Shown: piece after piece, positions 1-64,000 of the stretch
How the letters are laid out: each line of letters opens with the position of its first letter
Position numbering within the stretch: the stretch's first letter is position 1
NCBI GenBank assembly: GCA_036172245.1
Contig: JAYWIR010000001.1
Span: 310,001-374,000, forward strand
Source of the DNA: Raillietiella orientalis
Taxonomy: Eukaryota
DNA length: 64,000 nucleotides
Reading direction: 5' to 3'
Program-made: the position numbers and the translations under genes
Notes under the pieces: model-generated
What the model was told of the DNA's origin: nothing
Seen by the model: only the letters and a program-made list of their open reading frames with translations
Databases searched by the model: none

Positions 1-809
1 AGAAAAGCGCACGAAGGGCTGGAAGTGGGGGGAGGGACGTGCGGACGCTGCTGCCGCAGACATCTCTGGACGCCTCGCCGATTTTGGAATCGCATTCTTC
101 TTCTTCTTCTTCCTTTTCTTTGTTTTGCGAGAACCCGAACGCTGGAGCCGAGCGGGCGGTTCTGTTCCCCAGGAGAAGATCAGCGGCATTTTCGACGACG
201 AATCCGAGCAGAACTGGTTTTCGTGCCGTTCCGAGCCAGGATGACGTCCCGAAATTCGAATTCGGGAGTTCCCTTGGGAGAAAAGGACCCTGGAAGCCCC
301 TAAGGCCACGGGGACTCGCATTCGGTCTGAAGCGCCAAGAGTCGGGGCTGCGAGAAGGGATCCGGTGGTGAAGAAGAGGAAGAGGAGCGCAAGGAGCCAA
401 CAGGTTCGCGACGAAACGATTCGTCCAGACGCGTTGTTTGGGCACCGAATCGATGATCGAGAGGGATCAAAAGCCCCCGGGGACCCCGGCAGCTCTTCGC
501 GCGCTTCGGGTGAGCGAGAAGTGGATCAGCTGAGCGCTCGTGCAAAGGGGAAGCCGGCGCGGCTCCTTTGCTTGTTCCAAGGTCGATCGGCAGCAGACTG
601 CTGCGGACGAGGCGGTCGGTAGCCGGTATGTCGGAAGGAAACACACACGAGCACGAGGACGCGTCACCGTGGACGGGGGAGGGGGTAGGAACCTTGAGAA
701 CCGCGCAGCCGACGGTCCTGAGGAGGAAAGGGGAAGGGAGAACGCAGAGGAATAGGACCAGCGTTTCGACCTCGCTCTTGCACCACCCACAGCCAAATTC
801 CAAAGACGT

Positions 810-1240
810 TGGTTTTCTTCTGCTCCGCTGCTTTCCTACCTGCTTTTTTTTTTGGTTCGCTGAGTGCTGGAGAGCCGTTCGCCTCCTCGGGGAGGAGGGT
901 GAGTCATGGAGCTCTTTGACGCTGTCCACGCCACCCGGGGTGCATGCGACTCTTCTAGTTACAGGGAGTAACACCGTAAAGACCACCCTATGAACCCAGG
1001 AAGGGCTCCGGAATGAATGAGTTCGTTCGCCTTGCTCTTGGTAGAAAAGATCCCGGGGAAACCAACAGATCCTGGTTTCCTCCTCTGAAGAGAAGAGCCC
1101 CGAAGGCGCGCTCCTTGACACTCTGGAGAGGTGACCCCCAGAGGTGACCAGCTCCACGGCTCCATTTTCACAGCCAGAGCAAAACCAGGAGGGACCCCGG
1201 AGGGTTGTCTTCCAAATTCCGGCCGGCCAACGGGGGCGTC
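810..1240 (-). mobile_element. Dispersed repeat copy A (probable LINE endonuclease-RT linker)
   Basis: Homologous to the 19.5, 26.4, 43.8 and 46.6 kb copies (tttttttggttc, ctgtccacgcc and ccagctcca blocks). GIWKTTL resembles the endonuclease C-terminal GxWKLN. Confidence 0.65.
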
Positions 1241-4200
1241 GAGCTTCCGCTAGGACAACCAGCGTCATCTTCCCGGAGGAAGACTCGAGACCACAACGAC
1301 GCGCCCCCCCGTTCTTGGCGTCGATGCTTCTCCGGACGGGATTAGAACCCGTGAACGCTGGGTGCCGCTCACGCGGTCTTCCTCGCGTTTGGCGTTTGTT
1401 CCCATGGCTTCTTGTGCCGCACTTCCTGGAGGTGGCGTCTTGCTGAACGCCGTGCTTGTGGGACTTCAGAAAGCGTCGGCCGGCCGCACCAGGGAAGGGC
1501 TGAAACTGGGAGAGATGCTTATAAGATGCGGCGGTCGACCCTGCTCCGATCTTCACCGTGATGTCCCCGCCCTCCCCCCACCTCCGGAGAAGGGGGTGAG
1601 AGGCGACGACGAGGAGGAGGAGGAGAAGGAAGGGGCAAGCGGACTGCAGTTTCTCCGTGCGCTGCTCCTGCTTGGAAGCTGAGGTTCCTCCTCCGGAGAG
1701 CGTCTCCCCCGTCATCCGTGACGCGGCACGGTCGTCGTGTACGCCGGTGTGGAGTGCGGACCACACCCGAAGGCAAGGTGAACTGCCGCCGCCGCGCGCG
1801 CCGCCACACGCACAAGCGCGCGACGATGCTCCATGGCGGTGACCTCCCCCACGAGGCCGCTGCGGACCTGCCCTCTGCAGCTTTCCAGAGCTGGGGACAG
1901 CATCCCACTCCGGGTCAGTTCGCTGTCGGGAAAAGAGCGACTTCCTTCTCCTGGCCACGGGCGAAGAGCGCGCGCCTCACTGGACTTCGGGACGCCCGCG
2001 AGTTGAACTCCCGCGCGCCGAATCCGGGCGTTGGCCAGAAGGCCTCTGGATGCCCTACGGAGGGAAGGGAGGTGCGAGCAGGACGCTCGAGGAGGGGGAA
2101 ACCCCAACACGGAGTCTTCGGTGGAGTGAACTCAGGGCGCGCACCTCTGGTGGTGCGGGGGAGGGGGACGAAGATGGCCTTCCTGCCGAAAAGAATCCCC
2201 TTTGGAAAAGCTCCCGGTTTCCGGCGAAGTGACTGGAGGAAGGATCCACCTCTCCGAGGTGGTCGGAGGTGAATCATCCCCTTCCCCTCTTCCCCACGGC
2301 TCTGTGTTACCAAACGGCGCTTCCCCGCGCGCCCCCTCTGTCCCATGAGACGCACCTTCTGCGAGGGGGTGGCTCCTCCGGCGGTCCTCCCGACAATCGG
2401 AATCCGCCCCGACCCTCGCGAGTCACTCCCGTGTTTCGAGCCCTCAGGGACCACGGCTAGAGACGAGCTCCAGGTCGTCTGGGGGTCTCTCTCCCGGAAT
2501 GAAGAAGCACGCTGGTTCCCGTTCCTTCCTTTTCGAAGCTGGGGGTCCATCGAGAAACGGATGCTGTCACCTTGAAGGTCACTCGCAGAGGTGTGATCGA
2601 GGAACGCTCGAGCGCTGGCGACGGGCGTGCGGACAGGCTGTCTCCGAGATCGCGGAATCCCTGAAGTGCGCGGTCGATTTGTCCCCGCGTGCCGAGTGTT
2701 GCGCAGGCGCGAAATCAGGGAGGCGTCCCACCTGAAGGACTCGTGCAACACGTCTTCCGCGTTGTACGAGCCGCCACTGCACATCCACCTTCAACGCACG
2801 CGTTACTGGCCAACGGGTGGGAGCAGCGTCATGCGCGCGCGCTGGTCGAATTCGGTCGTAGGCTTCGCTGATACTGACCTACAGGTTAATCCCTAGGAGA
2901 AGGGAAAGGTCAAAAACACGCATCCGAAGTTTCGAAACTGCTGGGAGAGTTCACCAGGAAAGGGAAGGTGATGGGAAACTCGGTCGCTGGTCTCATGCGA
3001 GACGGCGGTTGCTTCGGTCGGCTGAAGACAAGAGAGGACATTTCCTGCATCGCCATCCGCCGTGCGATCTTCAGAAGGAAGCTGCTCGCCTTGCGTGGTC
3101 CTCACGGAATCTGCGAGCGGCAGCAGCATCGTTTGGGGACGAGTCTTCTCCCTGAAGGTGGGCATCTGCGTTTTCGGGGAGCGCAGGAACATGCAAGAAC
3201 ATCCTGCCCAGCGCCGGACGCACTCCTTTGTTTGGAAGAAACTCCAAGGATAAGAAAAGCAGTCGCCATTGTCCTCCGGGACCTCTCTACCATGATGTAT
3301 GAAACGAGGGTGAGATAAGAATGGCGAAGAACACGCGTGTGGTGCGTGAAAGAATCCCTGAAGCGAATTTTCCTTTGAAAAGACACAGGCCGCGACCTAC
3401 AGATAAGATCTTTCCCAACGTGGAGGAGAGGATAATGAATGCTATGGATTAGGTTCTTGGATCCCTAGGCATCCCGGAAATCCTTAGTTGAGGACTTCCC
3501 TCGCTCGTTCCAGCTGGCCGAACGACTGCTTTCTGTTGGTAATCCCGCCGTATGTTTCTGATGGACCGGCTTCTCTACCTCTTGCTTCCCAGAGGAATTT
3601 TCTCCCTCTCCACACAGCAGGCAGTAGACGAGTTCTGGTTTTCATAGTTTCCTTCTGTTCCTCCTCACACTCGAAGGACTGCCTTGACCAAAGGATTGGC
3701 TTGGTTGTTCTTGGACGTAGTCACAGTCCCGGTCTTCCCAAGCAACTACTTGCTTCCGATGTCGCCATGGCAGCTCACGGGTTTCCGCTTAAGAGAGTTT
3801 TTGCTGGGCCTTTAGGGATGCCTTCAGCAGTCTTCAGTTCCTCGTAGGAACCCTCTAGCTTGCTTCCTGCATCCTGACTCTTAAAACCTTCTTCTTGCAA
3901 GCCACATGGACAAAGCCTTTCCTCTCTGTAGAAGCTGTGACCCCATCAGCGCTCTGTGGCTATTTGCCTTCTGCTTCAACCATCTAGAAGATTCTTCTCA
4001 ATAAAAGTGCGGCATCCGTGGATTCCCATCCACGAAGATTCGGTTCCGCAAAAGAAAGTCATCATATTGTAGGGATAGGCCGGCCATCTCCGTAGGGGCT
4101 AGAACTCGGGCCGAAAACGGTGGTCAAACCAGGAGGAGGAGGCTTCCTCGCGCCGAAATCGAAGTTGCTGGGATGCTTCCGGAAGAGGGCAAGAAAACGA

Positions 4201-6659
4201 AGGGGCTCGCCGACGTCGCCGTCAAGATCGAAGCCCTCAGCTGGTGCGGCCCTTGGGTTCGCCGACCCTGCTGGACCCGGTGCAGTTGCTGGGTAGATGC
4301 TGCCGCCGTGGGAAGGAACGGTCCTCAGAAAGAGACGGCAGCAACTCGGAACTTCCGTCGACTGTCTCCAGCTCCATGGAGACCTCATCTGGCAACAGTG
4401 ACTGCTGCAGTTTGAGTGGGGAAGCTCAAATCAGCTTGACAGAAGCATTACAGAGCTCTGCTGACCATGAGAAGACCTCTGTTGGGCAGCGGTCGATGGT
4501 TCCACTTTAGACGACAGGAGTCCTTAGAGTACAGAGAGAGTCAGCTGCTGAGAAACTACAAAGGAGATTACATTCCTGCAAGTGTGGCCCTTGGCTATGT
4601 GGTTCTGTCATATCCACGTGGAGTGGGCAGAGGCATCTGATAGAAAAGCCTATAGAGTGGCAGCAGGCATAGAGTGGAACTAGAGAAACGGCTTCCTCCG
4701 CAAAAGTGGATGCCGTTGTGGCTTGGGGCGCCCTCAAGCAGTTCCACCATATTCGCGTGGAATGGGAGGAGGTACCCGATAGGAAAGCTTCTGAGTGGGA
4801 CACTAGAGTGGATAGGGAGCAGGCAGAGGGTGCGGGGCAGAGAGGACAGCAGTCTCTGCGGCGGAAGGAAAGGGCAGATTGGGTTGCACAGGTCATGAAA
4901 AGCTCCCGAATCCGTCGAGGCGGGTGCGCGACGAACGGAGGGAAGCCTCCTCGCCTGCTGAGCCAGGAGTTTTTGCCCCAGGACGTGACCGACAGCCCGG
5001 ATGCTGAGGAGGTGGACGGCTCTTTCGGAGGACCGGCCACACTTCGGTCATGGCCACATACCCTTCGGCGTCGAAGGCGGCGTCGGAGCCGGAGCCGCTT
5101 GCCGGCGTCACCGGTGGCACGCGAGACCACCTTTCTTCCGCATTTCCGTGGGAGCGGCTCTGAGGAGGACGCCCCTGCCTCAGGTCGGGCCCTTCCCGGA
5201 TGACCCTCATCCACTCCGCACCCCTTATCGTCGCCGCTGCTCCTCCGGCCCTCGCTCCCTCGCCTCCATCGATTGTCAGGACCTGATGGGGTCCACACGG
5301 ATCCTTCCGGGACCGACGACCCCATCCCGGTCTCTGCCGACTTTCGCTGCCCGCGATCTGTCGCCAGCCCTTTCTTCTTACGTCCTCCAGAAAGAGCTTG
5401 GGCAGTTCCGGGCGAGTGGAGCTGCCCGTCCGCCCCCACCGTCGGGCGGTCCAGACTCCGACGGATAGCGGGCCGAGGAAGCGAAGCCGCTCGAGGGGGC
5501 AGTCGGGGAAGGCGAGGGTCTCCGCAGGCACTGACTTCGCCCTACGCGGCCCCCCTTTGCCGTCCCGGGGAGGCCCTTCGGAGCTCTCGAGAGCCACCCG
5601 TGGCGCCAACGGCGGCCCACCGACAGGGCTGTCGGTCCTCAGGCGCCCCAGAGGTCACTCCGAGCACTTCCCGCTGGAGGGAGGCGCCGATGACGTCAGA
5701 GAAGGAAGGGTCTGGGGGAAGCCGAACTCGCCAGCCATCCACAGACCAGGCGTCGCGCTGGGTCACGCATACCGCGGTCGCCCGAAACCCTGGGGGCACC
5801 ACGCGTTCGAGTCGGGGCCGCTCTTTGGGGTCGTGCTCGTCGCCATGGCACCCGCCATCCGGGAGGAGCCGTCTCGTTCCTGCGCTCGTCGCCACTGCAT
5901 CCATGGGTTGTACCCGGAGCGCATGTCGGCGGCCCACTGGTGTCTGGTGCGACCACCGCCGACCTTGGCCGAGCCTCAGTAGAGACTGCACTTGCTCTGC
6001 GCGTCATGCCCAGTGGATCGGTCCCGCCTATGGGTGCGCGCGCCACCCCAAGAGTCCTCGCTCCGTCGAGGAGTGCAGAGGGCGCCTTCGCCTCCACTCT
6101 CCCCGTTCAGCATCTCCCGGCACGCACCGGAGAGCAGACAGAGCGGAAGGTAAACCCGGACCGACATCCCGGCAGGACGGTTGGGAGAGGTCAGCTCCTG
6201 CGCCTCCTACGAGGATGGAAATGGTGGGTTGCCCAGGAGACCCCAGGAATCGAGACGGTCTTGCCGGCGGGGGATCTGCCCTGCGAGGAGGAGATCCCAT
6301 TCCCCCCTTCCCCTCCAAGAGGACGGCACCGCAATCGGCAACTCGAACGCGGACACTGCCCCCTCCACCTCCCCCCCCTTGGGCGGGAATCTGCCTTCCT
6401 GCTTCCGCTTTCCTTCCCCTGCCGCCTCCCCTATTCCTGGAAGGCGTGAAGGTCAGAGGTCGATGCCTGAGGGAGCGAGGCCCTCCCGCTGGGGCCATCA
6501 GGCTGCGGTCCGCCTGCCTGCGACTCCCACCGTTCGTTCCCCTCCTCTTCCCTCGCCTCACGGCACGAAGGCATCCGACTCCGGCCACCCTATTGCACCG
6601 GGAGGGATGACTGCGATCTCGTGGACCCGTATCCCGGTAACGCTGGTGGAGATTTGAGG

Positions 6660-7400
6660 GGATCTGACCACATTCAAAATAGAAAAGATAGAGGAATTTT
6701 TGTTTGTGATTTTGAAGCCTTTATTCCGATTCAGAAAGGCAAAGAAGAGTCATCCCAACCATTTTCATATGCTCTTCTTGCTCTGGGAGTTTCCTCTTCC
6801 AGGCCATCCTCTCCGGGAGGATCCCCCGAAGGTCCGCCGAGGACCGCGCCACTGCCTCCCAGACACCGGTCGCTGGGTTGCAGCACGAGAGAGCCACCCC
6901 TTTCCTTCGCTTCCAGGAGCGTGGGTGTCTCCAACGGACACCCACGCTCGTCCTGGAAGCCCCTTGCGCGTCCGGAGTAGCGAGCGATCTCGTGGTCACG
7001 AAGACCCCGGGGCTCGCCGCGTTAGTCCTTCTGCTGAGAAAGGTGTGCACGGCTCCCCCGCGTTCGAGGAACGCACGGCCACGTACGCGCGCTGCTCCGT
7101 CCGAAACCCCCCGGACCGACGCGCGCGGCGCGAACGGGCAGATTCCCAAGCTCATCAGGCGCGTGCCGATTCCCGGGGCACCTTCGAGTTCTCCCCCCTT
7201 GCCCTGCGCACCAACTCCGCACCACCGCCGTCCCGGATGCGGCTGACGCGGTTGCGGAACACATGCGAGAGCGCGGCACGAGTTGCGCGGAGTCGTATGG
7301 CTGGACCGCCGCCGCTGCTTTGCAACGAGGGGTTTTCGGTTACCTTGCCCGAGAAGGGCAACTGCGGCTCCGTCAGCACCACAGGCACCCTGCGGTCTCC
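6660..7400 (-). mobile_element. Highly decayed LINE endonuclease/linker remnant
   Basis: HTFLSRRTNAASPGVFVT followed by TGVWEA and a linker-like segment. Weak motif resemblance only. Confidence 0.3.
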
Positions 7401-8550
7401 GAGGCTCGCTCTGCGGTGATCCGCTGGCGCGCGCTCGTAAAGAAGACAAACCGGTAGAGACGGCAAAAACACGTGACTAGCTTTCGTAGCAGCACGCGAG
7501 AATCCCAAATGCGTTTCTATGCAAACGCATTTGCACTCCCTTCAAAGGAATCGGAGGCATCCCCAGAAATGATGAACAGCCACGCTGGGGAAAACAAAAA
7601 CAGGTACGGGAGGGAAAGATGACGTGGAGCACTTGCGCCGGAGTTCTGCATCCGAAGACAGCAGCACATCGGACGCACGCGTTTGAAACCGGGGAGGGGG
7701 GGCAGAAAAAGCCTGCCAAGCAAGCAAGTGCACGACTTGAACAATTAATCCCCGCCTAATTGGTTTCCCTGGCGACGCGCGCAAACAGTAACAATGGAAT
7801 CGGAAGGCGGTTACCAAGTTCTCTTCCTATTTATAATAATAAACCGCGCACCCTGCCATTTCTCTCTCTCTCTCTCTCTCTCTGGAAGCGCATCTGAATC
7901 CAACGCAATTTTCGAGGAGAAAGACGGGAAGAAGGAGAGGAAGAAAAGAAAAGAAAAAAAAAATGGTGCAGCTCTGTCTCCGTCCTATTTTTTCCGAAGC
8001 CGTGTGCCCGAAAAGCGCAAGTCGCAGTCGTCAGCGAAGGCGTGGAGCGAACGGAACGAAAGCAGGGAACCGAAGATGAAGAAGACGTGAGGGGTTCCCG
8101 TTAACTGCTTCATAATTCATTAGGGAAGCTCGCACCTGAACCTTGCGAAGTTTCAGGAACGGCAGTAATCCTCATTTGGAAGAGCGGGTGCTTGCGGAGC
8201 GATTCACTTTTCCCTACGAACGCGGTGTGTCGCTCATCATCGCAGCTCTGGGAACGGAGACTCCGGTCTTTTCCTCTAAAGTGCTCAGCTCGTTTCACTC
8301 TTTAAGATACTGGCCGCCGCGTTCGAGGGCCTTGGGAGCCGGCGGAGAGCATCCCGCGCTTGCGGAAAGACGCGTCTCCTCTTGCGCGCAGCTTTGCAAC
8401 CCTTTCCTTGTGCCGCATGCCAGCGGCCGCAGGAGTTTTCAGGAACCTCGGCGTTTCCTTTTCTACATCTCTTTTCCCGTCTTCCGCTTCGCCTTTCGGA
8501 ACGGATTGCTGTTTCTTTTTTTTTTTCCAACCTGCTTCAGGGGGGTGGCT

Positions 8551-8607
8551 AACAATGGACATCTCTCGCCAACAATGGACATCTCTCGCCAACAATGGAC
8601 ATCTCTC
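8551..8607 (+). repeat. 20-bp tandem repeat (AACAATGGACATCTCTCGCC x2.85)
   Basis: Perfect copies seen directly in the sequence. Confidence 0.95.
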
Positions 8608-11572
8608 CATGGTTACCTGAGGGTCATTTCCGCGAGTGCCGCGCTAAGTAGCAGCTCCATGACGATTGCGGTAGCGGCGGCGACACTTTCCAACGGGGTG
8701 ACCTCCCAGAGTTTCAGCAAGGAAGAGGGCGAGGAAGCCAACGATGCAGATTCCGCGTTCCGCGCGGAGAGAGGGAAGGGATGCTGAAATATGCATTCTC
8801 CGTGGCTCGACGCGCGCGCGGGCAACGCGAAAAAGGGGACTGCTTCCGGAGGCGCAGGGCAGTGTACCAACAAAAAAGCACTACCACCTGATAGGCGCGG
8901 CGCTCCGACGCTCGCCGGGACGTTTATGGTCCGTGAAGAATGAGTCCTCGCCGCCGCAAAAACAAAGGAATAATGGCGCAGTTGTACCTGTGGCGTCCCT
9001 CTGCGGTGCCCCCTCTCCCCACCCACTTTCTGCAGCAAACTTATGATTGCTGTGGGAGCGCTAGGGTACTATATGGCTACTTGCGTGCGGAGAAGCTGGA
9101 AGTTTCCGCAGGAAGGCGACGGAGAAGTCAGTCAGTCTTCTGCGCTTTATTTTATTTTATTTTTCATTCAGATTCAAAAAGAAAGTTGGAGGGCGGGTCG
9201 GAAACCGTTTTTTTTTTTTTTTCACTCGCAGCCACTTCCGAGCGCGGACTGATGCGAAGGAACGTGCGCTCATGCACGTGCCAACGCGCACGCGCGCAAA
9301 CAAAAAAAGGGGGGAGAGGAAGGCGCGCGCCTCTTGAGGCAGGGAAACACTTGGGAAGCCGCGCGCGGTTCGTTGCGCCCGAGCCACCACCTGACACGAG
9401 CGCGAGAATTCCACAGTTCATTTACCTCCTTGCATAGGAAAAGGGGGCAAGGAGGAGGGGGGGGGGATTTCCTCGGCAAGGATGCGGGAAAGAACGAGGA
9501 GGAGGATGGAGGGCAGCAGACAGGACCACGTGTGCCATGCTGGGCGCTCTGGGATCCAGCGAATGCTCTGGAGCTAAGGGGGTCTCGGACGGGTCTGCTG
9601 GGCCTTTCGCGATGCTGCCGCATCCCGCAGTCGTCAAGGCGGGTCGCCTGGCGACCCGCTCTCACCCTCGTCAAAGTTGACCTCCGTTGGCGCGACTATA
9701 GCGCGCCTTCCTGCAGCCCCCACGCACGTTCGGACGGGGCGAGGCGGAGGGACAGCGAGCAGTTGCCCTTCCGCTTAGGGTGGCGGCAGCTTCATCCCAG
9801 GCGGGACGCGCCTGTCCCTCCCTGCCCTCAGCGTGTAAGGAAAGGAGAGGGGTGGGCGGGTGGTCTCGGAGGGATCGCACACGTTCCTCCTGGCTTGCGG
9901 GGAAGAACAGGAAAGGGAGGAGGAACAACGGCGATAACGGAGGAGACGCCTTCAGGGCCTGAGGACCGGCCGTAGGCCTGCTGGACAGGCGGGAGCAGCA
10001 CCGCCTCTTCCTGCCCCTTCTGATCCCTGCCCTCCTCCCCTGAGCAGCGTCTCCCTGCGGTTCCTCCGCTCCACAAATGCTGCACCCCTCTTACTGGGTT
10101 CGCGGCACTTCCGAGGACCCAGGGAGCGGGAATAGGAGCTCAGAGCCTGTGGCGAAAGTCTACCGCTCTTTAAGCAGCTGCCCGTGCACGCATCTCTTCT
10201 ACGGGCCGTGAAAACTCGATGGAAACGACCTCGACCGTCCGCTGCTTCCCCGTTGGGAGCAACTCATCCTGCCTGTCCTCCGGAGAGGCGAGGGTGGCCC
10301 CTTCCGTAAGGAGGCTCGTCTCCAGGGCGAAGCCGGGGAAACGCAGGAGGCGACGACCGGTGCCGCGCTGCCCACGAGTGAACCCCGGGGAAGCGCTGGC
10401 GGTCACCTCGAGACGGAGACCTCGGCAGCAGCGGTGCCTGGTCGGCCGGTGCCAATGCAGCGCAGAAGAGATGAAAGGCAAACACAGCGAGACGAAAAGA
10501 GAGGGGAAAACAAGTCCCCGCCCCGTTATTCCCAGAAGCGAGCCCTAGAGGGAGCGGAGTATCCGCTCCTTGCGGGACCGGCCCTGCTCGCCACCGCCGC
10601 TCCTCTCCTCTCCTGGAACGTCCGCCACGAGACCTCAGCCAGCGAGCGCCGCCGCCAGGCGATCCCCCTCACCCCCAACGCCTCACCGGCAGAGGCCGGG
10701 AGGCGAAGCAGGAGTAGGAGAGAAGCGGAGGAGCTGGTCGGCTCGTTCCCCAAAGGGTGGCGGATATCGCCAGCGCTCCGGAGGTCGGAGGGTTTCGCAG
10801 GGCGGAGGAGGACAGGAAGCAGCTGCCGCCGCATCGCCCTCTCCCAAGAAGCTTCCCGGTGGAAGCCGAGGAAAGGGGGAGACGGATACGCGGCTCCCCT
10901 CCTTCCGGTCGGTGCCCGCTCGACGGCGAGCACCGCGCGCGCCTACTCTCTTTGCCGCGGCGGCTGCACACCTGCGGAAGGGTTGAGCTGGAACCGCCGG
11001 AAGGAAGTCGTGAAGGAAGAGGGAGAGCTGTGAATGAGGTGAGGACCGTTCGAACGGACGCTCCCGGCCTTCACCCTAGGGCAGACCCCCCTCCCCCTTC
11101 CCCGAACTTTTCCAGAACGAAGGAACTGCCTAGATTCCCTGCTCCTGCTCTTTCGAGCAGCAGTGCTCCCCGATTTTTCCTTTCCTTTTTTTTTTTTTTC
11201 CCGCGGGAGGTAACCAAGGTTACGCACGCGGACGAAGGCGAGCCGTCGTCAAGTTTGGTTACCTCGCGAACTTGGAGCGTCCAGCGTAATGATCTTGCCG
11301 TTCATGGAGGGCGGCGTTTGGGTGGCGGAAGCGGGGTCGGGGAGTTGGGTCTGGGGGTGAAAGCGAGCCCCTCCCCCCACACGGGGGCCGGCGGCAGTGA
11401 AACGAGCGACGCGCCTCGGCCGTTCGGTCCGGTTTCCGCGCATGTGCGTTGCGTCTCCGCCGGGCGCTGCTCCGAGCGCTCGCGCGCAGCGCTGCCTCGC
11501 GGCTCTCGGCGCAGGCGACTGGGCCGTGGGAAGAGGCGGGGAAGAGCGGTGGCGACCTCAGTACGGTTCGGC

Positions 11573-11593
11573 ATGCGAGTGAAGGTGGAGCGG
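11573..11593 (+). CDS. RAP1GAP: Rap1GAP putative first coding exon (MRVKVER)
   Basis: ATG followed by 6 codons and a GTGAGT donor. A 67-bp intron joins it in phase 0 to the next exon. The true start could lie further upstream. Confidence 0.55.
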
Positions 11594-11660
11594 GTGAGTG
11601 CGCGGCACCGGGCCCGCGCCTCGGGGCCGCGTCGCCTTTCGTAACGCCCTGCTGTTCCAG

Positions 11661-11933
11661 GTGACCCGGGAGAGAACGAAGGATGAAAGCTGCCCGTCCC
11701 CTCATCCGCACAAGCGTTCCCCCCCGCACGTGCTCCTACAGGAGATCCTGTCCCACATGGGGCCTCACCCCATGGTCGTGTGTCCCCCGGAAGGCGGATA
11801 TTGGATCGACGGCAGCGACAACGACTGCCTGACGGACAGCCACGGCAACCCGCTCGTCCCCAGCCCCACCTGGAAGGCCAAGTTCGAGACCGACGACACC
11901 GCGCAGTGCTACAGGAGGCACTTCCTGAGGAAG
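11661..11933 (+). CDS. RAP1GAP: Rap1GAP exon 2
   Basis: ttccag acceptor, GTGAGT donor. Encodes ...GPHPMVVCPPEGGYWIDG...KFETDDTAQCYRRHFLRK, matching the Rap1GAP N-terminal region (GGYWI, YRxHFL motifs). Confidence 0.93.
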
Positions 11934-13384
11934 GTGAGTCGCTCCCCCGATCCTCTCGGGGAGCAGCCCCTCCCCGCGTCCTTTCCTTGCTCTTTCGCGT
12001 ACCCTGCCCAGGCTTCCTGCCGAGAGCGCGAGTGCGTTGTCGCGACCTGGTGGGACGGACAGGTGCGACCCGAATTTCTCTTCCTTTCGTCTCTTCCCCC
12101 CCTCCCTCCTTCTCTTCTTCCTCCTCCTCCTCCACCACCCGTGCAGGAAACTGCCGCCGCCGCGTCGGCGGGCAAGCCGTTTCCCTCTCTCTGTCGGGGT
12201 TGCCCCGGCAACGGCGGCGAATGATCCTTTTTTCCCGTGCGCACTTTCTCCTCCTTTGTCCCGCCGTGCACGCATCCGCCGGCACCCTTCGCGCGCGCGC
12301 CTTTGGCGGTTCCCGAAGGCGACCGACCGTCGCAGCTGCCTCTTCCTGGGACGCCGCTCGCTTGGGGGCGCAGCCTTCCGTCAGGACGTCCTTACCTGGG
12401 AGGGGAGGGGGGCCAGTAGTTCGCTTTGGCGTTGGGGAGAGGTCCATGCTGCGGGACATCACAGTGTGTGTGTGGGGGGGGGGGAAGGGGGGGGACTATC
12501 CAGGCGCGCTGCACCCTCTGTCCTCTGGTCGCTGCCCTTTGTTTTCGCAGTGGCCGCCGATCGCTCCGCGCGCCCCCCTTGGCGGCGTTACTTCCGTGCG
12601 CTTCGGCTTCCGCGTGGCATCGCGGGTGAGATCGCGCGCGCGCCCTCACGCCACGCACTGGGCGCTGCCGCTTCCGTTCCTCCAGCGGAACGCTCAGCGT
12701 CTGCACACGTGCCCCTGCGTTCCGTGCGCGGGCCTCGTCGTTCTTTGCGTGAGGCGTGACGCCCGAGCGCAGCGTCGCGTGATGCTCCCGGCACCGGGGG
12801 CGGCCACAGCAGCGGCAGCAGAGGCAACGGCGGCGTCTTTTCGCTGGTCGCCGCGAGGTGCGCCGTTCCGCTCCGATCCTCGCGGCGAGGGGAGCGAGAG
12901 CCGAGCAACGCAAGATGGCCGCTGCCGCACCTCCCCCCCCCTTCCCTCTCCCCCTCCTTTTTTGATGGGTGTTCGCGTCCGGCGTGCGTGTGCGTGCGTG
13001 CACGCATGCGCGTCGGTGTTTGTCCGCCTCTCTTCCCCCCGACTCCCCATGGACGGCAGGCGCTCGCACCCCTCCTGGCGTGGTTCCCGAGGCCACGTTT
13101 CCGAGGGAGGGAGAAGTTCGCCGCCTCCGGGTGTCGCCGTTGCGCAACGGCGAGCCCTGCCCGCCCGCAGGGGCGCCGCTCGGTGTGGCGAGAGGGGCGA
13201 AAGAGCGAAACGCAGCCCGCTCACCCGACAACCTCTTTTCCCAGCCCCTCTTGGAGTCGGGCGGCAACCTGCCGGGGGGAAACGGGCTGGTCACAACTGG
13301 CGCGCGCGCCCTCGCGTCACCCCTGCCTCCTCCGGCGTCAGCGCAGCGTTCTTCTGCCTTTCATCTCCTTCCCTCCTCTCCCAG

Positions 13385-13567
13385 GAACACTACGACTTCC
13401 TGGGCACCGATGAGGTCCACGGCGCCGTGCTGCTTTCCCTCAAGACCGAGGTCTTATCAGGTCAGGTATACATGAGAACGGTACTCCGCGTGAGTACGGG
13501 AACGGTCCACGAACTCATCCTTGCTGACAGCCTCGGAGAGACTCCCACTCCAGGAAAGATAGCACGG
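13385..13567 (+). CDS. RAP1GAP: Rap1GAP exon 3
   Basis: cccag acceptor, GTAAGG donor, phase 0/0. Encodes EHYDFLGTDEVHGAVLLSLKTE...TPTPGKIAR (dimerisation region). Confidence 0.92.
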
Positions 13568-16500
13568 GTAAGGCCAAGGTCCAGGATGCTGCCTGGTGTT
13601 TCTCGCGGGAGCTCGGCGCGCCCGTTTCCATGCCACGACGCGCGAGCAGTGGCTGCGCTCGCCTCGGCTAGTCTGGCAGGCTGCTGCGTCTTCCCTCCCC
13701 GCCCTTCTGCAGGCAGCTCCTTCGTCCAGGGAAGCAAGGGCGGAAGCGCGCGGGTCCCCGACCGCTTCCCTGCAGCATCCTCTCTCGGCAGGGGGGGGGG
13801 GGCCGCTGCGCCCTCTCCCCCCCCCTTCCAACTCCTTTTGCCGTGTTTCTCCGTTCCCGTTCGGCCACGCGTGTCTCGGCCCCCAGGCGGTTTTTACCCG
13901 CATCGAGCTGTGCGGCGGCGGCGCAGCAGCACTGCAATGGGCACGCCCACCCGTGCGAGTGCGTGGGCGTGCGTCTCGCGCAAAAGCCCTTCCCGTTCTT
14001 TCCCGCCCTCTCTCACCGCGGCTCCTCGCCCTCCTTGGGTGGGATTGACGGGGCTCGCGGACACTTCCGTCTTCGTCTCTCCTTCCCCCCCCCGAGACCG
14101 CTACAGGTGGCGCGCTCGTGGGCACTGTGGAGGGCGAAGCGGCGGCTTCCTCGCAGCCTTTCGCGCGGACGCCACTCCGCGGAGGTGTTCGTGCGCCCCC
14201 GGCCCGTCCGTTCATCGCCCGGATGCGCGCGCGAAAGAGGTCTGGTCACCTACCGCCTTCACGTCCGGAGCGGTCTCCAGGCGAAAGCTGGAGACCGATC
14301 GTCTGCCGATTCGTGCATCCCGCCGTGGACGCGAAAGTCCGGATTAGACAGCTGGCAGGCAGGTCCACGCGTGGGTCTCTCGCGGAGCCCGTGGAAACGG
14401 GAAAGGGGGGAAGAGGAACAAGAAGAAAAGAATTCCTTTTGCGGCGAGGGAGGCGCCTCTGCGGGACGGGGCTGCCGCGGCGTTCCTCGGGAGTGTTCGG
14501 GCGGAATCCTCCGGGCTTTATGGCTCCGTGGTGCTCGCGGCCTCACGGAAACGGATGTCTGTGAACTCGGTGGCCGTTGTATCCTCTTCCTCGTTGGCGG
14601 CAATTATGGCCGCCCCGCGTCATCGCGTTTTACTGCTCTCGTCTCACTCTTGTCGAAGCGGCGTGCCGTTCGCATGGAAAAAATCACGTTTCCGGGGAAA
14701 CGTCCGAGTGCCCGGAGCCTCGGCTGCTGCGAGCCGCGCCGGACCAGCACGGGCCCACCTTTCGCGCGCGCGTTTATCCTTCTTGCGAAATCTTCGGCCG
14801 GTGCTTTCTGGTGATGATAGTCGAATCTCCATTCGAATGGAAGCGTCGCGAATCGGAGGTGGAATCCCACGTCGCATGACCACGACCCTGACCTTTTGTG
14901 GACTGCTACGGTCCTTTGCGAAAGGCTTTTTCTTTTCTTTTCTTTGGATAAGTTTGAAAGTTGCCGCGCGCGACGGTTTGGGACCGCCGTAACGGCCGAG
15001 TTGGGGCCCCTGCAGCTGCCACGGTGCTCTCCCCGATTCTCACGCGCAGGGCAACGTTTCTGCCCTTTTAGGGATGAGCTTCGGCAGCGCTCGCTGCCCG
15101 CGCGGCAACGTGCGAGATCCCGTCCGCCTCTTCCCGTTGCTGCGCGACGGCTGGGGACCGCCGTAACCGCAGCGGCGTTCTGCTGGAACGCGTAGGACGG
15201 CGGCGGTGTTCTGCACCGTTGCTGCGGAGGGATGTTTGCGATAGACGCAGACACCGTTGTGGTCCAGGTGTTTGTCGTTCCAGCAGGCCGGGGTCGCAGT
15301 GCACTCCCGGAATTCATCGCCATGGCACCGGAATGGCTTTCGCCGCGCGCGGACCGAGAAACGAACACCTCCTTTCGGAACGCGAATTAATGGACTGCTC
15401 TCACACCGCTTCCCCCCCCCCCCCGGCCCGAAAATTACGCACTGATGAAACGCGTTCGTTAATTGAATTGATTACGTAGATAATGGCAAAATTCCTGCCC
15501 CGTACTCTTCGCGCGTAATTTGCAGGTTCTTGTGATGATTGCGTATTCAAATTGCCTTCGTGCCCCGGTTCACGTGCTGCTTGCATCCGAATGTCCTCTA
15601 AAAGGGCCCGGTGCTTCAGAGCAAACGTGGACGGCCCCACTGGGCGGAGTGGATGCTCGCGGAACGGCGACGCGCAGCATCAAAAGGGCCGAATGCGTTC
15701 GGTGTTTCATGCGCGGTGTTTCACGGTCGTTTCCTCTCGGGCGGGGTGCATCACCTCCGTGTTTCCAGCTGGGTCGTGTGTGCATTGCACATCGCTCACA
15801 TCTTGGATGCGCCTTCATCCTGCCCTTCCTTCTTTTGATAGGTATGTACGTGGCGTACAGCGCGTAGTATCTTTTTTTTTTTTTTTTTTTCTTTTTCTTT
15901 TGCGTGCTTCTTAAGCGGAAGTGCGAAGGGGTGTTGCCGAGTCGAGAGTCCTTCCTTTTGTGTGTTTCGGTTGCGTCTGTCGTGACACCGCGATGTTCGG
16001 AAGCGCTGCATCCCACGTGAAAATGGTAATGGTTTGGCTCAATTAGCTCAGGGCGGCATCTCATGACCTCTCAGCTCGAGTCTTTTGTGTAGGCGCCGTG
16101 TTGCCCCGGTGCGCATGGGCGGGGCGGCGTGTTGGGCTCACACCGCGACGTGTGGGTAACGAATCGAAAGAGAGGTAAGAAAGGACCGTGGATCGGGAGC
16201 TTTCAGGTTGCGGGGAGCTGCTGACCTGCATTCCGGATCGCCCGCCCCGTGGCTCAAACTCGGTTCCAGGGTCGCGAGCAGCGGCGGCGCTCTGCTTCGG
16301 TGCCGGGTCGCGCGCGCGAGACGTTTTCCCGAAGAGACACCCGTAGGACAGGCGAAGGACGCGGCGAGCATCCCTTCCACCCCCTCTCCCGTCTTCGCCG
16401 TTCCTTCGGGGTTCACTCGGTCTGGGGCTTCCTCGCGTTCGCTTCCTGGAAACGCGTCACCGCGGCTCAAGGATCCGTTGCTGGCCTGGGGGCATCTTCC

Positions 16501-17440
16501 GCTAATGAGGCGCGCTTCAGGTGCGCACACTCGTGTGCATTGTCCATTGTAATCCGAGGTCGTTCCTACGGAAGGCCACTTGGACGATATTCGCCGCTGC
16601 ATTCCGAAGAAGCTGAGGGTCGAAAGCCACCTCGACTTTGGTTCCAGCTCTCCCCTTGCAGGCAGGCATCCTCCGTCTCCCTTTTCCCCTCGCTTCCTGT
16701 TTCTCCCTCGTTTTGGCCACTCCTTCTCATGTTGCTTCCTAAACTCGTTGCTCCTCTTTTTCCTCTTGCTCACAGGAACGCGAGGGGGGTGGTACTCGGC
16801 TGTGGTGAGGGTAGAGTGGGGAGGACGGAATTCTTCCCGTATCTCGGTCCAGTTTTCCTGTGCGGTTTTTCCCGCGCTTTGTGCGCCGAATTTCCCGCCG
16901 GAAGGTGCGCGTCCACCACCCGCCTAGCGGCGCTTTCGTTCGCAACTCTTTTTTTGTCTGGATCGGACGGAGTGGGTGGGGTCCGTCCCGTTTTTTTCGG
17001 GACCTTGCAAGCCGTGGTCGGCGCTCAACTTCCGGAATGGAGACCCGAAGGCATCCCCGGTGCTGCTGCTGGCCTCTTCGTGCGGTTGGCCGGTGAGCTG
17101 CGCATTGGGCGATTCACATCCAGGGAAACCAATCGGTCGCGCGGGCAGCGCGCCCGGAAGGGACGCCGGTCGAGAGAAAGCCACACAGGTCGGGCTCCTG
17201 TGGAATTCCCTCCGTCACTCCTGGGGAAAGCGAGCGGCCGACTCCGCTTTGGGGTTTTCGGCCCGAAAGGGGGGGGGGATCGAAGCTCCCGTGTGGCCTG
17301 CACGGGATGCGTGTACTCGTGCGCGCGCGCCCTCGGACGCAGACTCGCCTCGTCGTCTTCTGCAGGGTGTTCTGCCGGAGGACGCTGCTGCAGCTCGGCA
17401 CCTTCTGGAGGCTTCCGAAGGCAGGAGCGAATTCGATTTT

Positions 17441-18100
17441 CACCCGGATTTCGCCGGGGCGTTTATTATGAAATAAACATTTACAAAGACGTGCAGTGGC
17501 TGGACCATTGCTCCAGCCACGCACGAAGAAACACAGAGCCTGCCGGGTCACCGGTTCGCAGACCGGTACGGTCCACCACGGCAGCAGGGGGAAGGGGGAA
17601 AAAACAAAAAACAAAAGAAAAAAGAAAAGAAAAGTTGGGAGGGTAAGGGAAGGGATCACAGTTGCTGGTGGGGCCGTTGCATCCTTTGCAGGATGCCGGC
17701 AAGCTCCTTCTGTATTCCTGGATCCAGGTGGGGCCATCGGGACGCTCTCCTCAGGAACTGGGAGGCTGGCTGGATGGCACCCTGGTCGTGTGGTCCTCCC
17801 GTAGCCTTGCTCCAGGCGGTGACGATCCCGCGAAGGCAGCACAAAGCTGCTAACGAGGCCGAAGGGCGTCGGCGACGAAGAGGGCTTTCAGAGCGTCCCT
17901 GGGGTTGCCGCAGGGGATTCCGATGGCCGCGGCAAAGCGGAACCAAAGGGGCCGAAGGGCAACACAATCCACTAGCAGGTGGGGGAGGGACTCCCGTTCC
18001 CCACATCTGACGCAATTGGGGTCCACCGCTCCCCAGGTCCAGTGGTGTCGGCGGGCGTTGCAGGGGAGTCCCCAGTGCTGCAACAGGAATGCCGACTCCT
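17441..18100 (-). mobile_element. LINE 3' end (zinc-finger C-terminus plus 3' UTR)
   Basis: Encodes NCVRCGERESLPHLLVDCVALRPLW (CCHC zinc finger typical of L1/Tx1 ORF2) and RWPHL, then a T-rich tract, stem-loops and AATAAA. Confidence 0.8.
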
Positions 18101-19499
18101 GCGAGGAGCGAATTCGACCCCACGCGGGAACGGTGCGAAGAGTCGGCCGCTCTTGCAGGGGAACGCCTGGAAGCCTCTTGCGTTTGCGCGTCCACGCGGA
18201 CGAGGCGCCTGCGGCGAGTCAGTCGCTGTTGCAGGCCGACTTTCCCGCAAGGGAGCGCCCCGCTGTCTTCGCCGTTCCCCGCAGCCGTGCCTCCCGGATG
18301 ATTGACAAATTCGGAGCTTGGAAGGATCGTATTTGTTTCGTTTGCTCTCACCCGGGCGCGGGACGGCGGCGGCTTGCAACATGGCCGCCACTGTCTCCTA
18401 CCGCCGTCGCTTCCACGGGCAACCGCGGACCTGCTGACGGTGGACTTGCGTGTCCTTGCCGGGTGTGGGTGAGTGAGGTGGAAGCGCCCTCGTGCCGCCG
18501 GTGACCTTCCCTGGTCTTCCGGATGCTCCGACTTTCGCCTCGAGCGCTCTTGTCTGCGTTCCGGGGAGCTTTCTTCGCAGATCTCACCTCCCCGCGAGTC
18601 GGCCATCTCTGCGGAAGAGCTTGGACTGGATCTGCCGCCGTCACCGCGCGCGCGCGCTCAGGAGCGTGGGGTGCAGGAGCAAGGTCGCGCGCAGGTGGCG
18701 ACGCGTCTCGCGCCGTTACCGCGGCGACGCTCTCCCGTTTTCTCTCTCTTGCGTAGTCCGTTTGTTGTCGTTTCCGCGGCGACGCTTCTATTTATAGATT
18801 CCCCCCCGCCGCCGCCGCCGCCGTGCGACTGCGCGCGTAGCTTTGTGTCGCCCGTGCGCTCTCGCCGCGGCGTTCCTTCCGGTGGTGAAGAAGAGGGACG
18901 AAGGGGGGTGGTCAGCTCAGCTTGCCCGCGCGGGCGGCAGCGGGTGGGGGGGAATCCATCTTCTCGCCTCGTCTGCGCGCACGCCGCCTGTCGAGGTGCG
19001 CGACCCGTCCCTTCCTGCCTGCCGCCTTTCCCCCGGCGAGCAGAGCGGGGAGCGCACCCGCCGACCGGAAGTGCGGACGGCCCCCTTCCTACGCCGGGCC
19101 GTTTCCGGCTCTCGCCGTCGGTGCCTGCGGGTCTTTTCCTTTCCGCCTTCCCTCCTTCGTTCGTCGCCTCGGGGCAGAGCCGGCCGCTCTTTCCCGCTCC
19201 CTCGCCTTCCTTCGCGGGTCCACCTCCAGCTGGCCAAGGGGCGTGACGCGCGCGCCTCGCGCGTCCCCTCCGCCCGCCACGCGACCTCCGAAACAGTGAC
19301 GTACCCCTTGACCCTCCCCCCTCCTCTCGGAAGTCGGGGAAAGCGCCTCCTCGCCATCCTGGTTTTCCCTGTGCCGCACCCTCGCACGACGACTAGCGGG
19401 GTCGAGCCGTCCCTCGGGGCTTTGCGTGACCAGGACGGTCCGTCGAATTCCCCTCGCAGCAGCTACCTTTCCCCCCATTCCTTTCTCTCATTTTGGAAA

Positions 19500-19900
19500 T
19501 AGGACTCTTTGATGTCCCCCTCGGGAGCCACCTCTCCAGAGTGTCGGAAGCGCTCTGCTCCCTTGGGGGTTCCCGGATGCATCGGGCGCGAGCTGGAGGA
19601 GGAGCCCCATCGAGCTCACGTTCTCAGAGAGGTCTTTCTCACTCTCGAGTTCATTAGTGGCTGCGGCCTCAGGAAGCTGTCCTGTAGGGACGCGCTTCTG
19701 ACGAAACGATTGCTGTAGGCGCCGTTGACTATCGAGGAGCGGTAGATCCTCGATGGTCCTTCGGTTTGAACCCGCGAGGGAGCGGCTCTCTCGTGGGTTC
19801 CTTCTGAAGGCAACCAGAGAAGGGGGGGTTCTCTTGTGGGTTCGCTTCCAAGCGTAGAAGAGGAACGCACTCCCTCCTCCTCCTTCCGAGGTCACCCTTT
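19500..19900 (+). mobile_element. Dispersed repeat copy B (interrupted)
   Basis: The cacctctccagagtgtc and ccaagcgta...gaacgcactcc blocks match other copies. About 230 bp of extra sequence lies between them. Confidence 0.5.
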
Positions 19901-20182
19901 GTAACTAACACCCTTCAAGTTACGGGGGGTGACTCTGTCTTCTTAGAGCAGCGAAGTGGTGCTCGCTGCCCTCAGGGTTGACTACCACCTGCCGTGGAAG
20001 GGGGGAGTAAGGGTGCTGGGGAGGGTAGCGCGCCGTCGACAGCCCGCGTAAGGTTTCTTCCCTTCTCCGCTCGCCCGTGATGGGTTGCCGCTTCCTAGCG
20101 AGGGGCGCGCGCCGGCGCGAGGTCGCTGTCCCTCCCAGGAAGTGTGATCCTCTGATCTTCTCCCTTTTTCTTTCCCGGGAAG

Positions 20183-20421
20183 ATTCTGAACGAGAACCTC
20201 AGCGTGGACCGCTTCGTCCCCGTGATCTTCCCGCAGGCGTCCGACCTCATCGTCGCCTACGACGAGCACGTTCTAGTCAGCCAGTTCAAATTCGGCGTCA
20301 TCTACCAGCGGTACGGGCAGACGACCGAGGAAGAGCTCTTCGGCAACCGCCACACGAGCCCCGCCTTCGAGGAGTTCCTCGACATCCTGGGCAAACGGGT
20401 GAAGCTCAAGGATCACAAGGG
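20183..20421 (+). CDS. RAP1GAP: Rap1GAP exon 4
   Basis: Encodes [29 protein letters not shown]...[21 protein letters not shown]...FEEFLDILG...KLKDHKG, the start of the Rap_GAP domain. AG/GT boundaries. Confidence 0.95.
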
Positions 20422-20481
20422 GTCGGTGTCCCTCGTCGCCTGCGTCTCCGTTTAGCAGCCGCCCGGGGATTTATTCTCCAG

Positions 20482-20633
20482 GTACCGCGGAGGCCTCGAC
20501 ACCCAGTTCGACCAGACAGGGGAGGAGACCATCTACGACCGCTTCCACGACCGGGAGATCATGTTCCACGTGTCGCCCATGCTGCCGTACACCGACGGGG
20601 ACTCCCAGCAGCTCCAGAGGAAGAGGCACATCG
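20482..20633 (+). CDS. RAP1GAP: Rap1GAP exon 5
   Basis: Follows a 60-bp intron. Encodes [13 protein letters not shown]...[26 protein letters not shown](G). Confidence 0.96.
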
Positions 20634-23600
20634 GTAGGGGCGACCCCTTCCCTTCTCCTGCGTCTCGTCCGGGGGCTGCTGTGCCATCTTCCGCTTGGCT
20701 CCCGCCTTCCGTTACGCAGAAGGGAGGCCCGGGACCTGCACTGACCCCGAGGGTGGAATTGCGGCTCCTCCGATGAGCGCCGACCGAGACGAGGTCTTGC
20801 CCAGGCAACTGCCGTTCGCCCCTCGCGCACATGCCGTCCATGGGAGATCGAGGCTCCTGCCGGCACTCCTATCCTCCTGCGGGATGGGGTGGGAACCCGC
20901 TTGCGGGGTTACCCTGCCGTCGTCTCGCGCCCGACTTTCGTCCCCCACCCCTCATCCTCTCTGCTTGCGACCTCTGCCTCCATTCCGCCTGGGCGCCAGG
21001 GAAGTCTCTCCGCATAGGGAGGAGGTCGCAGTCCCCGCCATACCTGTGAAACCCATGGCAGCGCCCTCGTCGCGAAGCACGCAGCAGCGGCTCCACTTCC
21101 CGACGGCGGCCAAAAAAAAAAAACAAGCGCTTTTGTGAGCGTGTTCGCGGGCCGACATCCCCCTTCCCCCCCCCCCCCTCGCTGACGTCATTCGGTCGCA
21201 TTTCCAAGGGAGAGGCGCTGCCGCGGGCGAACGGGCGGATCCCAGAGGGCTGCAGTCGCAGGGCGAATGCGCACAACGGGCACTTCGCTCGAGATGGCGA
21301 CGACACGTTGCGTGCAGTCGAGCGCGAAGGTTTCCTCGAGCGACGTTTCGTCTCGGGTCTTCTGGAGGTCAAGTTCGCTCCAAGACCCGGAGGAGGAGGA
21401 AGAGGAGGTGGAAGAAAGGAGGGAGGGAAGGAGGGACAGAAGGGGAGGAAAGGAGGAGAGGAAGGAAGGAGACCGGACGGGAGAGCAGAGGAGGAAAAGG
21501 GTGCGCAAGTCTCCCGGTCGTGGGAGCGGTCGTCCTCTCCCGTCCGGTCGAACGGGTATCGAGTGGAGGAATGGCCCCGAGCGACTCCTTGTTTCCCGCG
21601 CGCCTCCTCTTCCGGGCGCGGGGGTGGGTGCATGGGGGTGCGACAGAAGAGGGCGACAGGAGTCACAGCACCCCGCGCGCACAGGGACAGATTGCCGAGT
21701 GAGCGTCGGGTCGGCGCCGAACGAAGGTTCCGCCGTGACATTCTTTTCGCCGCCTTCCGTCAGCAGCGACCGCTGCACTTCCGGGAAGAATGTGGCGCGC
21801 CTTTTTTGCTTTTGTTTTTTTTTGTGCCTGCGGCCGGTGTCGGCGCGCCTCTGGCTTGCCGGTCTTTGCGGGTGAGGCGCTGCGGACTTCTCGGCGCCTC
21901 ACCCTTTCTGCGCACTCGCGGTGGCGTCGGCATCGTCCGCTCCTTCCGAAAGGCGGGCGGCCTCCTTCCCACCGCCTTCTCCAGCCGCGACCTCCAGTAT
22001 CCCACCGAAAGAAGACCGGTCATCCTGGCAGCGTTCTGTCCCGCCCTCGCCCTCCTGGTTCGCCCTCGGGCGGGTCAGCGGTGGGTCGCGGGTCACTCTT
22101 CAACTCCCGGCGGATATGGCGTCGGCATCAAGCTGAAGATCGCTAGGAGTACCCTGCCTTTCTCCGAGCCAAAGGGTGAGGCGTCGTTTCTTGGAGCAGG
22201 AAGCCCCGCGCCTGATTCTACGGCTCGTCTTTCACCTGGGTCAGGCCTTAGCGCGGGCGCGACAGACTTCTCGATGGCCTCCTGCGCAGAGAAGCCGGGA
22301 AGTGCCGTCCGCGAAAGACGCCGTCGGCCGCGTCGAGGAGGAGGGGAGGAGGAGGAAGCGGGCCTTCCGCATGCGGAGTCACGTGCTTTGGAACGACGTG
22401 CGGGCGGGACGGCTTTGAGAAAGCGGCCGGTGTCATGGTCACGTTCGGCGGGGCGAAAAGCTATCGCTCCGAAGAGACCCCGCGGGCGCGGGCGCTTCCC
22501 GAGCGGCTCTTCGGCGATCGGCAGACGCGTTAACAGGCCGTCTCGTGCTTCCCCCTCCCCCTCCGCTCGTCGGTTCGCTTCCCACCTTCCCCTCGCCCTG
22601 CCAACCCGAGTGTGTCCGACGGTCTGGTGACCTCCGGCCATTCTTCTTCATGCGGGCACCTCTTCCCGGCCTCCGTGGCTCTTTCCCGCCTCGCGTCGTT
22701 GCTCGCATCTGCCTTTCGGGCGAGGCACCCCACCGTTACGACCTGGGCGCGCACTTGGCATGTCGGTCTGTGGTGGCCTCTGTGACGTTTCTCGCCCCGA
22801 GGTTGAGAAATTCGTCAAATGCTCCTTTTTTTTTCTTCTTTAAATGGGCGTGGAGGTCGATGTTGACGCAGCAGCCGCGAGAACTCCCGGAGATCTCGGC
22901 ACTTTATAGCGCGGACCGTCTTCGGCCGACTCCTTGCAGGCGAACTCTCCGCCCTCTGCGAAGATGGCAGCACCATGGGTTCGACCAAGGAAGGGCGTTC
23001 CCGGCGTGGAAAGGAGGGGGCGATCCTGCGCTTGCCCTTCCGGGGCAAGGAGGCAGATTATTCGCGGGATGAAGTGGGGCGTGAGCGTGGACGAACCCCC
23101 CTCCCCTCTCGCTTCCACACGCTCCTCCACACGCTGCCTCGTCGTGCTTTTCCGGGCGTTCGCTCCCCCAACCGAAAATCTTTGCGGCGAAAGCGCGTAG
23201 CAAGCGGGAGCTTGGGGCTCGCCTTGGTTCCTCTGCGAGCACACATTCATCAGAGTGCACACATCCGAACACGTGCTCATTTTTTTCTTTCTTTCTTTTT
23301 CTCCTGTGACTCTCCTGTGTCGGGCGCTTGGGCGAGTTGGCAAAGTGCGCATTATTTTGGGGTTCCCCCCTCCCCCCCCCTTCCCCCGCGCATAATAAAT
23401 GCCTGAGGTCGAGCCGAGTCGGCGATGCGTCGTCGTCACTTTCGGCCGGAGAAAAGGAGGCACGCAGCTTCCTCTGCCGCCTCGGAGATGGCGCGGGGCT
23501 CGATCGAGAGTGCAGCGGCAACGCCATGGCTCTCTCACCCTCCTCTCCCTTTCCGATAGTGTCGTCCAAAAGCGTGTTCGCCGACGTGCAGATGTGGCAC

Positions 23601-24194
23601 GTCATCTTTGCAGCGCCACAGGGTACGGGAGGGAGGGTGGTCGAGGGATTCGCGCGTCCCCGTTATGTGCGCACGTGCTTGGCGGAACGGACATCGGAAA
23701 CGTCTCCGCACTCCTTGCGGTGGTTAAAGCAAGTAATTAAAATTCAATTATGGCTGCTGCTGCACCGTGCGTTCTCGTGGCGCCTCTCTTCTTTGCCTGG
23801 AGCGTTTTTTTTTCCTTTTTTGTTTTCGTTTCAGGCCGCCGGTCGCCAAGAACGCGAGTTGCGGGGTGGTGCTGCAAGGCGAGCGAGGCATTCCGAAATT
23901 TACATCTCGCGTCTGCAGCCGCTTCCAGTGATCCTGAGCTGTAGACATTTTCTTACATCCCCTTCAGGCCGAAAAAATAAAAATAAAAAAAGATGGAAAT
24001 TTCGGAGGTTTCTCGCGTTTCCAAGTCGCTTCCAGTTTCGCGAGGAATGCTGTTGTGGGTGCCGTTACGGGGGTGGAAGAAGAGTCCTCGCGTTTTCATC
24101 TCGACGTCGGAGCACACGCTCGTCCCGACCGTTGTGACCACCATGCTCCCGTTCGCCCGCTCTCCTTGTCCCTTGGTTTGCAGAAAAGAAAAAA

Positions 24195-24264
24195 AGAGAG
24201 AGAGAGAGAAGAGAGAGAGAGAGAAGAGAGAGAGAGAGAAGAGAGAGAGAGAGAAGAGAGAGAG
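24195..24264 (+). repeat. Compound (GA)n microsatellite with 15-nt higher-order period
   Basis: gagagagagagagaa units. Confidence 0.95.
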
Positions 24265-24329
24265 ATGAGCCGCCGCCTCGGGGAGTGAATTCCAAGCACT
24301 CTGCGCGCGTGGTCCTGACCGACCGCTTG

Positions 24330-25070
24330 AAACCGTTGCATCTGATTGGTGATGGTCTTCTTCGTCTCATCTCCCACATGCTTCCGCGGCCAAACTAACC
24401 CTTGGAAACCAAGACGACGGACGAAGACTCTGCTGCAGCGAGCGATGCTGCCTGAATGGCGTTCCACCAAGTCGCCGCGGCGGAGCGCCCTCGTCATCCG
24501 GGAAGCGCTTTCAGCCTCTTCCGAATCTTTTCTTGTGGTGCGCCAGAGGGCGCACCGGCTGCGCTCACAGAACCACCGGCACTCTGCGGTTTTCGTAAAC
24601 GCAAACAGACCGGCCGGCCAGAAGCGCCGGAGCGTTCTTGCAGACGCGGTGCCCGCCCGTTTCGTCCGCCTGTTAGTCAGGTCATCTTGCAGCTCGGGCA
24701 GCGCTCCTCCCGGCAGGCCCAAGCGACCTCCGAGCGGGAATCTCTTCGTTGCTTGGGGAACCTCTCTTGCTCGACGCTTCGCTCCTCCGGTAGGGTCGCG
24801 GGCTCTTCGCGCCACCGGTCTGCTGGATCTCGATTTCGACGAGGCGTCTTCGACAGCGTCGTTGCTGCCGCGTGACAGTCTTGAAGAGGAGTCTTCGGAA
24901 GCCGCACAAGAGGTGCAGGCTTAAGTGTGGACCAAGAGTGGATCCGAACAGCAGGGCGAGCATTCGAACGCTCCAAGCGCTGAGCTGGACTTTCGGGAGT
25001 TCTTCCAAATCTTCGCCGGCGTCTGCGTACCCATCGCGTTCAGCCCGCGAGCGAAGAGTCAGCTGACTCG
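24330..25070 (-). mobile_element. Highly decayed non-LTR RT remnant
   Basis: Frameshifted motifs in RT order: GPHLSLHLL/LLFKTV, LQDDLT...TLRRF..AGL..KT, KIRKRL. Confidence 0.35.
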
Positions 25071-25874
25071 CCCTTCTTCCCCCGACTGCCGCCGATGAGG
25101 GATTCGGATGCAGCAGGGAAGGTGGGGGTGCGCTCAGCATCTGCGCGAGAACGAGCATCTACGCCTCCGCTGCGTCGCCCGTCATCCGCGGGCGTGCGGA
25201 TGCCGTCTGGCGTGCTGCATTCCTTCGCGCCCCTGCCAGGGAATGAAGGAAGCTGCCCGCCCGTTCCCAGCTTCCGAGCGCTCCTCCTCGTGGACGGGCG
25301 GCGAGGGTCTGGGACGAGTCTTTGGCGGTTCGGTCATCCGGGGGAGGGGAGCGTGCTCGCGTTCTCGCAGCAGCAGTCCGGGGGGCAGCGCGCGGAAGCG
25401 CCCGGAGAAGACGTCCGTTCTTCAGGAGGCGCCTTGCTGTGGACGCTTTCGAGCTGCCGTCTGCGTCTTCGGCACGCGTTCCTCTACGAGGCGCGCGCCG
25501 AAGAGCTTTCGCCGCCCTCCCTGGCAAAGCGACGCTTCACAGATCCCGAGAACGTCCTCAGGATCCGTGAGGGACTGCCGTTCGTGGCTATGTTTTTTCC
25601 CGGTCGTTCGCAAGCCCCCATTCAAGCGAGTATCACGTGTGCTACTACTGTATATACTACTGTACATGGGCCTGTGCTGCGCGCGAACAGCCATTCGCAT
25701 TGGCAGCTATGCGGCTGCGGTCTCTGCATGTGGTGATGCCAAGCGTCGTGGGTTTGAATCTCATCCGGGAAAAAAAATTGACGCCGAGAACGGGTAGGTG
25801 CGTCGTGGGGTCGATTCCCCACCGCAAGATGACGCTGTTTGACCTGGGTTCGCTTCGGGTACGGCACTGTTTGA

Positions 25875-26300
25875 CACCCAGTCACGCCGGGACGTTTATT
25901 TATAGAAAATAAAGATACATGTCTGTGGCAGGACGTTTGATCCTGCCACGTTACTCATGGCTACGAAAAGGAACCCGCCAGGAACTGGCGCTCAGACCAG
26001 TGGGGTTCGCCTCGGCAGCACAGGGAAGGGGAAACGAACAAAAAGAAAAATAAGAACACAAAAAACATACTGTCAAAAAGGGGTGGGGTAAGGGATCACC
26101 GTGTGCTGGAGGATGTCCCCTGCATCCCTGTAAAGATGCCGGTCATTACCTGTTCAAAGACTTTCAGATGGGGCCACCTTGACTGTCCTCATGAAGAGGA
26201 TGGCAGAATAGATGGCGTCCCTGTCGTCCTGGTTTCCTCTGGCGTTGCTGCTCCATGCAGCCACGGTCCCTCCCCGTGGGCAGCAAAGTGCTTCCAGGCG
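25875..26300 (-). mobile_element. LINE 3' end, same family as 17441-18100
   Basis: Shares the RWPHL-coding region, the gatccctt motif, the T-rich tract and the 3' UTR hairpins with AATAAA. Confidence 0.75.
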
Positions 26301-26354
26301 TGAGGTACTGGTGGAAGTCGGAAACCGGACAGCATCCGGTTCCCGACTTGACTG

Positions 26355-26800
26355 TCCGGGATTGGAAGCGGACCTTCCGTGGTCTCCTCATGAATCGAGG
26401 AGTTTGGAGCTCCCAACCGCTCGTGCAAATGAAGGATTTCCTCCCTCTTCCTTCGGGAAGAATCCTTCATCGCGTGCTATGGAGCTGGTGGTTGATATCC
26501 CCTCGGCGGGTCGCCTCTCCTGAACGTAAGAAGCCTCTGCTTCCTTCAGGAGCGCCCTTCAGAGAAATTGGGAAGCGTCCCTTCAGGGTTGCCTACCAAG
26601 CGTAGGAGGAACGGATTCCTCCCTCCGGGGTCCCTCCGGGTTTATCCCCTAATTCGAAGGGTTCCATTTATCCCCTGGTGGCATGGAACAGTGTCAAATA
26701 GCTTCATGAGTCCCCCTTAAGGAGCGAACGGTTCTTCAGCACACTCCGAGAACCAAAGAAGAAAAAAAGAAAAGCAGGAGAAGCAGAAGAGCCCAACAGT
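26355..26800 (+). mobile_element. Dispersed repeat copy C
   Basis: Encodes ...SERFFSTLREPKKK, similar to the GEKxTKFFF linker motif of L1/Tx1 ORF2. Homologous to copies A, D and E. Confidence 0.65.
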
Positions 26801-27061
26801 GACAACCCACCATGCTAGTAACATCCCGTAGTTACGATCTCTTCGTGAGGTCGCTGCTAACCGTTTGGGAAAAGCAACAGCGGTCATCCCGTATCCCACC
26901 CGGTTCTGGTGCGCTTCCGCCAAGTGGTGGCGCGAGTGTTCTTTCAGTCGTCGTAAAGCCATGTCTCGTCCGGCCATTTCCTTCCCTTTTCATGCGGACC
27001 CTGCGATTTGACCCGGACTACTCACCGTGCCCCCATGATCTGACTTTCAGGTGTGTTTTAG

Positions 27062-27188
27062 GTAACGACATCGTGGCCCTTGTCTTTCAAGATGCGAACA
27101 CGCCTTTCGTACCAACCATGATTGTCTCCCACTTCCTGCATGCCTTTGTGGTCGTTCAAGTGATTGAACCCAATTCACCGAACACCAG
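27062..27188 (+). CDS. RAP1GAP: Rap1GAP exon 6 (catalytic Asn-thumb, RKRHIGND)
   Basis: tttag acceptor, GTAAAG donor. Encodes (G)[41 protein letters not shown](R). Phases match the flanking exons. Confidence 0.96.
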
Positions 27189-29266
27189 GTAAAGACACCA
27201 TCGTAGTCGCCATCGCATGCGACCGCCACTCGATTTTCGTCCAAGTGAATGTTTGTTGTTGTCGTCGTTTGACTGATTCTTGTTGGGAGCCACTTGAATG
27301 TGCGCCGTTCGTGGAGCCTTCGCCAGGGAAGTCGGCACGCAGGCACACCGGTGTTCCAGAGCAGCCTTCTCGTTGGAAGGAGGTGCGGTCGTGTGCTTGC
27401 CAAACGGAGGGGTCACGCCTTCGCAAGGGAAACAGCGCCATAGCAGAGTGTTGCTGGAATCCATTGCAGTGAGGCATGGCAACCCTGGCTGCTCGATGAT
27501 AGGGAGCGAGGTTTCCCGCCTCTGTCGCCAGCGCCTCCTCCCCTTCCGTGAAACCGAATCCTACCTCTTGTGCGTGGTAACCATGAACGGCGCAGAGCGG
27601 CAACAGGGAGGAGGCCTTTGCTGTTCCTCATCACCTGACCACCTCGGTTTCAAGGATCCTCGGGTTTCACGGTTGCCGATGATCTGCCGATGTCCAGAAA
27701 TCGAATCTGCTACCTTTCGCCGCTGCTCGACTTTCGCCTCCGTGCTTCAGCTGCGTCTTCGTCTTGTACTGATGACGTAGAGATGGGTTTTCGTCGTCGT
27801 TTGCTGCTTGCAGTTGAGCGAAGGTGACGGTCAGTTCTGTTTCGCACCCTGAAGCAGTTCGTACGGGTGGTCGAATTGCTATCCCCCTTTCCCGGAGTCC
27901 TCCTTTCTGTGTGTTTCTGGTTCTTTCTTCTGGTGCGCGATTCCTAATGGATGTGTTTCCGGTGTCGGAGCTGCTCCTGTGTTGGACTGTGATGATTCGC
28001 CAATTTTTTTCTCGTGGGTCACTCGTCTGGTTCATCCCACTCGTAAGGTACGCCTCTCGTAGCTTTCTTGGGTCAAGTTTCCCTTTTCTCTCTATATGTA
28101 TATGTATTGCCGCAGGGGACTTGGGTTACACATATGCTGTCCTCCCCCTCCCCCCAATTTACATGTGGCGGGTTTCAGTCAGGTTACTTTCGACGTGCGG
28201 AATAGGGAAGGACCTGTGTTTCTAATGTGTACATCACAGAGTTCTGTGGGAACGCTCCTGCAGATGTGGTTGCGGGTCAGGGGGTGCGCTATCACTGTCA
28301 GGTGGCCCATAAAGAATCAGCTGATTGAATGCCTAATTGCAGTGAGCCAATTAAGCTGCCTTAAGGAACCCGGTGAGAACAGGCTCAATGATTACACCTT
28401 GCATCAGAGAAACGGAGCCCATAAATGGGTCCGTACGGTTGCTGAAAGGCGTTCTCATATCCTTCGCTGGTTTCCTGTGCTTGTGAAAGCCAGCAAAAAG
28501 GCTCTCCAAGACCTTTGTAGATATCTGATGTTTTTCCCTTCATCTGTGGTCGCATTCCTCCGGAATCTCGTTTCTCCTCTTCCTGATTTTGCTGATGTGA
28601 TCTCGCGGTCCTTTTTTTTTTTTTTATTGTTATTATTATAATTGTGATTTCAAAAAAATTTTTTTTTTTGGATTGCTTCAATAAGTCAAAACAATCCAGA
28701 CTTGGTCGACAGACCAAGGTGACACGCCGCTTCCGGGTGGCCAAATCCCTCTTCCCTCCATACGTTCGGGGCTTCAATGGGCCCAAGCGCCCGTGAAAAC
28801 CGGGTGGCGTTTGCATGCACGAAACGTTTTCAAGCATCAAGAGGAATTCGTTTGCCCCAGCAGGCCGAATGCTGGAACAAAGATGGTACTCGATCACAAA
28901 GATATGTAGGATACGGGAGTATGGATTCCGCGTCCGTAACAGTAGGCGTCGTTCCAAGTAAGCGGATGTTGGAGAAAGGTGTGGCTATTTAGTGGTTTCT
29001 TTTTGGCATTTGGTTGTTATCCGTGGCACGATATTGTCTCGAGTGCCCTTCGCATCAGCCAAGAGATGCCCGAGAAGAATGCTACGTGCATGTTCGTGGG
29101 TACTTTGATGTGTGTGCGTGGTTTCTGGAGCCTTAGGTTGTTGTTCTTGAGAGATCAAAACTAGGAACAGAAATTTTCTGGAAAGTTCTTTCTTCGCGGA
29201 TGAATCTGTGACGATAACTCAGGTTCCAGGGGAGATTCTCTTCAAATTTTCTTTCTCCCATCGTAG

Positions 29267-29432
29267 ATACAAAGTGTCCATCACGGCAAGAGACGACGTC
29301 CCGTTCTTCGGCCCCATGTTGCCGAATCCTGCAGTTTTCAGAAAGGGACCTGGGTTCCGAGAATTCCTGCTGACGAAACTGGTAAACGCCGAACTGGCCT
29401 GCCTTAAAGCGGAAAAATTTCACATGATGGGA
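29267..29432 (+). CDS. RAP1GAP: Rap1GAP exon 7
   Basis: Encodes [57 protein letters not shown] donor. Confidence 0.96.
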
Positions 29433-29485
29433 GTAAGTCCTGCATCCCCATGTCCCGAAACGGTTGCAACCCAATGGCCATCCAG

Positions 29486-29719
29486 TGTAGAACGAGGATG
29501 TCGATTTTTTCCACATTGGTGTCCACCCTGCGCCAAAAGACGTTCGAATTCTCCGGTTTCATGCTGGAGTCTCCCAAGCCGGACATGGGACAGTCGAATC
29601 GGTTTCTGAACCAAGTGAGAAAGGCGCTGAGTTCCAAGTCGCGCAATCAGGACAGCACGTCGGTGCGTCGCCTCTCCAGCTGCAGCGGGGGATCTCCGAA
29701 TGTTGACAGCAGCAATCAC
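29486..29719 (+). CDS. RAP1GAP: Rap1GAP exon 8
   Basis: Follows a 53-bp intron. Encodes [15 protein letters not shown]... (the RTR end of the GAP domain). GTAAGG donor. Confidence 0.88.
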
Positions 29720-29773
29720 GTAAGGCGCAATGAAAGCTCACTCTGGTCCCCACCTCGGAAACGTGCCGTCTAG

Positions 29774-29841
29774 ATGCGGCTGTCGACCTCCTCGTCCGGG
29801 AAGGTAACTTCGCAGGAAGTTACGTCAGAAAGAATGTCCCT
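29774..29841 (+). CDS. RAP1GAP: Rap1GAP exon 9
   Basis: Flanked by two 54-bp introns (tag acceptor, GTAAGT donor). Restores the phase needed for exon 10. Confidence 0.78.
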
Positions 29842-29895
29842 GTAAGTTCCACCGCCTGAAAGACGCTCTGCTTTGTTACGCTCGTGGTTGCGTAG

Positions 29896-30124
29896 GTTGA
29901 TATTGTCCGAGTCGGATGACTCCTCTCTGAACAGCGTGGAGATAGAAAGGTGCGTTCCCGCAGGGCAGGAAGACCACAGCACTGCCGACGTCATCTCCAA
30001 GAGCCCCCCGACGACCTCATCTTCCATTTTCGATTTCGACAAAGCAAATTCAGAGAAAGAACGGTATGAGGAAGAGATCAGCCAGCTGAAATTGGACAAA
30101 CTGGATCTTCTGAAACAGAATGTG
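29896..30124 (+). CDS. RAP1GAP: Rap1GAP exon 10
   Basis: Encodes SESDDSSLNSVE...EEEISQLKLDKLDLLKQNV (start of the C-terminal coiled coil). GTAAGA donor. Confidence 0.88.
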
Positions 30125-30167
30125 GTAAGATGCGAACCGGCAGTTCACGATTGGATGCCCGCTCCAG

Positions 30168-30299
30168 TCTTGCCAGCGAGAAATCAAGACGCTGAAGGAA
30201 ACTGTCATCCGTCTGCAGCAGCAGCTCTGCACCACCTCAAGAGAAACCCAAAGACTTCGATCTATGGCGAGAGAGATAACGACGGACTCCATAGTCTGA
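30168..30299 (+). CDS. RAP1GAP: Rap1GAP last coding exon
   Basis: Follows a 43-bp intron. Encodes SCQREIKTLKETVIRLQQQL...ITTDSIV*. The spliced CDS totals 1824 nt and stays in frame. Confidence 0.87.
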   Translation, partial: SCQREIKTLKETVIRLQQQLCTTSRETQRLRSMAREITTDSIV

Positions 30300-32869
30300 T
30301 TTCCCAGTGCTTATTTATTGTGTGGCAAAAGACCATTTCGGTGAATGAGATGTTTTTTTTTTTTTTTCCTAACCAAAGCTGATAAAAAGATTTATCAAAC
30401 CAAATAATGGACCACTGAGGTTACAAATGATGGCCCGTTGAAGATTGTTTGACGTTGAAGTCATCTGTGATGTTGTATGCAAAACAATTCCTGAGATAAA
30501 TTATATGATAATATTTTCAAAGTCGTTCAACCGTGTTCTTTCATCACCCCCAGTGTGTTGAATCGAAAGTGTTTCCTGCATAAATTCTCAAACCTTAACA
30601 GCACAGTTCCGAAATTTCGAAAGGATTCGTGCATGAAACCGTTCAAGGCGTCCATGTGAATGTTTGGGTGCTGTGGAAAAGGTTCCCCCCCCCCTTCCTT
30701 CTTTCTCTCCCTTTCCCTCCCCCCCCCCCAAGAAAATCCCATGGTGGGTAGTAGGGGTCACCGGCCAGTTTCTTTCACTTTGGTCATAAAGTTGTCCTCT
30801 AGAGCTCGCAGTGCCATTGAAATGGAACTTCTGGTGAAACGGATTCAGCTGTGATTAAGTCGTTTCATTTCATTTCCGCGAGTAATCTGCGATTGCTCAC
30901 GGAAATGAAATTCGTCGCTCGCTCCCCACTTCTCTTTCGGATCTCCTGCTCAGCTGCCCCCGGTTTTCTGCCTGCTCGGAAGAAGATTCCCGCATCCACC
31001 CTTCCCTCGATTCACCAAACTGCGTGTTTATGAAGTTTCGGAAGAGACGATTTTCCGTTCCATCCGCCCACGGCGTTTCTCATTACGTTTAAATGCAGAA
31101 AACAACCGTTCTTTGAGTGCACAGCAAAGGTCACTTTCACGTGCCGAGGAGAGGGCTGCGCGCTTTCCGTCGATCCTTCCGCTTGGGCAAAGCAGAACGC
31201 CGTGGTGCTGCATGATCAAGGAAACGGGTGTGGCTCGTGATCTCCCTGAAAGCTTCCTCTTCTCGGCGAACCTCGAATCGCCCAGCAGGCGAGCGTCCAG
31301 GGTTCCCGTTTTTTTCCCCTTTCCCGGAACGCGCTCTCCCTGGAGTGTCCGCAGGCAAACCGCTCAAGAAGTCGCCTTCCTCCGTGGAAGTTTCGCCTCT
31401 TCAGCACGGATGTCGGGGGAAACGCGAAGGAAGAGAAGAGCCGCAAGAGGGAGAAAAGAAGGAGAGGTAGCGAGGAGCCGTGCGCTTAGCACAGGACGAC
31501 GCAAACAGGGCGGACCAACGGCGGCCGCCGTCATGGTAACCGACGGAGACGGCGGACGGACAGTCCGATGCCAGCAGCGCCGTAATCGGAGGAGTCGGGA
31601 AGGAGGAAAAAGCCTTCATGATCTGCCGTCGTAAATCTTCCCGTTGATCAATTAAGTGCCCCGTTCCACAGAGCCTTCTAGGAAGATTTCTTTCGACCAC
31701 GGTAACTGGGTCCAGCGCATTCCTGAAATTAATCACAGATCGATTCTTCGGTAATTCTTGCTACTCCCAAACCCGGTCAAAACTGTACACATCGGTGCCC
31801 TATCAAGTTGTTTTTATTTTATTTTATTTTTTTTACAAAAGCACGGTGCAAAATGCAGTTCGGATTTACAATATTTCCTGAAGTGAGGGGATGCCCACAA
31901 GCCAGAAGTGCATCCGAAAGTCAATCTGATGACTCCGTTTGGAGATTACCTGGCGCAGTTACCGAGATTGGACCGGGGCTCCAAGAGCATTCGGTTCTTC
32001 TGATCAGGAAGGGAAAGTCCTTCCTCAAATCGATCGTTCGGACTTTCGGCAGCGTGCTTTGTGCTTCCCGTGAACAACCACCCGAAGATTCCGATTGCCC
32101 AAACCGCAGGGCCGCCTAATTTCACGCAGCCGCCACGGTGTATGCTCAAATGGAAGGTTCATCTTGGCCACGGAGAGTCCGTCTGCCTCTTTAGCGGGAA
32201 GGCTGCGTTTCTTAAGGAGCCTTCTTGCGCGTGCGGGAATTTTTTTTTTTTTCCTTCTTTTCCCCAGCGGTCGGTGGGCGCTGCCCCGCCTCTCCCCGTC
32301 GACCCCCCCCCCCCCTGCCCGCAACCACGTAAAAAGGCGCGCGCTCGCGCACGATGACCCGTTTCACAAGGAAGAGGTCCTTGCTTGCCACTCTGGCGAG
32401 CCGCAGGGGAAGAGGAAGCGGATCGTCCAGCTTCGGGAAAGGACAGCTTCCAACGAGTTGCACATGGAACATGGCGGCGGTTCCTTCCTTCGCACGTGAC
32501 GATTTCCCGGTCCCGTGCGGAACGTTCTTTCCGACCGGCCGGGCCGGGGGTGCCGACTCGCCGGCCACCCCACTTGCCCCTTCGAGTACGCCGAGGGTCT
32601 CGATGGCGGAGCAGCTGACGGGCATCAGCCCCTCCGGGCTTTCTAGACGGAAGCCCGGAGGCCTCAGCTCTTCCCTTTGGACCGTCGCTGCTGCAGCAGC
32701 ATCCCCCCCCCCCGCCCGCGAACCGAAGGAGAAGCCCGCAAGTGCCGCATCTCGGCGGGAATCGGCCCGTCGCCCATCAGAGAAGGAAGATGGGGAAACG
32801 CACGTGCGCCCCATCCCGCGCGAATTCGTACCAACGTGCGTCGTCCACAGCAGTTCCTCCTATTTATCT

Positions 32870-34620
32870 TAACGTACACATTAGTAATATGTCGACACGC
32901 ATGTATTTATTAAGATTCAGTGGCATGCACTTTATTAATATAATAGACGAGACGGTGTCGATTAAATTGTTGATACGTATGTGTTAAATGTTATAAAAAT
33001 GAATGTGTATGTTTCTTGTGTACATCGATATTTGCAGGTAATGTAAATATATATTTGAATATAAATATATACACGCACGCAGATGTATATGTGCGCGTGT
33101 GCATAATACACATACAGAAAGAAATCCAAGTGGATACCTGGGTATACATTCGGATGTATTTCTATACGTAAGGAATGTACGCCTAATGAATACATGAATA
33201 TCAAATTTTCTTTTTTGTTTATTTAATTTGTTTGGGTTTTTATTCTGCCTTTTTCCACAATTACCTCAAATTTTCAAAAATTCAATATTTATATATTCAT
33301 TTAATGTATCCAAAAGTATGTATCAATGCATTATAATGACCATATGATATATGTGTTCTTTTATGATCTCTCTAAACGTACTCTAATTGACATATAAACA
33401 TCTTTGCGTGCATATATATGGGAATACATATAATGAACATATATATTTATTTTTTATAATTCTCATGATATACAGTAATCCATATATTAATCTTTATATG
33501 AATATATGTATAATAAGCGCATGTATTTATTCATTATAATCTTTCTAATATGTATTCATATGTACTAAACTTTATATAAGCATACCTCAACAATGTAATC
33601 CACAACTTATTAATTACTTTAATAAAATGTATGCCACTGAATCCTCATAACTGCCTATTCGAAAAGCCTATCTGTTATCACTGTTCATAACACGTATGTT
33701 AATAAATATGAATAGCCTGTGAATATATAGAATAAGCACATTTATTTATTCACTGTAATATTCCGAGCACACACGAATCCATATATTCATCTTTATATAG
33801 TAAGCATACATATTTATTCTTTTATAACGTTTGATGTGTATATCAACAATGTAATCAAGAACTTATTCATAATATTTATGGTATGTATCCTCAAAACTGT
33901 AAATAAATATATTTTACCATTAATCATAGATATGTGGACAATAATGATACATAGATGCAAAATAATAACTGCTGTTAAAATAAATTCGTACATCAATCTA
34001 TAGGTGAACATATATGTTGTTATAAGTAACATCTATATATTTTATGATGTTTAATGCATAATCAACAGTGTATTCATTATTTTAATAAAATGTATGTCAC
34101 TGAATCCTTATTAATTATGTTAATAAAACATATGCCCCACATACACACCCATATATGTATATATATATGTGTGTATATATTTATGTTCATATAGACATAT
34201 GTTTATATTATCTATGAATATTGACGATATAATGTTTATGGTGTATATATATAATAAACATTTACATTAATTTTGTTAATAAAATGCATGTCACGCACAC
34301 ACACACATTTAGTCTTCATTATGTATAGCACACGCACACACATGTATAATGCATGTATGTGACATATTTACATACATATAAATATATGTATCTGTGTATG
34401 AATGTAACATAAATATTTGAATATAAATATGTATATACACATATATATTTATATTATCTATGAATATTGATGTATATGTTAAGCCTACACATTGAGTTTT
34501 CGTATCTTTAACGTACATACCAAGCGTGTTCATTTAGCTTATAACAGCTTATTTATTGCATTAAAAAAATGCATGTTAATTACCAACTAGGTATCACTAT
34601 GCATAATTAAAACAAATTCT
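32870..34620. repeat. AT-rich island with degenerate internal repeats
   Basis: Recurring blocks include atccatatatt.atctttatat, caacaatgtaatc...aacttatt and tttaataaaatgtatg.cactgaatcct. Confidence 0.7.
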
Positions 34621-36426
34621 CAAGGAATAAGCAGGCGTGTGTTTACGTTTCCCGTGACCTTTCGGGGTGTCGAGCCAGACGCCCCCAGCCACGCGGTGGG
34701 AGCCGCGCCTGCGCTGCGGGGCTCTGGGGGTGGGCAGCCCTACGTTTGGAGAAATCCCGTCTTTCGACCGTTCGGGATCCTTCGCACCGGGCCCCATCGG
34801 CCCCATCCCGGCCGTGGCATCCCCCACGCTGCGTAACCCCGCTGGTCTTCGCTCGCGCGCGCGCAACGCTCCCAGGAAGAAACGCGCAAAAAGCCAACCT
34901 ACTTCGCACGCGACCAAGGAGAGAGGGGCGCGCGCAGCGTGGGAGACACCAGGGGGACGCTTCGAAAATAGGTGGCGGACACCCGACCTATTTTCGCGTT
35001 CTGGATGCCCGACGCCAGCTGCCCTTTGACTTGGTTCGGGAGGTGACCGCAGGAGGGGAATCCTCGCCGCTCATCCCATTACGCGCGCGGAAGGAGGCGG
35101 CTCTGGGGAGTGCCTCGGAGACGCCCGCGTCCCGGTCTCCGTGATGGAGGACCGTCGCGGAATGGAATCCCTCCGTGCTCCGTCCATCCTGTCTCCGAGC
35201 GCAGGGCCACGCTCGCACGCGCGAGGGAGAATCCCCGATAGCTTGCGCGCGTGCAGCCAGGAAGCCGGCCGGAGCACGAAAACAGAAATCATCGCGTTCG
35301 ATTGGTCCCCCGTGCAGATCGCAGCCTCCAGCCTGAACTCCGTCTGACCGGATCCGTGATGTGGATTTGGGGAACGCTCCGAGGACAGGCTTTTCCGGCA
35401 CACGCCAGGCGGGAGGGAGCGACGCCTCGACCCCCCATGGTCGAGCAAGGGTCGCGCGAGTCCAGAGTTCCCCCCGGTTCGGTCCACGCGCGCGCACGGA
35501 TCTCCTTGACGTTTCCTCTTCGGAGCGCTTCCACCCGGTCGAGGTGGCCGATTCTTTGACTGCTCTCGCGAGGCGAGGCCAATTTGCAAGAAGTGGAAAG
35601 CGGCGGGCCAAACCCACCCTTCGCCCGGCGAGCGGGAGGGGAACACCACTAATTGGAGACGGAGCTTGGGGGCTGGAAGGCGGCTGGCTGGTGCGCTTCG
35701 AGGCCCTCGTTTCATCTTTCCAACGGACGGCGGAAAACAACGACACCCGCAGGCGGAATCCTTCCGCAAGCGAGCTGGAACGGACGCCCGGAGCGCCATC
35801 TCCCAGGGAAGTAGGCAGTGGCGGCTTCCGTCCGTCGATCAGAACAGGCCAGAAGACTTCCGACGCTCCCGTCAAATTCATGAGCCGAGGCGGGTCGGTG
35901 GTGGTCGTCAGGCAACGACAGACATCCTCTCGGGACCATCCTGGCCCCAGCATCGGGCGCAGGGCCCGGCTGGAGCCATTCCATGAAGTGTCAGATGCGC
36001 TGACCGGAAAGGAGGCGGCGGCTTCTCTTTAACTTTCGGAAGGGGCCGACTCGCGATCGTAACCAGTATTGCCAGCTTACAATTGCTTATTATTATTATT
36101 ATCAAGCATTAGAGATTTAAGATGAGTTCTCAAGCTTCACAACAATCTTGAAATATGTGTGAATATATACATTCCAAGATGTTAGTCAGATATTAGTCAT
36201 AATTTGTATACATATATACATACAATTATATACATAAATATATAAAAGTTAATCGAAATTATGGTCAGCACTACAGTCATTTATATATATATATATATAT
36301 ATATAAAATCACATGTTGACTGTAATGCTGACTAAAATCATTGTATAGATCACTATGTATAATAATTTAACCGAAATTATATATATATATAATCCATACA
36401 TCAGTCCTCATGTGTATGTATACATA

Positions 36427-36707
36427 AAGACTAATACATGGATGAATGTATACATATATACATAATCTTTAACCGAAAGTATGGTTAGCATTACAGTGAG
36501 CATTCGATTATATATATATATATATATATATGTAATTATATCGTGTATCGCATATATTACATATAGAAAATCTGTCATATATATATACATCGGTTAAAGA
36601 TCATACATGTGATTATATATATATAATCAAATGTTAACTATAATGCTAGCCATACTTTCGGTTCAAGATTATGTATATATGTATACTTTTATCCATGTAT
36701 TAGTCTT
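36427..36707. repeat. Long inverted repeat (arms about 36427-36520 and 36614-36707)
   Basis: aagactaatacatggat...ccgaaagtatgg.tagcatta is mirrored by taatgcta.ccatactttcgg...atccatgtattagtctt, roughly 90% complementary. Confidence 0.9.
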
Positions 36708-39700
36708 AGATCAGCTATCTATCTATCTATATAATCAAATGCTAACTATAATGCTGACCGAAATTATTATATGTATATCAAAGGTATAATAGTTTAGCCG
36801 AAATGATGAATATATATATATGTATATGTATTTATAATTTCGATGAGATCACACATATATATAACCTTTAACCGAAATTATATATATATATATATATAAC
36901 TATAAAGATTAATATACGGATTAATGCATATCCCATTAACCGATATACATATGACTATATGTACATAAAGAATACCGAGAAATGTGCCGACCTCAAGCAA
37001 GGAGGTTCTTTCGATGTGTGGAGCACTGCCGAGCAATCGATTATCTGTCGGGTATTCCAGATATAGGAGGCTCTTTTGCCTGCAGAAGGGTAATTCCGAA
37101 GTAAACCGCGCATCACCCCGCAGGGAAGATCCCTGGAAGCTGGGGATCGATCCGGTCGCGAGGTGGGGGCGGGGAGCGCGAACGGAAACCCGGGGGCGCC
37201 TTGTGAGGCGGAAGGAAGGAGGGACTTGGCTGCTCGGTTCCTTCTTGCGAGGCCCTCCTTCTTCATTCCGGGCAGGCAACAGGGCCGGGGTTCGAGCAGG
37301 GGATGGGGTCCGCTCCCCTCTCCTTCCCGGTCGTCCCCGGCACGCCTTCGGGGTGAGCGGGAGGCTAGGGAGCGGCGCAGATGGCAGTCCCGCCGGGCAT
37401 CGCACGGGGGGGGCGGAAGGCGCCGCGGCACGCGGCCGACACACCGCCGTTTCTCGTTCCCCTGCCGTCTTCGCTTTCCTGCACACGGGAAGAGTTGACG
37501 CGGACGGGACCTCGTTGTCTGCTGTTGTTGTTTCCCTCTCGTAAACAAAAGCTGACTTTGCAGCGCGGGAGACCACAAAAAAAAAAAGAAAAAGACTGCT
37601 CTGCGACGCTTCGATGCAGTTCTCGCGTTCCACCACCAACACCAACGAAAGGAAGCAAAGCAAACCCCTGTGACCAAGCCGGCAGGAGAGGAACGCCTGC
37701 GAGGCTTCCAGCCGGCGCTGCTCTTCGACTTCGACGACGGCGTCTCCCCCGCGCAACGAAACGCATCGCGGGCGTGAGGGGAGCCCCCACGTCTTCCGCC
37801 AGCCCGAGCGGAGCTTTCTCCACGGAAGGGAAGACGTTGCTGCCGCCCGCCGAGTCCACGAGGAGCATCCGAACCATTCCAGACCGTTCCCTGCAACGGC
37901 AGCTGGATCAGCAGGATCTCCCGAACCCGAGCGCAGCCCCATCCGGCGACCCCGATTCCGAGAGCGGCGTCCGGCTAGGATTCGACTCCCTCATACGCGG
38001 CCCACTTGGGACGGGCAGCGGCGGGGATCCCCGAGGGCGGCGGTAACTGTGGCTCGTCGACCTTCTTGGTGAGTGTCTCCTGGCCGTCCTGCTCGGTGTC
38101 CTCCCGCAGACGTCCTTGGCGATGGGATGTGCGCAGCAAGGGAGGCAGCAGACAGCAGCGCCACTGCTGCTGCAGCTCAAGGAGGCGGTTCTTCGCGTTC
38201 TCTCCCTCCTTCCTTTTCCCGTCGTTACCTTGGAAACAAGCTGAAGATCCACCCACTCTTTGTCATTTTCTAATGAATTTACCTTCTCCTGCTGCCCAAC
38301 TGGTCGGTGGAACCGCGAGCTTCCCACGCTCCCCTCTCCCCCCCCCCCCCTCCGAGACAGCAGAGGAACTCGCTTGAGAAAGCCGCAGTCCTGGCACCCA
38401 GGGGATCACTGGCGACAAGGCTGCGCCGCTGACTTTGCCTTTTGTTTTTCCCTTGCCCGAAGTACCGAGTACTCACTTATCAGATGGGAGAGAAGACACT
38501 TTCTTGCGGTTACTGGGAAACGAAGAATTCCGACCGCGAGAGGAACGTTGTTGACAAGCTTGGCACCTTGCAAATGGAATTCTTTCTTTTCCGGAAAGGA
38601 GAAGGGCAAAGAGGGATTTGCCGATCCGCAATAAATTCTCGGAAAGACTCGACACTGGCGCGAGAGAGGAACCCAAATGGATGTTTTCCAGCTCCACGTG
38701 GATTCCTCACGGACTCGACCGCGGCACGATCTTTTTTACAACTACGTATCGTTTTCCTCGGGTGCAACGGAAACGGGAATCCTGCACGCGGGGAGGAGGA
38801 TGACGCTCCGCAAGTGCCATCTGGCGGTGGGCGGCGAAAACACGAGCCAGAGGGATACGCTCCGGTTGTCAGGCGGCCCCAGCCACTACGGAATTCCACC
38901 TCCTCGAGGGGACGGGCCGGTGCGGAAGCGGAGAGAACAGAAGAAAAGATTTTCCATCTGACCGAGGGTTTGCCAAAATGGCGCGCGGCGGCCACAAACG
39001 CACCGAAAGCGCTCAGAGAATGATCATCTGCTTGCTGGAGGAGGAGACGTTCGAAAGGGGAGGGAGGCCGGCGAAGACCGCGAAAGCACGAGGCTCGCGA
39101 TGGCCGCAGAAGAGGGGATGTGATGGGAGGGACCGCACAGGAAACAAAAAGGCAGAAAATGAGACAAGAAGGAAGGGAACCTTCTTGTTCCCTTCCTCCC
39201 TTTGCTTTCTTTCCTTTTTTTGGAACAGGAATACATCCCTTCTTCCACCAGCACAGAAGCGTTCTTTATACACGCCAACACTCGTTCGACAGGTCTTCTG
39301 CACACCGAGCAGAGTCTCGAAGAGAAAACTGCAGCCCCTGCTTGACAGCTCGAACGCTGAAGAAAGCAACGCTCACCGGATGGTGGAATTCCACTCTCTG
39401 AATTATGAACAGTCCCTTGGTGAGAGCAATTTCCCAAGGCCTTCCATAACCGTGCAGAATGGAACCCGTGTTCCCATGGTGTGGACATTTTGAATTTCTG
39501 CATGTGTCCGGAAGCTCTGGAGTGGGCGCGCCCGGTTGTGATACGCAGCAGGCAACCAGAGTGCCCCCCCTGCAAACTTCATACCCTTCAAGGATACCTT
39601 TCTTGGGCTGTTTTCACCTTCTCTTATCGTATGTGCGGTGTTTGCGTTATGAAAGCCATGGGCTGCACCACAGCCAGCATCCGCGACACTCCTCAAGCAA

Positions 39701-41225
39701 CCACGCCACATGACTGCCGTGTCTTAATTGGCACCTTGTTCTCCCGCTCGTCTTTTCCCGAGGCCGCTGTCCAGTTGCTCGAGGAAACGACCACCGGAGC
39801 TCAGCGAACAAGAGATGTCCTCTTTAGCCGGAAAGCATCGGCTCCTCGGTGTCGCCTGCACGGTAACCGAATCCTCTCCTAAGAACTACTTCCGAACGGG
39901 CAATCTGTGATCTTCCAATCGCGTTCGCGGGCTCCGCAATAAACGCCGAATATGCCCTGCGACGTCTTAAGTCATCTCGCCGGGAATCGCCAATAACCCA
40001 CAGGCCAACAGGTCTCCACGCCGATACTCCTACACGAACCTAAGAACCTGGGAAGATTATGCAGTCCTGAGAGAGTCCTTTTACTGCCGACTAAGATCGG
40101 AACGCAAGGAAGAATCGGGGGGCCATTTCTGACCGAGGAAGGAATCGTTCATTCGCGGCCCATCGACGGGCGCTGGGAACTTCTTTGTCTTGCAAAGACT
40201 CGAAAGGTGAGCCTATAAAAAGCGCCAAGAAAAGGCCGGAAGACGGAATGGGCCGCGAGTGCGACAAACAGCGCACACACACACACACACAACACAAGCT
40301 GAAGGTTGAGTACGGAATGGTGACCCCAGCACACGTGAAAATGGCCGCCGGCGCACTGGAACGAAGAACGCGAGCATTCCATGCGTGGGGTACATTGAAG
40401 GGGGGAGGGAGGCAAAAAAAAAAAAAAAAAAAACACGCGCGTGCGGCCACTCGCTTTTGAAAAACAAGGACAAGGAAGGGGGCGACTAACTGCACCCCCA
40501 GGCGCACGGCGCCAATTTGCAGCGCTTGTTCCGGCGTGCACACGCAACCCGTTTGCGGCAGCAGGTGTACGGATGCAAGTACAAAAACAAAAAGGCAGGA
40601 AACGTTCCTGAGAAGTCGACACACAGAGAAGGAAATGATCAGCACGAGGGGTGGGTGGGGGGTGGACGCAGATTTCCGGTTATGCCACCAACATGCGCAG
40701 TTTCGCGCCACGCCAGGTCTTCCTGTACCACACCAGAGCACACCAGCGAAAGGAAGCAAAGCAAACCCTGTGAAAGAACACACCGACGATACGAATTCCT
40801 CGCGTCCTTCTCGAGATTCCGCAGGGGGTGGGCGGTGGGGGGCGGGGAGAAAAAGCCCCACTGGCGCTGGGAAGACCTCGAGCAGAAAAGCGAAATGCAT
40901 TTTCCGCATAGCCGGTGCACCCCGGCGTGCTTTGTTTTCCTCGTGACCGTCAGTCCCACCGCGGAGAACGCGGAAAGATCTGCGACTCCCTCGTACAGAA
41001 ATTCCTCGCCTCGAAGGGAGGAACTTTCAGGAAGGGTAAAAATCCTCGACAGATGCCGGAGCTGATAAAAGACTGACGTGTCCCGACAGAGACGAAACAG
41101 TCCGGCGAGGTCAAGCCGTCGTGCAGTGACCGTCATCGGGAAAAGTCGTCTTCTACGGAAGCTAACGGACGCTTCGCTGATGGAAAGAAAGGAAAAAAAT
41201 AAAATAAATAACAAACATCTGGCCT

Positions 41226-41231
41226 TTTATT
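41226..41231 (-). terminator. Probable INPP1 polyadenylation signal
   Basis: AATAAA on - strand about 225 nt after the stop codon, followed by a GT/T-rich downstream element. Confidence 0.55.
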
Positions 41232-41454
41232 GCACATCATTACAAAAAGTAATATATAAAATACGGAGACGAGAAAGGGGCTAATTGAAGGTGTGACATT
41301 TATCTTCTACGTCGCTTTTTTTTTTTTTTTTTTTACTACAAGTCTTTTTTTGGAGAATGCGAAACTACGGCCAAACACGCCTCTTCCCAGTGGGAAAATC
41401 CTCCATTCCACATCCATTAAGAGTAATGACACATCCGTCTGTATGGAAACCGCC

Positions 41455-41790
41455 TCATTTCCTGGATTTGAAATTCTTCAAGCAATTAACAACTTTTAAC
41501 AAGACGGCCGGATCGGCAAACGCAATGATGCCACCTTCATTGCGCAAATGCATTTCCTGCTTGGTGTAATACCGCAGGCTCAACGGGCGACGGTCATCGA
41601 ATTGTGGACGTGCGTTGCTGCTGTCAACGGTCGCCGTGAAATCGAGTATGTCTCCACCTATGCTCTTGAGCACCGCCTGAGGAGCGCAAGTGTCCCAGCA
41701 GAAGGTGGACGCCTTGGACAGCAAGTAAACGTCGGCAATCCCAAGCAGGACTGCCAGGGTCTTGTAGCCAGCCCCAGGCGCGACGAGGAC
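41455..41790 (-). CDS. INPP1: INPP1 last coding exon
   Basis: Encodes VLVAPGAGYKTLAVLLGIADVYLLSKASTFCWDTCAPQAVLKSIGG...NEGGIIAF...* (GAGYK and WD motifs). The spliced CDS totals 1137 nt. Confidence 0.95.
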   Translation of the reverse strand, partial: VLVAPGAGYKTLAVLLGIADVYLLSKASTFCWDTCAPQAVLKSIGGDILDFTATVDSSNARPQFDDRRPLSLRYYTKQEMHLRNEGGIIAFADPAVLLKVVNCLKNFKSRK

Positions 41791-43239
41791 CTACGAATTC
41801 GACAGAAACAAAACACACGAAAACCACTTGCGGGAGCGTTACAGTGCAAAAAAAAACGAAAAACACAGCAGCGAGTGGACATCGGACAAGGATGATCGCA
41901 TTTCCTCTGAACAAACACACAAACCTTGAAGCTAGAATACGTGTACATCCACGAGTCCGTCGTCAAGGTTACCCACCAGTCCTACCCGTGTCCCCCACTG
42001 CTTGCAGGCGCACCCGACGCCAGAAGTGACTTCCTCGCAGCTCGAAATTCATGCCCGGATTTCCCAATGCTGCCGGCAGATCGACCACTGGTCGGTTATT
42101 AAAATGTCACAAAAACACCGGTGTGTGTGTGTGTGTGACACGTTGAGGGGCGCTCGAAACACGCAAGCGCGCGCGCGCACACGCGATGTGGACCGCGCGT
42201 TCCTCGCTGTGGCCAACTGGGGAGACGGGGAGCCCTTCTGGGGACGAGGGGCGAACGAATCTTCGCGCCGCCGGTGTTGTCCACTTTCGATCCATTTCTG
42301 ATTTGTGGATTCCGCCTGGAAATCGGTCTTCCCCGTTCTCTTCACTCTGCACCCGACAGTTACTCCAACTGCCCGGCGCTTTCTTTTGCCGGTTCTTGAC
42401 CTGCCGCTACCTACTCCCAGTGCAAGGGAATTCGTCTGTCCTGCGAACTGACCCGGATGACACGAACGGATTCCTCCCCACGGGCGCCTTTCCCAGGGAC
42501 AGGGAGATTGCGCGCGCGCGCACGCCCGCGGATGGCTGCCAGCCGCCTGCACGCACACACAGAGGGGGGGTCCTTTCGTTTCTCGTTAACCACCAAATCA
42601 TGGCGACGGCGAACACCACGTGGCACGCTTCTCGCGCAAGTCGTACGAGACCGAGGCGTCACGCGGGGGGTCTCCGAGCAGCCAGCAAAGTTCCGACTCT
42701 ACGTCGCTCGCTCTCATGGAAACACGGACGAGCCCGCGACGGGCCTCGCCTGAAACAAGCCAAGCCCAGAAAAAAAAAAAGCCCCAATCACGAACACTTA
42801 AAGAGACTCGAGAACACCTCAGCGTTCCCCTCGTCAGGGAATTGAAAAAACACACACACACACAAAGTCACGATCTAACGACACGTGGCTCCATTCTGGC
42901 TGCTCCCTTCCAACGAATCCAGATCCCTCCCCCCCCCCTCAAAAATACACTTCACGTGTTCGTCGGTTTCCATAAATTTAGCTTCCTGGGAATCGCGAAA
43001 CTTGATTGCTTCCACGTGTTTCTCGGAGATTGGGACCGCACTCGGTTCCCTCCCGCGCACGCGCAACCCTTCGCGAGGCCTCGCCGGTCAGCTTTTCCTC
43101 CACACTCGGTCGCTTCTGCAGCGACCCGTGGTGGACCGCGCAGGGGAAAACCTGACCGACGAAGACACGGACTTTCCTATTTGCTTTTGAGACTGATTCC
43201 GCATCTCTAGACACGAAGAGCCTCCACAAACAGCTGTTT

Positions 43240-43770
43240 GTTTCTCAACCACTTGCACGAGCTACTGGGAATTCCAGTGGAAGATCAGCAGTGGCCCTTG
43301 GCGCTTTCGGATAGACAGACCCTTCCACTGAAGTGGGAACAGTCGGCGCTGATGCTGTTGCACTGGGGCTTCCCGTGCAACGCCCTCCGGCATCACTGGA
43401 CACGGTATGTGGACCCTAACTGGGTCAGGTGCGGGGAGCGTGAATCCCTCCCGCACCTGCTTGTGGATTGCGTCGCCCTCTCCGGCCCAGCTGGGAACGC
43501 TTCGCCGCAAGCCTTGGAACTCCAGGGACGCTTTTACGACCCCTTCCCCTACGCGACGCACTTCGGCCGGCAGCGTAGCTCGCAGCTCTCTGCTGCCTGG
43601 AGCGACGCAATAAGAAGACCGAGCGACAGGGATGGCACACATCCACTCCACCGTCGGATCCATCAAGACGGCAACGAGATGGCCCCATCTGGACAGCCAT
43701 ATCCTGCAAGACCTTGCCGGAATCCTCCCAAGGACGCAGAGGACCGCCCCCAGCTACTGTCTTCTAACCT
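43240..43770 (+). mobile_element. LINE ORF2 C-terminal fragment, same family
   Basis: Encodes RHHWTRYVDPNWVRCGERESLPHLLVDCVAL and RWPHLD...LAGIL, nearly identical in protein to the 17.9 kb copy. Lies in INPP1 intron 5. Confidence 0.8.
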
Positions 43771-44170
43771 TTTTTTTTTGGTTCTCGAGGCGTGTTGAAG
43801 AACCGTCCGCCTTCTTACGGGGCGCTCACGAAGCTCTTTATTAGACACCGTCCACGCCGACAGAGGGTGGTCTCCAAGTTAGGGGGTGACTCCGTGACCC
43901 CGTAGGGGACTCATCCTGTGGGCCCAGGAAGGCTCCAGAGGAAGGAGTGCGTTCGTTCCTCTGATACGCTTGGGAGCTGCGCGCTTCTGACACTCGGAGG
44001 AGCTCCCCCGAGGCTAGGGGCATCAATCAGCTCCATGGAACGACGCGATGGAGGGTCCCCCCTCTCGAGGAGGGAGGGGGAGGGAAGAACCCATTTTCAC
44101 AATCGGGAGGGAATCGGCGCTCACGGATTCCTGGGAGGACCTCAGAGGGTGGACTTCCAAATCCCGTATA
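43770..44170 (-). mobile_element. Dispersed repeat copy D
   Basis: The tttttttggttctc, gctcacgaagctctt and gtccacgcc blocks are shared with copy E. Confidence 0.7.
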
Positions 44171-45050
44171 GTCAACGGGGCATCCAGCTTCCATTAGGGT
44201 AGCAGCAGCGTCATCCTGCGGGGAGGACTCCAACCCCGTTCTCGGCGTAGAACCTTCCCCGGGAGGGACTCGGAAGTCACGACTCCCGGTGCCACGAGCG
44301 GAGGCAGCAGCCACACGGCCACCTATGCGGGCCAATGGATGACGCACAACAGAATGGGATTCAGGTTTCACGTCAGAGTTCCAGTACCATCACGTGACTC
44401 TAATAACGGATGGGTGAACGTCTAATAACGGACACAAGTTTCGTAGGCACCTTCATTTCCTTCGTGAGGAACTCACTACCAGGGAGCCATAAGCTCCTGA
44501 GAATTCTGCACACGAGAAAGCACTCGTTTTCTCGATTCGAGACCGGTACGAATTCCTCCTAATTAACAATTCTCTGCTAAGGTCAACGTCTCCGAAATGC
44601 ACGCGACCCAAAGACAAGTCAGGTGCATCCAGACCGGTTCGGATTCAAAAGATTCCCGTTGGCAACGCAACACCTCTGACAAGGACTTCAACAAAATAAG
44701 AAAACCAATAACGAGTCAAGCGGGAAAAATTACAAATGTAAGGAGGCTTCTGATACGCTCACACACGGAACACCAAAAAATCCACAAAACCCCTTGAGGA
44801 CACCAAGAAAAACTCTTGTGCGTTTTTTTTTTTTTTTTATCGTCTTCGAAAGAGGAACTGGAATCCAACAACGCACAGGAGGGGTTCCGTACTTATCTGT
44901 ACATCCGACACGCATGTCGCGTCAATCTGAATCGACAAAATCACCGAATGTGAACAAAGAAAACAACAGGGACGCTCATTTGAGACTGTACAATTCAACG
45001 CTCAGCATTTGGAAGAACGAATGACAAAAAAAAGTATGAAGAAATCTTAC

Positions 45051-45201
45051 ATCAAATTCCACATCCAAGCACCGTCTGATTTCTGGCGATTCATTCTCAC
45101 TGATTATTACAATAGAACGCTCCCTTTCTATCAATGGTGGCTTGATGGACGACGCGCTCGTCTGACCATACTTCACTCCCCACCAGCATTGACTTTTCCA
45201 A
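45051..45201 (-). CDS. INPP1: INPP1 exon 5
   Basis: ttacag acceptor, GTAAGA donor. Encodes (C)WKSQCWWGVKY...VIISENESPEIRRCL. Confidence 0.9.
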
Positions 45202-45268
45202 CTGTAAATAAGAAAAGAATTTCAGCAGGATTACGAAAAAGAAAATTATTCTCAAAAAACATACACTC

Positions 45269-45271
<3 letters not shown>

Positions 45272-45327
<56 letters not shown>
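45272..45327 (+). repeat. (TC)n(AC)n compound microsatellite
   Basis: Seen directly, about 70 nt from the INPP1 exon 5 acceptor. Confidence 0.95.
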
Positions 45328-45942
45328 TGCGTATCTCTTCACAAGAATGTACAGAATTTCAAGAAGCATTCTTTGCAAGAAGTTCACATGCTGAATCTCT
45401 TTTGGAAAAACGCTGAAAAAAGACACCCGAATCCCTAAATTAAACAAACCCGCACGAAAGCAAGCAGTCAGGAGAAATAGACGAAGGAATGCCTTCCACA
45501 GATGGAAACGATTCGGCTGACTTCGCGTTTCTGGGGGAAGAAACACGGACTTAATGAAAGCGAGAAATCGGCACCGTTCAACAAAAAAAGGAAGGAAATA
45601 TTCCATGAGCTGCGATCTGCGATCGATTCCTCTTGCAGATGGCAGCCCCATTCTGAACGAGAGGCTTTGAAATTCTCCCGGCAACGCGTCTGCGAAATCC
45701 AAGGCACCACCACCAGCGCGCCCAGTCTCGTCCCACCCCGGGGCAAAGAGCACTGAAGGCGAAGAGCTGCGCCCTACAAGAGGTGCACTGCTTGTAGGAC
45801 GCCCCAAGGGAAGGTCGCACACGCAGTTTCGTTCATGAATTTGGCCAGGGCAGCAGCTAGCAAGTTCATCGGTCGGAAAATTAATGACTTCATGAAGGTT
45901 CGCTTCGCGGAAAATTAATGACTGTCATGAAAGTTCGCTTAA

Positions 45943-46445
45943 CCCTTCGAGTGGTATGGGCGCATCTATGCGCCTGGCGAATGCTTTCACCTTGTTCTCG
46001 CGACACAAGTTAACACTACCCGTGTTTGACTTGCTTTCCTTATGATTACCTTGGCAACGACAGTAAACAAAATTCTATTTCTATCGGCTAACTATTGTCA
46101 GTTTTTCATTCCCGGCTTTATTGATTTTTGAAAAACCGAGAACAGCATAATGTTACAGTTGTGTCGTGAGTAATTTATTTTATTGTACCATATCCAAATG
46201 AATTATTGACTTTATTGGAATTGTAATTTGTAAACAAATAATAGATGTTTGGGAAAAATGAAGATGTTTTATTTAATGTGGTGTAAATAAACAATTACAA
46301 TAGTAACATGAATCGGCATGTTATGTAGTCAACCGGTTCCTCGATGGAGCGCGCGAAAGGGCAGTCCGTCCACAGAGGTGGCCACTGCGACTCGCGTGCC
46401 ATCAACACGGAATCTTTCAATCTGATGAGCTCCGCACCCAAAGAG
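45943..46445. mobile_element. piggyBac-like non-autonomous element (MITE)
   Basis: TTAA on both sides (45939-45942 and 46446-46449). Imperfect TIRs CCCTTCGAGTGG vs CTCTTTGGGTGC, a subterminal GGCGCAT-CT-ATGCGCC palindrome and an AT-rich interior. Confidence 0.65.
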
Positions 46446-46619
46446 TTAAAGACGCTTTTTTTCTATGTGCTTTGTACTTATCGAGAGCCTTACTCAGGGA
46501 GCAACGACATTGGAAAAATGTTCGCAGAAACTACGTAGACAAACGAAAATGCGATTTCTTTTTTTAAAGGCCGACCTCACAGAAAGATCGTTGTTATCGA
46601 CCTAGGATGGTGAAGACCC

Positions 46620-47000
46620 ATTGGGGTTCTCCTGTTTCCGTTGCTTTCCTGCCAGCTTTTTTTTTTTGGTTCTCAAGGAATGCTGAAGAACAGTTCGTCT
46701 CCTTACGGGAGGCTCACGAAGCTCTTCAACACTGTCCACGCCACCCGAGAGTAAATCTTAAAGTTGGAGGGGGGAGGGGGGGGGAATCCGGGGGAAGGAA
46801 AGTCCTTTCCTCTCTTACGCTTGGGAGGGGAACCCTAAAGGAAGCCCCCGCCCTGGTTGTCGCCGGACAGAATCCGCAAGGGAGCAGCGGCTTCTGACCC
46901 TCTGCAAAGGTGACCCCACGAGGGGGGTACCAACCAGCTCCATGGGATGCGGAGGGAGGTCCCCCTCGAGCGGGGGTGGGGGTGGACGGTCCCATTTTCA
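46620..47000 (-). mobile_element. Dispersed repeat copy E
   Basis: Clear nucleotide homology to copies A, C and D. Confidence 0.7.
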
Positions 47001-49362
47001 TACTCGGAAGGAAACCTCGAAGTGCTGAAGATCTTTAAGCACCGTCCATGCCTTTCGCGAACAGATACTACTCTGTACACATACAAATGTACATGCAAAT
47101 CGTAACATGTTTTTTAGAGTGATGCATGAAAATTTTGCGCCAGCCCTTTGAGTAATGCACTATTCACAACCATGCTAGTTGAATGATGAGTAGTCACCGA
47201 AAGCTGCATCACATGAGAACCTTGGACCAAAAATCTGAGAATCAAAACTTTGGCGAGAACAGGGAAGAAAAGGAGCTGATCCGACGAAAAGCAGCGTTTG
47301 GCATCCAAGGACAAAATTAAGAATTGCCACCATTTCTTTTCAAATGCAGAGTCAACGTGCAGCTGGTGAAATAAATTCAAGATTCAAACTGAATGTCGCC
47401 CTTCGCACAAAGTGGCTTTCATTTTTGATTTTGTTATGGAAGTGTTGCACACACACCTTTTTAATGAATGATACGTGGATATGGCCAATTAAAAAAACAA
47501 AAACAAAACACGCCAGAGCACAAACTGATTCATTATAATGCGATACGAATACCAAATGCAGATACCAAATTCCAAAGACCTCAAAGAAGTCTTATTCAAA
47601 GCGAATCACGGCAGTCGGCAAAAAACTAAGTTGATTACGAGTGAAATAATTCAGAGCCAAAGAATTCCGTCGGTAGGAGGTAGAACTTGAAAACCTCAAC
47701 AGCACATGGAAGAGAACACCCCAGAAAAGTGGCGTACATCTTACTCATTGAAAAAAAAGAGATACGTTTCAAAGACGTCATGATTTCCACTTCCTATTTA
47801 TGATCCAGTAAGCAGAGTTTATAAAGAGATTACTGCTTCCTTTAACCATGTAATCTTTCACGACAAATACAAATGCTGCTGCCCATATTCTTTCTATAGC
47901 ACCGAAGGCCACCCAATGCACTTTCACCATCTGGTTCCAACACCGAATCCCTCAAGACTCAAGAAGTGCATCAGTTCAATCAGCTCAAACAATACATGAA
48001 TCCCTTGATCTCAAAGAAAATTAAACGTGAATTTTTAAAATTCTGATCTGGAAGTGGAAAAGAAGTTAATATACAGAGAAAGTACGGGATACAAACAACA
48101 TTAGATACCATCTAAATGTTCCTTGACCACTATCTTTTTATGACGGGTGGCAAATCGAGCCAAAGAGTTAATTAATTTCCCAAGCTGCTCAACGCCTGAA
48201 GTCCAGCAGTCAAGCAAGCAGGGTCAATACAATTACTCATTGGGAGTAGGTTTGGGAAACTGAGGTAGCCAAAAATCTCAACCCAAGTCCATGCGCTGCA
48301 CGCGTTCAAAGAACCAAAGAAAACAAAATAAAAAATTCATCACTGATCTCTCGATATTTATCTTTCAAAGAAACAACAGTAAATAAATAACCAAAAGCCT
48401 GTAATGGAAGAAGCACTGGATAAGAGTGCATCATGCCCACAAAACGAGAAGTCATCACCTGCCCTGAGTGACTCACCAAAATCACGTTACCCGGAAGCTA
48501 GAGAGGACAATGATTTTCCGACAAACTGATTTCCTTGTGATGATTTTCTAATTTTCGGACCAGCTTGTTCATGCGACCCTGCCCCGCAACGAAACTTCCA
48601 CGCAGTGGAGGGCCGGCGCCACCAGTCGCTCACGAAGATCGACCGCTTCCGCATCGCAGAGCCGCAGTGGAGGATCATCCACGTACGCCACGATAGGTTT
48701 AATTTATGCGCGCAAGATGGATGCCGGCAGACATCCCGTCGAGTGGCATTCTGCCTTTGCTTTTGGGAAGTTTGCCGGACAAAGCCCCTTTGAACCCTCC
48801 CCCCCCCCAAACAAAAAAAAAAAAAACACATGGGAAGAAAATCTCAAAGAAGTGCAACACATCCTGAATCCTATTTACGTCCGACTGGCACAACTCTGCT
48901 GGCACTTCATCCACCTACTGAATGAGAAGAACCCGGATCGTACCAACTGAGCCTTTTGCACATCAAATTCTACTTGAAAAAGAACACACACACAAAACGC
49001 GCGGGACACGAAACTTTCCAATAGGATGCAAAGCACCTGCACACAGCCACCACCACCAAAAAACACCTCCCCCCCCCTCTCTCTCTCTCCCGAAGACCAC
49101 ACCAAGCAACACCACAAAAGTGACGTGGGCACGGTGATTCCGCTCTCTACGAAACCAATCAACTTGAAGCAAAGAGAAAACTGCCGAAAACGTCATTTCG
49201 TTTCTTCTTCGAAGAAAAATTTTCTTTCGGTTAATACTCAGCAGACAAAGGGTCACTTTTAAAAACGAGGGGATTTGAATGTAATTTCCCGCGACACTTT
49301 CCCATCTTTTATGCAACTGAAAACTCAACACAAAATGCACATTACTTTCGGATTCCTCATAC

Positions 49363-49540
49363 CAGTTTGCGTGGAGATCGAATTTGCTGAATGGTTGGTT
49401 TATAACTCCAATAACTGGAAGATGCGTACTTTTCTGGAAAACTCCTATTAACACTGTAACATACTGCAATCTCCCAGAGTGCTCATTCTCATCTTCCGAT
49501 ACACTTGATGCCTCACTTTCAATATATTCTGCAGTGCCAT
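49363..49540 (-). CDS. INPP1: INPP1 exon 4
   Basis: Completes the DPLDGT core motif. Encodes ...LQYVTVLIGVF...PVIGVINQPF. Confidence 0.94.
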
Positions 49541-51721
49541 CTGACATATTGATTTATTTAAGTCAAGCAATTGATGAATACACTTAAACGGGAATGTTAA
49601 CAACTATTTTGCATGAAAAAAAAAAAAAAAGAAAGAAAAAAGCATCCAGACTTTAATAGAATACTCAAATGTGGAAGGAGCTATTAAAGGTAATCTACAT
49701 TGCAGTAAATGGGATTCGTTATGCACCTCCACGCTCTGAAAGTCAAGTTACATTAGTATTTTGCAGATCATTACCGATCGAATCTTTCGTTCGATCAAAG
49801 CTCTGTGGATGCTGCGCCATTCCATCTACTAGATGACACTGTTCCGACGAAAGCTGAGAATCGAGATTTCCAGTAATAGTGGACATCCCCCTTCTGGGTT
49901 TAATGGCAAACTACTCCAAAGCTATCACCTTAGTGATTTCGAGTTTCAGTAAATTCGACAAGAAACACATGACTCTCTAAAAATCGTGCAGTAAATTGCA
50001 AATTTGGATACACTGAAAACGACGAGAAATTTTCAATCTCGGAACGCATCAGATTTAACAGCAGTACCAAAAAGGAAAAGCAAGAGAGGGACCTGTGCTT
50101 AAGAAAATGCACCTTAACGCTTAAAAAAGCAGTCTGAGACTCCTTCAAGAAGACCGGGTACACTCCCAACAAAGGAAGGCACACACTTCGGCTGTACATA
50201 CACTACAGAAACAACCACCAGCAATTTCAAACTCTAGTAAAGGTAGACTGCTCTAGTAAAGGAGGATATCCATAAAAGTCATTCCATGAAAATGCAGCAG
50301 CAGAACCTCGTAGCAAAGAACAGAGGACAGGGGGCTTCGTCCTACATGGAGATCACGTTGACTTATGTAGCAGCCCGTGATGCATGACGTACGTGAGCCT
50401 GAGAAAGATGCAAATGTAATATTATTATCCAGAGCACTGTCTAATTACAAGATTCCTTTTCCTACGAGGATGGTCAGGGTGTTGAGCTGTAGAGAACAAA
50501 TCGCTGAAAGTGGCAACATACAGAAAATAAAAAAGTGCCAATGAAGCTCAAATGCTTTCAAGGAAACTCACCTTTGGTTATGGGTGGGTGTGAACAACAC
50601 TGAAACAAAGAGGGTGATCCTACGATAACCGAAGTGCTCCTAGTGACCCTATCATAACCCTACAAGGTACCACATCATAAAAGGGAAGTAACACCAAGCG
50701 GTGCCATTCACGAATACGAGTGAGAAGGGACACTTTAACAAAAGTGTTACCAGAATTCTAAACACAATCAAACTACATGCAAATCATCCGCACACACACA
50801 CAAATCGGTGATCATCAACTGATCGGAAAACTCGAGCAATATTTCCGTGTTCTCCTGATATCAAAGTTTCACAGATTTCACGCTACCGGACAGGTTTCAC
50901 ATTTATGTACGAGAACACTGCTTTATTGATGCCGACATTGTTTGTGAAAATATGTTTCCAACTTCCTGTTTACTCAGTGGATTCTCCGTAAATTTCAAAG
51001 TTCGGAGAGAAAAGCACAATCGGGGAGAAAAGCACAAAACTCCCTAACCTTCTTCCTCCATTGCTCGGTGGAAGTTGGGTGGGTGTAGTACACGGTTACA
51101 CAACGAGGATGTCGAATTCATGAGAACAGAATCCGACTGTCTTTATTAACCAAATGAACATGAACTGCGTCATTTGCAGTGCATTAAACGTGCAGACTAA
51201 AATGTAGTCTCGTCTGTGTTTGCTTGCTACTTTAACGGTTAACATTTTATACTCCTGAAGTATGCGAACTACATGTTACACATTCCACATTATGTACGCA
51301 ACTTACAATCTTAAATAATATGGGAATTTATGGAAATAAACTATTCATAAATATGCGTACTTCAGTTATTCGCAAAAGCAGATACGCTAAAAATGTTACG
51401 TACATTAAACAGTCATAAAATAACCAAGCAAATTGCATAATGTGAAAAAATGGAAAAAATTTCTAATGAGTATATTCCATTATACAAACTTACTCATGTT
51501 AGGACTTTTATCGATGTTGAAATCGTTTTATTACTTTCGATTCTTATTTCTGCACGAGTCCGCAAAATATAGCTAAATCACATGAAATGGCAAACGTTGA
51601 GTCCTCTACAAATGTCGTGGTATGGCATTAGAAATGCAATTCATATATGTAATTTGCAAGTGATGATTTTTTATGATAATTTCCATTAACAGTTCACAGG
51701 AGCAATCCCACGAAAACTCAC

Positions 51722-51872
51722 CAAGGGGATCGATCCAAATGGCCAAATCTGAGTAGTCCAATGTTAACTTATCAGTGGCAACACTGATACTATCCAGATC
51801 CATTTTGTGGTGAAGTGGATGATAGATGATTTTTGCCAACATCTCTGCAGCTTTATGATTTTCAAGGAATAC
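51722..51872 (-). CDS. INPP1: INPP1 exon 3
   Basis: tttcag acceptor, GTGAGT donor. Encodes VFLENHKAAEMLAKIIYH...LAIWIDPL(D). Confidence 0.93.
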
Positions 51873-54800
51873 CTGAAAAGAAATACGAAAGATTCATCTT
51901 CATGCGACAGCGTGCATATGGTTCACGTTTTTCAGTTGTGCTCCTACTGTTTTTAAAAAATCCAGAGCAAGGGAACAGTTACTTCGAAGAATATGCAAAA
52001 ACAAAACAAGGAAAACAGTTTAGGCTTCTGGTAAGTTATTGACGACTAGTGGTCAAGTTAATCAGTCAAATTCTACTCATACATAACCACCACAAGTTTG
52101 TTATTAACAACTTGCACATCTGTTAGAACAAAGGTGGGACAGATGTTCACTGGAATTACTGCGAAGTAATTCATAACATGATGTAATGTTTCATAACATC
52201 ACATCCAATTATTACTCTATGAATACGGTAATTCAAGTATTTTTGGCAAAATACCTAAAACAAATTTCTCTACGAGCTTGTAATTTCCTCTAATTTCACA
52301 ATCATAAAGAGGGCAGGTACATCTATGAATCACAAAATTTTTTCTAAAAATACTTTAGTTACGAAAGATGTACTATTGTACCTCCATGTCGCTATTTATT
52401 TGTTCCATTCAAATAGCTGTGACATTGAGTAGCATTAATCAATTAATAAAATTTCCCAATTCCATACACAAAAAGTGAAACAAAACTAATTCAATGCATC
52501 ATTCAATACTACTCGATTGTCTCTCTGCATGCTTCCCTAGAATGAAGGGGCAGACCTATGGAGTTTTTACATCCGTGTTCAGTGTATACCATTTGTGACT
52601 TTATAAAGGAAAGTCATACAAAATTGCAACTCAATAACAGAAAGAAACACAAACAAGGCGAAAACATCTTTAAGTAATTTGAGATGAGCAAAATCAACTG
52701 ACGTTTTGTGTGAGAGAAAGAAAAAGTGCCTGACAAATCTCAACTGAAGAAGCAAGAATCGCTGAAAATATATAACTGCCCCAGATGTTTAACTCTGTGA
52801 TCACACAGAAGTGATCACAATAGGCACAAGAGTATTACATGACTATAAGCACACAAATTTAATCAACATTAGAAGTTCCACAAATCAAAAACCAGTAAGT
52901 CATGCTTAGAATTCTTATTTCCCCAGAAAGTTGAATTATCACATTCAATTTACTGTAATTCCCAAAGCTTGAAACTTAAATACACTTATTACAAAAATGA
53001 CGTTTTTGTTTTTAATTTAGAAAATGGAACTTTGGATTTGTGGCATATTTTTCCTTTGCTGAAAGGAAGACCAGTCTATTCTCATAATCTACACATCATT
53101 TCTGAACAGTCTGAACCATGGTGAGTTTATCACAATATTATCCAGGTTGCAACTGACCACATGCATTGCCAGTTAGGCTTGAAAGAATCCAAACCAGTGT
53201 TTTTTAAAACAATTTTAGTTTACTACGCTTTATTTTTACCTTGGTAAATGCATTATTGATTTTTACATAACAATACCATTTTAAATGTTTTAAAGACATA
53301 ATTAGACATATTTTTTGGCCCATTCATTTTGAAGATTCCAAATTCTTATATAAAAAAATGTAATTTTGCTCTTGATGTTTGATATGATTTCTTTTTCATC
53401 TTTTGCATGTTTTTAAAGTTTTAAAAAATAAGTTCAAAATTCTGTTTCTCATGTTTAACCTCCTTTGAACAATATTGGACTGATCAAGCATTTATTTTTA
53501 TTCTGTACACAAAAGGAGAAAAAAACAAAACAAAAACAAATACAGATCCTAAAGTCACGTAAAATCAACATAATTACGAGTAATGAGCATTACATTTTCT
53601 AGGAAACATGTACAGCATGTGCATAGTAAAAAATTTTGAAGTTAATTTGAGATTTCTGTGATTAAATGTTTTAACAGAAGGAATGGGATACATTCATTAA
53701 ATAAACATAAGAAAAATTAACAAAAAGGAAAAACTTCAGTTTTGAAAAATTTTCGGGTTTGAGAATGCTACAGGTTAGGGAATACTCAAACTATGTTAAA
53801 GTATTTACTTGAATGAAAAGAATTTCAACTAAAAAGTAAAGCTTTACAACAAAAGTTTACCTAGCAACTAAACTGCTGTTGGTTTTCAAATAAAAGTTAA
53901 ACATCGAAGCATCAGCATGTTGATCTCAAATATAAGCTTGTAGCTACAGTGGAAGAACATTGGAAACTTATGAACTTAGATTCAATATGCATGCAGCCTT
54001 AAAACCACTCAGCAAAATAAACCCATGTTTTGGGTTTATTTCACTGCAGTATAGATTCCTTGTTCTCCATTATCAGTTACATATGAAATTTAATTTGGTA
54101 TGCCTGCAAGTATACCTTTACTAACTGCAAACCATGTTGCTCTGACATCCATGAAATGCCACTTTCAATACAAATACTACTTTGTAACTTTGATACCAAA
54201 TGTATTACCAACAGAAAAGTTTCAAACCAATCAGAGTGATGCTAGTTTTTTGGGATAATTAAGGAAATGGAGATGCACTTTTAAAATTGCGGTGAGGTTC
54301 ATGGGAGTCTGGCCCTTTAGGTTCTGGGATATGGTTCTTAAGGATTACTATATGTGGATAAGAGTCATATAGGTCTTACCTAGGCCAGAGGTTAATGAGG
54401 CTGGTTGCTGATATGGTACGGATATTGGAAGGGCAGGTGGAAAGGGGGTACAGGGTTCTCATGAAGGTCATAAAGTGCTAGTAATGCTAGGATGTTTCAC
54501 ATCTGTAGATTTTGATTTTAGAGTGTGAATACTTGTTTTCTAGTGGACACTTTACTGATACAAGGTCAGGTAAGGAAGGGTATGAGGTGCAATTTCATAT
54601 GGACTTGACACAGTGAACAATGGCAGTGGTATAATAACTAAATCAAAGAAATCATGAAAGATAACCACACTCTTTTAATGTATGTTATGTCAGCATACCT
54701 GGAAAAAATACAAAAGTAAATGCCTCTTTAGTCTTCATGAAATCATTTACAATGATTGTTGCTTAATTGCCTGAAGTTTAGACTACTATGCATGACTACT

Positions 54801-56468
54801 ATTCATTGTAATGCTGAGAAACCAGATTGTACGCTGTTCCATGTCTGATGAGCTACTGATTCAAAAATGCATGAGGTTCAAGTATCAAGATTTTCAAATG
54901 TTAGTACACTCAACATAATTTCCATATGACACGTATATGAAATTGATAAAACAAACAAAGTACAAAAGAAACACTATAAGTACACTGAATAGTTGAAATT
55001 ATGCTTGTTTATTCATTGATCTCAAGGAGTATCATGGGATTTTGAATACTGCTAGCAATACACAGTCATATTCTCATCTATTTTCTGTTTGGTGCAGCAA
55101 ATAGATGAGAACGTAAGAAATAAAATTATACTGCATAAAAAAAATACAAAAACATTAAGAAAAAAAAATAAAGGAATATTAAAAAAAGCAAGCATCACTG
55201 ATTGTGAAAGGCAAGTCAAGGAAACCAAAACACATTTACTGTATGAGTTGTGTGGTGCAAAATCTTTAAGAATATTTTAAGCTTTTTGCGTAATGTGATC
55301 AAACAAATAATCAATTTAAATGTATTATACCTTAGGATCATACCAATAATCAGCAATTAAGTGAACCTATCTGCACATGTTTCAGAAAACAACACAATAA
55401 CAAAAAAAAGGGAAAGGAGAAAAATGGTCCGAATGCTAAAAAAAAATAAACAAATACAGAGTCAATGTGCTTTAAATCAATGTAATCAAATTAAAAAATC
55501 TTGTCGGATATAAAAATAAAATATTCTTTAGCAGATTCAAGTATTAGATTAAAAAGATATTCCACAAAAGAGATGCTATGATGAAAATTGGGGTATAGTT
55601 TAATAGTAATTCTACAGCTTTGACAGGTTCTGTATATATTCTGATTTGAGTCTCTCCTTTTAATAAACTTCGAAATTGTTTTGAGGAAATTTCAAAATTG
55701 CTACTGTTAATGCTATTTGAATTTGTAATAACTACAGTCTCCAATAATACGACTTTTGAAACATGCAACACCTGAAATAGTGGAATCTAATAAATGCATT
55801 CCACTTCATCTGAAATACGAGAGATTGAAAACAAACACTTGAAACCAAACACTTCCGAGGAAAATCAAAATAAAATGACTTGGCAAAATCTATATGTGCA
55901 CCATATTAGAATTTTAAAACCTTCAATGCTTTTAAAGGTAGAAATCTGCTTAAGGAAAGGCACCATTTAAATGCAAAAATAAATTATCTGCTAAAATAAT
56001 TATCAAAAAATTTTCATTCACATATGTGCATGTATGTGTTTATATTTCCATTTTTAGAATTATGATAGACCTAACATGCAATGGTGTAAATTGGTAGCCT
56101 GTCTTAATGCATATACAAGAATGTATTTCCTCTTTGTATTTTATGATCTCCCATCCCAGACCATAAATAAATATCAGAATCATGTCATTTTAATTTATCA
56201 TAAATCCTACATGAACTGCATAAGCACAAATTCCGGGATCATTGTAATCAACACAAGTGAGCAGTGCAACAGGAACTGACTGATATTTTCTCTAAATATT
56301 TTTACTGCATCTTCTTTATGCTGATTCACATTAAAACTTTTAGAAATTCTTCACTATTTTCAAATAATAGGCCATGCATTTATAAATATTGAATGCCGAT
56401 TAAAATAAAAATAAAATTGGTATTTGTTCATGCTATACAATTAATATTAACAAACAGTAACATTATAC

Positions 56469-56588
56469 CTGCTTTAAGAGTGCTGATGTATCTTCTTGAG
56501 AATTTACATTTACAGTCAGTGTTTCCCCAGTATGCATCTTGAAATTTTTGTTCTCTTCACCATAAATGAAATCTTTCATTTCTGGAAA
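56469..56588 (-). CDS. INPP1: INPP1 exon 2
   Basis: Follows a 50-bp intron. Encodes FPEMKDFIYGEENKNF...EDTSALLKQ (metal-binding GEE motif). Confidence 0.93.
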
Positions 56589-56638
56589 CTGCAGTGAATA
56601 AAACATAACTCTTACAAAAATAGGGTAAATCCACTAAC

Positions 56639-56839
56639 TGAATCTGCAACTTCTTTATGAATGATCTCTTGAATAAATACATCGGCTAAAGTTTTGAAGT
56701 CATGCTTGAAACGTGCATTTTTTTCTCCTATTCCTTTTTCCTGAATGAGTAATTGAAATGACTTCTCTGATTTAAAAACTCGAGCTAGCTCTGCTGCTTT
56801 TTCAGAGGCATTCACCAACGTTTGCAACAGTTGCAGCAT
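56639..56839 (-). CDS. INPP1: Inositol polyphosphate 1-phosphatase exon 1
   Basis: Encodes MLQLLQTLVNASEKAAELAR...LLIQEK...KNARFKHDFKTLADVFIQEII (SEKAA and DFKTLAD motifs). GTTAGT donor. Confidence 0.94.
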
Positions 56840-59039
56840 GATTTATTAATATAATTATTGGTATAACTAATAACAAATATGAATTTTTATGTTAATGTTT
56901 GGAATTACAATAACAGTCTTTTTGACAGACACATAAATTAATCACAATTGTCTCATATTATGTGTAAAAAGTTGCATTTAAAAAGCTGGTCCTTAAAAGT
57001 CATTCATTCAAAGGATTACCCCACACTTCTTTATGCAAATGAGATTAGAACCAGAAAATGAGAAATAAAAGTTCTGCACTTTCGCAAATCTATGCTAAAT
57101 AATGGTGAGACCTAAACTGACTTGCTGACATTTATGTTAATCTGGCTTTATATTACTATAGCTTTTACTGCCTTCTCTATTCATTTTGGCAAATCGAATT
57201 TTGTTCACATGGGCAATTTTCCATTTGCTATTTCAACTTCAGAAATATGAGCCCCTTTGAATCACATTAAAAAATCATTTTGCTTAGCATCTCTCAAACT
57301 TATCATAATGCTCTGTATCATCATGTGTACTAAATAAAAAGATACGTGTACTTATTTCGAAAAATCTGCTGAATTTTGTTTTAAGTAAATCCACAGAATA
57401 AGATGAATTAACAAGTTACCCATGAAAACAATCCTGATATTTTTTAACTAAAACTCATCATCCCCAAAGTTGGCATGATATGTATTTTATTCTATGCTGG
57501 AATTGGTTAAATGAAGTTCTTTCGAAGCACAGTAAATTTATTAAAAAGAAAATATGTTTGTCAACCACATCATTTACTCATTTTAATTGGATTCTTCCTG
57601 GTGTTCCCTCATGGTTTCAAATACTTGGTTTTACATATACATTATTACTACAATTCACTGAACGATGTCAATTCCCCGTGTAAATTTTCTGAAAGATACA
57701 CTCTGGAACACAACAGTAACATCAAATCTAATTCGACATTGTATAGCCTATATTTTTGCAAACAGCTAAAAGGTGCGATAGTAGTTACTTTAAAAAAGGA
57801 GATGACAAATATTAAATAAAAAATGGTTTCCCGTTCTTCGTCATCAACATTATGATCATGATGGACTTTAATAGCCGACACGTACACTGCATTTCAAAAT
57901 TATCACGAAAAAATAAACCCAAAATGTTGCCAAACTATTTATTAACTTCGTAGCATTTTTTGTTTACATAATCTCAATGCTCTTAGCGCCACACAAACAA
58001 CTGATTATAAATGTCAATTAATTCAGTAGCCATATCTCAATTTAATGCACCTTATTGGATGCTTTTTATGTTTGCATTAGGAATTTAACGTTAACATAGT
58101 TTACACATCAGTAAAAAAAACCTTTAATAAACACTAAAAGTAACACCACAACTATAAGCAAGTTGCCAACTCATGTGAACAGACAAAGGAGTGAGCTACA
58201 CTCATAGATTTTATGCAAATTAACGTCACTTTGATAGAAAACTTCAGGTAAAGACCTCATTTCATCAACGTTGCATAATCAAGGAACTAACCTAAAATTA
58301 CACGCAAATTCTACATGGAATAATCAGCGTTCCCACATGCACGCAATTGTTTTAAACTATCTTTCAGTTTCCTCAGAAGAGAGATCTTTTGTGAAATCAA
58401 AGAAACTAAGAGAAACAATGAGGTGACTCAATAAACGACTAATGTTTGCATCAGTTAGTCTCCTATATGCAGCCATCGGGTGTGCTTTCGTCACTTTTAA
58501 TAAAGCAAATTAAACCTATTTACTAGAAACTTGACTTCGATTCTAGTGGTTTATTATTCTAGATTTGAAGGAACAAAAACTAATACTGTTTACACTCCTC
58601 TACTTTGAGTTTGGCTAGGAATCTTGTGAATGATGTATTAGAAAGCCTATGAAGGTTCACATCTTTATGTTAGAAAACTAAATTTCAGAATCGAAGTTGC
58701 AAAAATGATCTTAAACTCTTTTTAAACGAATGCGAATGCTTTGTATCAACTGAACATCAATATAAAACACGACTGCTATAGCTCTGTCACTGCTTTACTC
58801 CGACATTGTTTTTACAATGACGTTTACAGTCGAAGGCAAAAAAAGAGCTTCGATAAAAAAGATAGCAAAGTTTACTTACATGGTTGCGAACATTCCTGGT
58901 CAGGAACAGCTGACAACTGTCCCAGAGATTTCATACTTTTAGCTATCTGTAGCAGCAAACGGACATAAATGGATACAGTTCCAATATGGACCGGAAAGAA
59001 ACCAAGGGTCAAAATGGGATGCTTGCTTTACCTGCGACT

Positions 59040-59690
59040 GGAAGGGGAGAAAAGGGAAGTGGAGCTGCGAGATAGAAAAACACTTAGAAGAAGAAGAAAA
59101 CTAGAGTGGAAAAGGTTGTAAGTGATGAGGAAGCGGAGAAAGAGAGAACTAAGAGGAGGATGAAGGGTAAGGGAAAAAAAGGGAAGCTCATGGAGGAGCG
59201 AACAAAAATAGGAAAGCAGGACTGAGGCTGGTTTATGAGATGGAGTTGGAGTAGAGAAAAAGGAGGGAGAAGGGAGGAGGAAAAAGAAAAGGTGAGAAGA
59301 CAGAAGCAGGAGCAGGGATGAGAGGGGGATACAGAGACAAGGAATGATGATTATATGGAGAAAAGGAAGTGATAGATAGAAAGGAGGAGGAAAAGGAGAG
59401 GAACAAAACGGAAGGAGAGAAGGGAAAGGGACAGGAAGGGAAGAAGAAGAGGAGGTGGAGGAGAAGGAAAAGGAGAAAAGTGAAAGAAGACGATGCCTCT
59501 TGAGATTCCGAGTGTCTAAATGTTACTGTTTTCTTCCCCTCTTTCCTTCGCAGGGTGAGGGTCGTTCGGCTGCGTCGAAGAAGAGATGAGAAGGGAGAGA
59601 ACAGAGGTTCAAGGTAGAGAAAAATGAAAAAAAAGGAAAGGCAAACGGAGAGCAGATAGGGGAGTTTGAGGGAAAACGAAGCTGGAAACA
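59040..59690 (+). repeat. Purine-rich (GA) low-complexity tract
   Basis: About 650 bp of mostly G/A on + strand, with a short pyrimidine interruption near 59520-59550. Confidence 0.8.
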
Positions 59691-60258
59691 ATGTAATTGT
59701 GGAATTTTCTACATTTATCTCTATAAACTTCCAAATGTTAAGCTCTGCACACTATGGATTTCAAGTGCGGTTTAATGGATTGCACTTGATGATGCTGTTT
59801 CAGTTGTAAAATTACAGCTCACCTCGCCACGTGAGAGGGGGAAACGAGAGGGAAGAGCAAGATGACGTCACTATTTAGTGGACCAAGAAGTCTACTCTTT
59901 CCACTGCCTGCATCCTGTGCAGACAGTTCCAGTGCAATCTAGACGGGATCAAAGGGCCACAGACCTGAACCCTCCCGAGGAAGACCATCCACGTCACGAG
60001 GGAATCCCGACCACAACCACCGACAGGTGTCCACAGAAGCGGCATTCAAATTTCAAAGTCAAGGATGAACCAAAATACAAAAGTAGTGGAATGAAACGAA
60101 GAGAAATCTTCACAGCTGATCCACAAACTGCAACCATAACAACAATGCAACCATTTAGAAATTCAATCAAACAAAATTTGAGTAACAACAAAACCAAACA
60201 CAGCATGAACCAGCAAACACAGAAATTTCAATGGCTTGGGAATCAAAAACCAGGAGAC

Positions 60259-60286
60259 ACGCTCCGATCTTAGCCAAAAGACCGAG
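60259..60286 (-). pseudogene. Second, more diverged U2 5' fragment (about nt 8-35)
   Basis: Minus strand reads CTCGGTCTTTTGGCTAAGATCGGAGCGT, with 20/21 identity to U2 nt 8-28. Confidence 0.65.
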
Positions 60287-61554
60287 GTTCCGTTGCAGGT
60301 TCCCTTCGGATGAGAAAGCATGTAACGGACTCCTTTGGAGGTCCCTCCGGAGAGAATAAGGTTGCTAGGTGGACTCATAGAACAAGTAAAGGAGGAGATC
60401 GCGCCGATATTCAGAGTCAGTTTCAGAAAGAAGCAACGGCCATCACCGCTGATCCCGATAGTCCACATTCTTCCTTGATTTATTTTAGTTTTCAGTTTCC
60501 CGAGCACACTCATTTCGGACTTCTCGAGTTTCGGAATGTTGCAGGAAAACTTCCACCCTGCCGGTTGGCTGCTGTCATTTCTTGCCACGAAGGTAGAGAG
60601 CTGCAGGGAGGGGTATGACGGCTATGTGGCACCACTGGTCCAATAATGCAGAAGATCTCCCATCGGTTTGCGAAGGAGACCCTGCAGAGGTGGCAGTTCC
60701 TTTGGGTTCAGTTCCAAAGTAGAAACCCAGTATTCCAGGCTCTTCTGCCATCCGACATTCCAGTCCATGAGGTGGCAGGAGATCCACGGATGGGCTAGCG
60801 GTAACGAAGATGGATGTCTCAAAGGGTAGACGAACTCAGTCCTCCGGCGTAGGTTGCGCGCCAACGGCGAAAAACGTCCTTCGCTGCCAACGTATCGCTG
60901 GGGGGATGGGACGTGCCGGAGCACACCACTGGGAGAACCACAATTTCCCACACAGGGAGATCACTCGGAGATGTACCGTGTCGTGGGAAGAGCTGATCAC
61001 CATCCTTCGTTTCCGCTGGCAAGCAAAAGTTCCGAAGAATTTTCGCCTCCGCTCCGGACATGGAATTCGAGCACCTGCGGTGACCTTCCTTCCGGTCCCA
61101 CTGCACAGCGCTCGCTTTGAAATAGCCTGTACAGAATTCCGAGTGCAAGAGGCGAAGCATTCGGTTCTCCTGGATACAGAATGATGCAGGCGGTCGCCCG
61201 GTACGCCTATCTCCCCAGCCAAAAGACACCAACCGCGTGTTGTTTCCACGCATGCAAGACGGAGAAAAAGGAGACAGGTGCGAGCACCGGATCCATCTTT
61301 ACCCTCTCAAGAATTAGTGAATTGCCCTTCTGCAATTTCAGCATCCTCGAAAAGTCGAGGAATGGAAAAAAACTGAGATCCTGATGAACAGGCACTCAGG
61401 AGGTCGGCATGGCAACTGCCCATTCGAATGGGTGATGATCGCGAGATCATCGTGGGAAGTGTTGGCGATTGCGCTGGTGCAGCACACAAGCCGAGGGAAA
61501 CTTCAGAGTGCGGAGAGGGTGCAAAATGTCGGCTTTTCCTTGCTGATGCTGCTG

Positions 61555-61591
61555 CTACACTTTGATCTTATCCAAAAGGCCGAGAAGCGAT
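61555..61591 (-). pseudogene. 3'-truncated U2 snRNA fragment (nt 1-37)
   Basis: Minus strand reads ATCGCTTCTCGGCCTTTTGGATAAGATCAAAGTGTAG, the metazoan U2 5' end with one mismatch. The rest of U2 is absent. Confidence 0.9.
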
Positions 61592-63289
61592 GCTGCTTGA
61601 TGGTCTTGTAGCGACTTCTTACTGCGACGACAAGAGTCTGTAGCGTTCGATGCCTCCAACGTGCACTGAGAAGTTCGATTTGCGAGCAGCGACATACCCA
61701 TGTGTAGGACAAGTTGGTCGAGGACGAGGACTAGTAACCTCCGGCGCAACATCTGGGAACTGTGAAAGAAGCTGTCGGCTCTCCAGTCACGAATAGGAAA
61801 AGGTGGCTTCCAGGATGGGATCGAGGCCACCACTCTTGCTCGAGCTGACAGTCGGATCGATAGTCCGAGTAGTCGTGCCTCTTTCGGAGGTTTTCAATCG
61901 TTGTTCCATTTTCTCTAAGCAGGTGACCTTGTCCACGAAAGGCAGTCGAGATCTGGAACTCAGTGCAAAGCAGGCACGAGATATAACTGTCCCCCGTGGA
62001 CGAGGAAACTCAGTTTTCCACTGACATGAGGATCCATTGTCTTTCTCTGGTGGGACGGCCGGAGGAAGGTTGTACTTTCCAGTTTCCTCGAACTCTTCCG
62101 GGGGGGGGGGGAGGTTTGACAGGATGTAACGTTCGCCATCTTCCTTCACTGTATCGCGGAAAACGAGCGAGAGCTCCGGAAGTCCGAATTCGAGAATTTG
62201 AGAGAGTTTTGTTGTTTACGAATATGCGGTTCTTGGAGAGAAATTCAACCATGAAACGTGAAAAGAATCGGTTTTTGCTTCTCACCCCTTATTCTTCCCT
62301 GTTCTTAGCCTCTTGGTTCCTTTGGCTTTTTCTTCATGCTTTTTCTTACTTTACCTTTCCTTTTTTCGCGGGTATTTTCAAGAGGTTTCGTATCTCCGTG
62401 CATGACTCGTGCGCGGACGGCAATGAGACTCGTGGTAACGCAGCCGGTTTGACAAGCAACCCTTTTCACATCTTGGCAAGCAGCTCTGAGGGAATGACAC
62501 CATTGCAATTGTGACACTTGTGATCCGCTTCTTTCGTACTGTTGCATGGCTTATTTTCTGTAAGATTCCTTCAGCCTTACAACGCGTTCCCATTGAAAAC
62601 CAACGTTCTCCAAACACGCCTGCCCGGGTTACCGCTTCAGGAAGAAATTTGAAACTGAATTTTACACGGGACGAAGGACGAAGTGCAACCACTTTCTTTC
62701 TTATGACAACATTGAATAGCGACCTTGAGTTACTACTGTAGGTAAGCATTGAAATTCCTTGTTCCTGCATCTGCTCATAGTCCACCGCAGAGTGTTGGTT
62801 CTCTTCATCAGGACGCAGGTGCTTCCCTGTTCATGCTGAAGACACGTTGACGATCTGATGACATCACAGGGTTGTCAGTGTTATTCTGCAGGTGAACCAC
62901 ATTGCAGTTTCGTACTCTCGTTGCACACCTTTGGTGCTCCCACTCTGAGCTCTCTCTCTGGGACTGGAACGAGGGCACAGTATTTCCGTTCCGATAATGA
63001 AGGTATAAAGAAATAAAATGGCTATTCTGGCCACAACGCGCACGAGTGGGCTCGATGAGAAGAAAGAAAACCAACTTTCCGTATAGATGTCTGCACGCCT
63101 TGAACAAGACAAGAAACCTGCCAAGGAAGTGATCTGGATCGCGTGAATCGCAAACAAGAAAAGGACTAGTTTTCTGTGGACTGTGGATCACCAACAGTTG
63201 CATCACGCACCGTCTTCGATCCTTGAAAAAGGCCTTTGTCGTTGGAAGGCAGAGACCACGGGCATTTGTGCTAAGATAGCGGACACGCT

Positions 63290-64000
63290 ACGGCGCACGG
63301 ATTGCAATCGACTGTTCAGCCCACAGTTTTGCCAGCAAATTGATGTCCGCATTGATAACGGTAACGGGACTTCGGCTGATAATATCCTCCAAGTCTCCTC
63401 TCTTGAGGAGAAAAAGCACATTAGCTGATCGGGATGAGGCAGGCACGTCGCCAGTAGCGAACCAGCGAGGATCAGTCTCCTGAATTAGAGAGGTTGAGCG
63501 CAACACCAAGGGGGTCGGTCCCGCAGCAAAGCACTTGTAAAACTCCGCAGGATAGCCACCCCCACTTTGTGCTCTCCGTCACTTAAGACTCCCGATGGCG
63601 GTGATTATCTCACACATAGTAAAAGGCTCGTCGAGGCTTCCCGTCTGTTTCTTCACTATCGCTGGAGCACCCTGTGGCGTCAAACGTCCTGAGATACGCC
63701 ATTTTCAAGAGACACTGGCATAAAGAGAGAAGCAAAATTTGCACCCATCTGCTAAGATTGAAACAGGAATGGATAAAAGATCTGCAATCCTATTCAAACA
63801 TTGTACGAAATCGATCACTGAAAATTTCCTTTGCAGCCATGGAAACACTGCAAGCAAAATACAGTATTTACTGCCGCTGGAGGGCTCAAGAAACGGTAGA
63901 TTTAACGGAAACATCGCTAAATGGGCAACCCTACGAGCGAAGTCGAAAGCAGCCCTGTTCCGATTGAACATCTGAAGTGGCTCCCGGTGCTGATGAACAC
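63290..64000 (-). mobile_element. Decayed L1/Tx1-type LINE ORF2, N-terminal RT region
   Basis: Minus translation SLDEPFTMCEIITAIGSLK*...GYPAEFYKCF...GDVPASSRSANVLFLLKRGDLEDIISRSPVTVINADINLLAK resembles the non-LTR RT PGPDG-PAEFYK / PKKGD-NYRPISLLN-DYKILAK pattern. Contains stops. Confidence 0.8.

Follow-up and report, generated by a model that had tools for sequence, protein, structure and literature searches.

The DNA that begins at position 17441 is most plausibly the last ~150 nt of the 3′ untranslated region (UTR) of a non-LTR retrotransposon (LINE), read on the minus strand, and it appears to form a tail of the stringent type, which the element's own protein would recognise. The tail is folded into a row of hairpins. 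Comparison of two diverged copies in the window (the whole 64,000-nt stretch of DNA, from whose first letter all positions are counted) supports the view that the pairing in these hairpins is kept by selection. The first of these copies, copy 1, has the following parts:

18104–18117, minus strand: 5′ target-site duplication of copy 1, TCGAATTCGCTCCT
17437–18103, minus strand: copy 1, a 5′-truncated LINE fragment of 667 nt with the end of ORF2 and the whole 3′ UTR, bounded by the duplications
17853–18103, minus strand: C-terminal remnant of ORF2 (translation), with a Cx2Cx7Hx4C knuckle, CVRCGERESLPHLLVDC, at 17964–18014
17437–17849, minus strand: probable full 3′ UTR of copy 1, ~413 nt, which starts after the TAG of the knuckle frame
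17437–17440, minus strand: four A between the end of the UTR and the 3′ duplication
17423–17436, minus strand: 3′ target-site duplication of copy 1, TCGAATTCGCTCCT

The two occurrences of TCGAATTCGCTCCT form an exact 14-mer repeat (14/14), lie 681 nt apart and have no further match in the window, where 0.05 are expected. Copy 1 is thus an insert of 667 nt with a perfect 14-bp target-site duplication at its ends. The first 250 nt of the insert encode ...LLQHWGLPCNARRHHWTWGAVDPNCVRCGERESLPHLLVDC..., which includes the Cx2Cx7Hx4C knuckle, in a frame that is ended by a TAG stop at 17850–17852. The same TAG is found in a further copy (copy 3, below); the full 3′ UTR is therefore probably ~413 nt long, as judged from truncated copies, and copy 2 is almost all UTR. 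The segment from this TAG to a TGA at 17656 was also considered as frameshifted coding sequence, and this reading was dropped because the TAG shared with copy 3 makes UTR likelier.

A HMMER search with the ORF2 remnant against 1.84 billion representatives gave nine matches at E ≤0.001. The Pfam family zf-RVT is present in four of the nine (P0005, P0008, P0009 and P0011; E 3.5e-6 to 8e-4). P0007 has an RNase H followed by the same knuckle, and P0006, which carries no Pfam family, has the source name 'Tick transposon'. The named relatives come from tick and clover and are distant. Three further matches (P0003, P0004 and P0010) were rejected as repeat or low-complexity artefacts. The top ESM Atlas cluster for the remnant is 'zinc-binding in reverse transcriptase' (zf-RVT), with a score of 0.97 and 191 of 256 features shared. 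The Pfam zf-RVT model itself has no match to the ORF2 peptide of the window. No reverse transcriptase (RT), endonuclease or other Pfam family was found in the read-through frames upstream of any copy, and no RVT_1 or endonuclease in the 144 ORFs scanned (18 + 126) of the 235 window ORFs of at least 110 aa. The lack of these domains upstream fits 5′ truncation and says nothing about an intact element.

Two other copies of the element are present in the window:

25871–26340, minus strand: copy 2, a 5′-truncated LINE fragment, almost all 3′ UTR, inserted in repeat B4 (5′ edge approximate)
43261–43779, plus strand: copy 3, the end of ORF2 and the upstream UTR, without the hairpin module (nhmmer E 6e-43 against copy 1)

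The flanks of copy 2 are colinear with uninterrupted stretches of a repeat, B (1186–1234 then 1252–1362; 44063–44179 then 44206–44341). As they continue this repeat, which is uninterrupted at 1186–1362 and 44063–44341, copy 2 is itself an insertion. The right flank picks up at the GTCAAC of B, and only 1 of 500 shuffles scores as well. The target-site duplication of copy 2 is short or decayed, with an uncertain GTCAA repeat. A duplication of ~45 bp was also tried and rejected, with the left flank against it (275/500 and 476/500 shuffles are as good). The preliminary description had called the stretch a LINE 3′ UTR, an assignment that the 14-bp target-site duplications, the 5′ truncation, the zf-RVT-like knuckle of ORF2 and the insertion of copy 2 in a repeat all uphold.

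The homology of copy 3 to copy 1 starts just past the 5′ duplication of copy 1, which confirms the 5′ boundary of copy 1. At the other end the LINE homology of copy 3 stops in a T-rich tract, and repeat B starts there; a search around copy 3 and B gave no target-site duplication. The three copies thus begin at different points of the element, and copies 1 and 2 have one 3′ end in common, ...GGGTG. Repeat B adjoins a T-run at four places, copy 3 included. The reading of B as an antisense tRNA-derived SINE with an A-tail was dropped, since B3 and B4 are homologous upstream of the T-run and there is no tRNA-like gene; a tRNA scan found none.

Copies 1 and 2 probably lie in introns of a single Rap-GAP gene, antisense to it. 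They are flanked by a Rap-GAP dimerisation-domain exon at 11687–14344 and a Rap_GAP catalytic exon at 29151–29606, both on the plus strand. Copy 3 is located between Inositol_P exons at 41458–41790 and 48966–49553 (minus strand), again in antisense orientation.

The tail module spans 17441–17587 in copy 1 and 25875–26021 in copy 2, on the minus strand in both, with ~64% identity (96/150 aligned positions). The motifs had been described as occurring in the same order in two diverged minus-strand copies, and every one of those named is found in its place. The homology extends well past the hairpins, to 431 nt at 65% identity by blastn (E 1e-32; 17848–17441 versus 26292–25875), and nhmmer gives an E of 1.7e-32. 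Identity is even along this length, at ~63% (67/107 in the upstream UTR, 33/55 in the T-rich tract and 96/150 in the hairpin module). Over the 64-kb window, nhmmer and a covariance model run with its filters off find the module in copies 1 and 2 only; the next-best match, at 18.3 bits, is the same palindrome read from the plus strand. The same two tools find no SINE with this tail in the 64-kb window. A near-match to AATAAACGYCCCGGCG at 8913–8928 is not a copy of the module. Five loci from a scan of genome contigs and one from metagenome contigs match in the typed motifs only and were discarded as chance matches, and a scan of viral contigs for the module gave no matches.

Four hairpins make up the module, and a fifth lies upstream, beyond the T-rich tract:

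17679–17696, minus strand: hairpin S0 of the upstream UTR, GCAUCC-UGCAAA-GGAUGC
17599–17634, minus strand: T-rich tract, which separates the upstream UTR from the hairpin module
17540–17584, minus strand: hairpin 1, outer stem CUGCC/GGCAG around apical stem ACCGGU-N6-ACCGGU (17550–17567)
17490–17525, minus strand: hairpin 2, 4-bp lower stem CGUG/CACG and 9-bp stem GUGGCUGGA-N7-UCCAGCCAC
17461–17478, minus strand: hairpin 3, GUUUAUU-UCAU-AAUAAAC, which contains the AAUAAA signal (17462–17467)
17441–17458, minus strand: terminal hairpin, CCCGG-N6-CCGGG (17443–17458), and the last two UTR bases, UG

In hairpin 1, the outer stem of copy 1 (CTGCC/GGCAG, 17584–17580 with 17544–17540) becomes CTGCC/GGCGG in copy 2, a single U-A to U-G change, and its pairing in copy 2 requires a shift of 1 nt. 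The apical stem, ACCGGT-ctgcga-ACCGGT in copy 1 (17567–17550) and ACTGGT-ctgagc-GCCAGT in copy 2, has changed at two pairs, from C-G to U-A (compensatory) and from U-A to U-G. The 9-bp stem of hairpin 2 reads GTGGCTGGA-N7-TCCAGCCAC in copy 1 (17520–17496) and GTGGCAGGA-N7-TCCTGCCAC in copy 2 (25949–25925). The pattern CGTGGCWGGA-N7-TCCWGCCAC has four matches in the window, which are these two sites on two strands, and 0.05 are expected. The alignment of the pair confirms the compensatory change noted in the preliminary description for this stem (T-A to A-T in DNA letters, U-A to A-U in the RNA). The lower stem, which continues the pairing beyond the 9 bp, is CGUG/CACG in copy 1 and CAUG/CAUG in copy 2 and adds a third compensatory pair (G-C to A-U), so that hairpin 2 has two such changes and all 13 of its 13 pairs form in both copies. 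The loops were said to differ, and they do so only in part (3/7 and 3/6 loop positions change); the loop length of both 9-bp hairpins, N7, is indeed the same.

The sequence AATAAACG is located at 17467–17460 in copy 1 and at 25900–25893 in copy 2, and in both copies a hairpin, UUUAUU/AAUAAA, has the AAUAAA signal as its 3′ arm. This 6-bp core of hairpin 3 is invariant between the copies, and hairpin 3 therefore provides no evidence of covariation. The terminal hairpin is CCCGG-N5-CTGGG in copy 2, with one G-C to G-U change. Hairpin S0 is kept in copy 2 by way of two G-U changes and has two broken pairs in copy 3; the covariation term of its region is unfavourable. A long-range stem, UGCCG-GGYG paired to CGYCC-CGGCG, would close the whole module and is an alternative to the outer and terminal stems. 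In energy, the fold into local hairpins and the one with this stem are on a par (local −43.7 versus long-range −43.6 in copy 1, −34.6 versus −35.9 in copy 2), and two sequences cannot choose between them.

When folded singly and compared with dinucleotide shuffles, copy 1 has a z of −3.88 (0/200 shuffles as good) and copy 2 a z of −2.49 (6/200). For copy 1, the fold of lowest energy essentially reproduces the architecture given in the preliminary description. RNAalifold on the minus strand of the two copies gives a consensus of −43.3 kcal/mol with 34 pairs, compared with a mean of −16.8 for column shuffles that keep the gap and conservation patterns (z −7.3, 0/1000 as good). Pairing was further counted in a plain MAFFT alignment, using the stems of the preliminary description together with the 4-bp extension of hairpin 2 and the UUUAUU/AAUAAA hairpin; the stems were picked with both sequences in view, and all covariation counts are those of one pairwise comparison of two copies. 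In register, 92.8% of the cells are paired, against 34.8–44.9% when the 3′ partner is slid by 1–3 columns. Three double changes stay paired (C-G to U-A in the apical stem, U-A to A-U in the 9-bp stem and G-C to A-U in the lower stem), compared with at most one in any slid version. Hairpin 2 and the apical stem contain no broken pairs. Where the outer, AAUAAA and terminal stems show cells that fail to pair, the causes are 1-nt indels in the alignment, and each of these stems forms when copy 2 is read directly.

It might be argued that the hairpins were merely inherited and survive in two copies by chance, with no selection on pairing. This account, already disfavoured and in our estimate quite improbable, draws on the small number of sequences, two, on the lack of variation in the UUUAUU/AAUAAA hairpin and on a within-pair shuffle control, weak with two rows, in which 61 of 500 shuffles do as well as the real pair (not significant). 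It conflicts with the number of pairs retained. On the naive alignment, 30 of the 36 pairs of copy 1 are kept in copy 2. The null for this count redistributes the letters of copy 2 among columns that have the same copy 1 letter; at this divergence of 36%, random substitution leaves 20.3 pairs intact on average (sd 2.4, maximum 29), and none of 20000 trials reaches 30. Chance survival also fits poorly with the three double changes that still pair and with the distribution of differences, which affect 13/70 paired columns (81% identical, 19% different) and 40/89 unpaired ones (55% identical, 45% different; Fisher p 6e-4). The preliminary description had named stems no better conserved than loops as one result that would count against it, and the stems are the better conserved. 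Its proposal of a selected structured RNA module is accordingly in keeping with what two sequences can provide, namely pairing kept by compensatory and wobble changes and stems conserved above loops.

The palindromes could instead act as DNA or on the plus strand, either as the terminus of a plus-strand retroposon with an A-tail that is fused with the LINE or as protein-binding inverted repeats. This is very unlikely, though a plus-strand reader would meet an A-rich run after the module, and repeat B adjoins a T-run in four places, copy 3 among them. The plus-strand consensus fold is also nearly as good (−37.9 against −43.3 for the minus strand; plus-strand z −6.2), because the stems are palindromes. 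The strands are told apart by the one-sided changes in the named stems, of which there are three (U-A to U-G in the outer and apical stems, G-C to G-U in the terminal hairpin). All three leave a G-U pair when the minus strand is read and would leave an A-C mismatch on the other strand, an outcome with a chance of 1 in 8, and this wobble bias agrees with the anatomy of the element, whose ORF2 end, UTR and 3′ terminus are on the minus strand. Further points against a plus-strand unit are that in copy 1 a single unit of ORF2 end, T-tract and hairpins lies between the duplications, its hairpins at a fixed 3′ end; that copies 1 and 2 share this 3′ end and differ in their 5′ ends; and that the covariance model finds no separate plus-strand copies in the window.

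The 3′ terminus of the element is the same in the two copies, both of which end in ...C(C/U)GGGUG. From the last A of AAUAAA to the last base of the UTR there are 21 nt in copy 1 and 20 nt in copy 2, and 20–21 nt after AAUAAA is the usual spacing for cleavage and polyadenylation. Copy 2 has no A after the end of the UTR, in line with the earlier statement that a poly(A) tail is absent; copy 1 departs from it by its four A. The target sites, GGGG|TCGAATTC in copy 1 and AGTCAA... in copy 2, are unrelated and not T-rich. The features of relaxed L1 elements, a long poly(A) and a TTTT/AA-like target, are thus not seen here, the tails being A4 and A0.

These features can be combined into a proposed mechanism for the LINE tail, the likeliest of those considered. 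The element's own AAUAAA would set the 3′ end of the RNA 20–21 nt downstream, at the point where the DNA copies stop. The ORF2 protein would then bind the structured tail, a stringent recognition such as that of eel UnaL2, zebrafish ZfL2, R2 and SART1, and target-primed reverse transcription would begin at the end of the UTR. With cDNA starting there, new copies would carry 0–4 A and not poly(A). In its fullest form, which we regard as possible but not as probable, the proposal is that a LINE of a GC-rich eukaryote, with an L1-like zinc knuckle, has fused two signals in one multi-hairpin 3′ domain: an AAUAAA held in a hairpin, which sets the end of the RNA, and flanking hairpins, which start the cDNA at the junction of UTR and poly(A), so that the RNA is polyadenylated and its DNA copies are not. 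The T-rich tract may serve as a joint at which 3′ modules are swapped between retroposons, as copy 3 has repeat B at this point.

An alternative, in our judgement unlikely, would make the module mainly an element for 3′-end formation, which presents or masks AAUAAA and sets cleavage or ends transcription, with no role in recognition by the RT. The AAUAAA is invariant, lies in a hairpin in both copies and precedes the end of the element by 20–21 nt, all of which suits such a function. The antisense orientation of all three copies relative to their probable host genes does so too, as it would be expected if insertions in the sense orientation truncate host transcripts. A poly(A) signal alone, however, leaves unexplained the three other conserved hairpins upstream with their compensatory changes, and 3′-end formation alone does not account for the 0–4 A of the DNA copies. 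The two roles are in any case compatible and not mutually exclusive. A self-cleaving ribozyme or other catalytic RNA, which the preliminary description had listed among the options, is scarcely credible, as nothing speaks for it beyond a structured and conserved RNA. Rfam, ribozymes and the R2 element included, has no match in the whole window at the gathering score, and of the five weak matches at E ≤10 within 15000–30000 none overlaps 17441–17590 or 25875–26030, which leaves the ribozyme-like motif without support. The module folds as simple hairpins in series, no nested or pseudoknotted core is evident in it, and the retrotransposon ribozymes known to us sit at 5′ ends.

As a stringent LINE tail, the module can be compared with several known systems. 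In R2 and SART1/TRAS, the RT of the element recognises its structured 3′ UTR in order to carry out target-primed reverse transcription. Unlike these site-specific elements, the LINE described here has two unrelated target sites, and it has no Rfam match to the R2 element. According to PMC4176376, stringent LINEs are the majority, and their ORF2 protein binds a 3′ stem-loop; the UnaL2 hairpin is likewise bound in stringent recognition (PMC1636434). A close likeness is to UnaL2, ZfL2-1 and ZfL2-2 (eel and zebrafish; L2 clade), in which the 3′ stem-loop is conserved, with compensatory stems, variable loops and no long poly(A), and the cognate stem-loop is bound by the ORF2 protein (PMC4176376, PMC1636434). 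Unlike UnaL2 and ZfL2, the tail of the present element has several hairpins and not one, AAUAAA lies inside the module, and the ORF2 tail carries a zf-RVT-like knuckle; there is also no short 3′ terminal repeat, and no SINE partner in the 64-kb window.

Among LINEs of the kind with a C-terminal zinc knuckle, the L1 clade provides stringent examples (PMC3472496). Monocot L1 with ZmSINE2/3 and Chlamydomonas L1-1_CR with SINEX-3_CR have a conserved, compensatory 3′ hairpin like that of the LINE analysed here (PMC3472496). In an L1 lineage the 3′ hairpin is confirmed there by compensatory mutations, and L1 families without a 3′ repeat are given as 5/15 in green algae and 9/233 in flowering plants (PMC3472496). 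Unlike the present element with its 0–4 A, those examples mostly end in poly(A), and they are defined by a SINE partner (PMC3472496). The surprise that the preliminary description implied, by setting the structured tail against an L1 that relies on poly(A), is therefore overstated: structured tails are usual in LINEs (PMC4176376) and occur in some L1 lineages (PMC3472496).

A structured, tail-less LINE end thus appears to be of a kind already known, even if the element should be L1-like, and two decayed copies alone are ordinary repeat annotation. If confirmed, the tail would be a well-delimited example of the stringent type, with an exact target-site duplication and a 3′ terminus 20–21 nt after the element's own poly(A) signal, in an element whose ORF2 tail looks like that of L1, a group usually assumed to be primed from poly(A). 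The compact RNA (~150 nt, 4–5 hairpins) would lend itself to binding and retrotransposition assays, and the finding would be relevant to the view that the stringent mode is ancestral and the relaxed mode a later loosening of it.

The window holds a second interspersed repeat family, here called B, with about 70–75% identity between copies:

806–1362, plus strand, B copy
43761–44341, plus strand, B copy
46618–47046, plus strand, B copy
26342–26800 with 25688–25845, minus strand, B copy in two pieces
19776–19920, minus strand, B copy

Features of the family are a T-run and a roughly 290-bp internal duplication, and B3 and B4, the latter interrupted by LINE copy 2, reach further upstream than B1 and B2. 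The start of B is the exact end point of LINE homology in copy 3, which lacks the hairpin module, and lies inside the T-rich tract of that copy. B could represent an independent retroposon, or else an alternative 3′ module whose junction is the T-tract.

LINE copy 3 lies, together with two B repeats, between two matches to the inositol monophosphatase family, probably exons separated by about 7 kb:

41458–41790, minus strand, profile positions 193–242
48966–49553, minus strand, profile positions 93–142

The G+C content falls from about 60% over 1–26 kb to 30–32% across roughly 52–58 kb (within the noted region 50000–58000), and simple TA/CA-rich sequence also occurs around 33–36 kb.

The upstream UTR of LINE copy 1 carries a perfect 12-nt palindrome, CCTGGATCCAGG (17720–17731, minus strand), which is absent from copy 2. 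An open frame of 473 codons on the plus strand (16225–17643) spans the hairpin module and T-tract of copy 1. It contains no Pfam family and is probably non-coding; long stop-free frames are common in the G+C-rich DNA here.

A word-indexed protein search found no relatives of the Rap-GAP frame. Two open frames have Rap-GAP domains:

11687–14344, plus strand, 886 codons, Rap-GAP dimerisation domain (E 4.8e-14)
29151–29606, plus strand, later frame, partial Rap_GAP catalytic domain (E 1.4e-10)

Both probably belong to one gene, with intron sequence totalling about 15 kb that carries LINE copies 1 and 2 in antisense orientation.

Follow-up and report, generated by a model that had tools for sequence, protein, structure and literature searches.

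A dead tailless U2 snRNA retrocopy in Raillietiella orientalis and the genome-wide family of U2 heads

The 64,000-nt stretch of the Raillietiella orientalis genome analyzed here (positions 310,001 to 374,000 of contig JAYWIR010000001.1; the window, in whose coordinates positions are given) contains a dead tailless retrocopy of the 5′ end of U2 snRNA, which is neither a Keno nor a Utopia insertion scar. Tailless U2 copies are already known in mammals; in this genome they break off with unusual sharpness where a resident U2-targeting element inserts. We consider it rather likely that this U2 "head" was made by target-primed reverse transcription, primed internally on an intact U2 RNA. As a single copy it is junk, and we propose no function for it. 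The genome assembly comprises 210 Mb in 491 contigs.

Results

The window head and its target-site duplication

The head covers nt 1–37 of the ~191-nt U2 and ends in GTGTAG. The Rfam U2 search of the window placed it at 61591–61555 with 31.5 bits (E 0.016), under the gathering score of 46, in agreement with an earlier note on this DNA that had read a minus-strand U2 fragment of this extent with one mismatch. Compared with the commonest head, the genome's own form, 36 of the 37 positions were identical, the sole mismatch being at nt 21. An extra A before GTGTAG, relative to the Rfam consensus, is the organism's own U2 form, because it is common to nearly all copies (A at nt 29–31 in 208–210 of 211). 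Neither a promoter or other U2-gene upstream sequence nor a U2 3′ part or A tail was found at the head. The features of the region are as follows.

61555..61591, minus strand: U2 snRNA nt 1–37 retrocopy (head) with a single mismatch, at nt 21 (61571)
61592..61597, minus strand: 5′ copy of the target-site duplication (TSD), AGCAGC; 61589–61597 under the 9-nt reading, in which U2 nt 1–3 form part of the repeat
61545..61556, minus strand: 3′ copy of the TSD; 61556–61551 (6-nt reading) or 61553–61545 (9-nt reading)
60266..60286, minus strand: second, shorter U2-like piece, nt 8–28, 20/21 identical
60979..62248, no strand assigned: old unclassified dispersed repeat hosting the head; paralogues L033, L032 and L383
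63312..63647, minus strand: decayed L1-group (APE-RT) reverse transcriptase (RT) fragment; tblastn E 7e-11, 29%; HMM iE 1e-13

The AGCAGC direct repeat reported earlier was recovered at 61597–61592 and 61556–61551, where it brackets U2 nt 1–35. An exact 9-nt reading, AGCAGCATC at 61597–61589 and 61553–61545, which takes in U2 nt 1–3, fits equally well and falls within a flanking-TSD range of 8–35 nt, the other reading being 6 nt long. Under the 6-nt reading the 3′ copy overlaps U2 nt 36–37, and this overlap would be the priming microhomology. A chance microsatellite repeat in a CAG-rich genome was rejected as the source of the repeat, as the window is not CAG-rich, with 86 AGCAGC in 64 kb. Paralogue L033 (74% identical) spans the site without the head, showing a 36-column gap there, and because of this empty site the direction of the event is read as insertion of the head. 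The divergence of L033 is too great for the empty site to choose between the two TSD lengths. The shorter piece at 60266–60286 is probably an older or 5′-truncated head.

DNA around the head

The host repeat showed no L1-group, Utopia or Pfam match in tblastn and profile searches, and paralogues L032 and L383 lack its middle segment. Four ORFs flanking the head matched no Pfam family, apart from one weak DUF (E 0.078). Profiles built from L1-group ORF2, both local and from databases, and from Utopia/R2-type proteins found nothing across the site, whether the head was present or removed. These results do not fit the earlier placement of the head in a decayed LINE with RT remnants running colinearly across it: the peptides YKTIK and EKPTFCTL/AIAN share one frame only while the head is present, not after its removal. 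The RT fragment at 63647–63312, with an L1-group match of E 4e-12 vs E 1.5 or worse for Utopia/R2, was the sole LINE RT relic found in 58–64 kb, and it lies 1.7 kb from the head without being joined to it. What the earlier note had favored, a tailless U2 retrocopy, was upheld by the TSDs, by flanks unrelated to one another, by the paralogous site that lacks the head and by the resemblance of the end points to those in human.

Two other identities for the host were tried and dropped. A weak L1 C-terminus likeness at 61619–62185 (plus strand), with E about 1e-3 from hundreds of queries, was lost with profiles (iE 0.9). A Penelope-like host, suggested by eye from motifs, gave one unrelated phmmer match (E 5e-4) and empty atlas and homologue searches; it is also disfavored by the paralogues, which have stops in all frames and a missing middle segment. 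Some close matches of the host repeat family (60979–62248; L032, L033, L034, L383) lie near contig ends (C24, C30). Elsewhere in the window, a short exon-like stretch at about 13400–13600 (plus strand) may belong to a Rap GTPase-activating protein, which it resembles by eye. With 14 cuticle-protein (Chitin_bind_4) matches, the genome is very probably that of an arthropod.

A genome-wide family of U2 heads

A search with U2 nt 1–24 (at most 2 mismatches) returned 340 matches genome-wide and none for the reversed control, and U2 nt 19–34 matched exactly 271 times (146+125); the window head thus belongs to a family of at least 340 dispersed heads. From the matches listed (200 of the 271 exact ones and 100 of the 340), 217 distinct heads were read, of which only four, not including the window head, carried U2-gene upstream sequence. 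Statistics were computed on 211 copies, leaving out these four, L110 and one that failed the match filter. The last exact U2 base fell at nt 32, 33, 34, 35, 36, 37 and 38 in 9, 7, 69, 32, 27, 56 and 11 copies, respectively; no exact match ran past nt 38 (0/211). Two altered longer copies (L141, L036) were seen, and a pattern spanning nt 19–46 gave 15 matches, none of them an intact U2. The assembly yielded no intact U2 gene, a gap that unassembled arrays probably explain.

Exact TSDs of at least 7 nt flanked 50 of the 211 copies, vs 1.0 in shuffled pairs, leaving 161 without one; a looser rule (8–20 nt, at least 80% identity) gave 85/211 vs 9.5. The tabulation of 3′ break points and flanks proposed in the earlier note thus yielded exact U2 identity ending at nt 32–38 and downstream flanks unrelated to one another except in two pairs. 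These two pairs, among 217 flanks, were the only ones with a shared downstream start, and one of them was the two Utopia 5′ ends; a SINE with a U2 head (SINEU-like shared body and tail) was rejected on this count. Duplications by internal re-priming were not significant (8 vs a null of 4.75).

A U6 motif had 53 matches in the genome, about 26 of them truncated by our reading, with TSDs of 6–9 nt in 3 of 20 loci read, and a 5S search returned 36 matches. At L061:1490-1570 a U2 head stands beside a U6 head, with one repeat common to both. L317 has a 5S and a U2 head placed back to back, L364 a tandem pair of U2 heads with three repeat copies, and L066 two heads within an inverted duplication.

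Utopia elements elsewhere in the genome

Utopia elements are U2-targeting non-LTR retrotransposons of the NeSL clade with a restriction-like endonuclease (RLE), according to the accessible part of Kojima and Jurka 2015 (PMC4640811). The second possibility raised in the earlier note, a relic of a U2-targeting Tx1 lineage, finds no support at the window locus: behind the head there is no element 5′ end, and the closest LINE relic is distant and of the L1 group. A U2-targeting lineage does exist in this genome, though at other loci, and it is Utopia, not Tx1, as placed by homologue taxon and domain pattern. Its elements encode a ZF-RT-ZF-RLE protein (zinc fingers, RT, RLE) and join U2 at nt 39–40 on their 3′ side, and the RT homologues come from spiders, beetles, turtles, nematodes and RNase H-bearing oomycete proteins, the Utopia pattern of taxa and domains as given in the accessible text of PMC4640811. 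At the window locus itself no RT and RLE joined to the head, and no U2 nt 39 onward at a 3′ end, were found.

All four U2-promoter loci read were followed by Utopia-type sequence. Genome-wide, the Rfam U2 search gave 47 scoring sites, of which 30 were read (L001–L030, on 16 contigs). These 30 U2 3′ halves had upstream a Utopia C-terminal frame in 16 cases, an L1-group match in one (weak) and no match in 13, and in 28 of the 30 the U2 part began at nt 39–40 behind an A-rich tail. Such dispersed 3′ halves (nt 39–191), many with the gene's 3′ flank, lie behind Utopia tails and may be either old U2 loci or 3′ transductions. The best 30 RT loci in the genome all belonged to the L1 group. At L188:2953-4985 a U2 gene start is followed by an inverted RLE-type RT piece, like a 5′-inverted insertion. 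R2-like RT-RLE elements adjoin 28S rRNA sequence at L192 and L193 (C81), and young APE-RT L1-group elements form head-to-tail arrays with a common junction at L194–L197 (C150, C74, C71, C26).

Among 213 dispersed heads, six cap Utopia sequence (L110, L101, L354, L282, L277, L042), and no clear L1-group element capped by a U2 head was seen. L101, L354, L282, L277 and L110 lie outside U2 genes, and two of these, L101 and L354, have a TSD and a 3′ flank resembling U2 nt 39 onward. At L042:1505-1632 a U2 head runs into a 5S rRNA fragment (Rfam 72 bits), which is followed by part of a Utopia C-terminus, making a three-part chimera. A candidate HDV-like ribozyme at a Utopia 5′ end (L113:331-395) starts 4 nt behind U2 nt 37. 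Its descriptor, set after seeing the sequence, matched L113 and was found in 0/3000 shuffles and 0/211 head flanks. The candidate was present in two copies only, L113 and L110 (G000 C482, C57), with no Rfam match and a z-score of -0.68 in a plain fold, which excludes pseudoknots. HDV-like ribozymes are known from R2, in the source material accessible to us, and no paper describing a Utopia ribozyme was found in the literature searched.

Priming and template of the heads

The TSDs and the U2 end of the heads overlap. Part of nt 33–37 was covered by 41 of the 50 exact TSDs, and because 22 of these 41 held a non-U2 base there, matching the upstream copy, the letters at nt 33–37 within the TSD are target-derived. 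U2 identity at nt 35, 36 and 37 was 64, 70 and 59%, and dropped at nt 38 to 27%, the background being 26% (T38 in 56/211). The 69 copies mismatching at nt 35 had A36 in 41 cases and G37 in 37.

Further downstream, nt 39–44 of the flanks matched U2 in register, and in register only (385 vs 321 ± 15, n=211), where the U2 reference from nt 38 on was the Rfam consensus and the genome's U2 3′ halves. After 14 special rows were left out (n=197) the match was 361 vs 299.6 ± 14.6 (0/5000 permutations), with U2 nt 39–44 at rank 2 among the 4096 hexamers and the U2-Utopia junction hexamer at rank 1958. The signal is small, about 30% vs 25% per base; it was weaker in a second batch (192 vs 166 ± 15; z about 1.7 vs 3.3), and the 37 copies whose TSD starts at or before nt 36 did not by themselves reach significance (68 vs 57 ± 6.5). 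It starts exactly at the Utopia 3′ junction and could reflect endonuclease preference instead of RNA pairing.

We suggest that the RT of a non-LTR retrotransposon would meet a DNA nick whose 3′ end pairs loosely with nt 33–44 of intact U2 RNA, best at A36–G37 in the branch-site recognition region. The enzyme would copy back to the U2 RNA 5′ end by target-primed reverse transcription, and a second nick 6–14 nt away would create the duplication. Because the flank faintly matches U2 nt 39–44 in register and not the U2-Utopia junction, intact U2, primed internally, is the most likely template. We infer an RNA route, internal priming and an exposure of the branch-site recognition region of U2. This sequence is partly displayed in a U2 loop, as described in the accessible part of PMC13019295, and by our own mapping from that part the published toehold includes U38. 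Since U38 lies in the toehold and yet shows no enrichment, loop display would explain the cliff at nt 38 only in part.

Alternative templates and enzymes

Candidates for the enzyme are an L1-group element, to which we give slightly better than an even chance; Utopia, which is appreciably less likely; and, improbably, some other enzyme. If Utopia made the heads, it would nick fuzzy U2-like sites, the freed primer would pair with U2 RNA, and the RT would copy U2 instead of its own RNA. This is the same product class as internally primed U2 copying with a specific enzyme named, and the two readings overlap; we regard it as unlikely, but as the strongest competitor. Utopia is present and U2-targeted, as at all four U2-promoter loci, and it lies behind six heads, two of them with a TSD and a U2-like flank, where the L1 group has no clear counterpart. 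The sharp head end and the lack of a TT/AAAA site also point this way, and crocodilian off-target Utopia sites, in the accessible part of the PMC4640811 supplement, are U2-like on both sides of the junction, as the sites here faintly are. However, of 46 exact TSDs 35 begin no later than nt 36, which places them upstream of Utopia's own junction (nt 38–40); the nick lies ~4 nt upstream of that junction, and arthropod Utopia is reported without a TSD in the accessible text of PMC4640811. The capped copies can also arise from co-transcripts of U2 genes holding a truncated Utopia, and U6 fragments with TSDs occur as well (3/20 loci read). Human copies, in a species from which Utopia is not reported, show the same bias toward U2 and the same main end point, so that neither needs Utopia. 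We put forward only tentatively that Utopia reverse-transcribes its own target's RNA, its primers being complementary to U2 around nt 33–44, that it thereby scatters hundreds of U2 heads that end at its insertion point and caps its truncated copies, and that the candidate ribozyme behind nt 37 frees full-length Utopia RNA from the transcript of the U2 promoter.

The template might instead have been a pre-cut U2 5′ fragment, released from a U2-Utopia co-transcript by an HDV-like ribozyme or cut at nt 37 by a nuclease. The drop in identity between G37 (59%) and T38 (27%) would suit such a fragment, as would the candidate ribozyme 4 nt behind nt 37 in L113 and an excess of AA at nt 38–39 after full TGTAG (14/67 vs 5.2), as a short tail would give. 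The in-register match at nt 39–44, however, needs intact U2 or U2-like sites, and the leftover predicted from a co-transcript is absent: T38 (56/211) and C39 (54/211) are both at background, and the junction hexamer ranks low. These counts also disfavor the ribozyme product as template, and the ribozyme itself is known from two copies with no Rfam match and a plain-fold z-score of -0.68. We consider a pre-cut template improbable. Still less probable, to the point of being hardly tenable, is that the head was once the 5′ part of a U2 gene that Keno or Utopia had split, with the element since decayed. The end point does coincide with the Utopia/Keno site, and true U2 loci here consist of a head and an element; but the window head has no U2 promoter before it and no element sequence behind it, and the TSD directly around it and the empty paralogue already contradict this reading. 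Internal priming on intact U2 remains our preferred account.

Discussion

Tailless retropseudogenes were reportedly treated by Schmitz in 2004, a work known to us through its citation by Noll et al. The accessible parts of Noll et al. 2015 (PMC5322556), who screened 12 vertebrates and 3 plants, put the human tailless copies at 666 for U2, 143 for U6 and 13 for U1. The same screen turned up 8 in maize and not one in platypus or chicken. The heads resemble this mammalian type, as described there, in being 5′-complete (nt 1–37, against a threshold of at least 30 nt) and 3′-truncated by at least 10 nt near the branch-site region. They also share the TSD, the absence of an A tail (none in the window copy, with a slight AA excess in the family), complementarity between the target and the RNA where the copy breaks off, and U2 being far commoner than U6. 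Our hand count of the first 27 human rows of the supplement gave 17 copies of 33–39 nt, 8 of them of 35 nt, and 8 of at least 40 nt; in contrast, no clean copy here exceeds 38 nt. The host here is an arthropod with a resident U2-targeting element in the same genome, and the TT/AAAA target (TT/WAAAAWW consensus) of the mammalian copies was absent from the site logo of the 50 TSD copies. The TSD-filtered density, a rough figure from a different pipeline, is about 580 per Gb here vs 233 in human and 338 in dog according to the same source. The mammalian type is made by L1 ORF2p; L1-group elements are abundant here, and the enzyme is not assignable from sequence.

The likeness to Utopia, as far as PMC4640811 is accessible, lies in elements found elsewhere in this genome, with zinc fingers, RT and RLE, a 3′ junction at nt 39–40 and variable 5′ junctions at nt 33–38. 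The window copy, in contrast, has no Utopia sequence, and the heads have 6–17 nt TSDs starting upstream of the Utopia junction. With Keno (Tx1 clade, APE) and the crocodilian SINEU and Tx1 elements in the accessible part of Kojima 2015 (PMC4494074), the heads share U2 5′ sequence moved by non-LTR machinery in a genome rich in young APE-RT elements. Unlike SINEU, they have no common body behind them and are not a SINE. In the partial sample read, an L1-group match lay upstream of just one of the 30 U2 3′ halves, weakly, no U2 3′ part was found beside six L1-group 3′ ends, and the Keno arrangement, an APE-RT element followed by U2 nt 38–39 onward, was not recognized in this sample.

The heads extend tailless U2 retrocopies to an arthropod, for which no earlier report was found in the open-access literature, and their modest importance lies in the family. 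The choice between pre-cut RNA and internal priming was settled only "by default" in the accessible text of Noll et al. (PMC5322556); the faint in-register match at nt 39–44 speaks positively for intact U2 or for sites resembling it. Should Utopia prove to be the enzyme, the heads would exemplify an off-target product of retrotransposons that insert site-specifically, which are now being engineered to insert genes, and the same would be predicted for R2 and 28S rRNA. As fossils, the heads would then allow off-target Utopia activity to be counted.
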